Of a stretch of DNA of 64,000 nt, positions 1-64,000 are shown in pieces. Origin of the DNA: an uncultured Candidatus Saccharibacteria bacterium (lineage in GTDB: Bacteria > Patescibacteriota > Minisyncoccia > Phycocordibacterales > UBA9973); assembly GCA_964571085.1 (NCBI GenBank), contig CAZMZT010000001.1, positions 18,719 through 82,718 on the forward strand, in the 5' to 3' direction. Position numbers and translations under genes: made by a program. The notes under the pieces were generated by a model, which made no database searches, had not been told where the DNA came from, and saw nothing but the letters and a program-made list of their open reading frames with translations. Positions within the stretch are counted from its first letter, which is position 1, and every line of letters begins with the position of its first letter.

Positions 1-1
1 C

Positions 2-391
2 CACCGCACCCCAGATGTATTGTTTGAATATTCAAAGAAGGCACTTGCACGCGGGATAAAAGTTATCATCGCTGGGGCAGGAGGTGCTGCGCACCTACCG
101 GGTATGACTGCATCTATGACTCCACTTCCTGTGATAGGTGTACCTGTAAAAACCAAAACCATGGATGGGCTCGATTCACTGCTGTCTATTGCTCAAATGC
201 CACCCGGTGTACCGGTCGCTACTGTCGCGGTAAATGGTGCCAAGAACGCCGGACTACTTGCAGTACAAATGCTTGGCATGACTGATAAGAAACTTCAAAA
301 GAAAGTCGCTGACTACAAAAAGAAAATGAATACAGAAGTAAAAAGTAAATCAAAGAAGTTACATAAACTTGGCTATAAAAAATATGTCTGA
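2..391 (+). CDS. purE: N5-carboxyaminoimidazole ribonucleotide mutase PurE, 5'-truncated by the window edge. It has a Lys-rich C-terminal extension.
   Basis: The reading frame is open from the window start. Motifs '[21 protein letters not shown]...PVIGVPV' match the PurE core. A K-rich tail follows. Confidence 0.8.
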
Positions 392-1424
392 TCTATACAC
401 ACAATCTGGGGTAAACATCGATGCGGGGAACGAATCAGTTCGTCGCATAAAAGATGCAGTTAAAGGCACTCACACAAGTGCAGTCCTTACTGGCATAGGA
501 TCTTTTGGGGGGCTTTATGATATAGGCGAAGTACTAAAGTCGTATCATCATCCAGTACTTGTACAGTCTATTGATGGAGTAGGCACCAAGCTCTCTGTTG
601 CTCGCATGATGAACAAGTACGACACAGTTGGTGAGGATATTGTGAACCATTGCTGTGACGATTTGCTCGCTATGGGCGCGCGCTCACTTACATTCCTAGA
701 CTATGTAGCTCATGATAAACTCGACCCAAGCGTTATGGAAGCAATGGTGAAAGGGATGGCGAAAGCATGTAGTGAAAATGGTGTGTCACTTATAGGCGGA
801 GAGACAGCCGAAATGCCAGGCGTATACGCAAGTGGTGAGCATGACATTGCAGGATGTATCACAGGAGTAGTAGAGAAAAATAAAATAATCACAGGTGAGA
901 GAATAGAGGAAGGCGATATCATACTCGGTCTTCCTTCTAGTGGGTTACACACCAATGGCTTTTCACTTGCACGTAAAATACTTTTCAGTGTCGCAGGACA
1001 TAAAGTAGATGAAGAAGTTTCAGAACTTGGTATGACAGTCGGCGAAGCTCTTATGAAAGTACATGTGAACTACTCTCGACCAGTACTTGAGATACTAGAT
1101 CAGGGTGTAGACATTAGAGGTATCGCTCATATAACAGGCGGTGGATTTATAGAGAACATTCCACGCGTGTTACCAGAGAACCTCAATGCAGAAATAGAAA
1201 AAGGTACTTGGCCAATGCTCTCAATATTCCCATACATACAGAAAGTGGGTAGTGTACCAGATGCAGAAATGTACAGAGTTTTTAATATGGGGATAGGATT
1301 AGTACTTATTGTCCCTCAAAGTGAGAAAGAAAAGATTGAGAAGATTTTAGAAAATTACCCGGACTATAAGATATTTGAAATAGGAAAGATTACTAAAGGT
1401 AATGGTAAGGTGGTATTAAAATAA
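369..1424 (+). CDS. purM: Phosphoribosylformylglycinamidine cyclo-ligase (AIR synthetase).
   Basis: The N-terminus '[17 protein letters not shown]...SFGGLYDI' and length (351 aa) are typical of PurM. An alternative start at 384 would give an 8-nt ATGTCTGA overlap with the purE stop. Confidence 0.9.
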
Positions 1425-1425
1425 T

Positions 1426-2382
1426 ATGAACATAGAAACCATCAAACAGCACATCGGCGATGTGATTAAGGAAACAAACTTCCAAGGGATTGGCGAGAAG
1501 AAGGTAGGCAAGGTTCGCGATATCTATATTGGAGATGAAACCATTACATTGGTTGCCACAGATCGGCATTCGTCTTTTGACCGTATCATTGCCCATGTGC
1601 CGTTTAAGGGGGAAGTCCTCAACCAGATCAGCGCCTTTTGGTTTGAGAATACCAAGGACATAATCGACAATCATGTGGTAAGCATTCCAGACCCCAATGT
1701 CCTCATCGCCCGCAAGTGTACACCGCTACCTATCGAGGCAGTAATGCGTGGGTACATAACCGGAGTGACAGGCACATCACTATGGACTCATTACGCTGAT
1801 GGGAAGCGTGACTTTGGCAACTTTATTTTACCGGAAGGACTCAAGAAGAATCAAAAGCTACCTGAATCACTATTTACTCCTACCACCAAGTCAGACGAAC
1901 ACGACAGACCCATAACTCCAAGCGAAATTGTGGACGAAGGTTTACTATCACAAGAGATGATAGATGAAGCGGAGCGTGTTGCGAAAGCACTTTTTGCTCG
2001 AGGACAGGAAATAGCTCTTTCGCACGGACTGATACTTGTAGATACAAAATATGAGTTTGGGTTAGATACTGATGGGAAGCTGACGCTGATAGACGAGATC
2101 CATACACCGGACTCCTCTCGATACTGGAAAGCAGATAGCTACCAGGCACGTTTTGATAAAGGCGAAGAGCCAGAGTACTTCGACAAAGAATTCCTACGCT
2201 TGTGGTTCAAAGATAACTGTGACCCATATAAAGATGAGGTCTTGCCAGAAGCGCCACCAGATCTCGTCGCCGAACTTTCACGCAGATATATAGAAATATA
2301 CGAGAGTATTACAGGTAAACCTTTTAATCACGATTTCTCACAGCCTATACTTGAGAGAATAAATAATAACTTATTAAAATGA
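1426..2382 (+). CDS. purC: SAICAR synthetase, long (~318 aa) form.
   Basis: The SAICAR synthetase N-terminal region 'GKVRDIY' is present, and the gene sits between purM and purB. Confidence 0.85.
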   Translation: MNIETIKQHIGDVIKETNFQGIGEKKVGKVRDIYIGDETITLVATDRHSSFDRIIAHVPFKGEVLNQISAFWFENTKDIIDNHVVSIPDPNVLIARKCTPLPIEAVMRGYITGVTGTSLWTHYADGKRDFGNFILPEGLKKNQKLPESLFTPTTKSDEHDRPITPSEIVDEGLLSQEMIDEAERVAKALFARGQEIALSHGLILVDTKYEFGLDTDGKLTLIDEIHTPDSSRYWKADSYQARFDKGEEPEYFDKEFLRLWFKDNCDPYKDEVLPEAPPDLVAELSRRYIEIYESITGKPFNHDFSQPILERINNNLLK

Positions 2383-3746
2383 ACACACACGCTATAAATC
2401 CACTAGACGGACGATACTATGACAAGACTCGCGCACTTGCGCCGTACTTTTCGGAATTTGCTTTGATGAAGTATAGAACGCTTGTTGAGTGTGAATTTTT
2501 TATATCACTATCACAAGTTAAAGGTATAGGGTTGCGCAAACTTTCAAGTGGAGAAATAAATAAAATCCGTGCCCTATATCAGGATTTTAGTGAAGTGTCA
2601 TACAAGAAGATAAAGAATTATGAGAGTACAACAAACCATGATGTAAAGTCAGTTGAGTACTTTATAAAAGACAGCCTCAAGAACACAAGTTTAAAGAATG
2701 CTTTTGAATGGGTACACTTCGGACTAACATCTGAGGATACCAACAACTGTGCCTATGCACTTATGCTTGCTTCAGGCACAAAGCATGTAGTACTTCCCGA
2801 ACTTTCAAGCATCCAAAAAACTTTGAAATCATATGCCAAGTCTTACGCTCGAGTTCCTATGCTTGCACGTACTCACGGGCAGAGTGCCTCACCTACGACT
2901 CTGGGTAAAGAGTTTGCAGTTTTCTCTGATAGACTTAGACGACAGATATTTTTCCTTAATAAATTTAAAATAATGGCCAAGCTAAATGGTGCCACTGGGA
3001 ACTACAATGCATTTGTATCAGCGTATCCTAAAGTTAACTGGCCACTGTTTACGAAGAAGTTTATAGAACACCTAGGTAAAGTCGAAGGAGTGTCACTTTG
3101 TCCGAACTTGATTACGACTCAGATAGAGCCACACGACACATATGTAGAGCTTTTTGATTTTGTCCGTCGGATCAACACTATACTTCTCGACCTGAACCAA
3201 GACATGTGGAGATACATAAGTGATGGTTATCTTGTCCAGAAGCCAAAGAAAGGGGAAGTCGGCTCATCAACTATGCCTCACAAGGTTAACCCGATAGACT
3301 TTGAGAACAGCGAGGGTAACCTAGGCCTCGCCAATGCACTGTTCGAGTTCTTTGCTCGTAAACTGCCTATATCGAGGCTTCAGCGGGACCTGTCGGACTC
3401 TACTGTCGAGCGTTCATTTGGTACAGCTTTTGGGCACTCTTTGCTTGCCTACATATCACTACAGAAGGGTCTAAGTAAGGTAAGTGTGAACTATGTTAAG
3501 ATAAAGGAGGATTTGCTAGCCCACCCTGAAGTCATAGCCGAGGGCATACAGACGGTCCTACGTCGCGAGGGCTACCCGATACCATATGAAGCACTTAAGG
3601 AATTGACTCGTGGTAAAAAAGTAACAATGGAGGACTTTGCAGTATTTATAGAAAACTTGAAAGTATCTGCTAAGGTAAAGGCAGAACTTAAGGAGATTAC
3701 CCCAGAGTCATATATAGGAATCGCTTCCAAATTAGCAGTAATGTAA
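2379..3746 (+). CDS. purB: Adenylosuccinate lyase.
   Basis: The N-terminus 'NPLDGRYYDKTRALAPYFSEFALMKYR' is fumarate-lyase family. The start overlaps the purC stop as ATGA. Confidence 0.9.
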   Translation: MNTHAINPLDGRYYDKTRALAPYFSEFALMKYRTLVECEFFISLSQVKGIGLRKLSSGEINKIRALYQDFSEVSYKKIKNYESTTNHDVKSVEYFIKDSLKNTSLKNAFEWVHFGLTSEDTNNCAYALMLASGTKHVVLPELSSIQKTLKSYAKSYARVPMLARTHGQSASPTTLGKEFAVFSDRLRRQIFFLNKFKIMAKLNGATGNYNAFVSAYPKVNWPLFTKKFIEHLGKVEGVSLCPNLITTQIEPHDTYVELFDFVRRINTILLDLNQDMWRYISDGYLVQKPKKGEVGSSTMPHKVNPIDFENSEGNLGLANALFEFFARKLPISRLQRDLSDSTVERSFGTAFGHSLLAYISLQKGLSKVSVNYVKIKEDLLAHPEVIAEGIQTVLRREGYPIPYEALKELTRGKKVTMEDFAVFIENLKVSAKVKAELKEITPESYIGIASKLAVM

Positions 3747-3750
3747 AACT

Positions 3751-4998
3751 ATGAATAAAGAAAAGAAAAAAATCTTAATACTAGGAGGAGGGTTCGGCGG
3801 ATTATATACATATAAAGGTCTCTATCAATACTTCAAGCATGACGAAGTAGACGTGACCATTGTTAATCGTAACAACTACTTCCTTTTTACACCACTTCTG
3901 CACGAAGTCGCAACTGGTAGCATCGCTCATCACCAAGTTGTTGAATCCATACGCCAGATAATATATAAAACCAATGACAAGCTTCATGTTGCTGATGTTA
4001 TCTCTGTTGATTGTGAAAAGCAGTTAGTAAAAACTAGTATTGATGAACTTCCATATGATGTGCTTGTCCTCGCGCTTGGAGCTACAACAAACTTTTTTAG
4101 CGCTCCTGGCGCAGAAGAAAACTGTCTCGTGCTCAAGGATTTGCATGACGCTATAAGGCTCCGCAACTCTATTATAGAGTCATTTGAAAAAGCATCTGAA
4201 ATGAAAACTGAAGAAGAACGTAAAAAAGAACTTTCATTTGCAATAGTAGGTGGGGGAGCAACAGGAGTAGAACTTGTAACTGAGATAGCTGAGTTTGTAA
4301 ATGACACATTTATCAAGTACTACCATGGGCTTATCAAATGCTCTGACATATCTATATCTTTGATAAATAGCGGTGGAGAGATATTGATGCCATTCCACCC
4401 ATCACTACGACAGAGTGCCCTTGAGGTTCTAAAAAAGAAAAAGATCAAAGTCATGCTCAATATGGTAGTTAAAGAAGTAAAGAAAGGCTCTGTCATTTTT
4501 AATGACGATTCTAATATGGAGGTTAATCATATAATCTGGACTGCAGGAGTCAAACCCAATGTACCTGTATTTACACACCCTGTACCCACAGATAAAGGTG
4601 GACGGATAATAGTGAATGAATCACTCCAGATACCAGAGTGCCCGAATGTTTTTGTCATTGGTGATATGGCAAGCTTTGCTGACAAAGATGGTAAGCCTCT
4701 GCCTATGCTTGCACAAGTTGCAGTTAGACAAGGATTTCATATAGGAGGGAATATCAAGAGGTTGTTTGCTGGCAAGAAACCCCTACCATTTTCATTTAAA
4801 TCACAGGGCTCACTAGTATCACTTGGACAGTGGCATGCAATTGCAAACATAAAAGGAATTAAATTCTCTGGACCTGTTGCTTGGTTCTTATGGCGAACTA
4901 TATATCTATTCAAATTCCTTTCTGGGTCAAAAAGAGTGAAGATTGTTGTCGACTGGACTATGAACATATTCTACCCTCGTGACATAACGAAAGCATAA
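3751..4998 (+). CDS. ndh: Type II NADH:quinone oxidoreductase (NDH-2).
   Basis: Two dinucleotide-binding motifs are present, 'ILILGGGFGGLY' and 'FAIVGGGATGVELVTE'. Length is 415 aa. Confidence 0.8.
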   Translation: MNKEKKKILILGGGFGGLYTYKGLYQYFKHDEVDVTIVNRNNYFLFTPLLHEVATGSIAHHQVVESIRQIIYKTNDKLHVADVISVDCEKQLVKTSIDELPYDVLVLALGATTNFFSAPGAEENCLVLKDLHDAIRLRNSIIESFEKASEMKTEEERKKELSFAIVGGGATGVELVTEIAEFVNDTFIKYYHGLIKCSDISISLINSGGEILMPFHPSLRQSALEVLKKKKIKVMLNMVVKEVKKGSVIFNDDSNMEVNHIIWTAGVKPNVPVFTHPVPTDKGGRIIVNESLQIPECPNVFVIGDMASFADKDGKPLPMLAQVAVRQGFHIGGNIKRLFAGKKPLPFSFKSQGSLVSLGQWHAIANIKGIKFSGPVAWFLWRTIYLFKFLSGSKRVKIVVDWTMNIFYPRDITKA

Positions 4999-4999
4999 T

Positions 5000-5683
5000 A
5001 TGAATCAAGGAAGTTCTTGGGAGAGAGAATACAGGAACCCAAAGCTCGTCACCAAGAATGACGGACCAAATGCTGACACTCTCAGGTTTCTAAAATCTCT
5101 AAAAAAGGACCAGAAATATATAGTTCGAGATCGAACCATCCTCGACCTGGGCTGTGGTACTGGACGCAATGCGAACTACCTGGCAGAGAAGGGTAACAAT
5201 GTTGTAGGTATTGAGATCGCTAAAACTGCACTTAGTATCGCACAGTCACGAGCAAATAATATGGGAGTAAAAGTCGACTATAGACTAGGTGACATCGGCA
5301 TGCCTTATGATATAGGAGATGAATCAATTGACGTGGTTCTTGATGTGACCTCTTCAAACTCTCTTGATGAGAAAGGTAGAGAATTATATTTGAAAGAAGT
5401 TAGTAGAGTAATGAAACCAGGTGGCTATATGTTTGTACGGGCACTGTGCAAAGATGGCAACAAGAATGTGAAGAACCTGCTGAAAGACAGCCCAGGCAAA
5501 GAGTACGATACATATGTACTAAAAGATATTGGCCTTACTGAGAGAGTGTTTTCGAGGGAGGATTTTATTAAAACGTATGAGCAGTACTTCAAGATACTCT
5601 CTCTAACCAAGAAGACAAGTTACTCCACCTTTAATGACCGCATTTACAAGCGTGACTACTGGCTCGCATATCTACAAAAGTAA
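5000..5683 (+). CDS. Class I SAM-dependent methyltransferase.
   Basis: Motif I 'ILDLGCGTGRNANYLAEKGNNVVGIE' is present. Confidence 0.6.
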   Translation: MNQGSSWEREYRNPKLVTKNDGPNADTLRFLKSLKKDQKYIVRDRTILDLGCGTGRNANYLAEKGNNVVGIEIAKTALSIAQSRANNMGVKVDYRLGDIGMPYDIGDESIDVVLDVTSSNSLDEKGRELYLKEVSRVMKPGGYMFVRALCKDGNKNVKNLLKDSPGKEYDTYVLKDIGLTERVFSREDFIKTYEQYFKILSLTKKTSYSTFNDRIYKRDYWLAYLQK

Positions 5684-5689
5684 CAGTCG

Positions 5690-5698
5690 TGGTATAAT
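5690..5698 (+). promoter_or_regulatory. Extended -10 promoter element TGGTATAAT upstream of the membrane-protein gene.
   Basis: An exact TGnTATAAT lies in the 93-bp intergenic gap. Confidence 0.5.
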
Positions 5699-5833
5699 AT
5701 TAATATTATAAATTTATGTATGTAACCGGAGTGAATTCTTTTATGAAAAAATGTCTGGCCTACCTGGAGCCTGCGTATGGACATGAGATCCAAGGACTTT
5801 TTTCAGAATAGAATTCATGTAGGTTCAAAATTT

Positions 5834-6259
5834 ATGGAAATAAACTATTTAGCAGTTCTAGTATGTGGAGTTATGGCTATGGTTGTGGGTATGGCTTGGT
5901 ATGGTCCAATGCTTTTCGGCAAGACGTGGATGAAGGTTATGTGTGTCGATATGAATACTATGACACCAGAGAAGATTAAGGAAGCTCAGAAGAAGATGGC
6001 CCCTGTGTACGCCCTTAACTTTCTAACGGTGCTTTTGACTATGTGGGTGCTTGCAGGCTATGTAGAGGGGTGGAATACAGTTTCAGGAGCTACCAATGCT
6101 TTGTGGGTATGGCTTGGCTTTGTTATGCCTACAGTGGCTGGCCAAGCAATGTGGAGTGGAAAGTCTAAAGAACTTTCATGGAAGATGTTTTTCATTAGTT
6201 CAGGATACCAGCTTGTAACACTTGTTATCGCTGGATGGATACTAGGTATGTGGAAATAA
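5834..6259 (+). CDS. Small polytopic membrane protein, DUF1761-like.
   Basis: The hydrophobic N-terminus 'MEINYLAVLVCGVMAMVVGMAWYGPMLFGKTW' is present. The track ORF begins at 5777, but an internal Met at 5834 gives a typical N-terminus. Confidence 0.5.
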   Translation: MEINYLAVLVCGVMAMVVGMAWYGPMLFGKTWMKVMCVDMNTMTPEKIKEAQKKMAPVYALNFLTVLLTMWVLAGYVEGWNTVSGATNALWVWLGFVMPTVAGQAMWSGKSKELSWKMFFISSGYQLVTLVIAGWILGMWK

Positions 6260-6949
6260 ATGGCACAGGTAAAGACTAAAGACGAAATAAATAAAATCAA
6301 AAAGGCATGCCGGGTAACGGATGCCATTTTTGGTAAAATCTTGAAACTTGATTTACAGAATACAACCGAAATTGAACTTCGAGATTTTATTCTGGTGGAA
6401 ATTAAAAAGAGGGGGCTTCGACCAAGTTTCAAGCCGATAGTGGCTTCAGGTAAACATACTGGTAATGAGATACATCCATTTGAGCCACTTGATAAAAAGC
6501 TCAAAGGCTTTGTCATCATCGACTTCGGGGTAGTGTACGAGAAATATATGTCGGACATGACGCGGACTATTTATGTGGGAACTCCAACAAAATATGAAAA
6601 GGATTTATATAATAAACTGCTCTCGTCACAAGTAGGTGCAATCAAGATTTCAAAGCCAGGCGAGAAGTGTGCAAGTATAGACGCTTATGTCCGGAAATAT
6701 TTAGGTAAAGACACAAGGTACTTCATCCATACACTTGGCCATGGAGTAGGGACTAAGATTCATGAACTCCCAAGGCTTTACTACAAAACAACCAAGCCTG
6801 TATTAAAAGAAAACATGGTCATCACTATTGAACCAGGGCTATATATCAAGAACAAGCTTGGTATGAGGATAGAGGATACTTGCCTGATAATCAAGAAGGG
6901 GTGCATACCGCTAACTAAATCACCCAAGGGTTTGATTGTGGTAAAATAG
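6260..6949 (+). CDS. M24-family metallopeptidase, catalytic pita-bread domain only (prolidase/aminopeptidase-like).
   Basis: Metal-ligand motifs 'IIDFG', 'HTLGHGVGTKIHE', 'TIEPG' and 'RIED' are present. At 229 aa it lacks the usual N-terminal domain. Confidence 0.65.
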   Translation: MAQVKTKDEINKIKKACRVTDAIFGKILKLDLQNTTEIELRDFILVEIKKRGLRPSFKPIVASGKHTGNEIHPFEPLDKKLKGFVIIDFGVVYEKYMSDMTRTIYVGTPTKYEKDLYNKLLSSQVGAIKISKPGEKCASIDAYVRKYLGKDTRYFIHTLGHGVGTKIHELPRLYYKTTKPVLKENMVITIEPGLYIKNKLGMRIEDTCLIIKKGCIPLTKSPKGLIVVK

Positions 6950-6954
6950 CCCAT

Positions 6955-7743
6955 ATGGCTAACATTGGTGTTTTTGACTCAGGGCTGGGGGGCTTATGGA
7001 TACTCAAGTATCTGGAGCAGGAGCTACCTGGCTACAACTATATATACTATGCTGACCAGGCGCATTTGCCATACGGCAGTAAGACCCCAGATGAGATTAC
7101 AGAGTTCTCATCGGGTATTGTGGACTTCTTGATCGAGAAAGATTGCAAGCTTATCGTGATCGCTTGCAACACTGCTACCTCCGCATCAATAGCAAAGCTA
7201 CGAGAAAAATACTTGGTGCCTTTTGTCGGCATGGAGCCGGCAGTAAAGCCTGCATCAGAGCTCTCAAAGACTGGGCACATAGGAGTGCTAGCGACGAAAG
7301 TCACAGCCGAAGGGCAGAAACTCCACGACAACATAGAGAAGTTTGCGACTGATGTAGAAGTGCATACAGTAATCGGCACAGGGCTCGTAGAACTTGTGGA
7401 AGAAGGGAAGGCAGATACAGATGAAGCAGAGGAACTATTGCGGACATACCTTGAGCCACTTTTAAATAAAAATATTGACCAGCTAGTGCTAGGATGTACG
7501 CACTATGCATTCCTCATAAACCGTATTAAAAAAATAGTAGGGGATAAAGTAAACATCATCGACCCAGCACCTGCAGTAGTCAAAAGAGTAAAGCAATTAC
7601 TAGAAGAAAATAATATTGCTTCTGATGTAGCAAGGACTGTCCTTGCTACAAATAAAAAAGAACCTGAGATTTTCACCTCAGGCCCCTACATTGATAAAAT
7701 TAAAGAATTTTTTACGAATCTACAACCTCCAATTCATCTATAA
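6955..7743 (+). CDS. murI: Glutamate racemase.
   Basis: 'IGVFDSGLGGL' near the N-terminus and 'VLGCTHY' are present. Confidence 0.85.
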   Translation: MANIGVFDSGLGGLWILKYLEQELPGYNYIYYADQAHLPYGSKTPDEITEFSSGIVDFLIEKDCKLIVIACNTATSASIAKLREKYLVPFVGMEPAVKPASELSKTGHIGVLATKVTAEGQKLHDNIEKFATDVEVHTVIGTGLVELVEEGKADTDEAEELLRTYLEPLLNKNIDQLVLGCTHYAFLINRIKKIVGDKVNIIDPAPAVVKRVKQLLEENNIASDVARTVLATNKKEPEIFTSGPYIDKIKEFFTNLQPPIHL

Positions 7744-7969
7744 ATTTAATCGCATTTTCATCCTTCATTCTCGGTATCCCTTCATCGTAAACAAATGTAA
7801 TTTCTACTTCCTCTCCATTAGGGGAGAGGAATATTCTTGCTGGCTCAGAATCTTTCGCAACCATTTCAAATGGAGTAATTTGAGGATCAGTTAAGAATTC
7901 CCATTTCTTGTTGTTTTTATCTGATACAACGAAACCCTTAGGAGCTTCATAAAATTCCTGTTTGGTCAT
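7712..7969 (-). CDS. Hypothetical small protein of 85 aa.
   Basis: It lies 68 bp downstream of the minus-strand ABC exporter gene. Its 3' end overlaps the murI 3' end by 32 nt. No recognisable motif was found. Confidence 0.35.
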   Translation of the reverse strand: MTKQEFYEAPKGFVVSDKNNKKWEFLTDPQITPFEMVAKDSEPARIFLSPNGEEVEITFVYDEGIPRMKDENAIKFIDELEVVDS

Positions 7970-8037
7970 ATGTCAAATTTTAAAGTTAGAAGATATTACT
8001 AAAACATTACCATTTATGTATGGTAAGTCAATGGGGT

Positions 8038-9780
8038 TTATTTCTCTCCGATTTGCTGTCTCCACATGGCGGCGTAGAGGCCTTTTTGGTCTATGAGTTC
8101 TTGGTGTGAACCACTCTCAATAATGGAACCCTTCTCGAGTACATTGATCCGATCAGCGTGCATGATAGTCGAGAGCCTGTGGGCGATGAGGATGGTGATA
8201 TGCTCACGAGCAGATCCGATAGATTGGATAGTTTTGGATATTTCAACTTCTGTAAGAGTATCGAGGGCACTTGTTGCTTCATCAAATATCAGAAGCTTGG
8301 GTGCACGGAGAAGTGCACGGGCTATCGAGAGGCGTTGTTTCTCACCACCAGAGACTTTGACACCACCTTCACCGATGACTGTGTCGAGCCCTTTGCCCCC
8401 ACGCTCGAGCAGGTTCTGACACTGCGCTTTGTTTAGTGCATCGAGGCACTGCGTATCTGTGGCAGATGGGTTTACGAAGAGCAAGTTCTCGCGGATAGTT
8501 CCTGAGAAGAGCTGAGTGTCTTGAGTGACGAATCCTATCTGCGCACGAAGTTCTTCTTTATCTATTTTGTCATACGCAACACCATTGTAGGTTATGGCTC
8601 CAGATGTCGGAGTGTATAATCCAACTAGGAGCTTCATGAGTGAAGTTTTTCCCGATCCTGATGGTCCGACAAAAGCAATCGTCTCACCTTGAGTTGCTTT
8701 GTAGGAGATGTTGGAAAGTGCAGGCGTTTCCATAGCTGAGCGATATGAGAAAGATACGTCTTTAAATTCTAAATCTTTTACTTCGCCGATCCCTACAGGG
8801 TTGGAAGCTTTTGGTTCAGGTTTAGTTTTCATAAGGGTAGAGTAGTTTGCGATTGAAGCCTCGGCTTGTCGGTATGTGCCTATGTAGGCAGCGATTTGGC
8901 TAACAGGGAAGAACAGCCAGAAGGAATAAATGTTGAGCGAAAGGTATTGCCCAAAAGTAATACGCTCTGTAAAGATAAGGTAGAAAAGGAAGAAATAAAG
9001 TCCTGCGCGAACAGCGTTGGTGACAGTGCCTTGGATGAAGTCGAGTGTGCGTAGGTATCGGAGCTTCTTTAGTTCAAGCAAAAGGATTTTCTCTGTAGTA
9101 GCATTCAATCGCTCGACTTCTTGCGATGTGAGCCCAAGAGATTTAACGAGCTCGATGTTGCGGAGGGACTCTGTTGTCGCTCCGGCAAGTGCAGTTGTTT
9201 CGGCGACGATTATCTTCTGGATGTTTTTTATCTTTTTTGAGAATGCGAGGCTAATACCTGCAACAATGAGCACCATGCCGCCAAATATTACAGGTACAAC
9301 CCAGTATATAGTCGCAGCATATACCATGACGAAAATGAATATTATTGATGATATGAGTACTACGTTGATGGTGTCACTTATCAGCTTCTCTGCATCTTGG
9401 CGGGCTTTCTGTAGCTTACCAAGTGTCTCACCACTGCGCTCATCTTCAAAGACTTCATATGGCAGGTCGAGGGAATGGCGGACACCTTCGCGATACATAT
9501 CTGCGCCAGAGCGTTGGCTCACAGTGTTTAGATAGTAGTCTTGGAAATTCTTGGCAATGCGAGAGATAAGTGCTGTACCAACAAAGGCACCAAGTAGGGT
9601 AAGAGTGCCCTTAAAGAATTCTGCGCGGGTTAGTTCATCGAACCGCAAGGCATAGTCGTCGATGATACGCTGGAAGATCATCGGCTCAAGGAGAGCGAAA
9701 ACTTGGTTGATAACAGCTAGCACTATAACTAAGATACAAAGCCTCCAATATTTACGAAGGTAATCAAAAAGTATTTTCAT
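8038..9780 (-). CDS. ABC exporter with fused transmembrane and ATPase domains, MsbA/multidrug-type.
   Basis: Six N-terminal hydrophobic segments are present. Walker A 'GPSGSGKTS', signature 'LSGGEKQRLSIARAL' and Walker B 'LLIFDEATSALD' are present. Confidence 0.85.
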   Translation of the reverse strand: MKILFDYLRKYWRLCILVIVLAVINQVFALLEPMIFQRIIDDYALRFDELTRAEFFKGTLTLLGAFVGTALISRIAKNFQDYYLNTVSQRSGADMYREGVRHSLDLPYEVFEDERSGETLGKLQKARQDAEKLISDTINVVLISSIIFIFVMVYAATIYWVVPVIFGGMVLIVAGISLAFSKKIKNIQKIIVAETTALAGATTESLRNIELVKSLGLTSQEVERLNATTEKILLLELKKLRYLRTLDFIQGTVTNAVRAGLYFFLFYLIFTERITFGQYLSLNIYSFWLFFPVSQIAAYIGTYRQAEASIANYSTLMKTKPEPKASNPVGIGEVKDLEFKDVSFSYRSAMETPALSNISYKATQGETIAFVGPSGSGKTSLMKLLVGLYTPTSGAITYNGVAYDKIDKEELRAQIGFVTQDTQLFSGTIRENLLFVNPSATDTQCLDALNKAQCQNLLERGGKGLDTVIGEGGVKVSGGEKQRLSIARALLRAPKLLIFDEATSALDTLTEVEISKTIQSIGSAREHITILIAHRLSTIMHADRINVLEKGSIIESGSHQELIDQKGLYAAMWRQQIGEK

Positions 9781-9832
9781 TGGTTGATTATACAGGATTT
9801 GAGGGATTTTTTCATTTTACTCACTACTCTAG

Positions 9833-9838
9833 TATAAT
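9833..9838 (+). promoter_or_regulatory. -10 box TATAAT nine nt before the helicase start codon, suggesting a leaderless or near-leaderless mRNA.
   Basis: 'tctagTATAATaggcttatATG' with the ATG at 9847. Confidence 0.45.
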
Positions 9839-9846
9839 AGGCTTAT

Positions 9847-12840
9847 ATGACAAACCCTGCCTTTGACGAGGCTTACAAAGCCCTAAATAAAGCCCAAAAA
9901 GAGGCAGTAGATACTATAGATGGCCCAGTTATGGTGGTGGCAGGCCCGGGGACTGGTAAGACTAGGATACTCACACTTCGCATAGCTAATATACTTAAAG
10001 AGACAGACACAGCACCCGAGAGCATCCTCGCCCTCACTTATACAACCGCCGGAGTTATATCAATGAGAGAGAAGCTGATCGAAACGATAGGTGATAGAGC
10101 ATACAGAGTAAACATTTTTACATTTCATGCATTCTGTGAACATTTGATAAGAGAGTTTCCTTTCTATTTTGAATCTTTGTCTGGCTCGCGAGTTGTTGGC
10201 GATCTTGAGAGAGTGGAGATAATAGAGAACATCATAAAGAGTAATAAATTCAAAGACCTCATTTCTTTCCATGATGAGTTTACATTCCTCAGTCAGATAG
10301 TGAGTGGGATACTCGCTATAAAAAAGGAAGGTCTCAATCATGCGGAATTCTTGGATAAGTTACCTGAGTGGAAGAAGGAATTACTGTCGGATGATGACAT
10401 GTACTACAAGAGGAAGTTTGGTGAATACAATAAAGGCGACCTCAAGCCATCGGAAGCCGAGAAAGTAAACAAGAAAGTAAACAAAGCAGAAGAACTTGGG
10501 CAAATATATGCTTCGTACCAAAAAATATTGAAGGAAAGAGGCCTCTATGACTTCTCGGACATGATACTTTATGTCGAAGAAGAACTTGCAAAGAATAAAG
10601 ACTTTAAATCAGATGTGGGGGAGAAGTACCAATACATACTTGTCGATGAGCATCAGGACACCAATGAAGGACAGAACCACCTCATAGAACTTCTGACCGA
10701 CGCACCGCACCTAGAAGGCAAGCCGAACTTGTTCACGGTGGGGGACGAGAAGCAATCCATATATAGATTCCAAGGTGCAAGCGCTGAGACATTTATAAGG
10801 TTTGGTGGTTTGTATGAAGATATTAAGTCTATAACACTTTCTGAGAACTACCGCTCAACACAGTATATACTTGATGGTTCGCATGAGCTTATAATTAAAT
10901 CGAAAGGGTTAGAAGGTAGTACAGCACTCAAATCAAATAAGAAGGAGAACGACAAGGTAAATGTGCGAGAATTTTCCAACTACAAATTCGAGCTCCTTTA
11001 CATGGCCGAAGACATACAAGAAAAGATTAAAAGTGGGGTATCTCCGAGCGATATAGCAGTGCTCTATCGTGCCAACAAGAACGTATCTGACATCAAGACG
11101 ATCATGGACTTCCACCACATTCCCTACACTATATTCTCGAAAGACAAAATACTCGAAGATGCCAACATCATAAACTTGATAAACATCTTGAAGGTTGTCG
11201 CGAACCTCAACGATGATCACTCACTGGGTAAAGCTCTGTTCTCGAAACTCCTCGGGTTTGATGCATATGACAATGTTAGGGTGCTTGATAAATACAAATC
11301 ACTTCGCAAAGAAGAGAAGAAGCATATATTTGCAATCCTTGAAGACAAGAAAGGGCTAAAAGAAATAGAAGTCAAAAATAGCGACAAGTTTTTAGGTTTT
11401 ATAGAAATAATCAAAGAGTTGAAAACAGAATCCCAAAACCAGAGCTTTCCAGACTTCTTTAAAGTATTCCTAGACAAAATCGGCTATATCAAATACATGC
11501 TTGTATCTGTCGACAGTAGGCTGCAACTCGCTCGTATAGATAAACTTTTTGATGAGATTAAAAGGCAGGGAGAGGCCAAGAAGGGTTATGGGCTCTCTGA
11601 TTTCATTTACTTTGTGGATTCATTTGCCAAGTACAACCTCGACATTACAAGCACTGACCCAGAGATAGTCGAAGGTGTGTCACTTATGACCGCGCACGGA
11701 TCAAAGGGCCGAGAGTTTGAGTACGTATACATTATCAATGCAACTCGCAAAGCTTGGGAGGGCAGGCGTGGTGGGGGCAACAGTATATCGCTCCCGATAT
11801 ATCAGTACGATGGCGACATCGAAGACGAAAGGCGACTTTTCTATGTGGCAATGACTCGTGCCAAGAAGAACCTTTACATATCATTTGCTCGTACAGACAA
11901 CGATGGCAGGGAACACGAGGTGTCGGAATTTGTGGGGGAGGTTTCTACGGATTCAAAAGACGAACAAGTAATGAAAGAATTTGAACAGAATAATATAGAC
12001 AAGATGGCCTTGTTCTTAAACTCTGAGAAGCGTTCTGCATCGCTCTTTGAGCCAGCATACATACGGCAACTTTTCTTTGCTCGTGGACTCAATGTGTCTG
12101 CTCTCAATAACTACCTCGACTGTCCAAAGAAATATTTATACAAAAGTATCTTGCGGATTCCTGACACATATTCACCAAGCATGAAGTTTGGAAGCATTCT
12201 CGACTTTGCACTCAATAACTTTTTCCTTTTGTCTAAAAAAGAAGGCAAGATTCTCGGTAAAAAGGTAATGCTTGAAGAATTTGAGAAAGGTTTGCGTAAA
12301 TACAACATGCCAGAGAAAGATGAAGACAAATTTAGAGAAAGGGGAGAGAATGCTTTGTCGGAATACTACGATGCGTACTCTGGTAGTTGGAGCACAAAAG
12401 TAGAAATGCAATTCCATGCAGAGAGGGACTTTGAACTGGATAGCAAAGAATCCCTCAAGCTCAGCGGTACACTCGACAAGATAGAATACATAGATGATTT
12501 GTTCTCACCTCGTATAAATGTCATCGACCACAAGAGTGGCAAACCATTCTCTGAGAAAACAAAAGAACAGAAAGAAGACTACGAACGGCAACTCGCATTC
12601 TATACACTATTACTGACAGACTATGAGAAGAAAGATTTCAAGATCAACAAAAGCATCCTCGACTTCATAGAGAAGAACAAGAAGGGAAGCTTTGAGCAGT
12701 ACTCTATGGACATCACAAGTGAACACATAGAGAAACTAAAACAAGAGATAAACACTTGTGCTCAGGAAGTGCTGTCGATGGAGTTTCTAGAAAAAGGTTG
12801 CAACAAGAAAGACTGCCAGTGGTGCCAGATCGAGAAGTAG
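9847..12840 (+). CDS. UvrD/PcrA-family superfamily-1 helicase fused to a C-terminal PD-(D/E)XK Cas4/AddB-like nuclease with Fe-S cysteines.
   Basis: N-terminal 'QKEAVDTIDGPVMVVAGPGTGKTRILT' and 'YILVDEHQDTN' are present. The C-terminus has 'C...DHKSGKP...QLAFYTLLL...CNKKDCQWCQ', a 1+3 cysteine pattern. Confidence 0.8.
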   Translation: MTNPAFDEAYKALNKAQKEAVDTIDGPVMVVAGPGTGKTRILTLRIANILKETDTAPESILALTYTTAGVISMREKLIETIGDRAYRVNIFTFHAFCEHLIREFPFYFESLSGSRVVGDLERVEIIENIIKSNKFKDLISFHDEFTFLSQIVSGILAIKKEGLNHAEFLDKLPEWKKELLSDDDMYYKRKFGEYNKGDLKPSEAEKVNKKVNKAEELGQIYASYQKILKERGLYDFSDMILYVEEELAKNKDFKSDVGEKYQYILVDEHQDTNEGQNHLIELLTDAPHLEGKPNLFTVGDEKQSIYRFQGASAETFIRFGGLYEDIKSITLSENYRSTQYILDGSHELIIKSKGLEGSTALKSNKKENDKVNVREFSNYKFELLYMAEDIQEKIKSGVSPSDIAVLYRANKNVSDIKTIMDFHHIPYTIFSKDKILEDANIINLINILKVVANLNDDHSLGKALFSKLLGFDAYDNVRVLDKYKSLRKEEKKHIFAILEDKKGLKEIEVKNSDKFLGFIEIIKELKTESQNQSFPDFFKVFLDKIGYIKYMLVSVDSRLQLARIDKLFDEIKRQGEAKKGYGLSDFIYFVDSFAKYNLDITSTDPEIVEGVSLMTAHGSKGREFEYVYIINATRKAWEGRRGGGNSISLPIYQYDGDIEDERRLFYVAMTRAKKNLYISFARTDNDGREHEVSEFVGEVSTDSKDEQVMKEFEQNNIDKMALFLNSEKRSASLFEPAYIRQLFFARGLNVSALNNYLDCPKKYLYKSILRIPDTYSPSMKFGSILDFALNNFFLLSKKEGKILGKKVMLEEFEKGLRKYNMPEKDEDKFRERGENALSEYYDAYSGSWSTKVEMQFHAERDFELDSKESLKLSGTLDKIEYIDDLFSPRINVIDHKSGKPFSEKTKEQKEDYERQLAFYTLLLTDYEKKDFKINKSILDFIEKNKKGSFEQYSMDITSEHIEKLKQEINTCAQEVLSMEFLEKGCNKKDCQWCQIEK

Positions 12841-12877
12841 TTTTTGATAAAATCGATAAAAATGCTATATTCTGTAT

Positions 12878-13648
12878 ATGCAGAAAGGAAGCTTACATCC
12901 ACTGACTATCCTCCAGGAAGAGGCGTATTCGCTGTTCTCAGGACTTGGTTTTGAAATAGCTTCTGGTCCAGAACTCGAGACAACCTGGTACAACTTTGAC
13001 GCACTCAATGTGCCCAAAGACCACCCTGCACGCGACATGCAGGATACATTTTATGTGAAAACTACTACGTCCTTAGATACTTTTTCTTCGCGTCTTAACC
13101 CTCTCTCAGGGGGCTCCGACGCCGACTCAGAAAAAGCATCTAAGGACTTCGTATTGCGTACTCATGCGACGAACGTCACAGCTCGTACACTTGAGCGAGC
13201 GGCGAAAGAAAATATTTCTGAAATCGCGTCGATATCGATCGGTAAAGTTTTCCGTAACGAAGCTACAGACATCACTCATGAAATGCAGTTCTTCCAGATT
13301 GACGGATGCATGATCGGCGAGAATGTAAACCTCGCCAACATGAAAGCAGTGCTTGTAGAGTTCTACAAGAAAGCACTCGGTCCTGATGTGGAGATAGAAT
13401 TCCGCCCGAGCTTTTTCCCGTTTACTGAACCATCTGTAGAAGTACATGCCAAGTTCAACGGTCGTTGGCTCGAGATGATGGGTGGGGGAATGATACATCC
13501 GAATGTTTTAAAAAATGCTGGACTTGATCCTGCAAAAGTACAAGGATTTGCATTCGGTGGCGGACTCGATCGTATCGCTATGATCCGCTGGAACATTCCT
13601 GATGTGCGACTTTTTTACCAAGGTGACCTACGACTCAATCAATTTTAA
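12878..13648 (+). CDS. pheS: Phenylalanine--tRNA ligase alpha subunit, catalytic core only.
   Basis: Class II synthetase motifs are present ('HPARDMQDTFY', 'LRTHAT', 'FRPSFFPFTEPS'). At 256 aa it lacks the N-terminal extension. Confidence 0.85.
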   Translation: MQKGSLHPLTILQEEAYSLFSGLGFEIASGPELETTWYNFDALNVPKDHPARDMQDTFYVKTTTSLDTFSSRLNPLSGGSDADSEKASKDFVLRTHATNVTARTLERAAKENISEIASISIGKVFRNEATDITHEMQFFQIDGCMIGENVNLANMKAVLVEFYKKALGPDVEIEFRPSFFPFTEPSVEVHAKFNGRWLEMMGGGMIHPNVLKNAGLDPAKVQGFAFGGGLDRIAMIRWNIPDVRLFYQGDLRLNQF

Positions 13649-13651
13649 CTT

Positions 13652-15502
13652 ATGAAGATTTCTTACAACTGGCTTAAATGGTATGTGCCTGAAGTTCCAG
13701 AACCAAATCGTTTGGCGGACCTTTTTACATACCACGTCTGCGAAGTTGAGAGTGTCACTAAACTCGACGACGGTGATCATATTTTTGACCTAGGGATACT
13801 TCCGAACCGTGCGCATGATCTGCTATCACATCATGGAGTAGCAAGGGAACTGGCAGGACTTCTTAATATCACATACAAAGACCCAACCCCGATGTACAAA
13901 GTTCCAGCCTCCACTTCTACAAAACTACAAGTTGAAATAGATTCACAAAGTTGTCGTAGATATTCTGCTCGCGTAGTACGCAATGTGAAGATCGGTCCGT
14001 CACCAGAGTGGGTAGTGAAGCACCTCGAATCGATAGGCCAGCGAAGCATCAACAACATCGTCGATGCCACAAACATCGTCATGTATGACTGTGGGCAACC
14101 ATGCCACGCTTTCGATTTGAAGAAATTGGAAAGTGAGAAAATTATAATTAGAAATGCCAAAGAAGGCGAAGAACTCAAAGTTGTCGGACGAGAAGGAATC
14201 ACAGCTAAACTCAAAGATACTGATTTGGTTATTACTGATGGATCGAAAAATCTTGCACTCGGGGGAGTGAAGGGCGGACTTGATTCTGGGATAAGTGATA
14301 GCACGACCGACATTGTCCTTGAAGTTGCCAACTTTGATCCTGTTGCGGTTCGTAAAACTGCACGACGACTCGGACTACTTTCAGATTCTGCAAAGAGGTT
14401 TGAGAATGATTTGTCGCCAACTCTTTGTGATTTTGGAATGCTTGAACTCTCTGGATTGATCCTAGAAATTTTACCGGATGCAGTGTTTGAAGATGTGGTA
14501 GATGTGTATGAAAACAAGCCCGAGCAGCGCACTGTGGAGTTCTCGACTTCATATATAAACAAAGTCCTCGGAGTGGAGATAACAGAGAGCGACATCTCAA
14601 ATATCCTTATGCGGTATGGGTATAATTACAAAGAAGAAGGTGGTGCATACATAATTTTCGTTCCAGCGCTACGACTTGATCTTACAAGCAGAGAAGATAT
14701 GGCTGAAGAGATAGGCCGTGTATATGGCTATGATAAAGTTGTACCACAACTCCCAAAGATTAACTTCATTCCGAAAAATAACGAGCAGTATGAGAAAATT
14801 TCACAAGCAAGAAACATTTTAGTTAATGCAGGTTACAGGGAGGTCATGACTTATGCATTTACCGAGAAGGGTGACGTAGAAGTACTTGCGAGTGCGTCTG
14901 ACAAAAACTTCATGCGGACAAATTTGTCGGATGGAATTAAAAAGTCGTATGAGCTCAACAAACTAAATGCACCGTACCTTGCGCTTGATGAAATTAAAAT
15001 TTTTGAAATAGGAACAGTGTTTAGTAAAAACGGAGAGGAGGTGCACGTTGCCTTCGCAAACAAAAAAGAAATCAAAGAAGTACCGTTAGAAAAATTTGAA
15101 GAAAGTTTTCCTCAGGTCCTCGGATCTCCTGTCCAGATGCAGGCTCTAGGCAGGCCAGACCATTCGGAAAATCTTTCTTCAAATTTTTCGAATTCGACTC
15201 AAGAATTTAGTGAAGTTTTCAAAATCTGGAGTCAGTATCCGTTCATCACTCGCGACATTGCAGTGTGGGTGCCAGAAGGTACAGAGCCGGAAATTCTCGC
15301 AGAGATTTACAAAGAATTTGGTACAGAGTTGATGCAAGGGGATCCAAAACTTGTAGATACATTTTCAAAAAATGGAAAAACTTCGTATGCATTTCGATTA
15401 ATTTTCCAATCTTTTGATCGAACTCTGACAGATGAAGAAATAAATGCGATCATGGCAAAAATTACAGAAAAAATTGGAAATATGGGGTTTGAAGTGCGTT
15501 AA
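13652..15502 (+). CDS. pheT: Phenylalanine--tRNA ligase beta subunit, shortened to 616 aa.
   Basis: B3/4 and B5 regions are present ('NNIVDATNIVMYDCGQPCHAFD'). It lies adjacent to pheS. Confidence 0.85.
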   Translation: MKISYNWLKWYVPEVPEPNRLADLFTYHVCEVESVTKLDDGDHIFDLGILPNRAHDLLSHHGVARELAGLLNITYKDPTPMYKVPASTSTKLQVEIDSQSCRRYSARVVRNVKIGPSPEWVVKHLESIGQRSINNIVDATNIVMYDCGQPCHAFDLKKLESEKIIIRNAKEGEELKVVGREGITAKLKDTDLVITDGSKNLALGGVKGGLDSGISDSTTDIVLEVANFDPVAVRKTARRLGLLSDSAKRFENDLSPTLCDFGMLELSGLILEILPDAVFEDVVDVYENKPEQRTVEFSTSYINKVLGVEITESDISNILMRYGYNYKEEGGAYIIFVPALRLDLTSREDMAEEIGRVYGYDKVVPQLPKINFIPKNNEQYEKISQARNILVNAGYREVMTYAFTEKGDVEVLASASDKNFMRTNLSDGIKKSYELNKLNAPYLALDEIKIFEIGTVFSKNGEEVHVAFANKKEIKEVPLEKFEESFPQVLGSPVQMQALGRPDHSENLSSNFSNSTQEFSEVFKIWSQYPFITRDIAVWVPEGTEPEILAEIYKEFGTELMQGDPKLVDTFSKNGKTSYAFRLIFQSFDRTLTDEEINAIMAKITEKIGNMGFEVR

Positions 15503-15527
15503 TTAATATTTTCTTCAAAAAACAGCA

Positions 15528-15541
15528 AAGTTATCCACAAT
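15528..15541. promoter_or_regulatory. A 14-mer AAGTTATCCACAAT containing a perfect DnaA-box consensus (TTATCCACA). The same 14-mer recurs at 37066.
   Basis: There is an exact 14-nt identity with 37066..37079. Confidence 0.4.
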
Positions 15542-15548
15542 TTTGACC

Positions 15549-15586
15549 AAAAATCCATATTTAGTATGGATTTTTTGCTGTTTTTT
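15549..15586 (+). terminator. Rho-independent terminator after pheT.
   Basis: An 11-bp stem AAAAATCCATA/TATGGATTTTT with loop TTTAG is followed by a T-tract. Confidence 0.6.
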
Positions 15587-15610
15587 GGCTTCCAAAGTGA
15601 TACAATATAG

Positions 15611-18600
15611 ATGTGTTTTATGCTTGAAGCAAAAAAGCCAAAATCTTTATATCCTACAAAGAGAATTCTAAATAAAATTAGGAGCAAATTTTCTTTCCAC
15701 TATGTCGCCTATACGATACTTTTCGTAGTGGTTTCTTTTTCGATAATCAACATAGTTACAGCGACAACTCCAAACCCTGGACACCCATGGCTCGAGATCG
15801 GTGACGGTGCTTTCCAAGTAACTTATAACCAGACAGCAACTCGAACTTATACTTTCCCAGATGCGAGCACGACAGTGCTCACTACCAACGACCTCGTAAC
15901 TGTAGCTCAGGGAGGAACAGGTGTAGGATCATTCACTTCAAATGGAGTTCTCTATGGGAATGGAACAAGTGCATTGCAAGTCACTGCTGCTGGAACAACA
16001 GGTCAGTGTCTGATCGGAACAACTGGTTCAGCGCCGAGTTGGGGTTCATGTACGGGAAGTGGAATATCATGGAGTGCTTTAGTAAATCCAACAGGAGACC
16101 AAACACTTACTTTTGATGCTGGTGAAGAAAACATCTGGACTGTTGGTGCGACAACAGCAGATTTTTGGACCATGACAGCAAACTCTTTGACTACAGGTTC
16201 ACTATTTAGGTTGGTTGGTGATAGAGGAGAAGATTCAAGTTCAAAAGGTTTATTTGAATCTATTGCGACAGTGGATATGAGCGATGGAGGTGACGTTAAC
16301 AATGCTTATTTCGAAACAAACGTTAACAATACAACTGACCCAGGCAGTATAAAAGGAGTTTATTCGTTAGTTACAGACGATACCACTTTAGACAACTCTC
16401 TAAAAGGAGGTGGGTTTTATGTAAATGCAACCGGAGATGCTTCAAAAGATATTCTTGGTGTTGGAGCGGTTGCGCTAGCTTCTGCTGGAGTTGTAGCACC
16501 AGAGGTTGTCACAGGGCTTACTTCTTCAGCTATCTCTCTAGGAGCATTTACTAGTGGATTAGCAGAGCTTAACGGTGTAATAGGCTCCTCTGAACTATCA
16601 AGCTCTGATGGTGGAAACGCCAACCTTTATGGAGTAAAGGCTCAAACTAGTGTTACGCTCCCTACTGGAGGTACTATCAATCAATACGGCGTCTATGTAT
16701 ACAACGGATCTTCAAGCACAACTGGAACTTCTACAAAATATGGTCTTTATGTAGAAGACCAAACAGGGGCAGACACAAACTATAGCGCGATTTTTGCTGG
16801 AGGCAACGTCGGTATCGGTGACACATCACCAACAGCGCTATTTACTGTTGGTTCGGGCGATTTGTTCCAAGTAAACTCTTCAGGTGCCATAGCTGCAGCT
16901 ACAGGTATCACATCATCTGGCACTATCACTTTCTCAGGTCTCGGTACAAACTCTGCTGTTTATACAAACGGATCATCAGCACTCACTACCACTGCTCCAA
17001 CATCTGGAACTATTGGTTACTGGTCTCGCTCAGGTACAACTCTTTCTCCTGCAACTGCAAATGATCTAGTCTCTATATCTACAAACTCAACAACAGCAGA
17101 TAACAAAGCTCTACAAGTATCACAGACAGGTGCAACATCAGGTACTGACTATGCGGGGTATTTCGCAAACACAGGCGCAGCTACTACAAACATTAGTCTT
17201 TATTCATCTGCAACCGGAGCAACTGAAAATATCTCCGCTTTTTTTGAAAACGGTAGTGTTGGTATTGGTGGGTATGATTCAACAATTCCTTTGTATATAA
17301 ACTCTAGTTCTGCTAGCACTCTTTTGAAACTGTTTAAATCAACAGGAGATGCAGGTATCTCTTTTGGTGTAGAAGATCTCGCTACAGATATTGGTCGAAT
17401 TCAGGGTGAGTTTGATAACGGCCCAGCTGATCTTCTCTTGAACCCAGCAGGAGGTAATGTTGGTATTGGCACAACAGCACCTTCAGCTGCATTAGAGGTT
17501 GTAAAAACTACAGAACAACTAAGAGTTGGATACGACGAGACAAACTACTTCACTACAACTGTTGGTAGTTCAGTAAATGTAATGTATGAGTTAAGTCAGG
17601 CTTCAGGTAGTTGGTACTGGAGAAATGGTACAGGTGTTCAATCTTTATTTATAGGAGGTAATGGGGATGGTTTTGAATCATTATTTAGATCATCAGATGG
17701 AGATGCTCAATCAGGACTTTACCTAAGAGGTGATTTAGTAGGAACAAATGTTTCGTTTCTTCTTTCTGCTGATGATGATACTAATCCAAGTGTTTCAATT
17801 ACTGGAGATGCTCTCGCACAGACATTAACTTTTGATTCCGTAGACCATATATTTAATGGAAATGTTGGTATCGGAGATGCTACACCAGATGACCTTCTCA
17901 ACATTCACAGCGCAACTGCTTCAGCAGGTCTTGCGATCACTTCTTTGGGTACAGACACTGATCCGTATATCAAGTTTGAGCTTGCTGATGGTACCTCTTC
18001 TTTTATCATGGGAGTTGACGATTCAGATGCTGACAAGTTTAAAATCTCAACGACTGCACTTGGAACGAGTGACCGGTTTGTAATCGACTCCTCTGGAAAC
18101 GTGACGATCCCAGATCTTGGTGGAGGAGGAACCCTTTGTGTACAAACAGATAATAACGGAACACTCTCTACAACCACCTGTGGTGGTGGCGGAACATGGG
18201 ATACCATTGGCAACCCAGCAGCTGATCAAAATCTCACGTTTGATGCAGGTGAAGAAACTACTTGGACGATCAACGCAACAACTGCAACCAACTTTGCAAT
18301 GAATGCAAATGCTCTCACCTCAGGGACTATCCTTTCTCTTACCTCAAATGGCACCGGTGCGCTCACTGGGCAAAAAGGATTGAACATCTCCCTCTCTGGA
18401 GCAAACGGTACCGGTGCACAAACCACCTACGGTGCATATCTTTCAAATACAAAAACAGGAACATCAACAAATGTTGGGCTTTATGCTGAAGCAACAGGAG
18501 GATCAACTAATTATGCGGCACAGTTTAATGGGGATGTGAATTTTACGAATGTGGCGAATAGGACGATTAGTGTTGCTAATACAGCAGGTGCAGCTGGGAA

Positions 18601-21600
18601 AAATCTTACAATAAGAGCTGGGTCAAGTATCAGTGGTGGCTTTGCTGGAGGAGCATTAAATTTATATGCTGGAGACGGTTCTGCTGGTATCGGTGGAGCA
18701 GTTAATATTATTTCAGGAGCTAGTGATACCGGAGGAGATATAAATATTACCGCAGCAGGCGGAACTCCAGGTAGTGGTGATGGAGGGTCTGTCTATATAA
18801 ATCCAGGACCTAGTTCTGGTGGGTCAGCAGATGGCAATGTAATTATTGCAAATACAGATGGTAAAGTTTCTATCGGCTCCACCACCGCAACCTCCCTCTT
18901 CAACGTTGGTTCTTCTGCTCAATTTCAAGTAACTTCAGCTGGTGTTACCAGTATCACGCCTGGTCAATCAGCAACCGCTCTCACGGTGGCTCGCACCGGT
19001 ACCAACTACGCCTTCCAAGTTGATACCAACACCGCATCATCAGCAACAGGATTGAAGGTCACCTCTGCAGCAGCAGGAGGTGGTCTTGCACTCACCACCA
19101 TCTCATCAGGTACTGATGAAAACGTAACGTTTGATGCAAAAGGCGCAGGTACCATCTCTATCGGTGCATCATCAACCGGCAATGTCCTCCTTGCGGGAGG
19201 ATCAAGCGCAACAGGTTGTACGGTTGATAACTCAAACGGCAACCTCACCTGTTCAGGTACCATCTCTGGATCTGGTGCTGTTGGCTACTGGACACGTTCA
19301 GGAACGACGATCTCTCCTGCAACCGCAAACGACATCCTCTCCGTTTCAACGAACTCAACCACTGCAAGCAACAAAGCAATCGAAGGACTCCAAACTGGTG
19401 CAACCACCGGCACTGACTATGCTGGTTACTTCTCAAACACTGGTGCGGCGACTACCAACGTTGGTCTCTATGCTACAGCAACAGGTGCAACAAATAATTA
19501 TGCAGCTCAGTTTAATGGTCTAACTGATGTTCAGTCTTCTTCAGGCTCATATGGAAGTTATTTACTTCTCTCAAATAATAGCGCAGGAACAAAGGTTGCT
19601 CTTAACGCTACTGCATACAATGGAGTATTATATGTTACTACCTCAGCAGGAGCTGCTGGTTCATTTTTAGGCACTGCTCTCAATGATCCTAATAATGGAT
19701 CTTTTGGTTTCTTTAATAATTACACCACAGGTCAGGGAATTGTAGCAGGTATTGCTAATGGTGCAGCCCAGACAGCACTCATTGTTAATAATGTGAACAC
19801 ACTTTCTACTGCTGGCGATAAATTACTCGCACTAAAGAATAATAGTACTGAAAAGTTATCAGTTGATTTCAATGGCTCGATAACTTCTGCAACGCTTACT
19901 TCTGGTGGGACACAATGTCTCCAAGCAAATAGCTCTGGAGTTATATCTGGTACAGGCACTGCTTGTGGAACCGGTGGTTCTACAAACTGGGATACTATCG
20001 GTGACCCATCAGGAAACGGCTCTATCGCAATGGGCGCAACAGTGCAAACGATGGATTGGGCAACTGCGACTACACAAAACGCACTTTCACTTATTGGGAA
20101 CTCTTTGACTTCAGGAAAACTTTTCTCTCTTACCTCAACAGCAACTGCATTTACAGGCAACCTTGCTAATTTCACACTTTCAGGATCAAACGCCGCAAAC
20201 ACGGGCTCGCTTGTTCAGGTAGATAATACTGGAACTTCAAATGCAAATACTTCACTTCTCATCAACCACTATGCTACAGGTACAGGCAACCTAGCTTTTA
20301 GAGTGAACGATGTTTCAGGGGATACATCACCATTTGTAATAGATGGAAATGGAAATGTGGGTATAGGCCAAGCATCACCGAATACACAACTTCATATTGG
20401 TCCAGGTACAGACGTGTCTGATGTCGCATCTACCAACTTAGCTGTTTTTCAAAACAATGGGTCATCATCTATTTCAGTTAGAGATGCATCTAGTAATTCG
20501 GAAGGATATCTATATTCAGATGCAGGGGGAGTTAGCTTTGGTTCGGTGACTTCTCATGCTGTTCAGATTGGTGCGAGTGGAGGATCAGCCATCTTTATTG
20601 ATGTTAGTAATAATGTAAATATAGGAGGTGATACTACACCAAACTCTATCTTTACTGTAGGTGGAGCTTCCGAATTCCAAGTTGATATATCAGGAAACAC
20701 ATCTTTATTTGGTGGAGCAGATCTTCGTTTTATAGAAACAGGTGGAGGAACAGATTTTGTTGCATTTCAAGCTCCCGCATCTGTTGCTACAAGTGTGACT
20801 TGGACATTACCAAATGCTGATTCTTCAGGATGTCTCCAATCAAATGGATCTGGAACTCTTTCTATAGCAAGCTGTGGGGGAGGAGGTGTGGCATGGAGTG
20901 CTATAACAAACCCAACAGGAGACCTAAACCTGACTTTTGATGCAGGTGAAGAAACAGTCTTTACAACGAACGCAACTACTGCGACTGCGTTTTCAATAAC
21001 TTCCGCTACGCTTTCTTCGGGGACACTTCTTGATCTGACCGTTACTGGAACTGCTGGAATTTCAAGCCAGAAAGCTCTTAATATCTCAACGTCAGGAGCT
21101 GTAACAGGGTCCAACTCTACATATGGTGCGTATATTTCAAATACACATACAGGAGCAAGCGCTACAAGTGTTGGTTTGTATGCAACAGCTTCAGGAGGGC
21201 AAACTAACTACGCGGCTCAATTTGCAGGAGGTATTTTTCAGTCAGGAGGGTTTGCATCATTTAATATAGGCTCTAGTGTCTTTGGTGTAGCTTCAACCAC
21301 TTACCCTGACTATATTTTTACTATCAATGATGGGGTTATAGCTATAGGAGATTACAATGGTCCAGATCTAAATAATACATATCTTCTTGTTGATGATACC
21401 AATAGTGTTATCTCCGCAAATGCTTCTAGCGGTTTTGTCTTTGGGGGATCTAATTTTGAGCTTTATCCAACAACAACATCTGGAGATGGATTTTATGTTA
21501 GTGCAAATACCATAACAACAGGTAAGGGGATAACCGTACAGTCTTCTTCGCTTACCTCTGGTGCACTTATGGATCTCACTTCTACAGGTACCGGAGCTCT

Positions 21601-24600
21601 CACTGGACAGAAAGGTCTTAACATTTCACTCTCTGGTGCAAACGGTACAGGTGCACAAACTACCTACGGTGCTTATCTTTCAAACACAAAAACAGGTACG
21701 TCAAATAACGTTGGTTTATATGCGACAGCAAGTGGAGGAGCAAGCAATTATGCTATTGATGCAGGCAACGCAATCAGGCTTTCTTCTGCAACAGCAACAG
21801 AGTCACGTATATATAGTGCGACCGGAGTTGGATACTTTGGAGTATCAGAAACTACTGCACAAGCAAACATGTACTACAACAACAACTTTATAACGGTAGC
21901 TACTGGTTCTATCTCTTTGAATACTGGAGGTAATGAAAAAGTAAACATAGGAACTTCAGCCACTGTCATAAATGAGAACAGTCTTGACTATGATTTCCGC
22001 ATTGAAGGCGACACTGATGCAAACCTTTTCTTTACTGACGCTTCAACTGATCGAGTTGCCATAGGTACCAATACTCCACGCAATGCGTTTACTCTTGAGA
22101 ACAATGTTGGGGGTACTGCGATTGGAAGTGTAACAGCGACAGCTGGTGATCTTTCAACTGAGTGGAATAATATTTCACAATTTAAGATTCAAAATGACCG
22201 AGACTTAGGTGGAGGCAATGCGCTCGCATTCTTTGTTTCTGGAACAAGTAATGAAAGAAAGGCATTTATTCAGTCAGGACATTCAGATGGTACTAATGCA
22301 AACAACCTCGGAGATTTGATACTTAATCCATTTGGCGGGAATATTGGCATAGGAGGAGATCTTTCGCCTAATGCACTTTTCTCTGTAGGCTCAACTTCTC
22401 AATTCCAAGTCAACTCTTCCGGTGCTATAGCTGCAGCTACAGGCATCACATCATCTGGTACTATCACTTTCTCAGGTCTTGGAGGAGCAGGAACAAAATG
22501 TTTACAGACAGATAACTCTGGTGTGGTGACAGCGGCAGCATCTGCTTGTGGAAGTGGTGGTGGGCTCACTGTCGGTACAACAGCAATTACTAGTGGTGGT
22601 ACTAACCGTGTTTTATACGAGAACGGTTCAAACATTCTTTCTGAGAGTGCAGACTTTACTTACGACGGTACGACTCTAGGTGTAGCTACTTCTTCTACTA
22701 CTGCTTCAAACAAAGCTCTCAATATTGCACAAACTGGTGGAACAACAGGTACTGACTATGCTGGGTACTTCTCAAACACAGGTGCAGCAACAACAAACGT
22801 CGGTTTGTATGCTACTGCTTCTGGCGGAACTACAAATCTTGCACTCAATGTAGATGCAGGTCAGACACTTCTCGGAGGTACAACACTCAGCACTGGTACA
22901 CTTGCAAAGCTAAACATTGTTTCTACTATGTCTTCTAACGGATCTACTACTGCTATAGCTGGAATTCACGGAGACTATACATTTAACAACGGCGGTACTG
23001 CTAGCTTTGTACAAGTTGGCAACAGATTTGTATTCAACAATGCACCGACAACCAATGCAAACACTATGGTGGGTGAAGTTATAAGAACAGTAGACAATAC
23101 TGCACTTGCAAACTTGGTCCGGGGTATAGATATTACTTCTAATGCCGGCAGTAACACTGCGGGTACAAATACAGGACTACGTTCTACAGGAGGAACCTTT
23201 GGTGTTCAAGCTATAACAAATGGTTCTGCAGGAGGAGTGGCGTTGCCAGCAGGTCTCTATGCAGAGAACACTGGCACGACTCAAGGAGATGTCGCGAGGT
23301 TCTACACAGGTTCTATGACTTCAGCAGCATCGATGCTCAGTGTCTATCATGATACTTCTACATTTACCGGTGACGCTCTAGTTATGGATATGGCTGTTGG
23401 CTCTGGATCATTTACAGGGGATTTCCTTGATCTCAAGAATGCTGGAGTGCAAAAGTTTAAGGTTACATCAGCAGGTGTAGTAAGTATGGGTCTTTCCGGT
23501 ACAGCAAGTACAAATGCTATATGTTCAAGCCTCGCTAACACTACTGCACCAACAGCAGGTACAGCTTATGAGATTAGGGATTGTAACGCAGCTCCAGCTG
23601 CTGACTATGCTGAAATGTACCCAATGGAAACTGGTATGGAGTTTGGCGATATAGTTGCAACTGGTAGTGAGGTGGTCAATACATATGATACTACTGATGG
23701 AAACATCGACTGGACCAAGGTAAAAGGCAAGATCACTCGTATGATAAAAACTACACAAAGCTATCAACCTAATGTTATAGGTATAGTAGTTGATAACTAT
23801 GGTGACTTTACTTCTGCTGGACACAACATAAAAGAAGTAGATAACCCAATGCCAGTCGCACTCAACGGCCGTGTACCAGTAAAGGTAGCAAGTGATTCTG
23901 ATCCAATAATGCCAGGAGACTATATTACTACTTCAGGTAGTGAACCAGGTAAAGCACAAAAAGCTAAAAAATCAGGGCAGGTTATAGGAAAGGCTCTTGA
24001 AGCTTGGGAGCCAAACTCTGGAGCTCTGACTGTAATGGTCTATGTTGAACAAGGGTACTACAATGGAACATCTGTTAGTGAGTTTGCGGGGATTGATCCG
24101 ATGGCAAGCGACTTTGCCAAGCAAGTCCTGAGTCATTTTATGAACAACCAGTCTACTCAAGCAGGGTCAGAACTTATCCTCGACAGGCTAGCTGTGGGTG
24201 TAGAAATAATAACTCCGAAAGTTGTCGCCAATGAATTGGAAGTCAATACTATTAGTACAAGCACTAGTGGTGATATAGGTCTAGTGCTCGGGTCTGATGG
24301 TAAATTTATCGTAAGTTCTGGTGATACACAAAACACAAACCCAGCCATCACATTTGATGCCCTCGGTAATGCTACTTTCGCTGGTAAAGTTACAGCAGGT
24401 GAGATAGAAGTCAGCAACCTCGCAGGAATACAAAGTATAACAGACCAGATCAATCAGCTTTCCGAAGGTCAGGTCGCATTTACTCTGACATCGCAAGTGA
24501 TAAACACACTATCAAGCGCTCTTACTATCGCACAAGCTGATATTTCTAAACTAAACCAAGACTTAGAAGCTCTAGAATCCTCAGTCACAGGCTTGGTTGC

Positions 24601-25333
24601 AAGTGGGGATGATCTAGAATCTAGGATAAACCTAGTAGAGACATTCTTTGCTACAGATGAATCAGGCAACCCAACTGGCATAGTCACAGTAGGTCTAAGC
24701 GTCAATGGAAACGGTAAATTTACAGGCCAAACAGAGTTTGACGGACTCTCATTCTTCTCAAACACTACTTCATTTACTGGTGGGGTCACATTTGCTGGCC
24801 AGACAGAGTTTGTCGTTCCTCCACTATATAACAAGGACTCTGCAGGCTACGCTCTGATAAAGCAAGGCGATAGGAGGGCTCAGATAACCTTCGATAAGCC
24901 TTATATTGCCACACCTGTAGTTAACACTTCAGTCACATTCGAAGAAGAAGACCTCGACGATACCGAGACCGCTACTTTCTTCGCAGATGACATAAGGTTT
25001 ATAGTTATGGGTAAAAATCAAGATGGATTTACTATAGTTCTCAACAAGCCAGCTACTCGAGACATTAGGTTCTCTTGGAATGCTCTGTCTGTAAAAGATC
25101 CCAATATATTTGAAAGTGTATTCGAAGGTCTAACTATAGAGCAAACTCCAGAACCTGAACCAGAACCAGAGCCGACACCCGAAACACCAGAAGGGGACGA
25201 AGCTCCTCCAGATGACTCTGGAGACGAACCACAAGAAACTCCAACTCCAGAACCTGAACCAGAACCAAGTCCAACTCCTGATGAACCCACACCCGACACA
25301 TCCTCACAACCAAGTCCAACACAAGAATCATAA
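15611..25333 (+). CDS. Giant (3240 aa) N-terminally membrane-anchored surface protein built of phage-tail-fibre-like repeat modules. It has a C-terminal globular domain, a coiled-coil region and a Pro/Glu/Thr-rich tail.
   Basis: A signal-anchor 'FHYVAYTILFVVVSFSIINIV' sits at the N-terminus. The repeated motif 'GNVGIG(D/T)T(S/A)P..L..V' is characteristic of tail-fibre-domain proteins. There are at least 5 modules, each opening with a Cys-x13-15-Cys-GGGG loop and then 'NPxGDxNLTFDAGEE'. Long protein-level repeats occur. A C-terminal coiled-coil 'ISKLNQDLEALESSVTGLV' and a PEPEPEP tail are present. Confidence 0.8.
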   Translation: MCFMLEAKKPKSLYPTKRILNKIRSKFSFHYVAYTILFVVVSFSIINIVTATTPNPGHPWLEIGDGAFQVTYNQTATRTYTFPDASTTVLTTNDLVTVAQGGTGVGSFTSNGVLYGNGTSALQVTAAGTTGQCLIGTTGSAPSWGSCTGSGISWSALVNPTGDQTLTFDAGEENIWTVGATTADFWTMTANSLTTGSLFRLVGDRGEDSSSKGLFESIATVDMSDGGDVNNAYFETNVNNTTDPGSIKGVYSLVTDDTTLDNSLKGGGFYVNATGDASKDILGVGAVALASAGVVAPEVVTGLTSSAISLGAFTSGLAELNGVIGSSELSSSDGGNANLYGVKAQTSVTLPTGGTINQYGVYVYNGSSSTTGTSTKYGLYVEDQTGADTNYSAIFAGGNVGIGDTSPTALFTVGSGDLFQVNSSGAIAAATGITSSGTITFSGLGTNSAVYTNGSSALTTTAPTSGTIGYWSRSGTTLSPATANDLVSISTNSTTADNKALQVSQTGATSGTDYAGYFANTGAATTNISLYSSATGATENISAFFENGSVGIGGYDSTIPLYINSSSASTLLKLFKSTGDAGISFGVEDLATDIGRIQGEFDNGPADLLLNPAGGNVGIGTTAPSAALEVVKTTEQLRVGYDETNYFTTTVGSSVNVMYELSQASGSWYWRNGTGVQSLFIGGNGDGFESLFRSSDGDAQSGLYLRGDLVGTNVSFLLSADDDTNPSVSITGDALAQTLTFDSVDHIFNGNVGIGDATPDDLLNIHSATASAGLAITSLGTDTDPYIKFELADGTSSFIMGVDDSDADKFKISTTALGTSDRFVIDSSGNVTIPDLGGGGTLCVQTDNNGTLSTTTCGGGGTWDTIGNPAADQNLTFDAGEETTWTINATTATNFAMNANALTSGTILSLTSNGTGALTGQKGLNISLSGANGTGAQTTYGAYLSNTKTGTSTNVGLYAEATGGSTNYAAQFNGDVNFTNVANRTISVANTAGAAGKNLTIRAGSSISGGFAGGALNLYAGDGSAGIGGAVNIISGASDTGGDINITAAGGTPGSGDGGSVYINPGPSSGGSADGNVIIANTDGKVSIGSTTATSLFNVGSSAQFQVTSAGVTSITPGQSATALTVARTGTNYAFQVDTNTASSATGLKVTSAAAGGGLALTTISSGTDENVTFDAKGAGTISIGASSTGNVLLAGGSSATGCTVDNSNGNLTCSGTISGSGAVGYWTRSGTTISPATANDILSVSTNSTTASNKAIEGLQTGATTGTDYAGYFSNTGAATTNVGLYATATGATNNYAAQFNGLTDVQSSSGSYGSYLLLSNNSAGTKVALNATAYNGVLYVTTSAGAAGSFLGTALNDPNNGSFGFFNNYTTGQGIVAGIANGAAQTALIVNNVNTLSTAGDKLLALKNNSTEKLSVDFNGSITSATLTSGGTQCLQANSSGVISGTGTACGTGGSTNWDTIGDPSGNGSIAMGATVQTMDWATATTQNALSLIGNSLTSGKLFSLTSTATAFTGNLANFTLSGSNAANTGSLVQVDNTGTSNANTSLLINHYATGTGNLAFRVNDVSGDTSPFVIDGNGNVGIGQASPNTQLHIGPGTDVSDVASTNLAVFQNNGSSSISVRDASSNSEGYLYSDAGGVSFGSVTSHAVQIGASGGSAIFIDVSNNVNIGGDTTPNSIFTVGGASEFQVDISGNTSLFGGADLRFIETGGGTDFVAFQAPASVATSVTWTLPNADSSGCLQSNGSGTLSIASCGGGGVAWSAITNPTGDLNLTFDAGEETVFTTNATTATAFSITSATLSSGTLLDLTVTGTAGISSQKALNISTSGAVTGSNSTYGAYISNTHTGASATSVGLYATASGGQTNYAAQFAGGIFQSGGFASFNIGSSVFGVASTTYPDYIFTINDGVIAIGDYNGPDLNNTYLLVDDTNSVISANASSGFVFGGSNFELYPTTTSGDGFYVSANTITTGKGITVQSSSLTSGALMDLTSTGTGALTGQKGLNISLSGANGTGAQTTYGAYLSNTKTGTSNNVGLYATASGGASNYAIDAGNAIRLSSATATESRIYSATGVGYFGVSETTAQANMYYNNNFITVATGSISLNTGGNEKVNIGTSATVINENSLDYDFRIEGDTDANLFFTDASTDRVAIGTNTPRNAFTLENNVGGTAIGSVTATAGDLSTEWNNISQFKIQNDRDLGGGNALAFFVSGTSNERKAFIQSGHSDGTNANNLGDLILNPFGGNIGIGGDLSPNALFSVGSTSQFQVNSSGAIAAATGITSSGTITFSGLGGAGTKCLQTDNSGVVTAAASACGSGGGLTVGTTAITSGGTNRVLYENGSNILSESADFTYDGTTLGVATSSTTASNKALNIAQTGGTTGTDYAGYFSNTGAATTNVGLYATASGGTTNLALNVDAGQTLLGGTTLSTGTLAKLNIVSTMSSNGSTTAIAGIHGDYTFNNGGTASFVQVGNRFVFNNAPTTNANTMVGEVIRTVDNTALANLVRGIDITSNAGSNTAGTNTGLRSTGGTFGVQAITNGSAGGVALPAGLYAENTGTTQGDVARFYTGSMTSAASMLSVYHDTSTFTGDALVMDMAVGSGSFTGDFLDLKNAGVQKFKVTSAGVVSMGLSGTASTNAICSSLANTTAPTAGTAYEIRDCNAAPAADYAEMYPMETGMEFGDIVATGSEVVNTYDTTDGNIDWTKVKGKITRMIKTTQSYQPNVIGIVVDNYGDFTSAGHNIKEVDNPMPVALNGRVPVKVASDSDPIMPGDYITTSGSEPGKAQKAKKSGQVIGKALEAWEPNSGALTVMVYVEQGYYNGTSVSEFAGIDPMASDFAKQVLSHFMNNQSTQAGSELILDRLAVGVEIITPKVVANELEVNTISTSTSGDIGLVLGSDGKFIVSSGDTQNTNPAITFDALGNATFAGKVTAGEIEVSNLAGIQSITDQINQLSEGQVAFTLTSQVINTLSSALTIAQADISKLNQDLEALESSVTGLVASGDDLESRINLVETFFATDESGNPTGIVTVGLSVNGNGKFTGQTEFDGLSFFSNTTSFTGGVTFAGQTEFVVPPLYNKDSAGYALIKQGDRRAQITFDKPYIATPVVNTSVTFEEEDLDDTETATFFADDIRFIVMGKNQDGFTIVLNKPATRDIRFSWNALSVKDPNIFESVFEGLTIEQTPEPEPEPEPTPETPEGDEAPPDDSGDEPQETPTPEPEPEPSPTPDEPTPDTSSQPSPTQES

Positions 25334-25348
25334 AAATAATTTTAATAT

Positions 25349-26299
25349 ATGAAAGATAACGAAAAAAAACTAAATAAGAAAATTAAAAATCAAAAGTGGA
25401 TCATATGCTCTCTAGCGCTAGTGTTGATTGTCAGCGGAGTGTTTTCATTTAAGTACTTTAGTGCTGATTCAGACTTTAGATCAGACTTCCCACTACTGGA
25501 TCCTTCTCGTAAATTTATTCCAAGCGAGAACTACATTACCAACATTGAAGAGCTCAGAGGGTACCTGAGAGAACTAGGTAGTAAGTATCCTGACTCAGTC
25601 ACTGTGTACTACGAGAACATCAACTCAGGTTCTAACATCTCTATCAACAAAGATTTGCGATTGTTTCCTGCTTCACTGTCTAAACTCGTCCAAGCTATAC
25701 TCATAGTAAATAAAATTGAAAAAGGTAAGATGTCTTTTGATCAAGAGTTGAAAGCAGAGCCTGGTGATATTTCTTCTGATTCAGGAGATCTGTACAAAAC
25801 TATCGGCGACAAACCCATGACCGTAGAAAAACTTCTCGAAGAGTTGCTTGTGAACTCTGACAATACTGCACAAAATATTTTCAGACATCAGCTAAACTTC
25901 GAAGACTACCTAGACTTTCAAAACACTACAGGTCTGCAGGATTTGTATAATGATCAAGGTTTCATCTCAGCAAAAGAATACACTCGTATCCTCCGAGTAC
26001 TCTATACTTCTAACTTCTTGAAACCAGAGAATTCACAAAAGATTCTAGGCTACATGGCCAGCTCTGAGTTCAAAGATTACCTATCACAAGGTGTACCTAG
26101 TGATGTCGAGTTTGCTCACAAGTATGGAGAAAATATAGACTACAATATTTTTGCTGATTCAGGGATTGTATATGTTCCTGGCAAGCCTTATATGATATCT
26201 GTCATTATAAAGGGTAAGGACTCTACAAATGAGACCCGCAAATGGGCTACCAACCTCATGAAAGAAATCTCAGAACGTGCTTATAATATAAGCAAATAG
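25349..26299 (+). CDS. Membrane-anchored serine hydrolase with a class A beta-lactamase/PBP-like fold.
   Basis: An N-terminal TM helix is present, with 'SLSKL' (SxxK) and 'NSDN' (SDN) motifs. A KYG sits at the position of the usual KTG. Confidence 0.5.
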   Translation: MKDNEKKLNKKIKNQKWIICSLALVLIVSGVFSFKYFSADSDFRSDFPLLDPSRKFIPSENYITNIEELRGYLRELGSKYPDSVTVYYENINSGSNISINKDLRLFPASLSKLVQAILIVNKIEKGKMSFDQELKAEPGDISSDSGDLYKTIGDKPMTVEKLLEELLVNSDNTAQNIFRHQLNFEDYLDFQNTTGLQDLYNDQGFISAKEYTRILRVLYTSNFLKPENSQKILGYMASSEFKDYLSQGVPSDVEFAHKYGENIDYNIFADSGIVYVPGKPYMISVIIKGKDSTNETRKWATNLMKEISERAYNISK

Positions 26300-26408
26300 T
26301 GTCGAAAATGAAAGTTTCTAGATCTTTTCCCTATGAATTATGTTGTCTATCTATCGGAGACACCTGTTTATCAACACCAAACACTATACACATTATACAT
26401 ATATAGGG

Positions 26409-26414
26409 TATAAT
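26409..26414 (+). promoter_or_regulatory. -10 box TATAAT upstream of the PATR giant gene.
   Basis: 'atatagggTATAATtaca' lies in a 189-bp AT-rich intergenic region. Confidence 0.45.
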
Positions 26415-26488
26415 TACAGAGTATCTCTATCAATTCTTAATTTGGTTTCATTTAGTTATCTATCAAGCTAAATCAAACCAGTTTAACT

Positions 26489-29400
26489 GTGAAAAAATTT
26501 TTTGTTAATTCAATAAAGCTTTTTGCGATAATATTTATCGTAGGGTTTTTGTGTTTTGGTTTCAAGCCCTCCAATGCAGATGCTGCGATTCGTACTTGGA
26601 CCGGGACAGCTAGTGGATCTTGGTCCAATCCTTCCAACTGGGGAGGTACTGCACCTGTCACAGGGGATGACTTGGTTTTCCCAGGTGGCGCATCAAACCT
26701 TTCGAACACCAACGACCTCATAGAAAACACAATAATCAACTCCATCACTCTATCGGGGAGTGGGTACACCCTCTCTGGGAATTCTATAATACTTGGTCCA
26801 GGTCTTGCAGGTATCACCGATAGTGCTTCTTCTGGTGGCAATACCATTGCTCTCAACATTCGCCTCGGTGCAACTCGAGACATCATAGTGACAAACACCG
26901 CAGAAACACTTACTATCAGTGGAACAATTGCAGGTGTAGGTGGTATCAACAAAGAAGGGACAGGCAAGATCGTGCTATCTGGTGGAAATAAATTTGGTGG
27001 AATTTTGAAAATCAATGTCGGTGTCGTCAATGCACAAAGCAATACCGCACTCGGGACAATTGCAGCAGGTACTGAAGTTGTCGGAGGAGCAGCCCTCGAA
27101 CTACAAGGCAACATAGATATCAGTTACGAAGCATTAGCTCTTCGTGGATATGGAGTGAGTAATACTGGAGCTCTAAGAAATATTAGCGGAACAAATACAT
27201 ACCGCGGACTTATTACGTTGTCTTCTGCTGGAGGTACAGAGATAGCTTCTGACTCAGGAACTCTGACTATTACTGGTGGAACTACAGGGAATGCTCCGTT
27301 AGTATTTGATGGATCAGGGAACATGGTGTTCTCTACAGCACCAATTGCTGGTAGTGGTGCGATTACTAAAAATGGTTCTGGTACAGTAACTTATAATTTC
27401 CCAAACACTAACACTGGTCTACTAACCATCAACGCAGGAACTATTCTGTACGGAGTTGATAACGCTATACTTACAAGTGCGATCACTATCACAGGTGGGA
27501 CACTTGATGTCGCAACATACTCTGATATGGTTGGTACTGTTACACTCGGAACTTTAGATTTAGCGAGTGGAACCATTACAGGCTCTACTGGCATACTAAG
27601 CAGTGCAGCGTTTACTCTATATAATGGAACAATTAGTGCAATTATTGCCGGGGATGGAGGAGCTCTGACTAAAAGCACGACTGGTACAGTTGTGATAACA
27701 CGCCCTAATCAATACACTGGTGCTACAACTATAAGTGCGGGTATTTTAGAGATTCAAGACAGCACTTCACTTGGTTTGATAGATGGCATTACCACAGTGG
27801 CAGCTGGTGCGACTTTGCAGATAAACGGGGACGGACTCTCTATTCCTGAATACATAACTTTTTCTGGAACAGGGCATCTTTATACAGGAGCAATAAGGAA
27901 TAGAACAGGAGACAATACCCTAACAGGCTTACTAACTCTAGGTGCAGCCGCAATGATAGAGTCTGATGTCAGCACTACTCTGACTATAGATAGCAAAGGC
28001 CTATCTGCCACAACCTTGGGTCTTACTGTCGGTGGTGCTGGAAACACAACCTTTACTTCTACCGCACCTATATATGGTACAAGCGCAACACTTACAAAAA
28101 ACGATACTGGTGTACTAACTATAGAATCATTTAGTAACTTTACTGGAGCTACAAACCTCCTTCGTGGAGAGGTCGTGCTCGGCAGTTATGGAGCTATACC
28201 TAGATCTACTATTACTATAGGTAGTGGTGGGGAACTAACACTCGACAACACCTCTACAACTATCCTCGATCGTGTCAGTGACACAGCGGCTCTAACTATG
28301 AACGGAGGGTCTCTGAACTTTATAGGCAACCCGTCGTCTCTCGCATCAGAGACAATCGGCGCACTCACTATCGCCTCGGGACACAATACTGTCACTGTCA
28401 CTCCCGGCGCGGGCGGGCCTACCACTATGACTTTTGCAAGTTTGTCGCGTACGGCTGGAGCCACGGTGCTCTTCCGTGGGACTAAACTTGGTTCGTCCCC
28501 GGGGCCCAATATATCTACGATTATGTTCACTACTACTCCAGCAGTACTAGGTGCAGGTGGTGCAGCAGGTACTACTACCACAAGTGTCATCAAAGGTGCA
28601 TTTGGAGATAATTCTCTCTCTGGGACAGGGAGTGATATGGTCGTGCACAACCTTGGAAATACAAATGGCCTCCGACTTCTCAATGGCGCTGGATTCTCTG
28701 GTGAGTATGCTTTCACACTTGCGACAAATGCCAATGTAAAATTAAATGCAGATACTGTAGCAAGTACAGCAAGTATCAACTCTCTTATTCTAGATGGATT
28801 TAGTATTACAAATCCTGGGAGTGCGCAAACTATCACGCTCTCATCTGGATCTCTTGCTGGAAATATTCTTATGAATTCAGCGACTAGTATTGCCGGAGCA
28901 AATACAACGCTTGGCATAACTACTAACCACCTCGATATTTTGACAACAGCTAGCGCTACTATCTCTGCGGTCATTGGTACTGCAGTGGCTGGATCAGTTG
29001 CTATCAGTGGTACAGGGAGTGTCACAGCAAGTACTGCTAACCTCTACACCGGTACAACATTTATCAACAATGCAACACTTTTTGCGGGAGCAACTAACAT
29101 ACTCTCAAGTGGAGGTGTGACGGTGGTAGGGGGTACATATGATTTAGGAAACTTCAGTGACACAGTTGGTGCTGTAACACTTCAAAATGGAACTATAACT
29201 AGTGGATCAGGTACTTTATCAGGAACTTCTTATAGTCTTCGTGAAGGAACTGTCAGTGCAATCTTGGGTGGAGGAGCCGCAGCTGTCACGCGTGTTGCTA
29301 CAAGTGCAGCTGCTGATAGTGTGGTGACTCTAACTCGTGACAATACCTATACCGGAACAACAACTATTACGAGCGGTATACTTAGACTCGGCGCAACGGG

Positions 29401-32400
29401 TGGTGGAACAAATACACCACTTGGTACCACTGGTGGGGGAACACTTATCGCAAGTGGAGGAGCCCTAGATCTCAACGGTTTTACTCTGGGAACAGCTGAA
29501 GCTATAACATCTTTAGCAGGAACAGGTTTCGGTGCTTCTGGTAGTAGTAACATGGGTGCTATTATGAATAGCTCAGCTTCACCCGTGAGTTACAGCGGAG
29601 CTCTGACTCTTACCGCCGCCGCTCGTATCAATGCCGATGCTGGAGCTCTCACTATTAGTGGTAATGCATCAGGAAACTTTGCTCTAACTTTCGCTGGCTT
29701 TAGCAATGTTACTTATTCAGGAGTACGTTCTGGTACTAGTACTATCGTAAAAGTTGGAGTAAATACACTGACCCTTTCAAACGGAAGCTCGTCTTATACA
29801 GGTCTAACTACTATCAGTGAAGGTACTGTAAAAGTTGGCGCAGCATCAGTCGGTGGAACAAACTCACCGCTAGGCACAACTGGAGCTGCCACTACTGTAG
29901 CTCTCGGTTCTCGCCTTGATCTTAATGGATTTAACCTAGGAATAGCAGAACCACTAACTCTAAACGGTGTCGGGTATGGGCTCGGAGACTTTGCGAGTGG
30001 TGCTCTCATGAATAGCTCAGGAACTTCTGTGACCTATACTGGGCTTATCACACTCGGCTCGGCATCTACTATTAAAGCTGATTCAGGGAATATTAGCTTA
30101 ACAGCTGCTGGTACCATATCAGGGAATACTTTTGGTCTAACTATTGGAGGAGAGGGTACGGGCACACTTTCAAGTATTATAGGTACAACATCAGGAACAG
30201 TTACAAAAATAGGTTCTGGCACTTGGACACTTTCTGGACAGAGTACTTTTACTGGTGCGACATCTGTTAACCTTGGAACCCTAAAACTCGGAGTAAGTGG
30301 GGGAGCAACAAACAGTCCTCTCGGCACTACAGGTGCTGGTACGACTGTTTATACTGGTGCAGCTCTAGATTTCAATGGCTTTACTATGAGTACGGCCGAA
30401 GCTTTAGCGATTAATGGACGAGGAATTAATGACGGAGGAGCATTTATCGGGAGTAGTGGTACCTTTAGTGGCGCTATTACTCAAGGTACAGATTCTCGCA
30501 TTGTAAATGCTTCTGGAACATTGACACTTTCTGCTGCAGTTGGAGGAGCATTTGCTCTATATATAGGAGGTGCAGGTAATATTACTACTAGTGCTGTTTT
30601 TGCTGCAAGTGCTCTCTCTATTACAAAACAAGGTGCAGGGACTATGACTGTAACAGGAGCTAATTTATATACTGGAATCACACGTGTTGATGCTGGCACA
30701 TTTGCTTATGCAGCTACCACTACTCTTGTCGGTACAAACTTGATAATGAATGGAGGTACATTTAATAATGGAGCAAATGCTGACACTATCGGTACGGTCA
30801 CACTTATCGGTGGAGTTATTACCAACTCAGCAGCGCTCACAGCAGCGACTTCATATACTCTAGAGAGTGGAACTATTAGTGGAATTATCGCTGGTGCAAT
30901 TCCTGTAATAAAAAATACAAACAATACTGTTACACTCACTGGTGTGAATACTATAAGTAGTAGTACTACAATCAATGCCGGAACACTTACTATAAGTGGC
31001 TCAGGTTCAGCAACAGCCACTACTATTACTGTAAACCTAGGTGGTACACTAACTCTAGACAACAGTACCACTGCTGTCGCTAGTCGCCTGGGCGATGCGC
31101 TTGCCCTTACTATGAACGGAGGTAACTTCAACTTTATCGGTAATTCTGCTGCAGCTTCTTCTGAAACTACAGGAGCGCTCACTCTATCAACTGGTCATAA
31201 TGTGGTGACAGTTACTCCTGGTGCTGGAGGTTCAACAACTATGACGTTTGCAAGTCTTGCCCGTACGGCTGGAGCGACTGTCCTCTTCCGTGGTACAAGT
31301 TTGGGATCCAACGCAGCATCCAATGTTTCTACTCTAGTATTTACTGCTACACCAACCCTAACAGGGGCAGGTGGCGCGTCTGGGTCAGCGACAGTTAGTG
31401 TCATCAAGGGTGCATACGGCGATAGCTCTCTCTCTGGAACAGGTTCTGATATGGTTACATACCAGGGTGGAGTAGGACTCCGCTTGCTAAATGGCGCTGG
31501 ATTTGCCAATGAATACAGTGGTGACTTCCAAACTGCCAATGCCAATGTAAAGCTCACAGCTGACCGTCCAGCAGTAGCTACCAACACCAACTCACTCATA
31601 CTCAATGGCTTTAGTGTTACTAACCCTGGTGGAGCAGTTACAATACCCATGGCTTCTGCTTCGCTCGCTGGAAACATCCTGATCAACTCCGCAAACAACA
31701 TCGCTGGTGCAAACACAACTTTAGGTATTACAACATTTGAGCTTGATATCTTGGCTACAGCTAACTCCACCATCTCAGCTATTATCGGTACGGCAACGAC
31801 TGGTTCAGTAGTCTTGAGTGGGACTGGCAATGTCACCTTAAGCGCAGCCAACCCTTATACAAGTACAACATTTATTAACGGCGCCACTCTTACCGCTGGA
31901 GCAAGCAATGTGTTATCAAGCGGGGGAGTGACTATGAAAGGTGGTTTGTATAATCTCAATGGCAATTCAGATACTATAGGGGCTCTTACTCTTACTGCTG
32001 GTAGTGTATCTACAGGAGCAGGAACACTAACACTAGGAGGAACAGTGACAACTATAGCCAATGCCAACTTCACTTCACTTATAACAGGGAACTTGGGCCT
32101 CGGCGCAGCTAGAACATTTGATATTGGCGACGGGCTTATGGACAATGATGCGATTATTACTGCGGTAATAAGTGGTGCTTTCGCTCCAACAAAAAGTACT
32201 GGTGCCGGAGTGTTAATGTTTTCTGGCGACAATACTTACTCTGGTTTAACTACAATTAGTGCTGGAACATTACGTCTCGGTGCAGCTGGTGGAGTAACCA
32301 ACACACCACTTGGGACAACGGTTGCAGGAACAACAGTATCTGGTGCAAGCTCGGCCCTCGACTTGAATGGATTCACTCTAGGCACTACCGAGGCTCTGAC

Positions 32401-35400
32401 TTTATCTGGAGCTTTGGCAACAGGTGCACTACAAAATACTTCTAGTACATCTGTGAACTATAGTGGGCTAGTTACTCTGGGTGCTGCTAGTACTATTATT
32501 GCTAACTATGGAGATATAAATATTACAAATACTGGTAACATAACCGGTAACACATTTGGACTAACTATAGGAGGTGCAGGGAATGGAACACTCGCAAGCA
32601 ACCTAAATACTACAACTGGAACTCTAACAAAAAATGGCCTCGGCCTCTGGACTATATCTGGTGGAGCTAGTACATTTACAGGTCTTACTACTATCAGTGC
32701 TGGTACTTTAAAGCTCGGCTCTGCAGGGAGTGGGTCAAATACACCACTCGGTACAAATGCCGGGGGAATCACTATCACCTCTGGAGCGGTCTTTGATGTT
32801 AATGGATTCACTTTAGCTACAGCAGAACCAATTGGATCTTTGAATGGAACAGGTCTTGCAAGTATTGGGGCCTTTATAAATAGTTCCAATAGCAGTGTGT
32901 CTTATAGTGGTGCAATTACTCTCGGCACAGCCTCCCGTATTGTAAATCATGGTACTGGAACTATGACAATAAGTGGCAATATCTCAGGAAACTTTGCCCT
33001 TACAATAGTTGCTGTAGGTAATTTTACTCAGGCTACTAATAGTGTTCGCTCAGGTTCTAGTACAATAATAAAAGAAGGATCAGGTACATTAATTTTAGGA
33101 GGGCAGAATAGCTTCACTGGTGCTGTTACGGTAAGTACTGGAAAGCTCCAGCTTGGAGCAAATGGAGGTGTAACAAATACTCCGCTTGGTACCATAGCAG
33201 GAGGTGTGATTGTATCTGCTGGAGCAGTTCTAGATCTCTCTACTTTTACAGCTGGTGGAGCTTCAACTTGGGAGCCTCTAACTCTAGCTGGTAGTGGTAT
33301 CCTAAACGGCGGAGCACTGATAAGTAACTCTTCAACTGGCAGTACTTTCGCCACTGTTGCCCAGACAACTACACGCATTGTAAACAATGGTGCAGGGACC
33401 CTTACATTTACAGGAGCAGTTACTGGAGCTTCTGCTCTTTGGATAGGTGGAACAGGTAATACGACAATATCAGGAGCACTAAACACTGCTGGTATTCTGC
33501 TTACTAAATACGGTGCTGGTAGTCTGACTCTAAGTAGTGCTGTAAATATAAACACCTCACTCGTTCGTATTAACGAAGGGACACTTGTCTACGGAGTAGC
33601 CGATGCACTATCTACACCACCCGTAACTATAGCTGGAGGAACTCTAAATTTGAATGGATTCAATGAAACCAACATCGGGTTGATCACTATGATCGATGGA
33701 TCTATTGTGAATACTGGGGGAGCAGGAACATTAGTCTCTACAGCAACAGCTACTGTTGAAAAAGGCACAATCAGCGCTGTGATTGCTAGTACAGTATCAA
33801 CATTACTTACAAAAAACAGCGCCGGGAGATTCATAATGTCAGGTAACAATACTTTTACAAGTACTGCTATTACATTTAATGCTGGGTATATAAAACTTCA
33901 ACATAGCAACGCACTCGGTGCTGCTGGAACTGCACTTGCATCCACTATTTCTGCTGGGGCAACTCTAGAGCTTGAAAATGGTATTACAATACCAAGCACC
34001 AAAACCATAACAGCCAATGGTACTGGTATGATCAACACTGGTGCTATTAGAAATGTAAGCGGCACAAACTCGATAGGAGCAAACCTGACTTTAGGATCAA
34101 CCAACGTACGTGTGAACTCGGACAGCGGAGCTCTTACTATACCTACGGTGTCTGGTAACACATTTAACTTGATAGCCGGTGGTGCTGGAGACACAGCGAT
34201 CACTGGTGCGATCAGTACGACAAGTGGAAATCTGACTAAAGATGGTGCTGGTACACTCACACTTTCTGGAGTCAACACATTTTCTCGTGCTACAAATATA
34301 ATTTCTGGAACAGTTGTAGCCAACTCTACTAGTGCACTTGGTGATGCAAGCTCTACCAACACTTTGATTTTCAACGGTGGAACATTGCAAGCTTCAGGAG
34401 ACATCACATCTATATCTAGTCGTGCAGTAACCTTAAACTCAGGCGGGGGCACTATCGATACAAATGGTAACGCCGTAAGTATCGCCGGAACTGTAGGATC
34501 AATAGGAGGACTCACTAAAACCGGGGCTGGTACTCTGATCATAACTGGGGTCACTACTATCGGCGGGGACCTGACTATTTCTACAGGTACTTTTGTAGCA
34601 CCAACAAGTCTAACTATAAGCGGTGACCTCGATAATAGTGGCACATTTACGCATAGTAACGGTACTGTCACTATAGTACCTACAAGTCCTACACTCACTA
34701 CAAACATCCTAGGTAGTTCTGATACTACTTTCTATAATTTCACTAATACTACTGCTGGCTCAACTCTACAATTTAGAGAAGGCAACACTTATACTTTTGC
34801 AAATGTCTTCACACTGACAGGAGCTGACGGGAACCCTATCTCGATAAACTCTGACACTCCTGATTCACAATGGCTTATGACGCTGTCAGGCTCAGCTTCT
34901 ATGTCTTATATAAAAGTAAAAGACAGTGGTTGTGTTGGTGGTAACAATGTAGGAGCGAGTAGCACTATAATCGATTACGGTAACAATGGCTCATGTTGGC
35001 AATTTATTGCTGTAATTAAAAGTGGTGGTGGCGTTGTTGAAGCTTCTGCTCCTCCAGATGGAGATGTCGGTGGTGGTGGAGGAGGAGGTAGCGGTGGTGG
35101 AGGAGCAACCAATGCAATAGCTACCGCAGTAGTGTCTTCTAATGTTGTACAGAGTGTCACTATAAATGCTGGAGGTAGTGGTTATACATCTGTACCAACT
35201 GTACTATTTTGTGGCGGTGGTGGAACTGGAGCTCTTGGAACCGCAGTTCTGACTAGTGGGGCAGTGTCTAGTGTTACAGTAGATAATGGGGGATCAGGAT
35301 ATTCTAGTGCCCCTACTGTAGTATTCAATAGTAACTGTCCTACAACTGGTGGAGGCGGCGGTGGAGGCGGCGGTGGCGACATAGGGTTCATATATAAAAT

Positions 35401-35461
35401 AAAGCGAATGTTTGCTTTCTTAGAAAATTTTGGCTTTAATAGTATTAAAAATTATATATAG
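26489..35461 (+). CDS. Giant (2990 aa) secreted protein with autotransporter-associated beta-strand repeats (PATR), a putative adhesin. It uses a GTG start.
   Basis: A signal peptide is present. The N-terminal 'IRTWTGTASGSWSNPSNWGGTAPVTGDDLVFPG' is the classic PATR lead-in. It has dozens of 'TLTLSG.N.YTG.TTI..GTL.LG' repeats. No C-terminal beta-barrel, LPXTG or TM was seen. Confidence 0.8.
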   Translation: MKKFFVNSIKLFAIIFIVGFLCFGFKPSNADAAIRTWTGTASGSWSNPSNWGGTAPVTGDDLVFPGGASNLSNTNDLIENTIINSITLSGSGYTLSGNSIILGPGLAGITDSASSGGNTIALNIRLGATRDIIVTNTAETLTISGTIAGVGGINKEGTGKIVLSGGNKFGGILKINVGVVNAQSNTALGTIAAGTEVVGGAALELQGNIDISYEALALRGYGVSNTGALRNISGTNTYRGLITLSSAGGTEIASDSGTLTITGGTTGNAPLVFDGSGNMVFSTAPIAGSGAITKNGSGTVTYNFPNTNTGLLTINAGTILYGVDNAILTSAITITGGTLDVATYSDMVGTVTLGTLDLASGTITGSTGILSSAAFTLYNGTISAIIAGDGGALTKSTTGTVVITRPNQYTGATTISAGILEIQDSTSLGLIDGITTVAAGATLQINGDGLSIPEYITFSGTGHLYTGAIRNRTGDNTLTGLLTLGAAAMIESDVSTTLTIDSKGLSATTLGLTVGGAGNTTFTSTAPIYGTSATLTKNDTGVLTIESFSNFTGATNLLRGEVVLGSYGAIPRSTITIGSGGELTLDNTSTTILDRVSDTAALTMNGGSLNFIGNPSSLASETIGALTIASGHNTVTVTPGAGGPTTMTFASLSRTAGATVLFRGTKLGSSPGPNISTIMFTTTPAVLGAGGAAGTTTTSVIKGAFGDNSLSGTGSDMVVHNLGNTNGLRLLNGAGFSGEYAFTLATNANVKLNADTVASTASINSLILDGFSITNPGSAQTITLSSGSLAGNILMNSATSIAGANTTLGITTNHLDILTTASATISAVIGTAVAGSVAISGTGSVTASTANLYTGTTFINNATLFAGATNILSSGGVTVVGGTYDLGNFSDTVGAVTLQNGTITSGSGTLSGTSYSLREGTVSAILGGGAAAVTRVATSAAADSVVTLTRDNTYTGTTTITSGILRLGATGGGTNTPLGTTGGGTLIASGGALDLNGFTLGTAEAITSLAGTGFGASGSSNMGAIMNSSASPVSYSGALTLTAAARINADAGALTISGNASGNFALTFAGFSNVTYSGVRSGTSTIVKVGVNTLTLSNGSSSYTGLTTISEGTVKVGAASVGGTNSPLGTTGAATTVALGSRLDLNGFNLGIAEPLTLNGVGYGLGDFASGALMNSSGTSVTYTGLITLGSASTIKADSGNISLTAAGTISGNTFGLTIGGEGTGTLSSIIGTTSGTVTKIGSGTWTLSGQSTFTGATSVNLGTLKLGVSGGATNSPLGTTGAGTTVYTGAALDFNGFTMSTAEALAINGRGINDGGAFIGSSGTFSGAITQGTDSRIVNASGTLTLSAAVGGAFALYIGGAGNITTSAVFAASALSITKQGAGTMTVTGANLYTGITRVDAGTFAYAATTTLVGTNLIMNGGTFNNGANADTIGTVTLIGGVITNSAALTAATSYTLESGTISGIIAGAIPVIKNTNNTVTLTGVNTISSSTTINAGTLTISGSGSATATTITVNLGGTLTLDNSTTAVASRLGDALALTMNGGNFNFIGNSAAASSETTGALTLSTGHNVVTVTPGAGGSTTMTFASLARTAGATVLFRGTSLGSNAASNVSTLVFTATPTLTGAGGASGSATVSVIKGAYGDSSLSGTGSDMVTYQGGVGLRLLNGAGFANEYSGDFQTANANVKLTADRPAVATNTNSLILNGFSVTNPGGAVTIPMASASLAGNILINSANNIAGANTTLGITTFELDILATANSTISAIIGTATTGSVVLSGTGNVTLSAANPYTSTTFINGATLTAGASNVLSSGGVTMKGGLYNLNGNSDTIGALTLTAGSVSTGAGTLTLGGTVTTIANANFTSLITGNLGLGAARTFDIGDGLMDNDAIITAVISGAFAPTKSTGAGVLMFSGDNTYSGLTTISAGTLRLGAAGGVTNTPLGTTVAGTTVSGASSALDLNGFTLGTTEALTLSGALATGALQNTSSTSVNYSGLVTLGAASTIIANYGDINITNTGNITGNTFGLTIGGAGNGTLASNLNTTTGTLTKNGLGLWTISGGASTFTGLTTISAGTLKLGSAGSGSNTPLGTNAGGITITSGAVFDVNGFTLATAEPIGSLNGTGLASIGAFINSSNSSVSYSGAITLGTASRIVNHGTGTMTISGNISGNFALTIVAVGNFTQATNSVRSGSSTIIKEGSGTLILGGQNSFTGAVTVSTGKLQLGANGGVTNTPLGTIAGGVIVSAGAVLDLSTFTAGGASTWEPLTLAGSGILNGGALISNSSTGSTFATVAQTTTRIVNNGAGTLTFTGAVTGASALWIGGTGNTTISGALNTAGILLTKYGAGSLTLSSAVNINTSLVRINEGTLVYGVADALSTPPVTIAGGTLNLNGFNETNIGLITMIDGSIVNTGGAGTLVSTATATVEKGTISAVIASTVSTLLTKNSAGRFIMSGNNTFTSTAITFNAGYIKLQHSNALGAAGTALASTISAGATLELENGITIPSTKTITANGTGMINTGAIRNVSGTNSIGANLTLGSTNVRVNSDSGALTIPTVSGNTFNLIAGGAGDTAITGAISTTSGNLTKDGAGTLTLSGVNTFSRATNIISGTVVANSTSALGDASSTNTLIFNGGTLQASGDITSISSRAVTLNSGGGTIDTNGNAVSIAGTVGSIGGLTKTGAGTLIITGVTTIGGDLTISTGTFVAPTSLTISGDLDNSGTFTHSNGTVTIVPTSPTLTTNILGSSDTTFYNFTNTTAGSTLQFREGNTYTFANVFTLTGADGNPISINSDTPDSQWLMTLSGSASMSYIKVKDSGCVGGNNVGASSTIIDYGNNGSCWQFIAVIKSGGGVVEASAPPDGDVGGGGGGGSGGGGATNAIATAVVSSNVVQSVTINAGGSGYTSVPTVLFCGGGGTGALGTAVLTSGAVSSVTVDNGGSGYSSAPTVVFNSNCPTTGGGGGGGGGGDIGFIYKIKRMFAFLENFGFNSIKNYI
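28241..29225 (+). repeat. Copy 1 of a roughly 320-aa intragenic duplication within the PATR gene.
   Basis: It is protein-level collinear with 31052..32045 ('...ALTMNGG.(L/F)NFIGN....SET.GALT...GHN.VTVTPGAGG.TTMTFASL.RTAGATVLFRGT...'). Nucleotide identity is roughly 75%. Confidence 0.7.
31052..32045 (+). repeat. Copy 2 of the intragenic duplication.
   Basis: See copy 1. Confidence 0.7.
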
Positions 35462-35510
35462 TACTCATAGACACCAGAGCTCTTTAATTGCTGAAACTAC
35501 CTGTTTATCA

Positions 35511-35516
35511 TATAAT
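35511..35516 (+). promoter_or_regulatory. -10 box TATAAT immediately after the shared ACCTGTTTATCA motif, upstream of the surface-cluster operon.
   Basis: 'ACCTGTTTATCATATAATagc', 15 nt before the ATG at 35531. Confidence 0.45.
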
Positions 35517-35530
35517 AGCTTAGTAACTCT

Positions 35531-36031
35531 ATGGAAGATAAAAACACAATTAAAATAAACGCTCTTCCTTATGTAGAGGAGCCTCCTACCGTTCCTGGGC
35601 TAAAACCTAAAAAGAGATCAATGTCCAAGCAAAAACTTATAAATAGGGTGTTGTTGGTAGTCTTGTTGATAGCGATAGGTTTCGGGGGGTATTTTTACTA
35701 TAGACTCAGCTCTCTACAAAAGAACCCTACAGCAGAAGCTTCCAAGGAAGCAAAAGACCTGCTCGGCAGGGTAGCAAAGATCTACCTTATCCCAACCGGA
35801 GAAGAGCCAACAGTAGCAACCGTCTCTGACCCAGAAAAGTTGAAAGACCAATCGTTCTTCTCTGGAGCACAAAAAGGAGACAAAGTACTTATATTTTCAC
35901 AGTCAGGCAAAGCCGTGCTATACAGACCTAGTATAAACAAGATCATTGAGGTTGCTCCTATAAATAATAAAAATGATAAACCAACAACACAAGAAAAATC
36001 AACAGGTCCTCTTCAAGACAAAACATTTTAA
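35531..36031 (+). CDS. Single-pass membrane protein (N-in) with a roughly 100-aa extracytoplasmic domain. It is the first gene of the surface cluster.
   Basis: A TM helix 'VLLVVLLIAIGFGGYFYY' follows a basic stretch. Confidence 0.5.
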   Translation: MEDKNTIKINALPYVEEPPTVPGLKPKKRSMSKQKLINRVLLVVLLIAIGFGGYFYYRLSSLQKNPTAEASKEAKDLLGRVAKIYLIPTGEEPTVATVSDPEKLKDQSFFSGAQKGDKVLIFSQSGKAVLYRPSINKIIEVAPINNKNDKPTTQEKSTGPLQDKTF

Positions 36032-37061
36032 TTGGATATTGGTTACAGTATTTGCCCTGTCTTCTTTTTATCCAATTTTCAACATATATGCGGCTCTTTC
36101 TTGTACTGTAACTACACAGGCATCATGTAATGGAAGTGGATATACCACACTTCTACGCATGTCTGGATCTACTAATGCTCACTCTGAACTCCCGAGTCAG
36201 TCCAATGTCAACTATGACGACGATGTAGTGTGTTGTTCTGGTGTTTCAACTATTGGTAACTCATGTAGTGCTTCTAACAAGCAAATATTTGCACGCATCT
36301 CAGGTTCGACAAATGGAACTATACAAGAGACAAGTGTAAACACTTACGGCACCAATGTCTGTTTGTCTGACTCTGTAGAGAACGACACTATCACTGTCGG
36401 TTATCAGAACTCCAACTGCTCTGGTTATGACACTACACTCGCTTCTATTTCTAGTTCAGACAATGCCCATGTAGGGGATGGCAGTGCATACACAAGGAAA
36501 ATCTGTGCGACGATAGTACAGCCAACTATAACTTTCGACCTCGACACTGCATCTGACTTTACAAATGGTGAGTCGACCGCTCCATACTTAGTTGAGCTTG
36601 GGGCTCTTTCTACTGGATCTGTAAATAATTCCAATGGGTCTAGCGTACGTATGATAGTAGCCGAAGGAGAAACCAATGCACCGGGTGGAATGGTAGTGAC
36701 TGTATATAATGCAGGTGGTGCTGATGGGCTACGGTCGGCATCGGTACCTACTGACAAGATTCCAAGCACTACAGGAACTATGTCTGCGGGTACAGCTCGA
36801 TACGGACTATGTGTTGCGACATCTGGACTTACAGGATTTTCTAGAGCAACAGGGTACAGTAGCGATTCTTGTTCACTAGGTTCTGGAACCAATGGTGTAA
36901 GGGCACTCTCATCAACTCCTACAGACATATTGAACTCAGGAGGTGGAACGCTGTCCGGTGGACATGCTGAAATAGTGGTCAATGCGACAATAAGCCCTAC
37001 AACTCCTTCTCATAATGACTATGAAGACTCACTTACATTCATTGCCACAGGGACTTTCTAG
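35973..37061 (+). CDS. Secreted beta-rich Ser/Thr/Gly-rich protein, paralog A. It is a candidate pilus/fibre subunit.
   Basis: A signal peptide is present. The C-terminal ~170 aa align with the 37182 product and both end in 'NDYxDxITFIATxTF'. The 5' end overlaps the upstream gene by 59 nt, so the true start may be downstream. Confidence 0.6.
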   Translation: MINQQHKKNQQVLFKTKHFNWILVTVFALSSFYPIFNIYAALSCTVTTQASCNGSGYTTLLRMSGSTNAHSELPSQSNVNYDDDVVCCSGVSTIGNSCSASNKQIFARISGSTNGTIQETSVNTYGTNVCLSDSVENDTITVGYQNSNCSGYDTTLASISSSDNAHVGDGSAYTRKICATIVQPTITFDLDTASDFTNGESTAPYLVELGALSTGSVNNSNGSSVRMIVAEGETNAPGGMVVTVYNAGGADGLRSASVPTDKIPSTTGTMSAGTARYGLCVATSGLTGFSRATGYSSDSCSLGSGTNGVRALSSTPTDILNSGGGTLSGGHAEIVVNATISPTTPSHNDYEDSLTFIATGTF

Positions 37062-37065
37062 TATC

Positions 37066-37079
37066 AAGTTATCCACAAT
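37066..37079. promoter_or_regulatory. Second copy of the 14-mer AAGTTATCCACAAT (DnaA-box consensus).
   Basis: It is an exact match to 15528..15541, 5 nt after a stop codon. Confidence 0.4.
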
Positions 37080-37148
37080 GCTTATTTACGTATCTTTTAA
37101 GGATATTTTATGGTAAAATAAGGCTATAAATCTTATTATAAAAGTTTA

Positions 37149-37168
37149 TTAATTATTAATTATTAATT
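37149..37168. repeat. Tandem TTAATTA x3 microsatellite in an AT-rich intergenic region.
   Basis: The sequence reads 'TTAATTATTAATTATTAATT'. Confidence 0.6.
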
Positions 37169-37181
37169 CAGTAGTTATATT

Positions 37182-38408
37182 ATGAAAATATTGAAATTCA
37201 AGTCATCAGTGCTGTCAAAGGTTGCAAGTTCTATTACTATGGTCGCCCTAATCCTTGTAACTTCAGGTGGCCCACAGATCGCAGAAGCTTTGGCTATCAC
37301 ATCATCAAAAGACACAGCTACTCGTCTACAGATCAGTACTACAGCTGACCATACTATAGTATTCACACTCCCGACTGGTATTGACTTTGATTCTGCTGGT
37401 AACACTGACTTCCTCCGTGTTGATTTTCCTGGTACTTTTACTGCTGGAGGCACTTGGGCTGCTGGAGACTTCACTTTCGATGATGGTGCTGCAAGAACTA
37501 TAAATGCTGTTGAACAAGGTGCTGGTGATGTAGACTGTACAGTCGCTGCCGGTGTAAACAACGTATGTATTTCTGTTGACACAACCAATAATATTTTCAC
37601 TATTAAACCATCAGCTACATATACAGCATCAGCAACAGGAGCAACTGTTACATTTACGATCGATGGAACAACTGCAGACGGTACACTCACAAATCCTTCT
37701 TCTGTAGCAGCTACAAACATAGATTTTCAACACTGTGACAACGTGGCTGCTTGTGACTCAGCGTTTGCTTCAACTCACTCAAGTCAGATAGCTTACGCTA
37801 TTATCGATGACGACACTGTAGCCATCACAGCAACGGTAGGCTCTTCAATTACTTTTGACCTAGACACAGCAGGAAGTAATGACAGTACATGCGATACAGA
37901 CGAGACAGCAGCACCATACGCTATAGCCCTCGGAGCAATATCAACGGCAGATACTAGAATATCTGGTGCTACAGATGCTGTAAACCTTATCTGTGTAGAC
38001 CTCGATACTAATGCTGGTGGTGGAGCAGTAGTCACAGTTTCAAACGCGAACGGAGCAAGTGGTCTGGTCTCTACTTCTAGTCCAACAAATGACATAGATA
38101 CTACCGATAACACTGCTGTTACTGCTGGTACTGAAAACTATGGTCTATGTATTGTTACAACTACAGCAGGTACTGGTACACTCGATGATGAAGGAGGATA
38201 TGATGGCGACACTTGTGCTGCCAATAGTGCGACTAATGTCGTACAAGCCATGTCTGCAGTCACTCCTGAGACTATCTTTGATACAAATGGTGCCCCTATA
38301 GCAGGCGGACGTGGAACAATAGCTGTAAATGCTTCAATTGCCACAGGTCAAGCGGCTCTCAATGACTATACTGACGCTATTACATTTATAGCGACTGCTA
38401 CATTCTAA
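37182..38408 (+). CDS. Secreted beta-rich protein, paralog B of the 35973 product.
   Basis: A signal peptide ending 'AEALA' is present. Shared blocks include 'ITFDLDTA...APY...LGA(L/I)ST', 'GG.VVTV.NA.GA.GL' and 'YGLC' plus the C-terminal 'ITFIATATF'. Confidence 0.6.
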   Translation: MKILKFKSSVLSKVASSITMVALILVTSGGPQIAEALAITSSKDTATRLQISTTADHTIVFTLPTGIDFDSAGNTDFLRVDFPGTFTAGGTWAAGDFTFDDGAARTINAVEQGAGDVDCTVAAGVNNVCISVDTTNNIFTIKPSATYTASATGATVTFTIDGTTADGTLTNPSSVAATNIDFQHCDNVAACDSAFASTHSSQIAYAIIDDDTVAITATVGSSITFDLDTAGSNDSTCDTDETAAPYAIALGAISTADTRISGATDAVNLICVDLDTNAGGGAVVTVSNANGASGLVSTSSPTNDIDTTDNTAVTAGTENYGLCIVTTTAGTGTLDDEGGYDGDTCAANSATNVVQAMSAVTPETIFDTNGAPIAGGRGTIAVNASIATGQAALNDYTDAITFIATATF

Positions 38409-38429
38409 TAGTAAGAAGACTTCTAAGGG

Positions 38430-39455
38430 ATGAATAACTACCAGAACAACAGAGGACGATTCGCACTCTTGATTTTAATCATTGCTGTTTTCTTTGTTTC
38501 GAAAAATGCTCATGCTCTCAGCTTGTCTCCTGTACGTGTAGAAGTCAGTGGTAACCCAGGCGAGACAGTCACCAGGGAGATGGTCATCACCAATGAGAGT
38601 GAAGGTAGCTCAATATACTACTCTTCATATGCCAACTTCGAAGCCTCAGGTGATACCGGTAGTCCAGCATTCGTAGAGCCAAAAGATGATATAGGTACAT
38701 GGCTCTCTACAACTGCATCTATAGACTTGAAAGCCAATGAGTCAAAGACCGTTACATTCAAAATAGAGATTCCTAAAGATGCAGAACCAGGAGGACACTT
38801 CGGATCAATATTCTGGGGTACAAATCCAAACAATGGCTCAAGCGGGGTGGCTGTAGGTTCAAAGACAGGTATACTCATACTTCTTTCAGTTAATGGTGAT
38901 GTAAAAGAAGCTGGAGGCCTCGTCGACTTTAATACCAAAGACAACAAAATCTTTTACAACACTCTCCCGGTGTCTTTTACTTATAGGTTTCGTAACGATG
39001 GAGGTGACCGTATAAAACCAGTAGGCAAGATAGTAATGCATGATCTGTTTTATATACCAGAAGATAAAATAGATGCAAACCCAGGTGGAGGCAACATACT
39101 TCCATCAAGCACTCGACGCTTCAACGTTGACTGGGTCAAGGATCCACGAGCGAAGGACTATGTAGCACCAAGTGGTGTAGTAGGTAAGTTCTTTGGCCAA
39201 GCAATATACCAGTGGAACAACTACGCCTTTGGCCCATATTTTGCCAAGCTCAACCTGCTGTACAGTACAGATGCTATAAGAGTAAAAGACACAGTTTTCT
39301 TCTTTGTTTTTCCTTGGCAATTATTAATATGCCTTGCCATTATTTTCTTCACTGTATTTTGGGGCGGCAAAAAACTAATTCGACGCTATAACAAGCATAT
39401 TATACAGAAGGCACGTCTTGGCATGAACAAACCAAACGATGCCACTCATGTATAG
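38430..39455 (+). CDS. Secreted Ig/chaperone-like beta-domain protein with a C-terminal TM anchor and basic tail.
   Basis: A signal peptide is present. 'LSLSPVRVEVSGNPGETVTREMVITNESEGS' resembles PapD-like or DUF916-like Ig-fold openings. The C-terminus has a TM 'LLICLAIIFFTVFW' plus 'KKLIRRYNKH'. Confidence 0.5.
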   Translation: MNNYQNNRGRFALLILIIAVFFVSKNAHALSLSPVRVEVSGNPGETVTREMVITNESEGSSIYYSSYANFEASGDTGSPAFVEPKDDIGTWLSTTASIDLKANESKTVTFKIEIPKDAEPGGHFGSIFWGTNPNNGSSGVAVGSKTGILILLSVNGDVKEAGGLVDFNTKDNKIFYNTLPVSFTYRFRNDGGDRIKPVGKIVMHDLFYIPEDKIDANPGGGNILPSSTRRFNVDWVKDPRAKDYVAPSGVVGKFFGQAIYQWNNYAFGPYFAKLNLLYSTDAIRVKDTVFFFVFPWQLLICLAIIFFTVFWGGKKLIRRYNKHIIQKARLGMNKPNDATHV

Positions 39456-40305
39456 AAAATCTCTAACTAAATTCATATTACTCGTCTTGTTCTTTTTTGC
39501 TGTATCGCATACAGTTTACGCTGTGGATGTGGGGGTATCTGCTTCTGTGGGTACCATAACTATTACTCCGACTGATGATGGTGGAGGAGGGATAGACACA
39601 AGTGTTGTATTCTCTGGACTTGCTTATCCTGGCGCCACTGTCCATATATGGAAAGACGGAATTCCTTCACAGGTGGTTATGGCAGATGCAAATGCTCGCT
39701 TTAGTGTTACGCTTTCTGAAACATATAACCCAAGTGTACTGTATACTCTATATGCCATAGATAAGTCTGGGCGTAGATCACTACTTATCAACTATCCTCT
39801 GGTGGTTAAAAACGGCTATGTGACCCAAGTAAGTGGTATCAGATTTGCCCCAACTATCACTACAGATAAAAGTGAGGTAAAATTTGGCGACTATATAACA
39901 GTATCTGGCTACTCTGTACCAAACACATATATAGACGTCGTTATATCAGGATCAGTAAGTTCGACTTACTATGTCCAAAGCAAACCTGACGGAGTTTATC
40001 AGATTACAATACCACTTATAGGTTTTAAAAAGGGTGCATACGATGTATATTCTAATTACCAAAATGATAAGAAGATAAGTAAAGTCATAAAGTTTGTTAT
40101 TGGAGATGTAAATATATTGAGCATCGACCTCACTACAAATATCCCAGGAGATTGTAATGCCGACCAGATTATAAATCTTGTCGATTTCTCTGTGGTTGCC
40201 TTTTGGTATGGGAAGCCAAATCCACCAAAGTGTGTCGACACAAATTCTGACAAAGTCATAAACCTTACCGACTTCTCAATACTCGCATTTTATTGGACTG
40301 GGTAA
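39439..40305 (+). CDS. Secreted protein with two Ig-like repeats and a C-terminal dockerin domain.
   Basis: Two calcium-binding loop repeats, 'DCNADQIINLVD' and 'DTNSDKVINLTD', fit D-x-N-x-D-x-x-x-N-x-x-D. Each is followed by a hydrophobic helix ('FSVVAFWYG' / 'FSILAFYWTG'). Confidence 0.6.
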   Translation: MPLMYRKSLTKFILLVLFFFAVSHTVYAVDVGVSASVGTITITPTDDGGGGIDTSVVFSGLAYPGATVHIWKDGIPSQVVMADANARFSVTLSETYNPSVLYTLYAIDKSGRRSLLINYPLVVKNGYVTQVSGIRFAPTITTDKSEVKFGDYITVSGYSVPNTYIDVVISGSVSSTYYVQSKPDGVYQITIPLIGFKKGAYDVYSNYQNDKKISKVIKFVIGDVNILSIDLTTNIPGDCNADQIINLVDFSVVAFWYGKPNPPKCVDTNSDKVINLTDFSILAFYWTG

Positions 40306-40325
40306 TGTATAATGTTTATATAACT

Positions 40326-41201
40326 ATGAAGATACTTATCTACACTATAGCCATTTTCTTACTAACCTCATCTGTGTCTCATGCAGCTCTGGTGTCTGTA
40401 TCTGCACCAAAGGTTGCTACAGAAGGACAGGATTTTAGTGTTTTGGTTAATCTTAATACAGAAGGCGCATCTGTGAACTCTTTTGATATAAAGTTATCGT
40501 ACCCTGTAGATGTAGTTTCATTCTCTGGCTACAAAGAAGAAGGATCCATCAAGCGCCTATGGCTAACATCACCAGTAGACAAAGGTGGGGAAATACACTT
40601 TAGTGGGATTATACCTGGTGGGGTAGATGGGATGTATGATCCTGATAAAAAAGAACTACAACCAATACCTCTTTTGCATTTATTATTTTCTACAAGAGAC
40701 GTAGGTCAAGGAAGCTTTACTATAAAAGAATCAAGTATTCTTATTAACGATGGTAAAGGTACATCACTAATCCACACTAGAATTGATTCACCTATAAGTG
40801 TATCTAAATCACTAGATTCATCTTATGATAAGAATTCCACTCGCATTAAATCAGCAGACACAGTGCCACCCCTGCCTTTTGTTATAGAATTCATAGAAGC
40901 AGGTCTATTCTCGAGGACACCGTCTATGATTGTCTTTTCTACTACAGACGCAGAATCAGGCGTGAAATCTTATCAACTTCGCGTAGCAGGTGATAATTGG
41001 GAAGATATATCAAGTCCAACACCTATAAGTAAGGGCCTTGTAAAAAGGGACGTAGTAGTTAGGGCGGTAGACTTCGGAGGCAATATACGTGAGTCAAATG
41101 TAGAAATACCTGGTATACTTTCTAATATACAGCTTATAGGGATAGTACTTATAGGTTTTGTTTGTTACTTTGTATTTTTTGTGTTAAAAAGGAAAAGATG
41201 A
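40326..41201 (+). CDS. Membrane-anchored protein with an N-terminal cohesin-like domain.
   Basis: A signal peptide is present. 'ALVSVSAPKVATEGQDFSVLVNLNTEGASVNSFDIKLSYPVDVVSFSG' matches the cohesin pattern V.V.....G..F.V.V.......V...D..L.Y...V. The C-terminus has a TM 'LIGIVLIGFVCYFVFFVL' plus KRKR. Confidence 0.55.
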   Translation: MKILIYTIAIFLLTSSVSHAALVSVSAPKVATEGQDFSVLVNLNTEGASVNSFDIKLSYPVDVVSFSGYKEEGSIKRLWLTSPVDKGGEIHFSGIIPGGVDGMYDPDKKELQPIPLLHLLFSTRDVGQGSFTIKESSILINDGKGTSLIHTRIDSPISVSKSLDSSYDKNSTRIKSADTVPPLPFVIEFIEAGLFSRTPSMIVFSTTDAESGVKSYQLRVAGDNWEDISSPTPISKGLVKRDVVVRAVDFGGNIRESNVEIPGILSNIQLIGIVLIGFVCYFVFFVLKRKR

Positions 41202-42313
41202 AATTCTACATAAAAACAATACTATATAGTTTTTTTATAGTCGTATTGTTTAGCACTACGAGTGTGTTTGCAGCACCTGCATCACTGTCCATAACTAAAC
41301 CATCTGGTAGTGTACAAGAAGGAGATCGGGTCACACTAAGTATTAAAGTAGAGTCTACTGACCAAGCTATCAATGCCATATCTGGAGTTGTATCATTCTC
41401 TGAAGATACTCTAAAGACTATATCTGTAAGTAGGGATAGTAGCATATTAAACATCTGGACCCGGGATCCTAATGTAGGTAGGAATAAGGTCACATTTGAA
41501 GGTGTAATACTCAACCCTGGTTATAGGGGAGCTGGTGGGACACTTTTCAATATTACATTTGAAGCCAAGAAATCTGGTCGAGCTACTGTTTCTTTTACTG
41601 AAGGAGCAATCCTTGCCAATGACGGACTTGGTACTAATGTCATAAGTGGACTTTCATCTATCAATTTTAATATTACTCCAGGTGCTGGGGCTCTAGACTT
41701 GTCTGGGGTGCCTATCGCCCAAACAACACCAAGGAGACTACAAGCATTGCCGGTCATTACTGAGTATTCACAATCAGTTTATTCTAAACAAACTGCTTAT
41801 CTAAGGGGTAGAGGAGAGCCAGGCGCTATGACAAAAATTTCCTTTGAAGATCTATCGCAGAAATCTTTCGGAGAACAATTCTTGGACTTTGTTCAATCAA
41901 AAAAGAAACGCCTTAGTGATGTCCTTGTCCAAAACAATGAAAAAGGTTTATTTGAATATGTCACACCCAACAACCTAATAGCAGGGGTATACAACGCCAC
42001 CCCATTCCTAGTTGAAGATGATACAAACATAGAAAAGCCTGGTCTCGGTGTTCAGCTTTTTGTAAATGACAGCAAGATAGTCAAAGGCTTGATAGTCTTT
42101 ATAAATATACTCCTCCTACTTATACCAATAGTTGGGCTTATAATGCTTATTTACTTTATCCCGTGGTATTCGTCACGCCGTATGCGTATTATGAAGAGAC
42201 GCATGGGTCTCGAAGAAGAGAAGATTATACTCACCGAGCATCATTTGGAGCATGAAGATAAGCTCTTATATAAAGACCCGCTAGAAAACACAAATACTGA
42301 AAAAAGCAGTTAG
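41198..42313 (+). CDS. Second membrane-anchored cohesin-like protein.
   Basis: Its ATG overlaps the upstream stop as ATGA. 'ASLSITKPSGSVQEGDRVTLSIKVESTDQAINAISGVVSFSEDTLKTISV' is cohesin-like. A C-terminal TM and a basic 'SSRRMRIMKRR' stretch are present. Confidence 0.55.
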   Translation: MKFYIKTILYSFFIVVLFSTTSVFAAPASLSITKPSGSVQEGDRVTLSIKVESTDQAINAISGVVSFSEDTLKTISVSRDSSILNIWTRDPNVGRNKVTFEGVILNPGYRGAGGTLFNITFEAKKSGRATVSFTEGAILANDGLGTNVISGLSSINFNITPGAGALDLSGVPIAQTTPRRLQALPVITEYSQSVYSKQTAYLRGRGEPGAMTKISFEDLSQKSFGEQFLDFVQSKKKRLSDVLVQNNEKGLFEYVTPNNLIAGVYNATPFLVEDDTNIEKPGLGVQLFVNDSKIVKGLIVFINILLLLIPIVGLIMLIYFIPWYSSRRMRIMKRRMGLEEEKIILTEHHLEHEDKLLYKDPLENTNTEKSS

Positions 42314-42332
42314 GTGTGGTATTATATAGGGT

Positions 42333-43412
42333 ATGAAGCGACCATATATCCTGCTGACCTCTCTATACCTTATTGCCATACTTAGTTTCCCTCTTTTAGG
42401 TAATGCTGAGAGTAAAATACTTAACCTAGAAGAGAATTTGTGGCTCAGATCTCGCAACAACACCATTGTCGTCTATCCTGAAAAGAATTTCCCCCCATAT
42501 TCTTATCAAAACTCTTCAGGAATACCACAGGGTCTGTCCATAGACTATATCGAAGTGATAGCTCAGAAAATAGGAGCAAAGATCCAGTATTTACCTGCTC
42601 GTTCTCGATCTCAAATACTTGATGATGTAAAACAAAGCAGTAAAGGAGATGTGATTACATCTTTAGCTGACACAAAAGATAGGGGAGATATACTGTATTT
42701 CTCAGATACTTATGTCACTACTCCAGCTGTTATTGTTGTAAGAAAAGATTCGAATAAGAACAATCTAACCCTCAACGACCTGACTGGTAAAAAGGTCGCT
42801 ATTGGTGGTCAATATGCAGTTGAGGAATTCGTGAGAACTAATAATCCTAGGATTGTCATTGAGTCCGTCAGCGACAACGAACTTGGTTTACAGCAAGTAG
42901 TTCTAGGCGAGGTGGATGCTGCTATTATGGATATTACATCTCTGTCTTATTACTTATCCAAACAAGTTTTAAATAGTGTTAAGGTTGTTGGTAGCACTGG
43001 TTTTGACTACAAACTCTCGTTTGCTGTACCAAAAGACAAGCAGATACTCCAATCAATCCTCGATAAAGGATTACAACAAATAAGCACTAATGATAGGCAA
43101 ATAATCAAAGATAAATGGGTAGTCGTACCAAACGAAATAAACAAAACTTCATTAATCTCCTCCTATATTTTAGACAATCTAATATCTATAATCTTGTATC
43201 TGATACTTTGTGTCATAATAGTTATCCTCATTATACGACTAAGGAAGAGGAGATTTACATTTAGAAGGCATAGTCATCTAGATGAGGTAAAAGAATTGAA
43301 AGAAGAGATGCTCGAACTGGAAGACACCAGTAAAGGCCTGATAGAAGAGCTAAATAACGTTAAAATCTTGGAGGAAGACATAAAAGAAAAAATAAAGAAG
43401 ATAGAAAATTAG
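42333..43412 (+). CDS. Membrane-anchored SBP_bac_3 (periplasmic-binding-protein type 3) domain protein with a short cytoplasmic coiled-coil tail.
   Basis: A signal peptide, an SBP fold ('LTGKKVAIGGQYAVEEF...EVDAAIMD'), a TM 'IILYLILCVIIVILII' and a tail 'ELKEEMLELEDTSKGLIEELNNVKILEEDIKEKIKKIEN' are present. Confidence 0.65.
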   Translation: MKRPYILLTSLYLIAILSFPLLGNAESKILNLEENLWLRSRNNTIVVYPEKNFPPYSYQNSSGIPQGLSIDYIEVIAQKIGAKIQYLPARSRSQILDDVKQSSKGDVITSLADTKDRGDILYFSDTYVTTPAVIVVRKDSNKNNLTLNDLTGKKVAIGGQYAVEEFVRTNNPRIVIESVSDNELGLQQVVLGEVDAAIMDITSLSYYLSKQVLNSVKVVGSTGFDYKLSFAVPKDKQILQSILDKGLQQISTNDRQIIKDKWVVVPNEINKTSLISSYILDNLISIILYLILCVIIVILIIRLRKRRFTFRRHSHLDEVKELKEEMLELEDTSKGLIEELNNVKILEEDIKEKIKKIEN

Positions 43413-43463
43413 CCAAATCTAGAACTTCCTTTTTGAGGCCACTTTTGTTATTATTAAGGGATA

Positions 43464-44537
43464 ATGAAATCAGCTTTCCTATACGTATTCTTGGCAGTAT
43501 TTGTCATAAGTCCTATATCTACTATATACGCCCAGTCTAGTTTACTTACTAAAGAAGAAAACATATGGCTTAGCTCAAGGAATAACACCATCTCTGTTTT
43601 ACCAGAGAAGAACAACCCACCATTTTCTTTTAATGATTCTTCTTATATAACCCAGGGTATTTTCATTGATTATATTAAACTTGTAGCAGAGAAGTTGGAC
43701 TTAAAGATAGATTATATTACTGCTCGTACAAGATCTGATGTTTTAAAAAGTCTAACATCATCTGAAGGTGATTATGTATCAAGTATAGAAGTTGATAAGG
43801 CCAAGGAACTATCTCTTGATTTTAGCGATCCCTACTCTACATTTCCTGTAGTTATAGCTGTTCGTAAAGATTACTCATCTCATGATGGTATGACTCTCGA
43901 TGAGTTTAACAACAAAAGTGTTGCCGTAATACAAGGCTCTGCTATCAGTTCATATATCAAAAGCAATTACCCACGTGTGATAGTCGAAGAAGTCGTAGAC
44001 AACGAACTTGCCCTACAGAAAGTAGCTCTCGATGAAGTGGATGCTACAGTTATGAATGTTGCGTCTCTGACTCATCTACTGTCTAAGCAATCAATGCGTA
44101 GTATTAAAGTTGCAGGGAGTATAACATTTGATTTAAAGATGGCATTTGCAGTCCCAGAAGGGAAGGCAATACTCAGCTCTATTTTAAACAAAGGATTAAA
44201 CCAAGTAAGCGCGAGAGAGCATCAAGATATCATAGATAAATGGATATTGTTGCCAAATGAGAAGCATACAGCTAATTCATTTTTCTCAGGCATAGCTCAT
44301 CATCCAGGCCTTACTATAGTCATTGTTATTTTAGTAATTATTGTATCTACAGTATTGATATTTATAAGACGAAAAATGCCACACATACATAATCACAATA
44401 AAGGAGTAGGAACAAATATGATCAGTGAGCTAGAGCAAGAGATCATAGAACTTGAGCATACAAGCAAAGGTTTAATAGAGGAACTCAATGAAGTCAAAGC
44501 TTTAGAGCAAGACATCAAAGATAAACTAAAGAATTAA
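43464..44537 (+). CDS. Tandem paralog of the SBP_bac_3 membrane-anchored protein.
   Basis: It shows roughly 45% identity along its whole length to the 42333 product, including the coiled-coil tail 'ELEHTSKGLIEELNEVKALEQDIKDKLKN'. Confidence 0.65.
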   Translation: MKSAFLYVFLAVFVISPISTIYAQSSLLTKEENIWLSSRNNTISVLPEKNNPPFSFNDSSYITQGIFIDYIKLVAEKLDLKIDYITARTRSDVLKSLTSSEGDYVSSIEVDKAKELSLDFSDPYSTFPVVIAVRKDYSSHDGMTLDEFNNKSVAVIQGSAISSYIKSNYPRVIVEEVVDNELALQKVALDEVDATVMNVASLTHLLSKQSMRSIKVAGSITFDLKMAFAVPEGKAILSSILNKGLNQVSAREHQDIIDKWILLPNEKHTANSFFSGIAHHPGLTIVIVILVIIVSTVLIFIRRKMPHIHNHNKGVGTNMISELEQEIIELEHTSKGLIEELNEVKALEQDIKDKLKN

Positions 44538-44612
44538 GGCTAGATTCCACCATAAACACCAATAAAACCTTTATAAAATAAGAATCTAAGGCTTTCTTTT
44601 TAGAGTGATTTT

Positions 44613-44621
44613 TGATATAAT
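44613..44621 (+). promoter_or_regulatory. Extended -10 TGATATAAT upstream of gyrB.
   Basis: 'tttTTGATATAATataagg' lies about 30 nt before the gyrB start. Confidence 0.45.
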
Positions 44622-44649
44622 ATAAGGACAATTTACCCATTTATTTAGG

Positions 44650-46773
44650 GTGATTTTAAATAATACTATGGCCAAAAAAGAAGAAAAGAAAGCCAAAAAC
44701 GGAGGTAGTTATGGGGCAGATCAGATATCTGTCCTAGAAGGCCTAGAGCCTGTTCGAAGACGCCCTGGAATGTATATCGGCTCTACTGGAATCGATGGAC
44801 TACACCACCTGATATGGGAAATTTTCGATAACTCACGCGATGAAGCCATGGGAGGATTTGCTGATCATATCGAAGTCACTCTTATGCCTGGTAATGCTGT
44901 ACGAGTAGTGGACAACGGTCGTGGTATCCCTGTAGATGTCCATCCCAAGACTAAAGTCTCTGCACTTGAAACTGTCATGACTACTCTCCACGCCGGAGGA
45001 AAGTTCGGAGGTGACGACAGTGGGTACAAAGTCTCTGGAGGTTTGCACGGAGTAGGAGCATCTGTAGTGAATGCACTCTCTATCTATACCAAAGCAGAAA
45101 TTCACCGTGATGGTGGTAAATACGTGCAGGAGTATTCACAAGGTAAAAAGAAAGCTGCTGTAAAGAAAGTCGGTTCATCGAAAGTCCACGGAACTATCAT
45201 ATCATTTGAGCCTGACGAAGAAATTTTCAAGCAGGTTAAATTTGACTGGAACACTATAGTGAACCATCTACGTCAGCAAGCATACCTTGTAAAGGGCCTA
45301 CGCATCGATATCATAGACGCACGCCTGTGGAACCCTATAGCCGAGAAAGCTAAAACCAAAAGTTCTATAGATGATATATTCTGGTTTAAGGAAATGGGCC
45401 TTGAAGTTCCTTCGACGACTTTCTACTTTGAGGGAGGTCTTGTGTCACTAGTGAAGTTCTATAACAAACTAGAGAAGCCTATACACTCTAGTGTGTTCTA
45501 TGTAGAGCGTGAACTTGATGATGTGGGGGTGGAAGTTGCTCTACAATATGTAGATGATATGAACTCTCATATTGTGCCTTTTGCTAACAACATCTATAAC
45601 CCAGAAGGTGGTACACACATAACTGGTTTTAAAACGGCTCTGACTCGTATACTCAACACTTACGGTAAGAAGAACAACATGATCAAAGAAGCCGATGGAG
45701 GATTCACTGGCGACGACGTTCTCGAAGGCCTCATGGTTGTAGTGTCAGTAAAACTCCGTGAAATACAGTTTGAAGGTCAAACTAAAGCAAAGTTGGGCTC
45801 CACTGAAGCCCAAGGTGCTGTAGCGACAGTATTCGGGGAAGCATTCACTTCTTTCCTTGAAGAGAATCCAGATGAAGCCAAGCAGATTATAAACAAATCC
45901 ATACTTGCTCTTCGTGCTCGTAAAGCTGCCAAAGCTGCCAAGGACTCTGTGCTCCGCAAAGGAGCCCTCGAAGGTATGACACTCCCAGGCAAGCTTGCTG
46001 ACTGTCAGACCAAGAGTGCGGATGAAGCTGAACTATTCATAGTAGAGGGGGACTCTGCGGGCGGTACGGCGAAAATGGGCCGAGACAGAAAGACACAAGC
46101 CATACTGCCACTTCGAGGTAAGATCCTCAACGTCGAGCGAGCGCGCCTTGACCGTATGCTAGGATCTGAGCAGATCAAGAACCTGGTCATCGCCATGGGT
46201 ACATCCATTGGTGACACTTTTGACCTAGAGAAGATGCGCTACCACAAGATAATAATTGCTACAGATGCCGATGTGGACGGAGCACACATTCGTACGCTTA
46301 TACTTACACTCATGTACAGGTATTTCCGAGCGGTCCTCGATGCTGGTTATGTATATATTGCTCAACCACCATTATTTAAAATCAAGAAAGGTAAAGAAAT
46401 CTTCTACGCGTACTCAGACGAAGAACGTGACCAAGTTCTCGGTAAAGATGCTCCTTCTATAGAACAACTCCTCCAAGAATCTGCAAATGAAGGAACTGAC
46501 GCCGTTGAAGTGGAGGTAGAAGAAGAGGAGGAAGACACTAAGGCTAAGAGAGCAGTAAAAATACACGTTCAACGCTACAAAGGTCTCGGAGAAATGAATG
46601 CCGAAGAACTCTGGGAGACAACTATGGATCCAGAGAAAAGAATCCTAAAGCAGGTAACAGTTACAGATGCTGAAGATGCTAACAAAGTTTTTGATATGCT
46701 CATGGGATCTGAAGTTCCTCCTCGTAAAGCATTCATCCAGTCGCACGCCAAGATGGCGAAGCTCGATATCTAA
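44650..46773 (+). CDS. gyrB: DNA gyrase subunit B. Topoisomerase IV ParE cannot be excluded.
   Basis: GHKL ATPase 'HHLIWEIFDNSRDEA' and Toprim 'LFIVEGDSAGG' are present, plus the C-terminal 'YKGLGEMN'. An acidic insert 'VEVEEEEEDTK' is present. Confidence 0.85.
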   Translation: MILNNTMAKKEEKKAKNGGSYGADQISVLEGLEPVRRRPGMYIGSTGIDGLHHLIWEIFDNSRDEAMGGFADHIEVTLMPGNAVRVVDNGRGIPVDVHPKTKVSALETVMTTLHAGGKFGGDDSGYKVSGGLHGVGASVVNALSIYTKAEIHRDGGKYVQEYSQGKKKAAVKKVGSSKVHGTIISFEPDEEIFKQVKFDWNTIVNHLRQQAYLVKGLRIDIIDARLWNPIAEKAKTKSSIDDIFWFKEMGLEVPSTTFYFEGGLVSLVKFYNKLEKPIHSSVFYVERELDDVGVEVALQYVDDMNSHIVPFANNIYNPEGGTHITGFKTALTRILNTYGKKNNMIKEADGGFTGDDVLEGLMVVVSVKLREIQFEGQTKAKLGSTEAQGAVATVFGEAFTSFLEENPDEAKQIINKSILALRARKAAKAAKDSVLRKGALEGMTLPGKLADCQTKSADEAELFIVEGDSAGGTAKMGRDRKTQAILPLRGKILNVERARLDRMLGSEQIKNLVIAMGTSIGDTFDLEKMRYHKIIIATDADVDGAHIRTLILTLMYRYFRAVLDAGYVYIAQPPLFKIKKGKEIFYAYSDEERDQVLGKDAPSIEQLLQESANEGTDAVEVEVEEEEEDTKAKRAVKIHVQRYKGLGEMNAEELWETTMDPEKRILKQVTVTDAEDANKVFDMLMGSEVPPRKAFIQSHAKMAKLDI

Positions 46774-46776
46774 TAA

Positions 46777-47775
46777 ATGACTAATATAGTACTAGCTATA
46801 ATTTGTGTTCTATTCTCAGCATTATTTGCTGGGCTTACTCTTGGTTTGATGGGACTCGACTTATCTACACTTCGTCGCAAGATGGAGCATGGAGATAAAG
46901 ATGCAGAGAAGGTTTATAAAATCCGCGAGAACGGCATGTTTCTGCTTACTACACTCCTACTAGGCAATGCAGCTGCATCAGCATTCTTCTCAATACTTGT
47001 CGGTGATATTATCGAGGGATGGTGGGCTGGAGTTATTGCAACAAGCGCTCTTTTTATAGTAGGCGAGATACTACCCCAGGCAGTAGTGTCACGATTTGCG
47101 CTTTCGTTCGGAGCTCGTACTGCACCACTTATACGAGTTATTATGACGATATTCTCTCCAATATGTTATCCAATAGCGTGGGTATTGAATAAAATGCTTG
47201 GTAAAGAAGTTCCTACCAGCTATACAAAGCGCGACCTGCTGTCGATAATATCTGATGATAAAACTACTTCAAATGGTGACGTAGACCACGATGAGCGTCG
47301 CATAGCAAAGGGAGCATTCTCTTTCTCACATAGGAATGTAGAGCACGTTATGACTCCTAACACAGTCGTTAAAACAGTTCGTGCTGATGATGTGATAGAT
47401 GAGGCATACCTTGCTGATTTAAAGGATTCAGGCTACTCTAGACTCCCAGTAGGCACAGATGACCCAAACCAGTTCGTCGGCATACTATACCTTAAAGACT
47501 TACTTGGTATTAAAATACCTATAATTGTTCGTGATGTAATGGATGGAACAGTTCACTTTGTAAACACATCTGACCCATTAGACACAGTGCTCGATCAGTT
47601 TATAAAAACCAAGATGCACCTATTCGTAGTGCTTGATGAGTTTGGGGGATTTGAAGGAGTGATAACAGTAGAAGATGTGATAGAAGAGATAATCGGCACA
47701 GAGATAATGGACGAAGACGACGTCACCCCAGATCTGCGCCAAGAAGCAAAACTCAAAAAATATTTAAAGAAGTAG
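46777..47775 (+). CDS. CNNM/HlyC/CorC-family protein with DUF21 transmembrane and CBS-pair domains.
   Basis: An N-terminal DUF21 TM region 'LFAGLTLGLMGLDL' is followed by CBS-like segments. Confidence 0.75.
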   Translation: MTNIVLAIICVLFSALFAGLTLGLMGLDLSTLRRKMEHGDKDAEKVYKIRENGMFLLTTLLLGNAAASAFFSILVGDIIEGWWAGVIATSALFIVGEILPQAVVSRFALSFGARTAPLIRVIMTIFSPICYPIAWVLNKMLGKEVPTSYTKRDLLSIISDDKTTSNGDVDHDERRIAKGAFSFSHRNVEHVMTPNTVVKTVRADDVIDEAYLADLKDSGYSRLPVGTDDPNQFVGILYLKDLLGIKIPIIVRDVMDGTVHFVNTSDPLDTVLDQFIKTKMHLFVVLDEFGGFEGVITVEDVIEEIIGTEIMDEDDVTPDLRQEAKLKKYLKK

Positions 47776-47799
47776 ATATAAGGCTAACACTTATAACCT

Positions 47800-47856
47800 A
47801 AACTTCCCGCTGGTAAATTGTGCATATGCACAATATTTACCAGCGGGAAGTTTTTA
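47800..47856. terminator. Bidirectional intrinsic terminator between a convergent gene pair.
   Basis: A roughly 24-bp near-perfect hairpin AACTTCCCGCTGGTAAATTGTGCATA/TATGCACAATATTTACCAGCGGGAAGTT is flanked by A and T tracts. Confidence 0.7.
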
Positions 47857-47866
47857 AGAGTTTGTA

Positions 47867-49633
47867 TTAATTAATTTGGGAGCGGGATTTTATCTCGCTT
47901 AGGATGTGGTTCTTGAAGTCTTCGAGACTCATTTGGACCTTGGTTCCATCTCTCTTCTCGATAGTTAGCAGGCCTGATTCCTTTTCTTTATCTCCGAGGA
48001 TTATAACATAAGGAGTGTTCATGCTCTTTGCTTTGTGGATTCTTTTACCAAGGGATTCATTACCAGAGATTTTCTCTATTCGAACAAATTCATTTTTTAA
48101 TGTATTGAAAACTTTACTAGCCTCTTCTTCATGGGCTTCTTTGACTGGGATTATTGAAACCTGAACAGGTGAGAGCCATGTAGGGAATGCACCAGCGTAG
48201 TGCTCGATAAGGAATCCTGTAAAACGCTCATGCGTACCAAGTGGTGCGCGGTGTATACAAAGTGGAGTCTCTACCTTACCTTCATTTGAAGTATATGTTA
48301 GTCCAAATCTGCCTGGTACTGCAAAGTCGACTTGGTTTGTTGCTAGTGTAAATTCACGGCCAATAGCACTCCAAACCTGAACGTCAATCTTCGGCCCATA
48401 GAATGCTGCTTCATTTGGTACTTCTATGTATGGTATGTTTGATTCTATAAGTACGTTACGAACCATGTCTTCTGTCTTTTTCCAGAGTCCTGGTTCGTCT
48501 ACATATTTCTCCCCAAGCTTAGATGCTTCATGAGTAGAGAAACGCATTACGTATTTGTCTATACCAAATATTTTGAAATATTTTAGGTACATGTCATTGA
48601 CGGCTCGGAATTCATCTGCGAATTGCTCCTCAGTACAATAGATGTGTGCATCATTCATAGAAAGAGAACGAACACGCATAAGCCCAAAAAGTTCTCCTGA
48701 TTTTTCATGACGATATACCGTGCCGTATTCAGCCAGACGAAGAGGGAGATCTCTGTAACTACGAGGTGAAGCGCCAAATATCTGGTGGTGATGTGGGCAG
48801 TTCATAGCTTTCAAGTAATATTTACCGCCTTCGTATTCCATAGGAGGATACATAGATTCTTCGTAGTATGGTAAATGTCCTGAAGTTATGTACATGGACT
48901 CTTTAGCGATATGAGGAGTCCGTACCTGCTTGTATCCTGCTAGGAATTCTGTTTCTTTTGCGAGCTTTTCGAGCTCTTCAGTTATAGCCGCACCATTTGG
49001 AAGCCAAAGAGGTAGTCCTGGGCCAACAAAGTCAGAGAAAGCAAATATTCCCATCTCAGTCCCAAGTTTTCTGTGGTCGCGCTTCTTTGCTTCTTCTTGC
49101 TGGGTTATATATGCGTCTAAATCCGCTTTTGTTTCAAATGCTATTCCATATATACGAGTCAGCATTTTGTTCTTCTCATCACCACGCCAGTATGCACCCG
49201 CTACTCGTTCGAGCTTGAATGCGTCAGCTTTAACTTCTTTCATATTCTCTACGTGGCCACCACGGCAAAGGTCTGTAAATGCACCAGAAGTATAGAGAGT
49301 TATCTCTTCACCTTTCTCTACGATTCCATTTATGAGTTCTTCTTTATATTCATTTCCTACAAACTTAGTTTTTGCGTCATTTTCATTTACTACTTGCTTT
49401 TCAAATGTTGACCAACCTTTTATGAGTTCGTGCATCTTTGTCTCGATTTTTTCTAGGTCTGTGTCGGCAACTTTACCAACAACATCGATGTCGTAGTAGA
49501 ATCCGTTGTCTATAGCAGGCCCGAGTGTGAGCTTGGAACCAGGGTATAGTTCCATAACTGATGCCCCCAAAAGGTGGGCGAGAGAGTGGCGAATATGAGC
49601 CAATTTTTCAGTGTTTTCCATATTGGCCATCAT
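47867..49633 (-). CDS. thrS: Threonine--tRNA ligase lacking the N-terminal TGS domain.
   Basis: The editing-domain motif 'HIRHSLAHLLG' is present. A class II core and the C-terminal anticodon-binding region are present. Length is 588 aa. Confidence 0.9.
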   Translation of the reverse strand: MMANMENTEKLAHIRHSLAHLLGASVMELYPGSKLTLGPAIDNGFYYDIDVVGKVADTDLEKIETKMHELIKGWSTFEKQVVNENDAKTKFVGNEYKEELINGIVEKGEEITLYTSGAFTDLCRGGHVENMKEVKADAFKLERVAGAYWRGDEKNKMLTRIYGIAFETKADLDAYITQQEEAKKRDHRKLGTEMGIFAFSDFVGPGLPLWLPNGAAITEELEKLAKETEFLAGYKQVRTPHIAKESMYITSGHLPYYEESMYPPMEYEGGKYYLKAMNCPHHHQIFGASPRSYRDLPLRLAEYGTVYRHEKSGELFGLMRVRSLSMNDAHIYCTEEQFADEFRAVNDMYLKYFKIFGIDKYVMRFSTHEASKLGEKYVDEPGLWKKTEDMVRNVLIESNIPYIEVPNEAAFYGPKIDVQVWSAIGREFTLATNQVDFAVPGRFGLTYTSNEGKVETPLCIHRAPLGTHERFTGFLIEHYAGAFPTWLSPVQVSIIPVKEAHEEEASKVFNTLKNEFVRIEKISGNESLGKRIHKAKSMNTPYVIILGDKEKESGLLTIEKRDGTKVQMSLEDFKNHILSEIKSRSQIN

Positions 49634-49674
49634 AGCATATTTGCATATTTCCGAGAAATAGCTATACTATCTAT

Positions 49675-49899
49675 ATGGTAATACGAATGCGACATACACG
49701 TTCCCATACAGGGAACCGCCGAAGCCACCACGCTCTAAAAGCGAAGGGTTTTGGTACTTGTTCAAACTGCGGAAAGACAAAGGAAACACACGTTACTTGT
49801 ACTCACTGTGGCTTTTATCGTGGACGCAAAGTCGTCGACGTGGTAAAGAAAGTTGAGAAAAAGCAGGCGAAAAAGAAAGCAAAAAAGACCAGTAAGTAG
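49675..49899 (+). CDS. rpmF: 50S ribosomal protein L32.
   Basis: 'RRSHHALK...CSNCGKTKETHVTCTHCGFYRG' is a zinc-ribbon L32. The start is probably the internal Met at 49687. Confidence 0.75.
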   Translation: MVIRMRHTRSHTGNRRSHHALKAKGFGTCSNCGKTKETHVTCTHCGFYRGRKVVDVVKKVEKKQAKKKAKKTSK

Positions 49900-49967
49900 T
49901 AGGCAGTTGGTAGTAAGTTGAGAAACTCTTGCTACTTTCTACATACTTCGTACTACATAATTATATT

Positions 49968-50873
49968 ATGGCAAACAGGCACCTTTCACGTTCAATTGTT
50001 CTTCAAACGCTCTTCGAGTGGGATTTTGCCGCTGAGAAGGACATGACACCTGCGGACATGCTCGACCGCAATATAGAAGAATTTGGACCTGGGCTCGATG
50101 ACGGAACCTTCATGTCAGAGCTACTTCTTGGTATCGTAAAGAAGAAAGCTATTATCGATGAGATCATAGAGAAAGCTGCCCCAGATTGGCCTATAGACAA
50201 GATATCTATAGTCGATCGCAACATCTTGCGTATGGGTCTATATGAGCTCCTATTTGGTGATAGGACCCAAGTCCCACCAAAGGTTGCTATCAATGAATCT
50301 ATCGAGCTTGCTAAGAGTTTTGGTGGAGAGAACTCTAGTAAATTCATCAACGGCGTTCTTGGTGGAGTTTATAAAGAAATAGGCGAGCCAGGTAAAGATG
50401 AAGTTGGTAAAAAGAAAGCAAAGGTTTTCGAGACAGATCCAGCCAAATTCCCAATTGAGAAGAAAGCCGGTGCGGTTATTTACTCTAAAAACGAAGGAGG
50501 AATATATTTTGCCTTTGTTCATGACGTTTTCGGATACTGGACGCTGTCTAAAGGTGGAGTTGAAGAGAACGAAGATGTAGAAACAGGTGCAATTCGTGAA
50601 ATAAAAGAAGAGTTAGGCCTCGATATAAAGATTAAAGAAATGCTAGGCCAAAACGAATATGTGGCTACACACCCTGAGAAAGGGAAAATCCGCAAACAAG
50701 TCACATTCTTCCTTGCTGAAGCACCATATGGCGACCTAGTACTTTATAATAAGTCAGGAGGGCTGGATGATGTAAAATGGTTTCCACTTTCAGAAGTAGC
50801 GGGGCTTAAAATGTATGACAATATGATTCCACTTCTAACAAAAGCTGTGGAGATACTAACGAAAAATGATTAA
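49968..50873 (+). CDS. nusB: NusB antitermination factor fused to a C-terminal Nudix hydrolase domain.
   Basis: The NusB signature 'VPPKVAINESIELAKSFGGENSSKFINGVLGG' is present. A perfect Nudix box 'GGVEENEDVETGAIREIKEELGL' (GX5EX7REUXEEXGU) is present. Confidence 0.8.
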   Translation: MANRHLSRSIVLQTLFEWDFAAEKDMTPADMLDRNIEEFGPGLDDGTFMSELLLGIVKKKAIIDEIIEKAAPDWPIDKISIVDRNILRMGLYELLFGDRTQVPPKVAINESIELAKSFGGENSSKFINGVLGGVYKEIGEPGKDEVGKKKAKVFETDPAKFPIEKKAGAVIYSKNEGGIYFAFVHDVFGYWTLSKGGVEENEDVETGAIREIKEELGLDIKIKEMLGQNEYVATHPEKGKIRKQVTFFLAEAPYGDLVLYNKSGGLDDVKWFPLSEVAGLKMYDNMIPLLTKAVEILTKND

Positions 50874-51561
50874 TTTTGAGACATTTGAAAAAAAGACTAA
50901 CATAATTTTTAATGATAAAAAGCTCCTTGAACAGGCGTTTATTCACCGTTCGTATATCAATGAGAACAACGACTCACATTTCTCTCACAACGAGCGCCTC
51001 GAATTCCTGGGGGATGCAGTACTGGAACTCATAGTCACTGACTACCTATACAACAAATACCCAGACCGCGACGAAGGCGACCTGACAGCATACAGATCTG
51101 CGCTTGTGAATGCAGTCATCATCGGTGAGGTAGCGCTCGAGCTCGGCATGAACGACTACCTGCTGCTTTCAAAAGGTGAAGCAAAAGATGTAGGCAAAGC
51201 TCGTAGTTATATACTTGCAAATACTTATGAAGCATATGTTGGTGCGGTCTATATTGATCAAGGTTATGATGTTGCGAAAAGTTTCATTGCTCGGACCCTC
51301 TTTGGCAAAATAGATGAGATAGTTGCCAAGAAGTTGTGGCGCGATGCTAAGAGTTTGGTACAGGAGAAGTCTCAGGAATATCTAAGTGTAACTCCAGTTT
51401 ACAAAGTTCTCAACGAGTCGGGTCCAGACCACGACAAGCATTTCACCATAGGTGTATTCTTTGGCGAAGACCGCATTGCCGAAGGTAAAGGTAAGTCCAA
51501 GCAAGAAGCTGAACAAGCTGCGGCCCGCTCCGCATTAGAAATTAAAGACTGGCTCGACTAA
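50866..51561 (+). CDS. rnc: Ribonuclease III.
   Basis: The signature 'HRSYINENNDSHFSHNERLEFLGDAVLELIV' and a C-terminal dsRBD are present. Confidence 0.9.
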   Translation: MINFETFEKKTNIIFNDKKLLEQAFIHRSYINENNDSHFSHNERLEFLGDAVLELIVTDYLYNKYPDRDEGDLTAYRSALVNAVIIGEVALELGMNDYLLLSKGEAKDVGKARSYILANTYEAYVGAVYIDQGYDVAKSFIARTLFGKIDEIVAKKLWRDAKSLVQEKSQEYLSVTPVYKVLNESGPDHDKHFTIGVFFGEDRIAEGKGKSKQEAEQAAARSALEIKDWLD

Positions 51562-53819
51562 TGATGACGCTCAAAGCTATCGAACTCAATGGATTCAAAT
51601 CATTCGGCAAGAAAAGTACGGTGTCTTTCACAACTCCTACCACATGCGTCGTAGGGCCCAACGGTTCTGGTAAGTCAAACATAGTAGAATCCATACGCTT
51701 CGTACTAGGTGAGCAGTCCATGAAGTCATTGCGTGGTAAGGGTGGAGTGGACCTGATATTCAAGGGATCGAAAGCACTGTCACACTCTTCTCGTGCGCAA
51801 GTTCTTATAACTTTTGATAATAGTAAGAAAATATTTTCTTTTACAAATAGTGGACTCGGTGTGTCTCTCGATTATGATGAAGTAGTTATTGGTCGTGAAG
51901 TGTTCCCAGATGGTGTCAACAAATACACTATCAACAACACTGAAGTACGACTCAAAGACGTCGTAGACCTCCTCGCATCTGTAAACATTGGTAGTTCTGG
52001 TCACCATATCATATCGCAAGGAGAGGCTGACCGAGTGCTCAATGCTTCCAACAAAGACCGTCGAGCAATGATCGAGGACGCTCTCGGCCTCAAGGTCTAC
52101 CAATACCGCATACGTGAGTCAGAACGTAAACTTGAGAAGACGCATATAAATATGAAAGAAGTCCAAGCACTTCGCCGCGAGATTGCTCCACATTTGGCAT
52201 TCCTTAAAAAACAGGTGCAGATAGTAGAGAAGGCGCGTGAAATGCGTGATGAACTTCGTGGATTCTACAAAGACTACCTGTCTAAAGAATCATCATATAT
52301 AAAAACAGAAGGCAAGCGCCTAGGTGACGCGCGTCACACTCTAGAGAAGCAGTCACGATCACTCGAAGAGCGGATAAGTGAACTCAAATCAACCAAAGAA
52401 GAACCACAAGCAAGTAAACACAGTGGTGCCATCAAAACCCACGAATCAGAGCTTGGAATCCTTCGTACTAAGAAGGACGAACTTTCTCGTACCCTTGGAA
52501 GACTCGAAGGAACCATAGATGGCTTTGACCGTGAGTTTGCTCGTGCATCTAAAACAAAAGGTAAAGTCATAACTGAAGGAGAGTGGCGTTCTGTTGTAGA
52601 TGCACTCGATAGAGAGATAGACAAGGCATTAGAGAGTGAGAACATCTCAGAGATCGCTACAATATTGAAGAATATGAAATCTCGACTTCAGACTCTAAGT
52701 AGAGATGTCGAGACTTCAGTAGAAGAAATAGATGAGAATATAAAAGAAGAATACTCTCGTGTAAAGATTGCTCGTGACGGTGTGCTCGCTGATATGGAGG
52801 CGATAGGTCATAATGAAAAGCAAATACTTGCCCAGATAGACGAACTTCGTTCTGATGAGAGGGCAGTAGAAGCATCACTCCGAGAAAGTGAACGCAACCT
52901 ATACGAACTTATGCGAGAGAAGAACGAGGTTGAGTCCAGCATCCACTCACTTGTGTTTGAAGAAGATAAACTAAATATGATAAAGAATAGCTTTGAGATG
53001 GAGCTACAAGAAGCAAGTGTGCTCATTGGCCAAGATGTGCTGTCATATAAGAACGCTGAAGTTGCAGGCGAAGTAATCCGTAGTGCTCAAGATGACCTAC
53101 GTAAAAAGATCGAACGCATCAAGATCAAGCTCGAAGATATGGGTTCACCCAATAGCTCTGAGATGCTCAAAGAATACCAAGATACAGAAGAGCGTGATCA
53201 ATTTCTCGCCAAAGAAAGCGAGGACTTGAAGCAAGGCATAGATTCACTCAAAGTCTTGATACAAGATTTAAAAGAAACTCTCGATACAGAATTCAAAACA
53301 GGTGTAAGTAAGATAAACAAACAGTTCCAAGAATTCTTTGCCCTTATGTTCGGTGGCGGGTCTGCATTCCTCTCTGTGGTTATGGATCACAAGAAGTCTA
53401 GAAAGACAGATGAGGATATAGAAGAGGAAGAATCAGAGACGGGCGAGACAGAGCTCGGATTTGAGCGGGGGATTGAGATCAACGTGACCCTACCTCAGAA
53501 GAAAGTCAAAGACCTCCACATGCTCTCTGGAGGCGAGAGGTCACTCACATCTATCGCACTCCTTTTTGCTATGTCACAGGTCAACCCACCACCATTTCTA
53601 GTACTCGATGAGACAGACGCAGCTCTCGACGAAGCCAACTCTCGCAAGTACGGCAACATGCTCGACAACCTATCCAAGTACTCCCAGCTTGTCGTGGTCA
53701 CACACAACCGCGAGACTATGTCTCGTGCACAAGTTCTCTATGGAGTCACTATGGACGCTTCTGGTGCTTCCAAGCTCCTCTCCATCCGCCTCGAAGACGC
53801 AAGTGCGTATGCGAAATAG
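51561..53819 (+). CDS. smc: SMC-family chromosome-partition ATPase, unusually short at 752 aa.
   Basis: The SMC N-terminus 'ELNGFKSFGKKSTVSF...VVGPNGSGKSNIVESIRFVLGEQSMKSLRG' is present. Coiled-coil is present. The C-terminal 'LSGGERSLTSIALLFAM...FLVLDETDAALDEAN' is present. Confidence 0.7.
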   Translation: MMTLKAIELNGFKSFGKKSTVSFTTPTTCVVGPNGSGKSNIVESIRFVLGEQSMKSLRGKGGVDLIFKGSKALSHSSRAQVLITFDNSKKIFSFTNSGLGVSLDYDEVVIGREVFPDGVNKYTINNTEVRLKDVVDLLASVNIGSSGHHIISQGEADRVLNASNKDRRAMIEDALGLKVYQYRIRESERKLEKTHINMKEVQALRREIAPHLAFLKKQVQIVEKAREMRDELRGFYKDYLSKESSYIKTEGKRLGDARHTLEKQSRSLEERISELKSTKEEPQASKHSGAIKTHESELGILRTKKDELSRTLGRLEGTIDGFDREFARASKTKGKVITEGEWRSVVDALDREIDKALESENISEIATILKNMKSRLQTLSRDVETSVEEIDENIKEEYSRVKIARDGVLADMEAIGHNEKQILAQIDELRSDERAVEASLRESERNLYELMREKNEVESSIHSLVFEEDKLNMIKNSFEMELQEASVLIGQDVLSYKNAEVAGEVIRSAQDDLRKKIERIKIKLEDMGSPNSSEMLKEYQDTEERDQFLAKESEDLKQGIDSLKVLIQDLKETLDTEFKTGVSKINKQFQEFFALMFGGGSAFLSVVMDHKKSRKTDEDIEEEESETGETELGFERGIEINVTLPQKKVKDLHMLSGGERSLTSIALLFAMSQVNPPPFLVLDETDAALDEANSRKYGNMLDNLSKYSQLVVVTHNRETMSRAQVLYGVTMDASGASKLLSIRLEDASAYAK

Positions 53820-53824
53820 ATAAT

Positions 53825-55459
53825 CTAACTATTTTTCTCTTTTAAGAATTCGTTAACTGTCTGTCCATTTTCATAGATTTCTTTTGCAATATCTATGCCT
53901 ACGTATCTATAGTGCCAAGCTTCGTACATATAGCCAGTGATGTCTTCTTTGTCTTCTGGGTAGCTTTGGATGAATCCATACTTGTATGAATTGTCTTTTA
54001 GCCACTTGGCTTCTTTTGTAGTCTCAAATTTTTTGGCAGCGGATTCATTGTTGATAGAAGGACTTGTTAGATCAACAGCAACTCCAAGCTGATGCTCTGA
54101 ATGTCCAGGTTTTGCTACAGCAATGGATGCATTTTTATTTCCATCTTTTATATTCTGGGCAAGTATTGCCTTTTGTGTAGTATAGCTTCTAAACCCTGAG
54201 GATACTTTTATAACATGACCATCATCTTTGGCAGCTTTTATCATTTTGTTTAAGGCCAAGTTTACATCTGACTTTATACAGATAGCATAAATCGAATCAT
54301 TTTTATCTATAAGCACCAAGTCGGAAGGAATGTAAGATGTGTCCGGGATAGAGACAGTCTGCCCTACATCCAGGTATGTGTAGTCTTCATAGGTTTTCTT
54401 TGGTTGTGGACAGGTAGATTTAACTACTTTTTCTTTCTCTTTTACTATTTCAAATATCCCTTCTGGTTGGTATTTGGAGTTGAGTTTTATCAAGCGACTT
54501 TTAGTTTCTTTTAAATCTTTGCCTTCATACACAACTTCAAAGAGCATCCCTTCCATAGTGTCTTTAGAGAAGTATTGGTCAAAGATAAAGTTGCCGAGCG
54601 AGTATACAATAGGCTTGTCTTTATATATTTCGATGTCTTGTATTACATGCGGATGGTGACCTATAACCATGTCAGCGCCACTATCTATAGCTAGGTGTGC
54701 AATCTTTTCTTGTACTACATTATGAACTTTTTTATACTCTATGCCCCAGTGGAAAGAAGTGATAAGTACATCTACATCTGCTTTAGCATTTTTTATTATC
54801 TCACCAAGCCTCGGATCACTTGCTAGTAATATGCCGGGAGTAGTGCTCGTAGCTTTGAGCCAGTTTGGACCCACATCAGAGAACCCTATGAATCCAAACC
54901 TGACTCCATTCTTCTCTATGATAGCTGGGTTCTCGGCCTCGGATTTTGTAAGCCCTGCACCAGTTTGTAGTATGCCTTCGCTAGAGAGCCTTGCCAATGT
55001 ATCAGTAAATGCAGGTACGTTCCAGTCGCCAACATGGTTATTAGCAAAGGACACTATATCAAACCCAGCATTCCTCAGTGCTGGGAGTACAAGCGGATCC
55101 ATGCGGAAAGAATACTTACTACCGACATTGTTGCCAATGTCTGACACATCGCCCTCAAGGTTGCCAAAGAGTATGTCAGCGTTTTTGAGTTCGCCCAAGT
55201 TTTCAAATAGTTTGTTGTAATCACCGCCGAAATTCTTGACTACAGATGTACGAACACTACGGTCAAGCATCATGTCACCCACAAAGTAAAGCGTAGTTAC
55301 TTTGGGTAGCTCTGGTCCTACGACCTGAGCGGTCTGCTGCGTGTTCAAATCTGTTGATATTTTAGCCTTACTTATTGTTTTTGTTACAAAAAACCCTGAG
55401 GTAAACCCTACAGTAGCAAGTAGTGCGAGTGACAATAAAGATATAAATTTTTTCTTCAT
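53825..55459 (-). CDS. Secreted or anchored fusion of a CapA/PgsA-like metallophosphoesterase domain and a C-terminal M15B (VanY-like) D-Ala-D-Ala carboxypeptidase domain.
   Basis: A signal/TM region is present. The CapA-like 'YFVGDMMLDR...GNLEG...ANNHVGDW' is present. M15 motifs 'SGFRSYTTQ', 'GHSEHQLGVAVD' and 'EAWHYRYVG' are present. Confidence 0.7.
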   Translation of the reverse strand: MKKKFISLLSLALLATVGFTSGFFVTKTISKAKISTDLNTQQTAQVVGPELPKVTTLYFVGDMMLDRSVRTSVVKNFGGDYNKLFENLGELKNADILFGNLEGDVSDIGNNVGSKYSFRMDPLVLPALRNAGFDIVSFANNHVGDWNVPAFTDTLARLSSEGILQTGAGLTKSEAENPAIIEKNGVRFGFIGFSDVGPNWLKATSTTPGILLASDPRLGEIIKNAKADVDVLITSFHWGIEYKKVHNVVQEKIAHLAIDSGADMVIGHHPHVIQDIEIYKDKPIVYSLGNFIFDQYFSKDTMEGMLFEVVYEGKDLKETKSRLIKLNSKYQPEGIFEIVKEKEKVVKSTCPQPKKTYEDYTYLDVGQTVSIPDTSYIPSDLVLIDKNDSIYAICIKSDVNLALNKMIKAAKDDGHVIKVSSGFRSYTTQKAILAQNIKDGNKNASIAVAKPGHSEHQLGVAVDLTSPSINNESAAKKFETTKEAKWLKDNSYKYGFIQSYPEDKEDITGYMYEAWHYRYVGIDIAKEIYENGQTVNEFLKEKNS

Positions 55460-55460
55460 A

Positions 55461-57440
55461 TTATACTATTGAGTAATCTATAGTTTTCTTATTCATATCA
55501 GCACCTTTGACTTCGAACTTCACACGGTCACCCAAGGTGTATTTACGGCGAGTCTTCTTGCCTTCGATACTCATGTATTTCTTGTCGAAAGTATAGTAGT
55601 CGTCTTTGAGGTCGCGCATGCGTACCATACCTTCACATTTAGTTTGCATGTCTTCGATATACAGACCCCATTCAGTCACACCTGTGATGACACCATCAAA
55701 CTTCTTGCCTATACGAGTCGACATGTATTCAACTTGTTTGTATTTGATAGATGCACGTTCAGCTTCAGCTGCTTCTTTCTCTCGGTTGGATGCTTCGGAA
55801 CTCATCTCCTCGTATTCTAGGAACCGCTCTTTAGGTATGACTTTGTCTTGTAGATAGAGCGCGAGTAATCGATGAACTATCACGTCAGGATAGCGACGAA
55901 TAGGGGATGTGAAGTGAGTATAGAATTTGAATCCAAGTCCATAGTGACCGATGTTCTTGGTAGAGTATATGGCTTTTGCCATGGTGCGGATGATGGCGGT
56001 GTGGACAGTGTCGCGAAGGGGGTTGTGCTCGAGTTTACCTACTAGTACATTAATCTCTTCAGAAGGAACAACTCCATTTTTGAGTTTCATATTGTAGCCG
56101 AGCTTCTTTAGGAAAGACACTAGGTCCTGCATGCGTTCTTTGTTTGGTGCATCGTGGATACGATATAGGAACACTCCCTCAGGGCTACCTTTCTTGGGTG
56201 CCATATGCTCTGCTACACGGCGGTTAGCAAGTAGCATGAACTCCTCGATGAGTTTGTTGGTATCACCGCGTTCCTTAGTATAGACAGATAGTGGTACACC
56301 ATTGTCATCGAGTTTAAACTTCACCTCTTCTTGTTCGAGAGATATTGCCCCTTCGTCAAAACGCTTTTTTAGGAGCTTCTTAGCTATATTGTTTAATGTA
56401 GAAAGTTCGTTATAGAATTCTCCGTGTCCGTCGTCGAGAACCTTTTGTGCATTTTCATATGTAAATCTTTTGTCAGAGTGTATGACAGTTCGACCAAACC
56501 ACTCATTATGAACCTTGCCGTTGGTGTCTATTTCAAATACTGCACCAAATGTAAGTCGGTCAACATTCGGGTTTAAACTACAAAGCCCATTTGAAAGTTC
56601 TTCTGGGAGCATAGGGATAGTGCGGTCAACGAGGTAGACCGATGTGCCACGGCGGCGAGCTTCTTCATCGAGTGCTGTGCCTATCTTCACATAATGCGAT
56701 ACATCAGCGATGTGGATACCGACTTCAAAGTGACCATTGGGGAGCTTTTTAAAAGACAGTGCGTCGTCGAAGTCTTTGGCGTCCTCGGGATCTATGGTAA
56801 ATGTCGTAGTCGTTCTCATGTCGCGACGTCCACGCATGTCAGACTCCGTGATGCCTTCTTTAGCAATTTTCTCAGCCTCCTTTTCAACACTAGGAGGGAA
56901 TAGAGCATCGAAACCTTTCTCGAGTGCGATGGCTTCCATCTCAGCATTGTGCTCCATTGGCATACCTAGTATTTTATTTACCTCACCTATTGGAGCTTTC
57001 TTGGCGTCTTTCCATTCAGTGATGACCACGAAAACTTTTTGTCCAACTTTAGCGCCGTTTAGCTTGCTCTCAGGTATGACAATGTCTGAGTACATTTTCA
57101 AGTCACTTGGTATCAGGAAGTAGGTGTCGTGTTCACGCTCAAGAATACCTGCGAACCCTTTTTTGGATCTGCGGAGTATTTCTGCTACTTCACCAGTCTG
57201 AATCCCATCCTTTCTTTTAGGATGTAGTAGTATACGCACAGTGTCTCCATGACATGCTGTATGGAGGAATGTGTGATCCACCTCTATAACATCGTCTGTG
57301 CCCTTTATTCGCACTGAGCCAATACCCTTGTGGGATATGTGGATAATACCCTCAATATGCCTTGTAGAGTGAATAGGAGCTTTTGGTGAGTGTTTGTGTT
57401 TATGAGGCCTTTTATAGGCCTTCTTCTCTAGTTTTTTCAC
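55461..57440 (-). CDS. rnr: Ribonuclease R (RNase II family, VacB).
   Basis: Cold-shock/OB N-terminal, RNB catalytic region ('LDDALS', 'HYGLGFKFYTHFTSPIRRYPD') and a C-terminal S1 domain are present. Confidence 0.85.
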   Translation of the reverse strand: MKKLEKKAYKRPHKHKHSPKAPIHSTRHIEGIIHISHKGIGSVRIKGTDDVIEVDHTFLHTACHGDTVRILLHPKRKDGIQTGEVAEILRRSKKGFAGILEREHDTYFLIPSDLKMYSDIVIPESKLNGAKVGQKVFVVITEWKDAKKAPIGEVNKILGMPMEHNAEMEAIALEKGFDALFPPSVEKEAEKIAKEGITESDMRGRRDMRTTTTFTIDPEDAKDFDDALSFKKLPNGHFEVGIHIADVSHYVKIGTALDEEARRRGTSVYLVDRTIPMLPEELSNGLCSLNPNVDRLTFGAVFEIDTNGKVHNEWFGRTVIHSDKRFTYENAQKVLDDGHGEFYNELSTLNNIAKKLLKKRFDEGAISLEQEEVKFKLDDNGVPLSVYTKERGDTNKLIEEFMLLANRRVAEHMAPKKGSPEGVFLYRIHDAPNKERMQDLVSFLKKLGYNMKLKNGVVPSEEINVLVGKLEHNPLRDTVHTAIIRTMAKAIYSTKNIGHYGLGFKFYTHFTSPIRRYPDVIVHRLLALYLQDKVIPKERFLEYEEMSSEASNREKEAAEAERASIKYKQVEYMSTRIGKKFDGVITGVTEWGLYIEDMQTKCEGMVRMRDLKDDYYTFDKKYMSIEGKKTRRKYTLGDRVKFEVKGADMNKKTIDYSIV

Positions 57441-57520
57441 TTCGATAGTATAGCATAAGATAAGCCTTATTTAGGGGCTTGATTCTATAATCCCTTTATG
57501 TTAGTATAAGCCCTATGTTA

Positions 57521-57820
57521 ATGATTCGACTACAAAGAACAGGACGCAAGAACGACGCCTCTTTCAGGGTTGTTTTGACTGATTCTAAGAACGCTGCCAA
57601 GAGCGGTAAATTTAAAGAAATACTCGGTTCATATGCTCCTAAGAGTGGGGAGGTTATTTTCAAGGCTGACCGTATAAAGCACTGGATGAGCTTTGGTGCG
57701 CAGGCATCAGACACAGTTCACAACTTCCTTGTCCACCAGAAAATAGTTGAAGGCAAGAAGAAGAACGTGTTGTCCAAGAAGTCTCCAACTAAAGCGCGCA
57801 AAGAACTCAAAAAAGTTTAA
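57521..57820 (+). CDS. rpsP: 30S ribosomal protein S16.
   Basis: 'MIRLQRTGRKNDASFRVVLTDSKNAAKSGKFKEILGSYAP' is present. Confidence 0.85.
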   Translation: MIRLQRTGRKNDASFRVVLTDSKNAAKSGKFKEILGSYAPKSGEVIFKADRIKHWMSFGAQASDTVHNFLVHQKIVEGKKKNVLSKKSPTKARKELKKV

Positions 57821-57825
57821 ACAAA

Positions 57826-57856
57826 AGAACTCCCGAAAGGGAGTTTTCTTGTTTTA
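57826..57856 (+). terminator. Intrinsic terminator or attenuator between rpsP and the KH-domain gene.
   Basis: The stem AACTCCC-GAAA-GGGAGTT is followed by TTTCTTGTTTT. Confidence 0.6.
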
Positions 57857-57933
57857 TAATTGTGATATACTTAAAGGAAGCAGGTTTCTAGTCGATACAC
57901 TGCAGAAATTACGAATAAGACGATAAAAAGATT

Positions 57934-58278
57934 ATGGCAGATGATAAAGCATTCTTAGAATATGTAGTAAAAGCACTAGTAGATAACCCAAACGATGTAA
58001 AGATTGACCGCACTGTAGATGAAATGGGTGTACTTATAACTATGACAGTCAATGGGGCAGATATGGGTAAGATAATCGGCCGACAAGGCAACACTGCCAA
58101 AGCTATCCGCACACTTCTACGTGTAATCGGTATGAAGAACAACGCTCGTGTTAACCTCAAGATCAACGAGCCAGAAGTTGGTATCCAAGAACACAAAGAA
58201 GCCCCAGCTTCTTCAATGAGTGCAGGGGAAGCTTCACGAAGTGTCGATGCGGCACTAGATGATCTAAAAGGAATCTAA
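57934..58278 (+). CDS. khpA: KH-domain RNA-binding protein (KhpA/YlqC-like) with a C-terminal extension.
   Basis: The KH motif 'IIGRQGNTAKAIRTLLRV' is present. It occupies the conserved position after rpsP. Confidence 0.7.
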   Translation: MADDKAFLEYVVKALVDNPNDVKIDRTVDEMGVLITMTVNGADMGKIIGRQGNTAKAIRTLLRVIGMKNNARVNLKINEPEVGIQEHKEAPASSMSAGEASRSVDAALDDLKGI

Positions 58279-58291
58279 TTTGCTTCATAAG

Positions 58292-58330
58292 AAAAAGTCA
58301 GCTCCTAAAGGTGCTGACTTTTTTGTCTTT
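58292..58330. terminator. Bidirectional intrinsic terminator between the KH gene and a convergent orphan gene.
   Basis: An 11-bp stem AAAAAGTCAGC/GCTGACTTTTT with a 10-nt loop is followed by a T-tract. Confidence 0.6.
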
Positions 58331-58340
58331 CCGTTATATT

Positions 58341-58670
58341 TTAGGGCTTATAATCAATAGCCCAAGTAATCCATAAATCAATGTTGCCGCCAAGTATTAT
58401 CTTTGTTTCTATCCCTTCTTTATCTTTTATGCCACAAAGTAACAATATCCATCCATGTTCAACTTTATTTTTTTCTTTAGGATTAAGTTGATTCAAATGG
58501 CTCCTTATTACTGCTAGATATCTTCCTATATCGTTTATTACCGACCCACCATTTTCAAGTAAAGCTTTCGAATATTTTGAATCACTATATATAGATTCTG
58601 CTTCATCATTATCGTGAAGTAAAGCATTTGTGAATTCTCTCATCAGATCTGGGGTTGTTAATTTTTTCAT
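58341..58670 (-). CDS. Hypothetical 109-aa protein on the opposite strand inside the rpsP-khpA-trmD block.
   Basis: It is a clean ORF with its own terminator. No recognisable motif was found. It sits where rimM is normally found. Confidence 0.4.
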   Translation of the reverse strand: MKKLTTPDLMREFTNALLHDNDEAESIYSDSKYSKALLENGGSVINDIGRYLAVIRSHLNQLNPKEKNKVEHGWILLLCGIKDKEGIETKIILGGNIDLWITWAIDYKP

Positions 58671-58750
58671 GGTGCTAAGTTTTTAGTTAATCTAACTATA
58701 CCTATATATAGATAAGTGTCAAACAAGAGGCTTTATGCTATATTGACCAT

Positions 58751-59440
58751 ATGAATTTCCATGTAGTAACCCTGTTTCCAGAGATGTTTGGCTCCTATCT
58801 AGGCGAGTCTATAATAGGCAGGGCTATAAAGGAGAAGAAGATAACTGTATCAATTGTAAACCCTCGCAATTTCGTCAGTGGCAAGTATAGAAAAGTCTGG
58901 CCAGACGGCAATGTGTCACTACAGATAGACGAGCGTCCATATGGAGGAGGGCCTGGTATGGTAATGATGGCAGAGCCAATCATAAAGGCAGTAGAGCAAA
59001 TAACTAAGAAAATATCCAAGAAGAAAAAGTCAAAAGTACTCATCATAAACTTTATTCCTTCTTCAGAAAAATTCACAACAAAGGCAGCAAAAAGTATTTC
59101 AAAGAAATATACCGATGTAATTATGATCTGCGGACGCTATGAAGGCATAGATGCCCGTGTCGACAAAATTCTTAAAACAAAAAAGTTCTCGATAGGGGAC
59201 TATGTGCTAACTGGCGGGGAAATACCCGCTATGGTTTTGATCGACTCTATCTCACGCCAAGTAGAAGGGGTTTTAGGGAACTTCGATTCTCGTGAAGAAG
59301 AACGTACTTCGTCTAGCGAAGTTTACACACGACCAGAGATATTAATTCATAATAAAAAGAAGCACAGAGTGCCCAAAGTCCTGCTTTCTGGACACCAGAA
59401 GAAAATAGAGGAGTGGAAATTGACAAATAAATCCAAATAG
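58751..59440 (+). CDS. trmD: tRNA (guanine37-N1)-methyltransferase.
   Basis: 'FHVVTLFPEMF', 'GRYEGIDARV' and 'SIGDYVLTGGE' are present. Confidence 0.9.
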   Translation: MNFHVVTLFPEMFGSYLGESIIGRAIKEKKITVSIVNPRNFVSGKYRKVWPDGNVSLQIDERPYGGGPGMVMMAEPIIKAVEQITKKISKKKKSKVLIINFIPSSEKFTTKAAKSISKKYTDVIMICGRYEGIDARVDKILKTKKFSIGDYVLTGGEIPAMVLIDSISRQVEGVLGNFDSREEERTSSSEVYTRPEILIHNKKKHRVPKVLLSGHQKKIEEWKLTNKSK

Positions 59441-59609
59441 TATATTATTGGAGCCTAGTGAAATTCGATTGAGTAATGGCAGATCAATCACTACTTTTAA
59501 GTTAAGACAAGCGCGCTTGTGTCAAAACTACATAACTGCCAATTATAAATAGTTTAAGAAGGCTCGGTTTGGTCACCGTTGCTTTTTGTGTTTTTATTTT
59601 CAAATTATT

Positions 59610-62600
59610 ATGAAGAAAACAGCTACGATCGAGAAGAAGTATTTTGCGCGGTACAAGAAACCGCTAGTTAAGTTCCCAAATCTTATAGAGAACCAACTGG
59701 TCTCTTTCAACTGGTTAGTTGAGAATGGTATCAAGGAAGTATTCAAAGAATTCTCTCCTATCAACGACTACTCTGAGAAGAAGTTCCAGCTCGACTTCAC
59801 TTCGTTCTCTCTAGGTGAACCAAAGTTTGATGAAGAGTATACAAAGATCAACAAACTGACTTACGAAGGTCAGCTCAAAGCTCGCGTCAAACTCCTCAAC
59901 AAGAGCATTGGCACTTCTAAAGAACAAGAAATCTTCATGGCTGACGTACCGCTGATGACCAAGCACGGTACATTTATCATCAACGGAGTAGAGCGTGTCA
60001 TCGTTCCTCAGCTCACACGTTCTTTTGGAGTATTCTTTACTGAATCAGAGTCAAAAGGTAAGCGCTACTTTGGTGCAAAAATAATCCCTGCTCGTGGTGT
60101 ATGGATAGAAGTAGAGTCCGACCCAGACGGTGGCATATACGTACGTATCGATAAAAAGCGCAAATTCTCAGTTGCGTCACTACTTCGCGTACTCGGACTT
60201 GCAACTGACGAGGCTATAATGAAAGCATTCCCGAAAGCAAGTGAAGAAGTAATAAAAGCTTTGAAAATATGCCTAGAAAAGGATCCAGCCAAGACTCTAT
60301 CTGACTCATACATAGAGATCTACAAGCGTCTTCGTGATGGCGATCTAGCTACAGCTGACAATGCACGTGAATTTATCAACGTCCTACTTTCAGGAGAGCG
60401 ATACGACCTTTCTCCTGTTGGACGATTCCGTTTCAACAAGCGCTTTGAAAAGAGTATGGATGATAAGGAAATGGAACGCCGCACTATATCTGCAGACGAT
60501 GTAGCTTCTATTGTTGCTCATATAGTAGAACTCAACAACACTCCTCATGCTAAAGCCGACGACATCGATCACCTAGGTCAACGCCGAGTAAGATATGTAG
60601 GTGAAATGTTCCAGCAGAAGATTCGCATGGGTATGGCTCAGATCAAGCGCAACATCCAGGACCGCATGTCTACTATAGATGTCGCTACATCACTTCCAAT
60701 CGCTATCATAAACCAGCGTCCACTCCAAGCTCGTATCAAGGAGTTCTTTACTGCCAACCAACTTTCACAATTCATGAACCAAGAAAACGTCATGGCCGAA
60801 GTCGAGCACCTTCGAACTCTTTCAGCGCTTGGTCCAGGAGGACTTACACGTGAGCGTGCAGGACTTGAAGTTCGTGACGTACACACATCCCACTACGGTC
60901 GTGTATGTCCTATCCACACACCAGAAGGTCCAAACATCGGTTTGATCCTCCACCTTTCAACATATGCCAAGATCAATGAGTTTGGAATAATCGAGACTCC
61001 ATATATAAAAGTAAACAAAGGCAAGATCACTTCTGAGGTAGTTTACCTAAACGCTCTCGAAGAAGAGAAGTTCAACATTGCTCACGCTGGTATCGACTAC
61101 GATGAGAACGGCAACATCCTCGAAGACCGTGTTGAAGCCCGACTATCTACAAAGCCAGGTATGATCTCAAAGAGCGAGATCGACTATATAGACGTAGCAA
61201 CAAACCAAGCTTTCTCTGTGGCTACATCTATGATCCCATTCCTCGAACACGACGATGCTCACCGAACACTCATGGGAAGTAACATGCAGAAGCAGGCACT
61301 TCCTTGTATAGTTCCTGAAGCCCCACTTGTCGCTACCGGCATGGAAGAACTAGCGTCTCGGGACTCTGGTCGCCTTATAGTTGCCGAAGTTGCTGGAACT
61401 ATCTCATATGTAGATGGCAAGAAGATAAGTGTAAAAGATGACAAAGGTAAAGAACACACATATCCACTTATCAGTTTTTCTCGTACAAACAACTTTTCTG
61501 TATTCCATCAGCGTCCAAGTGTCTCTCTAGGTGAGCATGTAAAGAAAGGCCAAGTCCTCGCAGACACCAGTACTACAGACCGTGGACAGATAGCTCTCGG
61601 ACAGAACGCACTTGTTGCATTTATGTCATGGGGAGGTGCCAACTACGAAGATGCGATCATACTCTCTGAGCGTCTTGTAAAGCAGAGTAAATTCACAAGT
61701 ATCTATGTTACTGAATTCGTCTGTAACGTTCGCGACACAAAGCTTGGTCCAGAGATAACTACACGCGACATACCAAACGTCGGCGAAAACAAATTGAAAG
61801 ACCTCGACGAAGACGGCATCGTTGTGGTCGGAGCTGAAGTCCGCGAGAACGACATACTAGTCGGAAAAATCACTCCAAAAGGCGAGACAGAGCTTACTCC
61901 AGAAGAGCGCCTACTCCGATCGATCTTTACTGAGAAAGCTCGAGATGTAAAAGACACTTCACTACGCCTTGAACACGGCAAAAAAGGTCGTGTTACAGGA
62001 GTCAAAATATTCTCTCGCGACCAAGGCCACAACCTAGAGTCAGGTATCATAAAGAGAATCGTTGTTGAGATCGCTCAGATCCGCAACATCTCAGTTGGAG
62101 ACAAGCTCGCAGGACGTCACGGTAACAAAGGCGTTATATCTGTCATTCTTCCAGAAGAAGAAATGCCATTCATGCAAGATGGTACACCTATAGACATTAT
62201 ACTTACTCCACTCGGAGTTCCGTCTCGTATGAACCTAGGTCAGGTCCTCGAAATGCATCTCGGTTATGCTGCGCATACACTTGGTTATCAAGCAATAGTG
62301 CCTCCGTTCTCATCTGCATCAGTTCCAGAGATCAAGGCCGAGCTTGTAAAAGCAGGAATGCCAGAGAGTGGTAAAGTCACTCTATACGACGGACGCACCG
62401 GAGATGCTTTTGACCAAGATGTAGCTATCGGTTACATGTACATGCTCAAGCTTCACCACATGGTGGAAGACAAACTTCACATGCGTTCTATCGGACCATA
62501 CTCTCTCATCACACAGCAACCACTTGGAGGTAAAGCTCAAGGTGGAGGACAGAGATTTGGAGAAATGGAGGTCTGGGCACTTGAAGGTCATGGTGCCGCA

Positions 62601-62783
62601 TATGCTCTACGTGAAATGCTTACAATAAAGTCTGATGACATCATGGGTCGTTCACAGACATTTGACGCAATTATCAAAGGTCAAACAATAGGGGAGCCAA
62701 ATGTTCCTGCATCGTTCAATGTACTCCTAAACTACCTACGAGGTCTTGCTCTCGATGTAGATCTTAAGAATCAAGCGGAATAA
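59610..62783 (+). CDS. rpoB: DNA-directed RNA polymerase beta subunit, compact roughly 1057-aa form.
   Basis: Conserved rpoB blocks 'GPGGLTRERAGLEVRDVHTSHYGR.CPI.TPEGPNIGL' and 'NMQ(K/R)QA.P' are present, and the C-terminal 'GGQRFGEMEVWALEGHGAAY'. The start is probably the Met at 59610. Confidence 0.9.
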   Translation: MKKTATIEKKYFARYKKPLVKFPNLIENQLVSFNWLVENGIKEVFKEFSPINDYSEKKFQLDFTSFSLGEPKFDEEYTKINKLTYEGQLKARVKLLNKSIGTSKEQEIFMADVPLMTKHGTFIINGVERVIVPQLTRSFGVFFTESESKGKRYFGAKIIPARGVWIEVESDPDGGIYVRIDKKRKFSVASLLRVLGLATDEAIMKAFPKASEEVIKALKICLEKDPAKTLSDSYIEIYKRLRDGDLATADNAREFINVLLSGERYDLSPVGRFRFNKRFEKSMDDKEMERRTISADDVASIVAHIVELNNTPHAKADDIDHLGQRRVRYVGEMFQQKIRMGMAQIKRNIQDRMSTIDVATSLPIAIINQRPLQARIKEFFTANQLSQFMNQENVMAEVEHLRTLSALGPGGLTRERAGLEVRDVHTSHYGRVCPIHTPEGPNIGLILHLSTYAKINEFGIIETPYIKVNKGKITSEVVYLNALEEEKFNIAHAGIDYDENGNILEDRVEARLSTKPGMISKSEIDYIDVATNQAFSVATSMIPFLEHDDAHRTLMGSNMQKQALPCIVPEAPLVATGMEELASRDSGRLIVAEVAGTISYVDGKKISVKDDKGKEHTYPLISFSRTNNFSVFHQRPSVSLGEHVKKGQVLADTSTTDRGQIALGQNALVAFMSWGGANYEDAIILSERLVKQSKFTSIYVTEFVCNVRDTKLGPEITTRDIPNVGENKLKDLDEDGIVVVGAEVRENDILVGKITPKGETELTPEERLLRSIFTEKARDVKDTSLRLEHGKKGRVTGVKIFSRDQGHNLESGIIKRIVVEIAQIRNISVGDKLAGRHGNKGVISVILPEEEMPFMQDGTPIDIILTPLGVPSRMNLGQVLEMHLGYAAHTLGYQAIVPPFSSASVPEIKAELVKAGMPESGKVTLYDGRTGDAFDQDVAIGYMYMLKLHHMVEDKLHMRSIGPYSLITQQPLGGKAQGGGQRFGEMEVWALEGHGAAYALREMLTIKSDDIMGRSQTFDAIIKGQTIGEPNVPASFNVLLNYLRGLALDVDLKNQAE

Positions 62784-62807
62784 TTAGCAACCTAATATAT
62801 AAAATAT

Positions 62808-64000
62808 ATGAAAACAATTGATACAACTGACTTTGATTCAATAACACTAAAACTCGCAAGTCCTGAAAGGATACAAGAGTGGTCATATGGTGAGGTTACC
62901 AAACCCGAGACCATCAACTACCGAACTGGTCGCTCTGAGCGCTCAGGTCTATTCGACGAGCGTATATTCGGTCCAGAAAAGGACTATGAATGTTACTGTG
63001 GTAAATACCGACGTATCCGTTACAAGGATATAGTTTGTGAAAAATGTGGAGTCGAGGTCACTCGCTCTATCGTTCGTCGTGATCGTATGGGTCACATAGA
63101 GCTAGCAAGCCCTGTGGCACACATATGGTTCCTACGTGGTGTGCCATCTCGTATGTCTATACTCCTAAACATTCCAGTTAGTGACCTAGAGAAAGTCATA
63201 TACTTTGCTGGTTATATCATCACAAATGTTCATGCTACTGAAAAAGAAGGCATAATCAAGAACCTAGAAAGTGAATTTAAGTCTAAAGTCAAAAGTGCTG
63301 CAAGTGATGAAGAGAAAGAAAAGCTCAAGGAACTACTCACAAACACAAAGCGTGAGATCAACGACATAGTCCCAGGCAAAGTTCTAAATGAGATAGCATA
63401 TCACCACTTTGGACTCAAGTACGGTTCATGCTTTGAAGCAAGTATCGGTGCTGAAGCAATATTTACACTTTTCAAGAATCTAAACCTTGAGAAGCTCAAA
63501 GCTGAGACACTAGCACTTATACCAAAAGCATCAAGCATCGACAAAGAAAAGCTAGAGAAGCGTATGTCACTTATACGCTCTATGTTACATTCTGGTATTC
63601 GTCCTGAGTGGATGTTCCTTACCGTCATCCCAGTCATACCTCCAGCACTTCGTCCGATGGTGGCTCTTGATGGTGGACGACATGCGACAAGTGATCTAAA
63701 CGACCTTTACCGCCGTGTTATCAACCGTAACAACCGTTTGAAAAAGTTGAAAGAAATCGGTGCACCAGATGTGATCCTCCGCAACGAAAAACGTATCCTC
63801 CAAGAAGCAGTCGATGCATTGATAGACAACTCTATCGCCAAGCAGAACGACTCTCAGGCTATTTCCCAGAGTCAGAAGCGTGCACTCAAGTCACTGTCAG
63901 ACAACCTTAAATCAAAACAAGGATTGTTCCGTCAGAACCTTCTTGGTAAACGTGTGGACTACTCTGGACGTTCTGTTATCGTTGTTGGTCCTCAGCTTAA
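62808..64000 (+). CDS. rpoC: DNA-directed RNA polymerase beta' subunit, 3'-truncated by the window edge.
   Basis: '[36 protein letters not shown]' is the zinc-binding N-terminus. 'NADFDGD'-proximal blocks begin. The frame is open to position 64000. Confidence 0.9.

What the first reader, a model, noticed from the sequence alone, without database searches (positions are those of the whole stretch)
25349..26299. Beta-lactamase-fold serine hydrolase wedged between the two giant surface genes
SxxK ('SLSKL') and SDN ('NSDN') motifs are present, with KYG in place of KTG and an N-terminal membrane anchor. The protein sits in a 15-bp gap after the giant fibre gene. It could process the neighbouring giant proteins or act on peptidoglycan, the cell's own or a host's.
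Basis: partly seen in the sequence, partly recalled or inferred. Interest (0 to 1): 0.5.

Follow-up and report, generated by a model that had tools for sequence, protein, structure and literature searches.

The report
Penicillin-binding-type enzyme tied to giant surface proteins
This gene encodes a membrane-tethered enzyme with the fold of a class A beta-lactamase that lacks the parts that make such enzymes destroy antibiotics, and in many ultrasmall (Patescibacteria) genomes it is always encoded beside giant cell-surface proteins, so it is more likely a cell-envelope helper than a resistance gene.

Summary
ORF 25349-26299 (+, 316 aa) starts 15 bp after the 3240-aa gene. It has an N-terminal hydrophobic anchor, S109-L-S-K112, S170-D-N172 and K258-Y-G260.

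It is not a canonical beta-lactamase:
- It scores 89 bits on NCBIfam bla_class_A against a cut-off of 200.
- The omega-loop region is about 12 residues shorter, with no fixed Glu166 equivalent.
- Across 115 family representatives the residue after the motif-3 Lys is I/F/Y/W/V/M in 108 and never Thr/Ser.
- The Arg244 position is aromatic or hydrophobic.

The acylation residues are essentially invariant.

The new finding is context. In the closer relatives (>=57% identity) the order giant A, this gene, giant B is conserved wherever the flanks allow a check. In relatives at 35-52% identity a 700-2768 aa same-strand gene follows in 19 of 23 loci, against a 3.3% background. That gene carries a conserved, uncatalogued N-terminal leader.

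Best reading (0.45): an outward-facing PBP-like peptidase that serves the giant-surface-protein module, probably by editing peptidoglycan. A dedicated processing or anchoring role (0.25) is not excluded. Novelty: a new variant of a known kind.

The parts
25349..26299 (+). Gene for the 316-aa class-A-fold / PBP-A-like serine enzyme (the finding)
   Evidence: ORF. Pfam PF13354 E 1.7e-36. AF2 model pLDDT 85. Best structural matches are PBP-A 2J7V and class A beta-lactamases.
25397..25453 (+). Residues 17-35 (WIICSLALVLIVSGVFSFK): hydrophobic signal-anchor helix, preceded by a Lys-rich cytoplasmic N-terminus (residues 1-16)
   Evidence: Kyte-Doolittle maximum 2.09, with 7 K/R before it; same layout in 25 orthologues. 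The AF2 model has one helix over residues 2-38. No AxA-type cleavage site follows (read from the sequence; inference).
25673..25684 (+). Motif 1, S109-L-S-K112 (catalytic Ser and Lys; S70/K73 of class A numbering)
   Evidence: Codons read. Invariant in 26/26 close orthologues. S in 114/115 and K in 115/115 family representatives. Aligned to BlaZ S70-T-S-K73.
25856..25864 (+). Motif 2, S170-D171-N172 (SDN loop)
   Evidence: Codons read. S 115/115, D 113/115, N 110/115. Aligned to the SDN of BlaZ.
25931..25969 (+). Residues 195-207 (GLQDLYNDQGFIS): shortened omega-loop equivalent between helices 184-194 and 208-220. D198 and N201 are invariant only in the close clade.
   Evidence: Secondary structure. 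12-column gap against TEM-1 covering R164-E166. Left unaligned by the profile against BlaZ. Length is 13-15 residues in 88/115 family members, and the columns are variable.
26120..26128 (+). Motif 3, K258-Y259-G260 (in place of K-T/S-G); preceded by the conserved H257
   Evidence: Codons read. K 115/115, G 111/115, H257 109/115. Position 259 is I37/F30/Y20/W8/V8/M5 and never T or S.
26150..26173 (+). Strand beta-4, F268-A-D270-S-G272-I-V-Y275: family signature D-[CS]-G-I-V-Y. F268 occupies the place of the carboxylate-binding Arg244.
   Evidence: BlaZ alignment gives R244<->F268 and D246<->D270. D270 113/115, G272 114/115, Y275 113/115. Position 268 is Y44/F31/L14/H9 and never R or K.
15611..25333 (+). 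Upstream partner 'giant A' (3240 aa, no Pfam match): Sec-type N-terminus, repetitive body, conserved C-terminal ~1000 aa, and a variable Pro/Glu/Thr-rich tail. It ends 15 bp before the enzyme gene.
   Evidence: The C-terminal part is conserved upstream of the enzyme gene in close relatives, and a weaker match is kept in more distant loci such as Kerfeldbacteria L021. Tails compared, N-termini.
26489..35461 (+). Downstream partner 'giant B' (2990 aa, 9 PATR repeats): Sec-type signal peptide ending A-x-A|A-(T/I)-R-T-W
   Evidence: Conserved downstream of the enzyme gene at 65-84% identity in the closer relatives. N-termini compared.
26385..26414 (+). Promoter-like site in the 189-bp spacer before giant B. 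No + strand terminator-like site lies between giant A, the enzyme gene and giant B.
   Evidence: consensus scan only; weak evidence.

Best explanation
The gene encodes an outward-facing enzyme, held at the membrane by an uncleaved N-terminal helix, that belongs to the class A beta-lactamase / PBP-A structural lineage. It keeps the residues needed to form an acyl-serine intermediate: Ser109, Lys112, Ser170-Asp-Asn172 and Lys258-x-Gly260. It lacks the full omega loop with Glu166/Asn170 that lets class A enzymes deacylate beta-lactams quickly. It also lacks the Thr/Ser235 hydroxyl and Arg244 that hold the substrate carboxylate. So it should behave as a penicillin-binding-protein-like peptidase, not as a resistance enzyme. 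It is a fixed accessory of a gene module for giant surface proteins. The mechanism I commit to is a DD-peptidase, more likely of the endopeptidase type than a carboxypeptidase. It would cut or trim peptidoglycan stem peptides next to the membrane, locally editing the wall where the neighbouring giant proteins emerge or are held. Shown here: the fold, motif conservation, loss of the beta-lactamase-specific features, the membrane-anchor signature and the conserved gene linkage. Inferred: the substrate (peptidoglycan), the endopeptidase preference, and the functional tie to the giants.
For: Fold and family:
- Pfam PF13354, E 1.7e-36.
- AF2 model with pLDDT 85.
- Foldseek's best hit is PBP-A 2J7V, E 7.5e-18, TM 0.80.
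- PBP-A is an experimentally shown DD-carboxypeptidase/endopeptidase that lacks the omega-loop Glu (PMC11189452).

Catalytic residues: they are invariant in 26 orthologues and nearly so in 115 representatives at the 50% identity level.

Not a beta-lactamase:
- NCBIfam bla_class_A gives 89 bits against a cut-off of 200.
- The omega region is about 12 residues shorter and unalignable.
- Position 259 is never T/S and position 268 is never R/K.

Topology: a Lys-rich N-terminus plus a 19-residue hydrophobic helix in all orthologues.

Linkage:
- The order giant A, enzyme, giant B is found throughout the closer relatives (>=57% identity) wherever the contig flanks allow a check.
- A same-strand ORF of at least 700 aa lies within 1.6 kb upstream in 17/17 and downstream in 15/18 close loci. 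The three misses are truncated giants or a giant lying behind a paralogue.
- The same holds downstream in 19/23 distant loci.
- Only 6/184 (3.3%) of other complete genes in the same loci are that long.

Peptidoglycan in this organism: the window also carries a Glu/Asp racemase and a VanY-type enzyme.
Against: - No activity was or could be measured.
- All DD-peptidases and beta-lactamases that I know of keep Thr/Ser in motif 3 to bind the D-Ala carboxylate. Its complete absence here (0/115), together with an aromatic residue at the Arg244 position, argues that the substrate may not be a classical D-Ala-D-Ala terminus.
- Patescibacteria have a separate canonical S11 DacA-like protein with SLSK, SSN and KTG (loci L025-L028). 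The window also has a VanY DD-carboxypeptidase. Ordinary trimming may therefore already be covered.
- Conserved synteny in small, streamlined genomes can persist without a functional link.
- D198 is invariant in the close clade, and 112/115 members have at least one acidic residue in the short loop. A general base for deacylation therefore cannot be excluded without atomic coordinates.
Confidence: 0.45

Rival explanations
1. It is a dedicated maturation or anchoring enzyme for the neighbouring giant proteins. The acyl-serine enzyme would cleave a juxtamembrane segment of the partner, for example at the conserved A-x-A-A of the leader. Alternatively it would transfer a peptidoglycan stem peptide onto the protein. 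That would resemble a substrate-linked signal peptidase such as SipW, which is encoded between tapA and tasA, or a sortase-like system.
For: - In 35-52% identity relatives, the gene right downstream encodes otherwise unrelated large proteins (BNR, LamG/DUF2341 and PATR bodies). They share only an ~85-aa N-terminal leader: a TM helix, GFP, [KRN][IV][IV]DxL[YW], [IV][IV]D and A-x-A-A.
- A regular expression for this leader hit 32 times in six-frame translations of all 90 loci plus the window. Every hit was the ORF immediately 3' of the enzyme gene.
- 'Diverse bodies, shared terminal tag, enzyme next door' is the usual signature of a sorting or processing pair (general knowledge).
- Both the enzyme and the leader are juxtamembrane.
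- Loss of the carboxylate-binding Thr/Ser235 and Arg244 fits a substrate that is not D-Ala-D-Ala. Beta-lactamase-fold enzymes that left that substrate, such as family VIII esterases and D-aminopeptidase, also changed motif 3 (my recollection, not tested here).
Against: - No enzyme with the class A fold is known to cut ribosomal L-peptides.
- The window's own clade lacks the long leader. Giant B there has an ordinary Sec signal peptide, with A-x-A|A directly after the hydrophobic core, which signal peptidase I should handle. Yet the enzyme is still 57-77% conserved.
- Giant A has no conserved C-terminal tag, only a variable Pro/Glu/Thr tail.
- The leader matched no NCBIfam model.
- The reciprocal test failed for technical reasons.
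Confidence: 0.25
2. It is a housekeeping low-molecular-weight PBP (DD-carboxypeptidase) of the cell's own wall, and its position between the giants is inherited synteny without functional meaning.
For: - The closest characterised relative, PBP-A, is a DD-peptidase.
- The family is well conserved (57-77% identity among orthologues) and broad (262 representatives at E<=1e-30).
- The locus sits beside pheS/pheT in several genomes, so it lies in a core chromosomal region.
Against: - Linkage to large surface-protein genes survives even where the flanking genes have been exchanged for different large proteins. It is about 25-fold above the background frequency of genes that long.
- The genes are tightly coupled, with a 15-bp gap here and overlaps in distant loci.
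- The carboxylate-binding residues expected of a carboxypeptidase are missing.
Confidence: 0.1
3. It is a peptidoglycan hydrolase aimed at the host or prey, delivered at the contact site made by the giant adhesins, like the predatory DD-endopeptidases of Bdellovibrio.
For: - Patescibacteria are largely epibionts, and giant surface proteins are thought to mediate host attachment (PMC8080830).
- That paper also notes that predatory bacteria use DD-endopeptidases on prey walls.
Against: - The N-terminus looks like an uncleaved membrane anchor with only a ~15-residue linker. That keeps the active site at the cell's own membrane.
- No secretion or delivery domain is present.
- The similarity to Bd3459 is no better than to any other PBP.
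Confidence: 0.1
4. It is a true class A beta-lactamase that protects the cell's PBPs from environmental beta-lactams.
For: - JGI annotates many members as 'beta-lactamase class A'.
- SxxK, SDN and KxG are present.
- The ectodomain is acidic (pI ~5.0), a property that the PBP-A paper associates with beta-lactamases.
- D198/N201 are invariant in the close clade.
- Some class-A-like proteins from the candidate phyla radiation hydrolysed penicillins weakly in vitro (PMC9145738).
Against: - It scores far below the NCBIfam class A cut-off (89 against 200 bits).
- The omega loop is truncated and there is no conserved acidic column in the family.
- Thr/Ser235 and Arg244 are absent.
- The proteins tested in PMC9145738 had K-T-G and still gave no MIC change in E. 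coli.
- Being membrane-anchored and fixed in a surface-protein module is not how resistance genes behave.
Confidence: 0.07

Closest known systems
PBP-A (Tll2115) of Thermosynechococcus elongatus, PDB 2J7V: a class-A-fold DD-carboxypeptidase/endopeptidase
   Different: Identity is only 20-21%. The window protein has K-Y-G in motif 3, with a hydrophobic or aromatic residue there across its family, a membrane anchor, and an N-terminal extension (residues 46-72) conserved in its clade. It is linked to giant surface-protein genes. I could not read PBP-A's own motif 3 or loop length with these tools.
Class A beta-lactamases (BlaZ/PC1, TEM-1, TLA, PER) and weakly active relatives such as LRA-5
   Different: The omega region is about 12 residues shorter, with no Glu166/Asn170 pair at alignable positions. 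Tyr replaces Ser/Thr235 and Phe replaces Arg244. It scores 89 bits against 200 on the NCBIfam class A model. It is membrane-anchored.
Uncharacterised class-A-like proteins from structural genomics (E. faecalis 3CJM, Chitinophaga 6V4W, Veillonella 4HES) and BlaB of Streptomyces cacaoi (2WUQ)
   Different: None of them has a described function that could be transferred. No PDB sequence shares the H-K-[YF]-G-E ... D-[CS]-G-I-V-Y signature.
S11 DacA/PBP5-type DD-carboxypeptidases, including the Patescibacteria ones in loci L025-L028
   Same: They share the exact stretch LFPASLSKL around the catalytic Ser, and an N-terminal anchor. There is a borderline Pfam Peptidase_S11 hit, 27.7 bits against 27.6, over 76 residues only.
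SipW of Bacillus subtilis (tapA-sipW-tasA): analogy in gene layout only
   Same: A processing enzyme encoded between the genes of its two secreted surface substrates (my recollection of established knowledge).
   Different: The fold and chemistry are unrelated, since SipW is a signal peptidase. No cleavage has been shown here.

Membership tests
Pfam PF13354 Beta-lactamase2 (class-A-fold superfamily) | Score above the curated gathering threshold over most of the model | tested here: met
   126 bits against a cut-off of 22, E 1.7e-36, profile positions 2-213 of 214.
Class A beta-lactamase (functional enzyme) | S70-x-x-K73 | tested here: met
   S109-L-S-K112. S in 114/115 and K in 115/115 family representatives.
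Class A beta-lactamase (functional enzyme) | S130-D-N132 | tested here: met
   S170-D171-N172: 115, 113 and 110 of 115.
Class A beta-lactamase (functional enzyme) | K234-(T/S)235-G236 | tested here: not met
   K258-Y259-G260. Position 259 is I/F/Y/W/V/M in 108 of 115 representatives and never T or S.
Class A beta-lactamase (functional enzyme) | Full-length omega loop carrying the general base Glu166 and Asn170 | tested here: not met
   Only 13 residues lie between helices 184-194 and 208-220. There is a 12-column gap against TEM-1 over R164-E166. The region is unaligned to BlaZ by the profile. The loop columns are variable in the family. Caveat: D198 is invariant in the close clade, and its position in space could not be inspected.
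Class A beta-lactamase (functional enzyme) | Basic residue binding the substrate carboxylate (Arg244 or Arg220) | tested here: not met
   By alignment to BlaZ, Arg244 corresponds to F268. Family position 268 is Y/F/L/H and never R or K. The region equivalent to 220 has no conserved Arg. This rests on sequence alignment, not coordinates.
Class A beta-lactamase (functional enzyme) | NCBIfam bla_class_A (NF033103) equivalog cut-off | tested here: not met
   89 bits against 200.
Class A beta-lactamase (functional enzyme) | Rapid hydrolysis of beta-lactams | not testable with these tools
   Needs enzyme assays.
PBP-A-type class-A-fold DD-peptidases | Class A fold, closest to PBP-A | tested here: met
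PBP-A-type class-A-fold DD-peptidases | No catalytic Glu in the omega loop | tested here: inconclusive
   There is no alignable Glu166. However, acidic residues occur somewhere in the short loop in 112/115 members.
PBP-A-type class-A-fold DD-peptidases | DD-carboxypeptidase/endopeptidase activity on (amidated) muropeptides; stable acylation by penicillin | not testable with these tools
   This is the property of PBP-A reported in PMC11189452.
PBP-A-type class-A-fold DD-peptidases | Close sequence relationship (same family rather than same fold) | tested here: not met
   20-21% identity. phmmer E 4.5e-11, no better than to BlaZ at 2e-11.
Peptidase S11 (DacA/PBP5-type) | Full-length match to the S11 model, with SxN and KTG motifs | tested here: not met

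The most novel reading that the evidence does not exclude
The K-(hydrophobic)-G branch of the class A / PBP-A fold is the enzyme half of a previously undescribed two-part system in Patescibacteria. The enzyme recognises a conserved juxtamembrane leader (TM, GFP, IVDxLY, VVD, A-x-A-A) or another tag on giant surface proteins. It then either releases the protein from the membrane or couples it covalently to peptidoglycan through an acyl-enzyme. That would make a penicillin-binding-protein fold work as a protein-sorting enzyme.
Probability: 0.2. Interest if true: 0.8.

Novelty: new variant of a known kind. Interest (0 to 1): 0.5.

Why it matters
[quoted passage not shown] This analysis suggests that this whole branch is not a resistance determinant. 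The branch has 262 clusters at the 50% identity level with E<=1e-30.

The family is instead a strictly linked companion of the giant surface proteins that are thought to mediate attachment of these ultrasmall epibionts to their hosts. That gives a concrete, small and expressible protein to test: Bocillin binding, muropeptide assays, and leader-peptide cleavage. Through it one could approach how 300-kDa proteins cross or attach to the wall of a bacterium with a minimal genome.

If the enzyme turned out to act on the proteins themselves, it would be a new use of the penicillin-binding fold.

Tried and rejected
1. Residue-level placement of D198/N201 relative to Ser109. The tools return no coordinates or per-residue structural alignments. 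phmmer alignments to three BlaZ mutants place the loop in three different ways, so the sequence cannot settle it.

2. Reading PBP-A's own motifs. PBP-A never ranked among the five alignments printed.

3. Foldseek against afdb50. The library was not available.

4. Metagenome scan with a 41-sequence alignment. A 9-sequence alignment worked.

5. Reciprocal test, starting from the leader to ask whether every leader-bearing protein has the enzyme upstream. The 74-position profile gave only one hit at E<=0.01 in a database of 5.8 billion proteins. This was uninformative.

6. Known-family searches for the leader and for the N-termini of both giants found nothing significant (NCBIfam). The conserved C-terminal 577 aa of giant A has no relative in the PDB by sequence. 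Giant A has no Pfam match.

7. A C-terminal recognition tag on giant A was rejected. Its orthologues end in variable low-complexity Pro/Glu/Thr tails.

8. A second PBP-like gene in the window was searched for and not found.

10. Literature searches found no description of this linkage. The library is limited, so this is absence of evidence only.
Full report
**1. The observation**

The ORF at 25349-26299 (+) is real. It is 316 aa long and starts with the first ATG after the stop of the 3240-aa ORF 15611-25333, leaving a 15-bp gap.

I verified the motif codons in the DNA:
- A108-S109-L-S-K112 at 25670-25684
- S170-D-N172 at 25856-25864
- K258-Y-G260 at 26120-26128

The N-terminus has 7 Lys/Arg in residues 1-16, followed by the most hydrophobic 19-residue stretch of the protein (17-35, Kyte-Doolittle 2.09). 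All 25 aligned orthologues share this layout. The AlphaFold model draws one helix over residues 2-38. No small-x-small cleavage site follows the helix, so an uncleaved signal anchor is the likelier reading. That last point is an inference.

**2. What the protein is**

Sequence evidence:
- Pfam places it in PF13354 Beta-lactamase2 (E 1.7e-36, 126 bits against a cut-off of 22, nearly the full model). A Peptidase_S11 hit is borderline and partial.
- NCBIfam's class A beta-lactamase equivalog gives only 89 bits against a cut-off of 200. Every named beta-lactamase family scores far below its threshold.
- By sequence, the nearest solved structures are S. aureus BlaZ (2e-11) and Tll2115/PBP-A of Thermosynechococcus (4.5e-11).

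Structural evidence:
- An AlphaFold2 model built on 26 orthologues has mean pLDDT 85.
- Foldseek ranks PBP-A chains first (E 7.5e-18, TM 0.80), followed by class A beta-lactamases, LRA-5 and BlaB.

The fold assignment is therefore secure.

PBP-A is an experimentally characterised DD-carboxypeptidase/endopeptidase. It lacks the catalytic omega-loop glutamate of class A beta-lactamases. Introducing that Glu raised its beta-lactamase activity 90-fold (PMC11189452).

**3. Conservation of the active site**

The family is large:
- 338 proteins were found in the word-indexed search, the best 120 at 60-98% identity.
- An exhaustive profile search found 262 clusters at the 50% identity level at E<=1e-30, and 3099 at E<=1e-10.

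In 26 close orthologues, S109, K112, S170, D171, N172, K258 and G260 are invariant. Tyr259 is nearly so, with Phe in some.

In 115 full-length representatives of the wider family:

| Position | Count (of 115) |
|---|---|
| S109 | 114 |
| K112 | 115 |
| S170 | 115 |
| D171 | 113 |
| N172 | 110 |
| H257 | 109 |
| K258 | 115 |
| G260 | 111 |
| D270 | 113 |
| G272 | 114 |
| Y275 | 113 |

**4. What is missing**

Three features separate this family from working class A beta-lactamases.

(a) *The omega loop.* The model has only 13 residues between helices 184-194 and 208-220. MAFFT against TEM-1 opens a 12-column gap exactly over H158-L169, which contains R164 and E166. A profile of the family aligned to BlaZ splits in two and leaves residues 180-213 unaligned. 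The segment G195..S207 is 13-15 residues long in 88 of 115 family members, against 26 in TEM-1, and its columns are variable. D198 and N201 ('GLQDLYN') are invariant only within the close clade. 112 of 115 members have some acidic residue in the loop, but not at a fixed position.

(b) *Motif 3.* The residue after Lys258 is I37/F30/Y20/W8/V8/M5 and never Thr or Ser. This is a property of the clade, not a quirk of this gene.

(c) *Arg244.* In the BlaZ alignments Arg244 corresponds to F268. Across the family this position is Y/F/L/H and never basic.

From established knowledge of class A enzymes and PBPs, Thr/Ser235 and Arg244 (or Arg220) hold the carboxylate of the beta-lactam or of the terminal D-Ala. 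Glu166/Asn170 activate the deacylating water. The acylation half of the machinery is therefore kept. The fast-deacylation device and the classical carboxylate subsite are not. I could not inspect coordinates, so whether Asp198 reaches the active site remains open.

**5. Genomic context**

The window is a chromosome piece from a member of the Patescibacteria. Related loci are titled Minisyncoccia, Patescibacteria group, Ca. Kerfeldbacteria, Ca. Pacebacteria, and (from an automated pipeline) Ca. Saccharibacteria.

The local gene order is:
- pheS (12878-13648)
- pheT (13652-15502)
- giant A (15611-25333, no Pfam match)
- the enzyme gene
- giant B (26489-35461, 9 PATR repeats)

No + strand terminator-like site separates these genes. 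A promoter-like site lies in the 189-bp spacer before giant B (weak evidence).

The same order, giant A then enzyme then giant B, is found in every species-level genome with enough flank among relatives at 57-75% identity. In those loci:
- Giant B is 65-84% identical.
- The C-terminal ~1000 aa of giant A are mostly 50-74% identical where that part is in the locus.
- Some genomes insert a second PF13354 paralogue (28% identity, E 1.2e-34) or an HSP20 gene on the opposite strand between the enzyme and giant B.

**6. The linkage holds far beyond the close clade**

A metagenome scan recovered 62 more loci.

| Test: same-strand ORF of at least 700 aa within 1.6 kb | Result |
|---|---|
| Close loci, upstream | 17/17 |
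| Close loci, downstream | 15/18 |
| Distant loci (35-52% identity), downstream | 19/23 |
| Distant loci, upstream | 11/22 |
| Other complete genes in the same loci that are this long | 6/184 (3.3%) |

The three downstream misses in close loci are giants cut by a contig end or lying behind the paralogue.

In distant loci the downstream gene usually overlaps the enzyme gene or follows within tens of bases.

These downstream proteins have different bodies: BNR/TraK_N, LamG/DUF2341, PATR-like. They share an N-terminal leader of about 85 aa with these elements in order:
- a Lys-rich start
- a TM helix
- (G)FP
- a spacer
- [KRN][IV][IV]DxL[YW]
- [IV][IV]D
- A-x-A-A

A regular expression for this leader hit 32 times in six-frame translations of all 90 loci and the window. 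Every hit was the ORF immediately downstream of the enzyme gene. NCBIfam has no model for the leader.

The window's own clade lacks the long leader:
- Giant B there has an ordinary Sec signal peptide ending A-x-A|A-(T/I)-R-T-W.
- Giant A has a TM segment followed by A|TTPNPGHPW.
- Giant A's C-terminus is a conserved domain followed by a variable Pro/Glu/Thr tail with no conserved end motif.

A giant-A-like protein also sits upstream of the enzyme gene in more distant loci:
- L021 (Kerfeldbacteria, enzyme 41% identical)
- L061 (42%)
- L071 (52%)

In L022 the genes after the large neighbour are homologues of window ORFs 37182-42313. The module therefore extends downstream.

**7. Interpretation**

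Shown here:
- a catalytically intact, membrane-tethered, outward-facing acyl-serine enzyme of the class A / PBP-A fold
- loss of the beta-lactamase-specific features
- a conserved and statistically strong partnership with large surface-protein genes

Inferred: the substrate.

I commit to a PBP-like DD-peptidase that edits peptidoglycan at the membrane-wall interface in the service of the giant proteins (0.45). I favour an endopeptidase-type activity because the subsite for a terminal carboxylate is gone.

The main rival (0.25) is that the enzyme acts on the giant proteins themselves, by leader cleavage or by coupling them to the wall. Supporting it:
- the 'diverse bodies, shared terminal tag, enzyme next door' pattern
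- the juxtamembrane position of both partners
- the altered motif 3

Against it:
- No enzyme of this fold is known to have such chemistry.
- The window's clade keeps the enzyme although its giant B has a plain signal peptide.

The other rivals are a housekeeping DD-carboxypeptidase with incidental synteny (0.10), a host-directed wall hydrolase (0.10) and a true beta-lactamase (0.07). Patescibacteria also have a canonical S11 DacA-like protein with KTG in another context. The window encodes a VanY-type DD-carboxypeptidase. Ordinary trimming may therefore be covered by other genes.

**8. Comparison with the known, and novelty**

The protein belongs to Pfam PF13354 and to the structural group of class A beta-lactamases and PBP-A. 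It fails four defining tests of a functional class A beta-lactamase: motif 3 Thr/Ser, the omega loop with Glu166, Arg244, and the NCBIfam cut-off. It is too distant from PBP-A (20-21% identity) to be filed in that family.

Databases already label members 'beta-lactamase class A' or 'serine hydrolase'. The existence of the family is therefore not new. In the literature available to me, I found no description of three things:
- the K-(hydrophobic)-G / D-[CS]-G-I-V-Y signature
- the truncated omega region as a trait of the clade
- the fixed partnership with giant surface proteins and the leader motif

The one experimental paper on 'beta-lactamases' of the candidate phyla radiation tested K-T-G proteins and saw no MIC change in E. 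coli (PMC9145738).

I rate this a new variant of a known kind, with interest 0.5. The gene itself is a routine fold assignment. The conserved enzyme-giant protein module is a testable lead into how these epibionts build their surface.

Noticed in passing
L039 10905-11150; L062 1770-2010; L021 3868-4080; 32 loci in all (L021-L023, L039-L090): A conserved ~85-aa N-terminal leader (Lys-rich start, TM helix, GFP, [KRN][IV][IV]DxL[YW], [IV][IV]D, A-x-A-A) on otherwise unrelated 700-2768 aa proteins. It is found only on the gene immediately downstream of the enzyme gene, and has no NCBIfam match.
   Followed up: partly
L001 11308-12318; L016 4360-5388; L024 1558-2571; representatives P0168, P0171-P0173 (~600-627 aa): A second PF13354 paralogue (28% identical, H-K-F/Y-G-E motif with an insertion after it) sits between the enzyme gene and giant B in some genomes. 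Some family representatives are about 600 aa long with two matched stretches, that is, tandem fusions of two such domains.
   Followed up: partly
L003 10991-11698 (-); L012 10957-11748 (-); also L013, L014, L031-L033, L036: In several relatives an opposite-strand gene of 235-295 aa occupies the spacer between the enzyme gene and giant B. It was confirmed as HSP20 in L003/L004 and L012. In the window that spacer is only 189 bp.
   Followed up: no
window 35531-42313 (+): A run of seven small to mid-size ORFs after giant B has no Pfam match or only weak ones (WxL-interacting PG-binding domain, Big_6/dockerin, cohesin). Two pairs are paralogous (35973/37182 and 40293/41162). Homologues of five of the ORFs follow the large neighbour of the enzyme gene in the distant locus L022, so the surface module probably extends this far.
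   Followed up: partly
window 53825-55459 (-): A 544-aa protein fuses a PGA_cap (capsule synthesis, CapA-like) domain to a VanY-type D-Ala-D-Ala carboxypeptidase domain (E 1.4e-69 and 6.2e-39).
   Followed up: no
window 49929-50873 (+): A single 314-aa ORF combines a NusB domain (E 2.7e-33) with a NUDIX hydrolase domain (E 3.5e-16).
   Followed up: no
window 24950-25333 (giant A C-terminus) and 35330-35461 (giant B C-terminus): Giant A ends in a conserved small domain ('...DIRFSWNALSV...') followed by a Pro/Glu/Thr-rich tail that varies in length and sequence between species. Giant B ends in a run of about ten Gly followed by a short hydrophobic or amphipathic tail (DIGFIYKIKRMFAFLENFGFNSIKNYI).
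   Followed up: partly
L025 9821-10744; L026 6650-7582; L027 9731-10681; L028 9764-10702: Canonical S11 DacA-like DD-carboxypeptidases of Patescibacteria (SLSK, SSN, KTG) share the exact nonapeptide LFPASLSKL with the enzyme studied here. They sit in a different context with no giant genes.
   Followed up: partly
L022 (contig CAZQHN010000001.1, 304 kb): The record is titled 'uncultured Gammaproteobacteria bacterium'. However, the locus carries the Patescibacteria-type enzyme, a leader-bearing neighbour, and homologues of window ORFs 37182-42313. The taxonomic label looks doubtful.
   Followed up: no

What the first reader, a model, noticed from the sequence alone, without database searches (positions are those of the whole stretch)
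39439..42313. Minimal cohesin-dockerin module: one dockerin-bearing secreted protein followed by two membrane-anchored cohesin-like proteins
The 288-aa protein ends in two perfect F-hand calcium loops ('DCNADQIINLVD', 'DTNSDKVINLTD') with the canonical D1/N3/D5/N9/D12 spacing. Each is followed by a hydrophobic helix. That is a textbook duplicated type-I dockerin. The next two ORFs both open, after a signal peptide, with a roughly 140-aa beta-domain matching the cohesin consensus. Both end in a TM helix plus basic residues, so they are anchored in the membrane rather than by an SLH domain or sortase. No enzyme genes resembling glycoside hydrolases are present. The pair probably displays or docks another surface component rather than cellulases.
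Basis: seen in the sequence. Interest (0 to 1): 0.75.

Follow-up and report, generated by a model that had tools for sequence, protein, structure and literature searches.

The report
Membrane-anchored cohesin-dockerin surface display set
Three adjacent genes of an uncultured ultra-small (Paceibacteria/CPR) bacterium encode one secreted protein ending in a dockerin 'plug' and two membrane-anchored proteins starting with cohesin 'sockets'; the set is conserved in hundreds of related species and most likely fastens surface 'head' domains to the cell rather than building a cellulose-degrading machine.

Summary
ORF 39439-40305 (288 aa) is signal peptide + two Ig-like domains + a C-terminal duplicated F-hand dockerin. 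ORFs 40305-41201 (298 aa) and 41198-42313 (371 aa) are signal peptide + cohesin + a second beta domain + a C-terminal TM helix. The evidence is Pfam, profile-versus-PDB searches, profile-profile comparison, and AlphaFold2 models searched with Foldseek.

The trio is not a stand-alone module. It is the invariant core of a tightly packed, often overlapping envelope operon found in relatives from 363 GTDB species genomes. All informatively named ones are Paceibacteria/Parcubacteria.

This dockerin subtype sits only on short Ig-Ig proteins, never on the neighbouring giant proteins. No glycoside hydrolases are present.

New here: in relatives, the N-terminal 'head' domain of the upstream gene f362 (58-61% identical) is fused directly onto the Ig-Ig-dockerin stalk. 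Those operons lack the f362/f408 genes and the WxLIP-like gene w341. Heads are therefore the likely cargo, mounted either on the dockerin stalk or on a second anchor domain.

Cohesin-dockerin binding itself is inferred, not shown. Verdict: a new variant of the known non-cellulosomal cohesin-dockerin kind, of moderate interest.

The parts
39439..40305 (+). p4 (doc288): secreted 288-aa protein. Signal peptide (res 1-28, ...VYA|VD), conserved N-terminal strand plus Gly-rich linker (29-53), and two Ig-like domains (54-123 = 39598-39807; 124-224 = 39808-40110). C-terminal dockerin at 229-288 = 40123-40302.
   Evidence: ORF. Pfam Big_6 E 7.8e-5 and Dockerin_1 E 5e-4. Within the family, Big_6 matches 111/115 and Dockerin_1 94/115 members. 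AF2 pLDDT 87.7. Foldseek hits are Bap-like and other Ig tandems.
40150..40272 (+). The two 12-residue Ca-loop motifs (40150-40185 DCNADQIINLVD; 40237-40272 DTNSDKVINLTD) with the helix and linker between them. Includes the invariant Cys239 and Cys265.
   Evidence: Regex hits. Column conservation across 115 orthologues: D238, C239, N240, D242, D249, C265, D267, D271 and D278 are 115/115. Family profile hit to dockerin 2y3n_B, E 2.1e-5.
40305..41201 (+). p5 (coh298): signal peptide, cohesin (res 27-167 = 40383-40805), linker, FN3-like domain (195-268 = 40887-41108), TM helix (274-297 = 41124-41195), ending in KRKR.
   Evidence: AF2 pLDDT 92.9. Foldseek top hit 2w1n (cohesin + FN3, E 2.3e-10), followed by cellulosomal cohesins. 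Cohesin Pfam hit in 14/81 orthologues. Hydrophobicity scan.
41198..42313 (+). p6 (coh371): signal peptide, cohesin (res 27-160 = 41276-41677), and a conserved middle beta domain (183-296 = 41744-42085). Then a highly conserved TM helix (297-320 = 42086-42157) and a cytoplasmic tail (321-371 = 42158-42310).
   Evidence: Pfam Cohesin 26.1 bits, above the 24.1-bit gathering score. hhalign to the p5 family, probability 99.6%. Domain conservation.
38430..39455 (+). w341: signal peptide, two beta domains, C-terminal TM helix. Distant WxLIP (DUF916)-like protein. Overlaps the p4 start by 17 nt.
   Evidence: WxLIP_PGBD E 1.8e-4, below threshold. 29/55 orthologues give the same weak hit. Best PDB sequence match is EfmWxLIP1, E 0.25. 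Co-occurs with f408C-domain proteins in 43/43 loci.
37182..38408 (+). f408: secreted protein made of an N-terminal 'head' domain (res ~36-190) and a ~200-aa C-terminal domain ending ...TFIATATF.
   Evidence: Paralogue of f362: the C-terminal 230 aa are 42% identical, E 8e-38. No Pfam or PDB relative. Head type also found on dockerin proteins.
35973..37061 (+). f362: secreted protein made of a Cys-rich head with three internal repeats (res ~32-187) and the same C-terminal domain (...TFIATGTF).
   Evidence: The head is 61% and 58% identical (E 4e-58 and 2e-56) to the N-terminal domains of the Ig-Ig-dockerin proteins P0326 and P0072. No Pfam or PDB relative.
35531..36031 (+). s166: small protein with an N-terminal TM helix. 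It is the first conserved gene of the operon.
   Evidence: Found in 34/84 loci by BLASTP. TM helix at res 36-54.
42333..44537 (+). Two SBP_bac_3 proteins (42333-43412 and 43464-44537). Each has a signal peptide, a C-terminal TM helix and an acidic, coiled-coil-like cytoplasmic tail.
   Evidence: Pfam E 8e-21 and 7e-18. An SBP gene follows coh371 in 44/84 loci. TM helices.
15611..35461 (+). Upstream giant surface proteins: g3240 (15611-25333) and g2990 (26489-35461, 9 PATR repeats), with a TM-anchored Beta-lactamase2 protein between them (25349-26299). They are linked to the operon by synteny only.
   Evidence: Pfam. A co-directional ORF of >=1000 aa lies upstream in 26/46 loci. No dockerin or cohesin in them.

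Best explanation
The three genes encode a cognate, non-cellulosomal cohesin-dockerin set that tethers a secreted stalk protein to the cytoplasmic membrane of a Paceibacteria (CPR) cell.

All three proteins are exported by Sec signal peptides. p5 and p6 stay in the membrane through C-terminal TM helices, with a cohesin at the distal end of each ectodomain. p4 (two Ig-like domains plus a C-terminal dockerin) is released and then captured by Ca2+-dependent binding of its dockerin to one or both cohesins. Its two repeats are nearly identical, so dual-mode binding or one cohesin per repeat are both possible.

The purpose is surface display. The Ig-Ig-dockerin unit is a stalk for variable N-terminal 'head' domains. 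In some relatives the head is fused to the stalk. In this genome the stalk is headless, and the same head types sit on f362 and f408. Those two proteins carry a different C-terminal anchor domain, whose likely partner is the WxLIP-like membrane protein w341.

The whole operon would then build one membrane-anchored surface complex, plausibly for adhesion or host contact.

Shown: domain identities, topology signals, operon conservation, restriction of the dockerin to this protein family, and the head swap.

Inferred: physical cohesin-dockerin binding, stoichiometry, w341 binding to the f362/f408 C-terminal domain, and the role of the heads.
For: **Domain identities.**
- Dockerin.
- Cohesins.

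**Topology.** Every operon product has a signal peptide and/or a TM helix.

**Cognate-pair argument.**
- In 84 loci from public genomes, doc288, coh298 and coh371 are detected in 84, 78 and 79 loci, always in that order.
- Genes are packed or overlapping. coh298-coh371 overlap by 4 nt in 29/73 loci, and w341-doc overlap by 8 or 17 nt in 26/59.
- Relatives occur in 363 GTDB species genomes.

**Exclusivity.**
- Family HMMs find this dockerin only in doc288 orthologues, and cohesins only in the two cohesin genes, across all ORFs of the 84 loci plus the window.
- Among 1.84 billion representatives, 223 proteins match the dockerin at E <= 1e-10. The best 150 are almost all 200-570 aa with the dockerin at the extreme C-terminus.

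**Constraint.** The dockerin is the most conserved part of p4: mean column conservation 0.80, with 34/60 columns >= 90%. In p5, conserved residues concentrate in strand 6, the 8-9 loop and strands 3-5.

**Cargo logic.**
- The f362 head is 58-61% identical to the N-terminus of head-Ig-Ig-dockerin proteins P0326 and P0072.
- The P0072 locus is pheT, g3240-like, head-Ig-Ig-Doc, coh, coh, SBP, with no s166, f362, f408 or w341.
- Of loci with enough upstream DNA, 43 have a headless doc plus f408C-domain proteins plus w341, and 0/43 of these have a head on doc.
- 16 loci have neither f408C-domain proteins nor w341. Their doc proteins are longer, and a head is detected in 10/16 (nominal Fisher p 1.3e-7).
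- 13 of 149 top dockerin representatives carry such a head.
Against: - No binding or complex prediction could be run, so the cohesin-dockerin contact and which cohesin is the partner are unproven.
- This protein's own Dockerin_1 score is below Pfam's gathering score. Only 13-14 members of each cohesin family reach E <= 0.01 to Pfam Cohesin, so the domains are divergent.
- A headless stalk has no obvious function of its own in this genome.
- The loci are phylogenetically related, so the Type A / Type B contrast may reflect few evolutionary events and the Fisher p-values are only nominal.
- The w341-WxLIP link is sub-threshold. The f362/f408 C-terminal domain shows no similarity to WxL.
- Other dockerin proteins may exist elsewhere in the genome. 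Only 64 kb was seen.
Confidence: 0.65

Rival explanations
1. Mini-cellulosome: the cohesins are scaffoldin-like anchors that recruit dockerin-bearing polysaccharide-degrading enzymes encoded elsewhere in the genome.
For: Cohesin and dockerin folds are present. Only 64 kb of the genome was seen.
Against: - No glycoside hydrolase or CBM family appears in the products of 32 ORFs of the window scanned against Pfam.
- Each protein has a single cohesin.
- This dockerin subtype occurs almost only on short Ig-Ig proteins with non-enzymatic heads.
- The trio is conserved 1:1:1 across hundreds of species with reduced genomes.
Confidence: 0.03
2. The domains are cohesin-like and dockerin-like in fold only and do not bind each other. 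The three proteins are independent envelope proteins (Ca-binding or Ig-like structural or glycan-binding modules) that are co-transcribed because they share a location.
For: Dockerin-like and cohesin-like modules occur widely outside cellulosomes, with many partners unknown (established knowledge of the families). The sequence scores are marginal. No binding test was possible.
Against: - The order doc-coh-coh is strictly conserved, with overlapping start and stop codons.
- The dockerin is near-invariant relative to the rest of p4.
- In head-fused relatives the operon shrinks to little more than head-stalk-dockerin plus the two cohesins. That is hard to explain without an interaction.
Confidence: 0.12
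3. Transmembrane sensing or signalling complex. p6, with its conserved TM helix and cytoplasmic tail, and the TM-anchored SBP_bac_3 proteins with coiled-coil tails, would form a receptor. p4-cohesin engagement or ligand binding outside would be relayed to the cytoplasm.
For: The p6 TM helix (mean conservation 0.80) and the juxtamembrane motif YFIPWYS..RMR are more conserved than its cohesin (0.66). The SBP proteins have no adjacent ABC permease or ATPase and carry cytoplasmic tails. An SBP gene follows coh371 in 44/84 loci.
Against: No kinase, cyclase or other output domain is found in any operon product. The tails are short (~50 aa). A conserved TM helix can equally reflect packing within a multi-subunit anchor.
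Confidence: 0.1
4. Fibre or S-layer anchor. f362 and f408 are subunits of a surface layer or filament. w341 and the p4-cohesin complex together form its membrane base. The conserved N-terminal strand of p4 would insert into f362/f408 or w341 by strand complementation.
For: - f362 and f408 are acidic, Thr/Ser/Ala/Gly-rich secreted paralogues whose last strand ends ...Y.D..TF.AT.TF, a pilin-like pattern.
- The mature N-terminus of p4 has a conserved 'V.VSA.VG' strand followed by a low-confidence Gly-rich linker.
- A headless doc always co-occurs with f408C-domain proteins and w341.
- In WxL clusters a strand of WxLIP is predicted to insert into WxL (PMC10599100).
Against: No structural model of f362/f408 or of any complex could be made. 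There is no similarity to known pilins, S-layer proteins or WxL. The resemblance of the short Thr-rich strand is weak.
Confidence: 0.25

Closest known systems
Non-cellulosomal cohesin-dockerin pairs of Clostridium perfringens toxins and glycosidases (NagJ/GH84C cohesin-FN3, PDB 2w1n; GH33 cohesin 2vo8)
   Same: The best structural match of p5 is 2w1n, which has the same cohesin-then-FN3 arrangement (E 2.3e-10). 2vo8 gives TM-score 0.81. Both systems use cohesin-dockerin outside cellulose degradation, with a single cohesin per protein.
   Different: In C. perfringens the modules sit on large secreted enzymes and join enzymes to each other. Here the cohesins are on small TM-anchored proteins, and the dockerin is on an Ig-Ig stalk with no enzyme. 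Sequence identity is only 7-12%.
Cellulosomal type I cohesin-dockerin (C. cellulolyticum 2vn5/2vn6, 1g1k; C. acetobutylicum 6kgc; Pseudobacteroides cellulosolvens dockerin 2y3n_B)
   Same: A nine-strand cohesin jelly roll. A dockerin with two 12-residue D-x-N-x-D...N..D loops, each followed by a helix. The near-identical repeats resemble dual-binding-mode dockerins.
   Different: There is no scaffoldin with multiple cohesins, no CBM, no enzymes and no X-module. The dockerin has an invariant Cys pair and very hydrophobic helices (LVDFSVLAFWY). The anchor is a TM helix.
Anchoring scaffoldins (C. thermocellum SdbA/OlpB/Orf2p with SLH domains; Ruminococcus flavefaciens ScaE with a sortase signal); from established knowledge of the families
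   Same: The role is the same: a cell-bound cohesin captures a dockerin to hold a complex at the surface.
   Different: Attachment here is by a C-terminal TM helix, not SLH or sortase. In p6 that helix and the cytoplasmic tail are themselves highly conserved. Two different single-cohesin anchors serve one dockerin protein.
WxL / WxLIP (Csc) surface-protein clusters of Firmicutes (PMC10599100)
   Same: The upstream half of the operon has the same logic. Two secreted paralogues share a C-terminal domain and have variable N-terminal domains, alongside one protein built as signal peptide, two Ig-like domains and a TM helix. The latter (w341) has weak DUF916/WxLIP_PGBD similarity. The two parts co-occur strictly.
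   Different: f362 and f408 have no W-x-L motifs and no Pfam WxL hit. The w341 similarity is below threshold. WxL clusters contain no cohesin-dockerin genes.
Essential dockerin-domain envelope protein SEML1_0315 of the saccharibacterium Southlakia epibionticum (PMC10633639)
   Same: It is a Patescibacteria envelope protein that combines Ig/FN3-like domains with a dockerin domain, in an epibiont with no cellulolytic lifestyle.
   Different: It is a 927-aa lone gene with no adjacent cohesin genes, from a different class. Homology to p4 was not tested.

Membership tests
Dockerin (Pfam PF00404 Dockerin_1) | Two tandem ~22-residue segments, each with a 12-residue EF-hand-like Ca loop (Asp/Asn at positions 1, 3, 5, 9, 12) followed by a helix | tested here: met
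   DCNADQIINLVD and DTNSDKVINLTD. Predicted helices at 247-255 and 276-287, block pLDDT 84-94. The loop ligand positions are 95-100% conserved in 115 orthologues, except position 9 of loop 2, which is N in 78 and D in 36.
Dockerin (Pfam PF00404 Dockerin_1) | Significant sequence match to the family model or to solved dockerins | tested here: met
   This protein scores 20.6 bits, under the 22.9-bit gathering score (E 5e-4). 94/115 orthologues match at E <= 0.01 (best 4.9e-7). The family profile hits dockerin 2y3n_B at E 2.1e-5, and 5nrm_B and 2vn5_B more weakly.
Dockerin (Pfam PF00404 Dockerin_1) | Ca2+-dependent folding and binding to a cohesin | not testable with these tools
   No multimer prediction or experiment was available. 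This is inferred only from conserved synteny with two cohesin genes.
Cohesin (Pfam PF00963) | Nine-stranded beta jelly-roll fold of ~140 residues | tested here: met
   p5 model: pLDDT 92.9, nine main strands at residues 28-167. Nearly all of the top 21 Foldseek PDB hits are cohesins, with TM-score on the target of 0.60-0.81 for single-module hits. p6 was not modelled, but it is homologous to p5 over this domain (hhalign 99.6%).
Cohesin (Pfam PF00963) | Sequence match above the family's gathering score | tested here: met
   p6 scores 26.1 bits against a 24.1-bit cut-off. p5 itself has no hit, but 14/81 of its orthologues match at E <= 0.01.
Cellulosome | Scaffoldin with several cohesins (usually with a CBM) plus multiple dockerin-bearing carbohydrate-active enzymes | tested here: not met
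   Each protein has one cohesin. There is one dockerin protein with no catalytic domain. No GH or CBM hits in the window. No further dockerins or cohesins in the 84 related loci.
WxLIP (DUF916-DUF3324-TM), for neighbour w341 | Signal peptide, DUF916 (PGBD) and DUF3324 (HBD) Ig-like domains, C-terminal TM helix | tested here: inconclusive
   The architecture fits: signal peptide, ~255 aa of beta-rich ectodomain, TM helix. WxLIP_PGBD scores 21.9 bits, under the 27.3-bit cut-off. 29/55 orthologues give weak hits. EfmWxLIP1 is the best PDB match at E 0.25. No DUF3324 hit.
WxL domain proteins, for neighbours f362/f408 | C-terminal WxL domain with two Trp-x-Leu motifs | tested here: not met
   No Pfam family is hit by any of 59 family members. 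No PDB sequence relative. The C-terminal consensus ...DY.DTLTFIATGTF shows no conserved Trp and no W-x-L motif. Fold not tested.

The most novel reading that the evidence does not exclude
Paceibacteria (Parcubacteria) possess a lineage-wide modular surface-display apparatus. Interchangeable, uncharacterised 'head' domains would be mounted on either of two membrane anchoring devices encoded in one operon. One device is an Ig-Ig-dockerin stalk plugged into a heterodimeric pair of TM cohesins. The other is a novel C-terminal domain held by a WxLIP-like TM protein. The heads could include a Cys-rich three-repeat domain that may act as a lectin or host receptor binder. Together with the adjacent giant proteins, this would be the long-sought host-attachment platform of these episymbionts. 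It would also be the first case where cohesin-dockerin is a core, housekeeping-linked envelope joint rather than an accessory of polysaccharide degradation.
Probability: 0.25. Interest if true: 0.75.

Novelty: new variant of a known kind. Interest (0 to 1): 0.55.

Why it matters
CPR/Patescibacteria make up a large share of bacterial diversity. Most are thought to live attached to host cells, yet the proteins that build their surface and mediate contact are almost all 'hypothetical'.

This locus shows that a whole class of them keeps a dedicated cohesin-dockerin trio next to core housekeeping genes (pheST, gyrB), within a conserved operon of exported proteins. It also shows that the trio's dockerin stalk and a second anchor system exchange the same head domains.

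That gives a concrete, testable model for how these cells mount surface modules. It names the candidate binding partners, and it widens the known uses of cohesin-dockerin beyond cellulosomes and clostridial toxins.

In practical terms, the very conserved dockerin and its two small cohesins would be easy to express and test. They could also serve as an orthogonal protein-protein connector.

Tried and rejected
1. **Giant proteins as dockerin carriers: rejected.** There is no loop motif and no HMM hit at E <= 1 in the window or in any upstream giant ORF of the 84 loci. No giant proteins appear among the best 150 dockerin matches.
2. **Cellulosome: rejected.** No glycoside hydrolases or CBMs were found.
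3. **f362/f408 C-terminal domain as WxL or another known fold: nothing found.** Pfam on 59 members gave nothing. PDB profile searches gave only TolA noise and a poly-ubiquitin repeat artefact.
4. **f362 head domain: no relatives.** Nothing in Pfam or PDB.
5. **PDB sequence profiles for the two cohesin families.** These gave cohesins as the only or top N-terminal hits, but not significantly (E 0.2-0.8). Fold and profile-profile evidence was needed instead.
6. **Foldseek on the whole p4 model.** It returned only Ig-tandem hits, because the 60-aa dockerin is too small to surface.
7. **Promoter and terminator scan of 34.5-45 kb.** Counts were at or below shuffled expectation, so uninformative.
8. 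**tRNA and Rfam scans of the window.** Both were empty.
9. **Literature.** No paper in the library describes this operon. SEML1_0315 in Southlakia is a lone 927-aa gene, not the same locus type.
10. **The afdb50 fold library was unavailable**.
11. **Dockerin-cohesin covariation across ~78 paired loci** was considered and not run. The dockerin is too conserved and the loci are phylogenetically confounded.

Full report
**1. What is at the coordinates**

The window holds three co-directional ORFs at exactly the stated place.
- Identical public contigs have gene calls at 39439-40305 (288 aa, here p4), 40305-41201 (298 aa, p5) and 41198-42313 (371 aa, p6).
- The p4 stop overlaps the p5 start (TAATG), and the p5 stop overlaps the p6 start (ATGA).
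- The upstream gene w341 (38430-39455) overlaps the p4 start by 17 nt.
- All three proteins begin with a hydrophobic signal-peptide-like segment ending in a small-x-Ala motif.
- p5 ends in a TM helix plus KRKR. p6 has a TM helix at residues 297-320, followed by a basic stretch and about 50 further residues.

**2. The dockerin**

- The two quoted loops are present. They are the only tandem pair of such motifs in the six-frame translation of the 64-kb window.
- Pfam Dockerin_1 matches residues 236-283 at E 5e-4 and 20.6 bits, just below the 22.9-bit gathering score.
- 94 of 115 orthologues match Dockerin_1 (best E 4.9e-7), and 111 of 115 match Big_6.
- A profile of the family hits a solved cellulosomal dockerin (2y3n_B, E 2.1e-5), with weaker hits to 5nrm_B and 2vn5_B.
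- AlphaFold2 on the 115-sequence alignment (mean pLDDT 87.7) gives a signal helix, a short N-terminal strand, a low-confidence Gly-rich linker, two beta-sandwich domains (54-123 and 128-222), and two C-terminal helices (247-255 and 276-287) placed right after the two loops.
- Foldseek on the whole model finds Bap-like and other Ig tandems.
- Across orthologues the dockerin is the most conserved part of the protein (mean column conservation 0.80, against 0.62-0.65 for the Ig domains).
- Both repeats follow the consensus I-N-L-V-D-F-S-[VI]-L-A-F-[WY]-[YW]. Two cysteines, C239 and C265, are invariant in 115/115 sequences.

**3. The cohesins**

- p6 matches Pfam Cohesin above threshold (26.1 vs 24.1 bits).
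- p5 has no Pfam hit of its own, but several lines make it a cohesin:
  - BLASTP aligns its first ~150 residues to p6 (E 6e-9).
  - The two family profiles align at hhalign probability 99.6%, E 6.6e-24.
  - 14 of 81 p5 orthologues and 13 of 115 p6 orthologues hit Pfam Cohesin.
  - The AlphaFold2 model of p5 (pLDDT 92.9) returns cohesins as nearly all top PDB matches.
- The best structural match is the cohesin-FN3 construct of C. perfringens GH84C (2w1n, E 2.3e-10), which has the same two-domain order. Cellulosomal cohesins follow (1g1k, 2vn6, 6kgc), and 2vo8 gives TM-score 0.81 on the target.
- p5 is therefore cohesin + FN3-like domain + TM helix. p6 is cohesin + a conserved beta-rich middle domain + TM helix + cytoplasmic tail.
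- In p6, the TM helix (0.80) and middle domain (0.76) are more conserved than the cohesin (0.66).

**4. Distribution and operon**

- All three proteins have hundreds of relatives, 'hypothetical' in this organism's records.
- Where relatives carry a name, it is 'dockerin type I domain-containing' or 'cohesin domain-containing', from Patescibacteria/Paceibacterota MAGs.
- A scan of one genome per GTDB species found relatives of p4 in 363 stretches.
- Informative record names are Paceibacteria, Nomura-, Kaiser-, Lloyd- and Vogelbacteria, and Minisyncoccia. Some TPA assemblies carry implausible generic labels.
- In 84 loci the order is fixed: [often a giant ORF], s166, f362/f408, w341, doc288, coh298, coh371, SBP_bac_3.

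| Gene | Loci where detected by BLASTP (of 84) |
|---|---|
| doc288 | 84 |
| coh371 | 79 |
| coh298 | 78 |
| w341 | 60 |
| SBP | 44 |

(Table.)

- Intergenic gaps are mostly under 30 nt or negative. The 4-nt coh298/coh371 overlap recurs in 29/73 loci.
- The operon lies among housekeeping genes: pheS/pheT upstream of the giants; gyrB, thrS, nusB, rnc, smc and rpoB downstream.
- No glycoside hydrolase or CBM is present.

**5. Who carries the dockerin**

- HMMs built from the families find the dockerin only in doc288 orthologues and cohesins only in the two cohesin genes. This holds across all ORFs of the 84 loci and the window, and the giants have neither.
- phmmer of the 61-residue dockerin against 1.84 billion representatives gives 223 matches at E <= 1e-10. 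The best 150 are almost all proteins of 200-570 aa with the dockerin at the extreme C-terminus.
- This looks like a dedicated plug on one protein family, not a tag shared by many cargo proteins.

**6. The head swap (new)**

- Thirteen of 149 top representatives carry, ahead of the Ig-Ig-dockerin part, a domain homologous to the N-terminal 'head' of the f362/f408 family.
- P0326 and P0072 (432 aa each) have a head that is 61% and 58% identical (E 4e-58 and 2e-56) to residues ~32-187 of the window's own f362. Over its Ig-Ig-dockerin part P0072 is 56% identical to p4; P0326 was compared with p4 over the dockerin only.
- The P0072 contig reads pheT, g3240-like protein, head-Ig-Ig-dockerin, coh298-like, coh371-like, SBP. 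It has no s166, f362, f408 or w341.
- Among loci with at least 4.5 kb upstream of doc, two architectures separate cleanly:

| Type | Loci | f408C-domain proteins and w341 | Median residues before first Ig domain of doc | Head detected on doc |
|---|---|---|---|---|
| A | 43 | both present | 67 | 0/43 |
| B | 16 | f408C-domain proteins absent; w341 absent in 15 (L086 keeps one) | 204 | 10/16 |

- The nominal Fisher p is 1.3e-7, but the loci are not phylogenetically independent.
- The f408C-type domain and w341 co-occur in 43/43 loci.
- The same head domains are therefore mounted either on the dockerin stalk or on the '...TFIATGTF' C-terminal domain, and the latter always comes with w341.
- w341 is built like WxLIP of Firmicute WxL clusters (signal peptide, two beta domains, TM helix). 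It has weak, sub-threshold similarity to WxLIP_PGBD/DUF916.
- In WxL clusters, WxLIP holds WxL-domain proteins that carry variable N-terminal domains (PMC10599100).
- f362 and f408 show no WxL motif or hit, so this is an analogy, not a membership.

**7. Mechanism proposed**

*Shown:* domain identities, export and anchor signals, a conserved and translationally coupled operon, dockerin exclusivity, and head exchange between the two anchor types.

*Inferred:*
- The p4 dockerin binds the cohesin of p5 and/or p6 in a Ca2+-dependent way, tethering the Ig-Ig stalk to the membrane.
- The near-identical repeats allow dual-mode binding or one cohesin per repeat.
- The f362/f408 C-terminal domain binds w341.
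- The heads are the functional, probably ligand- or host-binding, cargo.
- In this genome the headless p4 works together with w341 and f362/f408 in one complex. Its conserved N-terminal strand may contribute.

The conserved TM helix and tail of p6, and the TM-anchored SBP proteins with coiled-coil-like tails, suggest the membrane part is a specific multi-subunit assembly. Some signalling role cannot be excluded.

**8. Comparison and novelty**

- Non-cellulosomal cohesin and dockerin modules are known. The C. perfringens cohesin-FN3 is the closest structure.
- NCBI's pipeline already labels some orthologues as cohesin- or dockerin-containing, so the domain assignment itself is not new.
- No paper in the searchable library describes this operon.
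- A dockerin-domain envelope protein was reported as essential in a saccharibacterium, but it is a lone, differently built gene.
- What is new:
  - a 1 dockerin : 2 TM-cohesin trio conserved across a whole class, next to housekeeping genes;
  - TM-helix anchoring;
  - the link to a WxLIP-like second anchor;
  - the head swap, which identifies the likely cargo.
- I rate it a new variant of a known kind, of moderate interest.

**9. Limits**

- No complex prediction or binding data could be obtained.
- Only 64 kb of the genome was seen.
- p6, f362, f408 and w341 were not modelled.
- The Type A / Type B statistics ignore phylogeny.

Noticed in passing
window 42086-42310 (p6 residues 297-371): The TM helix of p6 (mean conservation 0.80) and its juxtamembrane motif YFIPWYS..RMR are more conserved across 115 orthologues than its cohesin domain (0.66). 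That is unusual for a simple membrane anchor.
   Followed up: partly
window 40153-40155 and 40231-40233 (p4 Cys239, Cys265): Two cysteines are invariant in 115/115 orthologues. One is at position 2 of the first Ca loop and the other is two residues before the second loop. They may form a disulfide that staples the two dockerin repeats, which is not a usual cellulosomal dockerin feature.
   Followed up: partly
window 35973-37061 (f362), residues ~32-187: This is a Cys-rich head domain with three internal repeats of the form '..SGSTNAH....Y...VC'. Many columns are invariant in 11 relatives, including six Cys. It has no Pfam or PDB relative. The three-fold repeat of ~45 aa might indicate a trefoil-like binding domain.
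   Followed up: partly
window 36459-37058 and 37806-38405 (C-terminal domains of f362 and f408): The two proteins share a ~200-aa C-terminal domain ending ...NDY.D..TFIATGTF. It has no detectable relatives in Pfam or PDB, and it co-occurs 43/43 with the WxLIP-like gene w341.
   Followed up: partly
window 42333-43412 and 43464-44537: Two paralogous SBP_bac_3 solute-binding-type proteins each have a C-terminal TM helix and an acidic, coiled-coil-like cytoplasmic tail. There is no ABC permease or ATPase beside them. One copy follows the cohesin genes in 44/84 related loci.
   Followed up: partly
window 15611-35461: Two giant ORFs are present: 3240 aa with no Pfam hit, and 2990 aa with 9 PATR repeats and a poly-Gly run near its C-terminus. 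A TM-anchored Beta-lactamase2 / Peptidase_S11-like protein (25349-26299) lies between them. A co-directional ORF of >=1000 aa lies upstream of the operon in 26/46 related loci.
   Followed up: partly
window 39523-39597 (p4 residues 29-53): The mature N-terminus of p4 has a conserved strand ('V.VSA.VG', ...GTITITP) followed by a Gly-rich, low-pLDDT linker. It loosely resembles the strand at the head/stalk junction of head-fused relatives (...CGTITSTIVTPP). p4 may therefore be a head-deleted stalk, or may use this strand for strand complementation.
   Followed up: no
window 49929-50873: A single 314-aa ORF combines NusB (res 20-149) and NUDIX (res 201-294) domains. The same fusion is called in related Paceibacteria loci (L007, L008).
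   Followed up: no
window 53825-55459 (- strand): A 544-aa protein fuses a PGA_cap (capsule synthesis) domain with a VanY D-Ala-D-Ala carboxypeptidase domain. It is another cell-envelope gene near the operon.
   Followed up: no
loci L009-L088 (record titles): Many TPA_asm MAG records that hold this operon are titled 'uncultured Candidatus Saccharibacteria', 'Gammaproteobacteria' or 'Bacteroidia'. Their gene content and synteny match Paceibacteria, so these labels look unreliable.
   Followed up: no
window 1-64000: No tRNA gene (ARAGORN) and no Rfam family at gathering threshold was found in the whole 64-kb window.
   Followed up: yes

What the first reader, a model, noticed from the sequence alone, without database searches (positions are those of the whole stretch)
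38430..39455. Ig/chaperone-like secreted protein with a C-terminal TM anchor next to the subunit paralogs
After the signal peptide, 'LSLSPVRVEVSGNPGETVTREMVITNESEGS' has the alternating pattern of PapD-like chaperone or DUF916 (CscA-like) N-domains. The protein ends with a TM helix and a basic tail, as CscA proteins do. It could be an assembly or anchoring factor for the paralogous subunits.
Basis: inference. Interest (0 to 1): 0.55.

Follow-up and report, generated by a model that had tools for sequence, protein, structure and literature searches.

The report
WxLIP-like surface anchor in Patescibacteria
This gene encodes a membrane-anchored, two-domain surface protein of an ultra-small Patescibacteria bacterium; it is a distant relative of the WxLIP/CscA proteins that Gram-positive gut bacteria use to hold adhesins on their surface, and it sits in a conserved, unannotated surface-protein operon.

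Summary
The ORF at 38430-39455 (+, 341 aa) is real. It has a signal peptide, two beta-sandwich domains, a C-terminal TM helix (aa 291-313) and a basic tail.

- The best structural matches in the PDB are the two Enterococcus faecium WxLIP entries.
- A family profile also ranks them first in a PDB sequence search.
- A profile-profile comparison with seven annotated 'DUF916 and DUF3324' proteins gives 97.6% probability, E 3e-12, with clean controls.

It is not a PapD-family chaperone.

The protein belongs to a large family named only 'hypothetical'. All named members come from Patescibacteria (Parcubacteria/Paceibacteria). In 84 loci the operon order is fixed: small TM protein, 1-4 acidic secreted paralogs, this gene, a dockerin protein, two membrane-anchored cohesin-like proteins.

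The paralogs mimic short/long WxL proteins in layout, charge and C-terminal strand motif. They are not demonstrably WxL domains.

Most likely the protein captures the paralogs' shared C-terminal domain by beta-strand complementation and tethers them to the membrane. That step is inferred, not shown.

Verdict: a new variant of a known kind, of moderate interest.

The parts
38430..39455 (+). Target gene: WxLIP/CscA-like membrane-anchored surface protein, 341 aa
   Evidence: ORF. 548 homologs. Foldseek top hits are WxLIP entries 9i1y/9i25. hhalign against genuine WxLIPs: E 3e-12.
38430..38516 (+). Signal peptide, aa 1-29, ending in A-H-A
   Evidence: Helix at aa 8-25 in the AF2 model. Hydropathy peak at aa 11-32. 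A29 is invariant. The cleavage site itself is inferred.
38517..38891 (+). Domain 1, aa 30-154: beta-sandwich homologous to the WxLIP PGBD (DUF916, PF06030)
   Evidence: Domain-only hhalign against PGBD: E 8.2e-10, with no cross-match to HBD. PF06030 is sub-threshold in the target (21.9 bits against a cutoff of 27.3). It matches 13 of 54 diverse members, best E 2.9e-7.
38610..38675 (+). Conserved beta-hairpin, aa 61-82 (YYSSYANFEASGDTGSPAFVE): candidate partner-binding (donor) strand
   Evidence: N69, F70, E71, A72, G74 and G77 are invariant in 40 homologs. The tip has low model confidence (block 71-80, pLDDT 60). It aligns to the TNxNGxxxY loop of genuine WxLIPs. The functional role is inferred.
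38913..39299 (+). Domain 2, aa 162-290: beta-sandwich with one helix, at the position of the WxLIP HBD (DUF3324)
   Evidence: AF2 model. The full-length hhalign extends collinearly through it; LPxS aligns to APNS and GxY to GxY. Alone it is weak, E 0.027. No PF11797 HMM hit.
39300..39368 (+). C-terminal transmembrane helix, aa 291-313 (FFVFPWQLLICLAIIFFTVFWGG)
   Evidence: Hydropathy. Helix at aa 296-331. F292, V293, P295 and W296 are invariant. P295 and W296 are still at least 90% conserved in 54 diverse members.
39369..39455 (+). Basic cytoplasmic tail, aa 314-341, plus stop codon. The conserved motif is RYN(R/K)xII
   Evidence: Y320, N321 and I324 are invariant. pI 10.45 for aa 319-341.
35973..37061 (+). 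Paralog A (362 aa, pI 4.8): secreted, Cys-rich N-domain plus the shared C-terminal domain ending LTFIATGTF
   Evidence: Present upstream of the target in related loci.
37182..38408 (+). Paralog B (408 aa, pI 4.05): secreted, two beta-sandwich domains. The C-terminal domain (aa ~220-408) is shared with paralog A and with ~270-aa short forms
   Evidence: AF2 pLDDT 83.7. Homologs come as long and short forms. Fold matches are pilin/adhesin/cohesin-like Ig domains. The stop codon lies 21 nt before the target's start codon.
35531..36031 (+). Small N-terminally anchored membrane protein (166 aa), first gene of the conserved block
   Evidence: Found in 43 of 84 loci, in the same position. Also present in divergent locus L092 (phmmer E 6e-25).
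39439..40305 (+). Secreted protein with Big_6-like Ig and C-terminal dockerin-like domains (288 aa). Its start overlaps the target's stop by 17 nt
   Evidence: Pfam Big_6 E 7.8e-5 and Dockerin_1 E 5.2e-4, both sub-threshold. Directly downstream of the target in 82 of 84 loci.
40293..41201 (+). C-terminally membrane-anchored protein (302 aa) with a cohesin-like N-domain
   Evidence: Its N-domain matches the cohesin domain of the next gene, E 6e-9. Present in 79 of 84 loci.
41162..42313 (+). C-terminally membrane-anchored cohesin protein (383 aa)
   Evidence: Pfam Cohesin 26.1 bits, above the 24.1 cutoff. Present in 70 of 84 loci.
26489..35461 (+). Giant secreted PATR-repeat protein (2990 aa) upstream of the block; loosely associated
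   Evidence: PATR, 8 stretches, E 9.6e-35. Its C-terminus is found upstream in 18 of 84 loci. Giant genes are also present in L001-L003.

Best explanation
The gene encodes a Patescibacteria homolog of the WxL-interacting protein (WxLIP, also called CscA: DUF916 + DUF3324 + TM helix) of Lactobacillales and Bacillales.

Shown: the protein has a Sec signal peptide, two tandem beta-sandwich domains outside the cell, one C-terminal TM helix and a short basic cytoplasmic tail. Domain 1 is homologous to the WxLIP peptidoglycan-binding domain. The gene is locked in a conserved operon directly after 1-4 acidic secreted paralogs that share one C-terminal domain.

Inferred: as in the E. faecium WxLIP-long WxL complex, the conserved but poorly ordered hairpin of domain 1 (aa 61-82) inserts as a beta-strand next to the invariant C-terminal strand (...DYxDxLT[FYW]IATGTF-COOH) of the paralogs' shared domain. 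This would complete their beta-sandwich and tether these otherwise anchorless proteins to the membrane at the cell surface. It would act alongside a cohesin-dockerin pair encoded immediately downstream.

On this reading the protein is an anchoring and stabilising receptor rather than an enzyme, and the operon builds a multi-protein surface complex.
For: Fold:
- Foldseek of the AF2 model (pLDDT 81.8) against the PDB ranks 9i1y_A (WxLIP from E. faecium) and 9i25_C (WxLIP bound to long WxL) first, E 7e-12 and 2.6e-11, with both domains aligned.

Sequence:
- A profile of 54 diverse family members ranks the same two entries first among 177,635 PDB sequences (E 0.045), collinear over domain 1.
- hhalign of that profile against 7 annotated 'DUF916 and DUF3324 domain-containing' proteins from Lactobacillales plasmids gives 97.6% probability, E 3e-12, 225 columns, target aa 29-281 against WxLIP aa 34-278.
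- Controls: reversed profile score 25; 20 column shuffles at most 20; unrelated beta-sandwich families no match.
- An HMM of the 7 genuine WxLIPs hits 51 of 270 target-family proteins at E<1e-3 and 0 of 120 paralog-family proteins.
- Residues invariant in the genuine WxLIPs align with the same residue, conserved in the target family, at seven positions: N55/N71, P115/P138, G121/G144, P225/P245, S227/S247, G268/G264, Y270/Y266. G77 aligns with a majority-conserved G.
- Pfam PF06030 matches 13 of 54 members (best E 2.9e-7). It is precomputed on three distant relatives.

Architecture and context:
- 341 aa with a basic pI of 9.14, next to acidic partners (pI 4.0-4.8). This matches CscA (320-380 aa, pI>9) and CscB (pI 4-5).
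- One target gene follows 1-4 paralogs, like one cscA with 1-4 cscB.
- The paralogs occur as ~270-aa short and ~400-aa long forms sharing a C-terminal domain, like short and long WxL.
- Order and strand are conserved in 84 loci.
- The target's stop is overlapped by the next gene's start, and its own start lies 21 nt after paralog B's stop.
Against: - No interaction was tested. A fused-chain AF2 run could not be set up.
- The paralogs are not detectably WxL domains. Pfam WxL gives no hit in 36 members or in divergent ones.
- hhalign aligns only the last 16-17 columns (E 0.03-0.06).
- The N-terminal NQIDKxxxYFDLK motif, highly conserved in WxLIPs, falls in an 11-residue deletion.
- Domain 2 alone is only weakly similar to DUF3324 (E 0.027).
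- Many two-Ig proteins also score well by Foldseek, including RbmA and CfaA/CsuC (E 1e-10 to 1e-8), and TM-scores are modest at 0.41-0.52.
- The strongly conserved TM helix and RYNxxII tail suggest additional membrane or cytoplasmic contacts that this model does not explain.
Confidence: 0.6

Rival explanations
1. It is a membrane-tethered chaperone or assembly platform for a donor-strand-exchange fibre, working like a PapD/CfaA/CsuC chaperone. It would transiently cap the paralogs' incomplete Ig domain and hand them over for head-to-tail polymerisation into a pilus-like filament, rather than holding them permanently.
For: - Chaperone-usher chaperones CfaA, CsuC and EcpB are good fold matches (E 9e-10 to 3e-7).
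- The paralog model matches the CfaB pilin, Gram-positive pilins and the fibre-forming TLP.
- There are 1-4 tandem subunit paralogs with an invariant C-terminal strand ending in an aromatic residue.
- The short forms carry a conserved N-terminal strand-like segment.
Against: - No PapD_N or PapD_C HMM hit in the target or in 94 family members.
- hhalign specifically supports WxLIP.
- No usher-like gene lies in the block.
- No polymerisation evidence exists.
- A permanent TM anchor is unlike soluble chaperones.
Confidence: 0.13
2. It is a self-contained, membrane-anchored Ig-like adhesin or wall-binding protein. It would contact peptidoglycan, the S-layer or the host cell directly, and is merely co-expressed with its neighbours.
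For: - The WxLIP domains were proposed to bind peptidoglycan (PGBD) and host (HBD).
- The ectodomain carries many conserved residues well outside the hairpin, for example PGGHF, NDGGDRIKP and ANPxxGNILPxSTR.
- The generic Ig-like families fn3_5, NEW3 and CARDB-like give weak hits.
Against: - The strict adjacency to the paralogs in 84 loci and the near-overlapping gene ends argue for a physical partnership.
- 53-70% identity across species-level genomes is unusually high for a host-facing adhesin.
- The solved homolog is deposited in complex with its neighbouring gene product (9i25).
Confidence: 0.15
3. Its partner is not the upstream paralogs but the downstream cohesin/dockerin proteins or the giant PATR protein. 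It would be a subunit of a membrane scaffold that displays those.
For: - The dockerin-like gene overlaps the target's stop codon and co-occurs in 82 of 84 loci. This is more constant than either individual paralog type.
- The conserved TM helix and tail could pack against the TM helices of the two cohesin-like proteins.
Against: - Cohesin and dockerin already explain each other's anchoring.
- The divergent loci L092 and L093 keep tail-motif (paralog-like) genes next to the target, but no cohesin-like gene was detected there.
- The giant protein's C-terminus is found in only 18 of 84 loci.
Confidence: 0.1

Closest known systems
WxLIP / CscA (Pfam PF06030 WxLIP_PGBD, formerly DUF916, plus PF11797 DUF3324, plus a TM helix) of Lactobacillales and Bacillales; solved as EfmWxLIP1 (PDB 9i1y, 9i25)
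   Same: - Same architecture: signal peptide, two tandem Ig-like domains, C-terminal TM helix and basic tail.
- Same size: 341 aa against 320-380 aa.
- Basic overall pI.
- One copy per cluster, placed directly beside 1-4 small acidic secreted proteins that come as short and long forms sharing a C-terminal domain.
- Best fold match and best sequence-profile match in the PDB. hhalign E 3e-12.
   Different: - About 15% identity.
- Lacks the conserved NQIDKxxxYFDLK segment.
- Domain 2 is barely recognisable as DUF3324.
- The TM helix and RYNxxII tail are strongly conserved.
- The partners have no detectable WxL domain.
- No LPxTG (CscD-like) gene was noted in the cluster, but none was searched for; it does contain a dockerin protein and two membrane-anchored cohesin-like proteins.
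- The host is Patescibacteria rather than Bacillota.
Periplasmic chaperones of chaperone-usher pili (PapD family; CfaA, CsuC, EcpB)
   Same: Two tandem Ig-like domains, and a function based on lending a beta-strand to an incomplete Ig domain of a neighbouring gene product. They are second-tier Foldseek matches (E 9e-10 to 3e-7).
   Different: - No sequence-family match.
- These chaperones are soluble and periplasmic in diderm bacteria and work with an outer-membrane usher.
- Here the protein is TM-anchored and no usher gene is present.
WxL domain proteins (CscB short / CscC long) as the counterpart of the upstream paralogs
   Same: - Secreted, acidic and without an anchor of their own.
- Short and long forms share a C-terminal ~190-aa beta domain.
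- The terminal strand motif YtxtLT[FYW]IA resembles YTxTLTWxL and is the best local profile match.
   Different: - No significant profile, HMM or fold similarity.
- The first motif reads STNAxxGY or DTNAxGGA instead of DxRGxxxGWxL.
- The protein ends exactly at the motif with an aromatic residue.
Cohesin-dockerin surface anchoring (cellulosome-type scaffoldins)
   Different: This concerns the neighbours, not the target itself. No glycoside hydrolases are nearby. The target has no cohesin or dockerin signature.

Membership tests
WxLIP / CscA | N-terminal Sec signal peptide; secreted ectodomain | tested here: met
   Hydrophobic helix at aa 8-25 followed by A-H-A, with A29 invariant. No dedicated signal-peptide predictor was available.
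WxLIP / CscA | First domain homologous to PGBD (DUF916, PF06030) | tested here: met
   Domain-only hhalign E 8.2e-10 with no cross-match to HBD. Full-length E 3e-12 with clean controls. In the target itself the Pfam HMM is below its cutoff (21.9 against 27.3 bits). It matches 13 of 54 diverse members, best E 2.9e-7.
WxLIP / CscA | Second domain homologous to HBD (DUF3324, PF11797), always in this order | tested here: inconclusive
   No PF11797 HMM hit in 94 members. Domain 2 alone against HBD gives E 0.027. The full-length alignment does run collinearly through it, raising the score from 60 to 95, with LPxS aligned to APNS and GxY to GxY. Foldseek aligns both domains to 9i1y.
WxLIP / CscA | Single C-terminal transmembrane helix followed by a short basic tail; total length 320-380 aa | tested here: met
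   TM at aa 291-313, tail KKLIRRYNKHIIQKAR..., 341 aa, pI 9.14. Compared with the descriptions.
WxLIP / CscA | Highly conserved NQIDKxxxYFDLK sequence near the N-terminus of PGBD | tested here: not met
   hhalign places an 11-residue gap in the target opposite ATNQIDRTQSY. Only the following strand (VEV against FDL) is retained.
WxL gene cluster (at least one WxLIP plus at least two WxL proteins within four genes) | Neighbouring proteins carry a WxL domain (two Trp-x-Leu motifs, PF13731) | tested here: not met
WxL gene cluster | Organisation: one WxLIP beside 1-4 small acidic secreted proteins, as short and long forms sharing a C-terminal domain | tested here: met
   compared and with the genuine clusters.
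WxLIP / CscA | Physical binding of the neighbouring protein by insertion of a PGBD hairpin strand | not testable with these tools
Only indirect support exists: an invariant hairpin at aa 61-82 with low pLDDT.
PapD-like chaperone (PF00345 / PF02753) | Sequence-family membership in PapD_N / PapD_C | tested here: not met
   No hit at E<=1 in the target, at E<=0.01 in 40 members or at E<=0.001 in 54 members.
PapD-like chaperone | Operon with an outer-membrane usher and pilin subunits; soluble periplasmic protein | tested here: not met
   No usher-like gene in the block. The protein is TM-anchored. The host lineage, Patescibacteria, is generally considered monoderm; that rests on my own knowledge.

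The most novel reading that the evidence does not exclude
The block (small TM protein, 1-4 paralogs, WxLIP-like protein, dockerin protein, two cohesin-like anchors, often after a giant PATR protein) may be a Parcubacteria/Paceibacteria-wide surface organelle. In it, the TM-anchored WxLIP-like protein would act as a monoderm counterpart of a chaperone-usher system. It would cap the paralogs by donor-strand complementation and prime their polymerisation into a fibre or lattice used for attachment to host cells. On this view WxL/WxLIP clusters of Bacillota and this system would be two branches of one ancient strand-complementation anchoring mechanism.
Probability: 0.12. Interest if true: 0.85.

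Novelty: new variant of a known kind. Interest (0 to 1): 0.55.

Why it matters
Patescibacteria are thought to live attached to host cells, yet the proteins on their surface are almost all 'hypothetical'.

This family is large: 918 cluster representatives at E<=1e-30 and 4,289 at E<=1e-10. It is well conserved and sits in one of the most syntenic non-housekeeping blocks seen here.

Linking it to WxLIP gives it a testable mechanism: tethering of anchorless secreted proteins by strand insertion. It also provides a solved template (9i1y, 9i25).

The WxLIP fold would extend from 'almost entirely Lactobacillales and Bacillales' to a distant phylum, with partners that are not recognisable WxL domains. 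That would mean the interacting module is older and more versatile than its name suggests.

The finding also flags a cohesin-dockerin pair outside any cellulolytic context.

Tried and rejected
1. Complex prediction. Translating window:37182-39455 as one chain failed because of 4 stop codons. A typed fusion with a GGS linker gave a MAFFT alignment in which target homologs were forced onto the paralog part, so it was not submitted.
2. The afdb50 fold library was unavailable.
3. PDB sequence search with the close-homolog profile A1 found nothing. Only the broader profile A3 reached WxLIP.
5. The PapD-family reading was rejected on HMM evidence and operon content.
6. The weak hits to fn3_5, NPCBM_assoc (NEW3), Ig_VWA7 and GH123_N all cover the same 'IxIPxDAxPG' strand-loop (aa 88-127). 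I treat them as generic beta-sandwich similarity.
7. The NCBIfam hits TafF (E 0.2) and PACE-CTERM (E 0.012) are insignificant.
8. PHROGs gave no hit.
9. The promoter/terminator scan found nothing above shuffled expectation, so operon boundaries rest on synteny and gene spacing only.

Full report
**Observation.** The ORF at 38430-39455 (+) is real and encodes 341 aa. An AlphaFold2 model built on 40 homologs (pLDDT 81.8) shows four parts: an N-terminal hydrophobic helix (aa 8-25) ending in an A-H-A site, two all-beta domains (about aa 30-154 and 162-290), and a long C-terminal helix. Hydropathy puts the TM segment at aa 291-313, followed by a basic tail (KKLIRRYNKHIIQKAR...). The whole protein has pI 9.14 and the ectodomain pI 5.3. 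The gene is clearly under selection. There are 548 database relatives; among the 120 best listed, identity is 52-99% and nearly all are 320-350 aa long. A profile search of 1.84 billion cluster representatives gives 9,047 hits at E<=1e-3, 4,289 at E<=1e-10 and 918 at E<=1e-30. Every source name is 'hypothetical protein'. All named organisms belong to the Patescibacteria/Parcubacteria group: Paceibacteria, Nomurabacteria, Minisyncoccia.

**What the protein is.** Four independent lines point to the WxL-interacting protein family (WxLIP, also called CscA: DUF916 + DUF3324 + TM helix).
- Fold. Foldseek against the PDB ranks 'WxLIP from Enterococcus faecium' (9i1y_A, E 7e-12) and 'WxLIP ... bound to long WxL' (9i25_C, E 2.6e-11) first. 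RbmA and the chaperone-usher chaperones CfaA/CsuC follow.
- PDB sequence search. A profile of 54 diverse family members places the same two entries first of 177,635 sequences (E 0.045), collinear over domain 1.
- Profile-profile comparison. I retrieved seven annotated 'DUF916 and DUF3324 domain-containing' genes from Enterococcus, Lactococcus, Lactiplantibacillus and Lactobacillus plasmids. The comparison gives 97.6% probability, E 3e-12, 225 columns, pairing target aa 29-281 with WxLIP aa 34-278. Controls were clean: the reversed profile scores 25, twenty column shuffles score at most 20, and unrelated beta-sandwich families give nothing.
- HMM evidence. An HMM of the seven genuine proteins hits 51 of 270 target-family sequences at E<1e-3 and 0 of 120 paralog-family sequences. 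Pfam PF06030 is sub-threshold in the target (21.9 against 27.3 bits). It matches 13 of 54 diverse members (best E 2.9e-7) and is precomputed on three distant relatives.

Residues invariant in the genuine WxLIPs align with the same residue, conserved in the target family, at seven positions: N55/N71, P115/P138, G121/G144, P225/P245, S227/S247, G268/G264 and Y270/Y266. G77 aligns with a majority-conserved G.

Taken per domain, the signal is strong for domain 1 against PGBD (E 8.2e-10) and weak for domain 2 against HBD (E 0.027). PF11797 is never hit. The WxLIP N-terminal motif NQIDKxxxYFDLK falls in an 11-residue deletion. PapD-family membership is rejected: there is no PapD HMM hit in 94 members, no usher gene, and the protein carries a permanent TM anchor.

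**Context.** I ran tblastn of the window's cluster proteins against 84 related loci from about 80 species-level genomes. The order is nearly invariant and always on one strand:
- a small TM protein (43 loci);
- 1-4 paralogs;
- the target (84 loci);
- a Big_6/dockerin-like protein (82 loci);
- a cohesin-like TM protein (79 loci);
- a cohesin TM protein (70 loci);
- often SBP_bac_3 proteins and gyrB.

In the window the target starts 21 nt after paralog B's stop, and its own stop is overlapped by the next gene's start. Genuine Bacillota clusters read (LPXTG) - short WxL - WxLIP - long WxL. They have one cscA and 1-4 cscB per cluster, with basic CscA and acidic CscB. The window shows the same logic: one basic target beside two acidic paralogs (pI 4.8 and 4.05). 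The paralog family comes as ~270-aa short and ~400-aa long forms sharing a C-terminal ~190-aa domain.

**The partners.** Paralog B models confidently (pLDDT 83.7) as two beta-sandwich domains. Its fold neighbours are generic:
- integrin Ig domains, MSCRAMMs and the CfaB pilin by Foldseek;

No WxL chain appears in the listed matches. Pfam WxL is never hit. hhalign against WxL alignments is non-significant. With broader paralog alignments from 86 loci, the single best local match is the extreme C-terminal strand, in register: TpAgxYtxtLT[FYW]IA against YTxTLTWxL, at E 0.03-0.06. The tail T[FYW][IV]AT[GAS][TN][FY]-COOH occurs in 128 upstream ORFs and includes Trp variants. I therefore treat the paralogs as functional analogues of WxL proteins. 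They may be very remote homologs, but I do not count them as members.

**Mechanism.** It is shown that this is a WxLIP homolog, membrane-anchored with its Ig domains outside the cell, genetically coupled to anchorless acidic secreted paralogs. For genuine WxLIP, AlphaFold2 predicts that a poorly ordered PGBD hairpin becomes a strand that completes the WxL sandwich, and a crystal entry of the complex exists (9i25). In the target, the equivalent hairpin (aa 61-82, YYSSYANFEASGDTGSPAFVE) is invariant at six positions. It is one of the two lowest-confidence 10-residue blocks within the modelled ectodomain (pLDDT 60), which is the signature expected of a segment that orders on binding. I infer that it inserts beside the paralogs' invariant terminal strand and so tethers them to the membrane. 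The downstream dockerin protein is probably held by the two cohesin-like anchors. The operon would thus build a multi-component surface complex. The strong conservation of the TM helix (FVFPWQ) and the RYNxxII tail is not explained by this model and hints at further membrane contacts.

**Rivals.** Three alternatives remain open, ordered by my estimate of likelihood:
- a stand-alone adhesin or wall binder;
- a chaperone-like platform for donor-strand-exchange polymerisation of the paralogs;
- a partner of the downstream or giant proteins instead of the paralogs.

None is excluded, because no interaction test could be run.

[quoted passage not shown] Full-text searches found no paper that links Patescibacteria with WxL or DUF916. 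This is therefore a new variant of a known kind: a phylum-distant, unannotated WxLIP branch with different partners and a cohesin-dockerin context. It is of moderate interest and offers a concrete, testable mechanism for a widespread Patescibacteria surface operon.

Noticed in passing
window 39439-40305, 40293-41201, 41162-42313: A dockerin-like secreted protein is followed by two C-terminally membrane-anchored cohesin-like proteins. The cohesin hit is above the Pfam cutoff in the 383-aa protein, and the 302-aa N-domain matches it at E 6e-9. Together they look like a cohesin-dockerin anchoring pair in a Patescibacteria genome with no glycoside hydrolases nearby. The genes are conserved in 70-82 of 84 loci.
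   Followed up: partly
window 15611-25333 and 26489-35461: Two giant ORFs (3240 and 2990 aa) lie upstream. The 2990-aa product carries 8 PATR (autotransporter passenger-type) repeats and Gly-rich stretches. Giant genes also precede the block in related loci. The 3240-aa ORF was not scanned.
   Followed up: partly
window 25349-26299: A Beta-lactamase2 / Peptidase_S11-like protein (316 aa, E 1.7e-36) is wedged between the two giant genes.
   Followed up: no
window 42333-43412 and 43464-44537: Two tandem solute-binding (SBP_bac_3) proteins each end in a TM helix and a charged, coiled-coil-like tail (ELxxVKxLEEDIKEKIK). This is an unusual architecture for ABC-type binding proteins. The first type is conserved after the block in 34 of 84 loci.
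   Followed up: no
window 35973-36520 (N-terminal half of paralog A): A Cys-rich domain (the protein has 10 Cys in all) carries three repeats of an (R/S)(M/I)SGSTN(A/G)H-like motif. The ~270-aa short forms of the family have a comparable thrice-repeated STNF motif after the signal peptide.
   Followed up: no
L092:5945-6859 and L093:10457-11476 (divergent relatives): In two distant clusters, a second WxLIP-like gene with a C-terminal TM anchor flanks the genes carrying the paralog tail motif. It gives weak PF06030 or fn3_5 hits. Some lineages therefore carry two anchors per cluster.
   Followed up: partly
Upstream ORFs of L001-L084, L092, L093; window 37040-37058 and 38387-38405: The paralog family ends exactly at a conserved T[FYW][IV]AT[GAS][TN][FY]-COOH strand. 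This holds in 128 ORFs and includes Trp variants such as TWIATGNF and DWVATGNF. The strand resembles both the second WxL motif and the C-terminal F-strand motif of chaperone-usher pilins. The pilin comparison rests on my own knowledge.
   Followed up: partly
window 35531-36031: A small N-terminally anchored protein (166 aa) opens the block in 43 of 84 loci and is also found in divergent locus L092 (E 6e-25). It gives only faint FliL-like or anti-sigma-like hits. Its 3' end overlaps the annotated start of paralog A by 59 nt.
   Followed up: no
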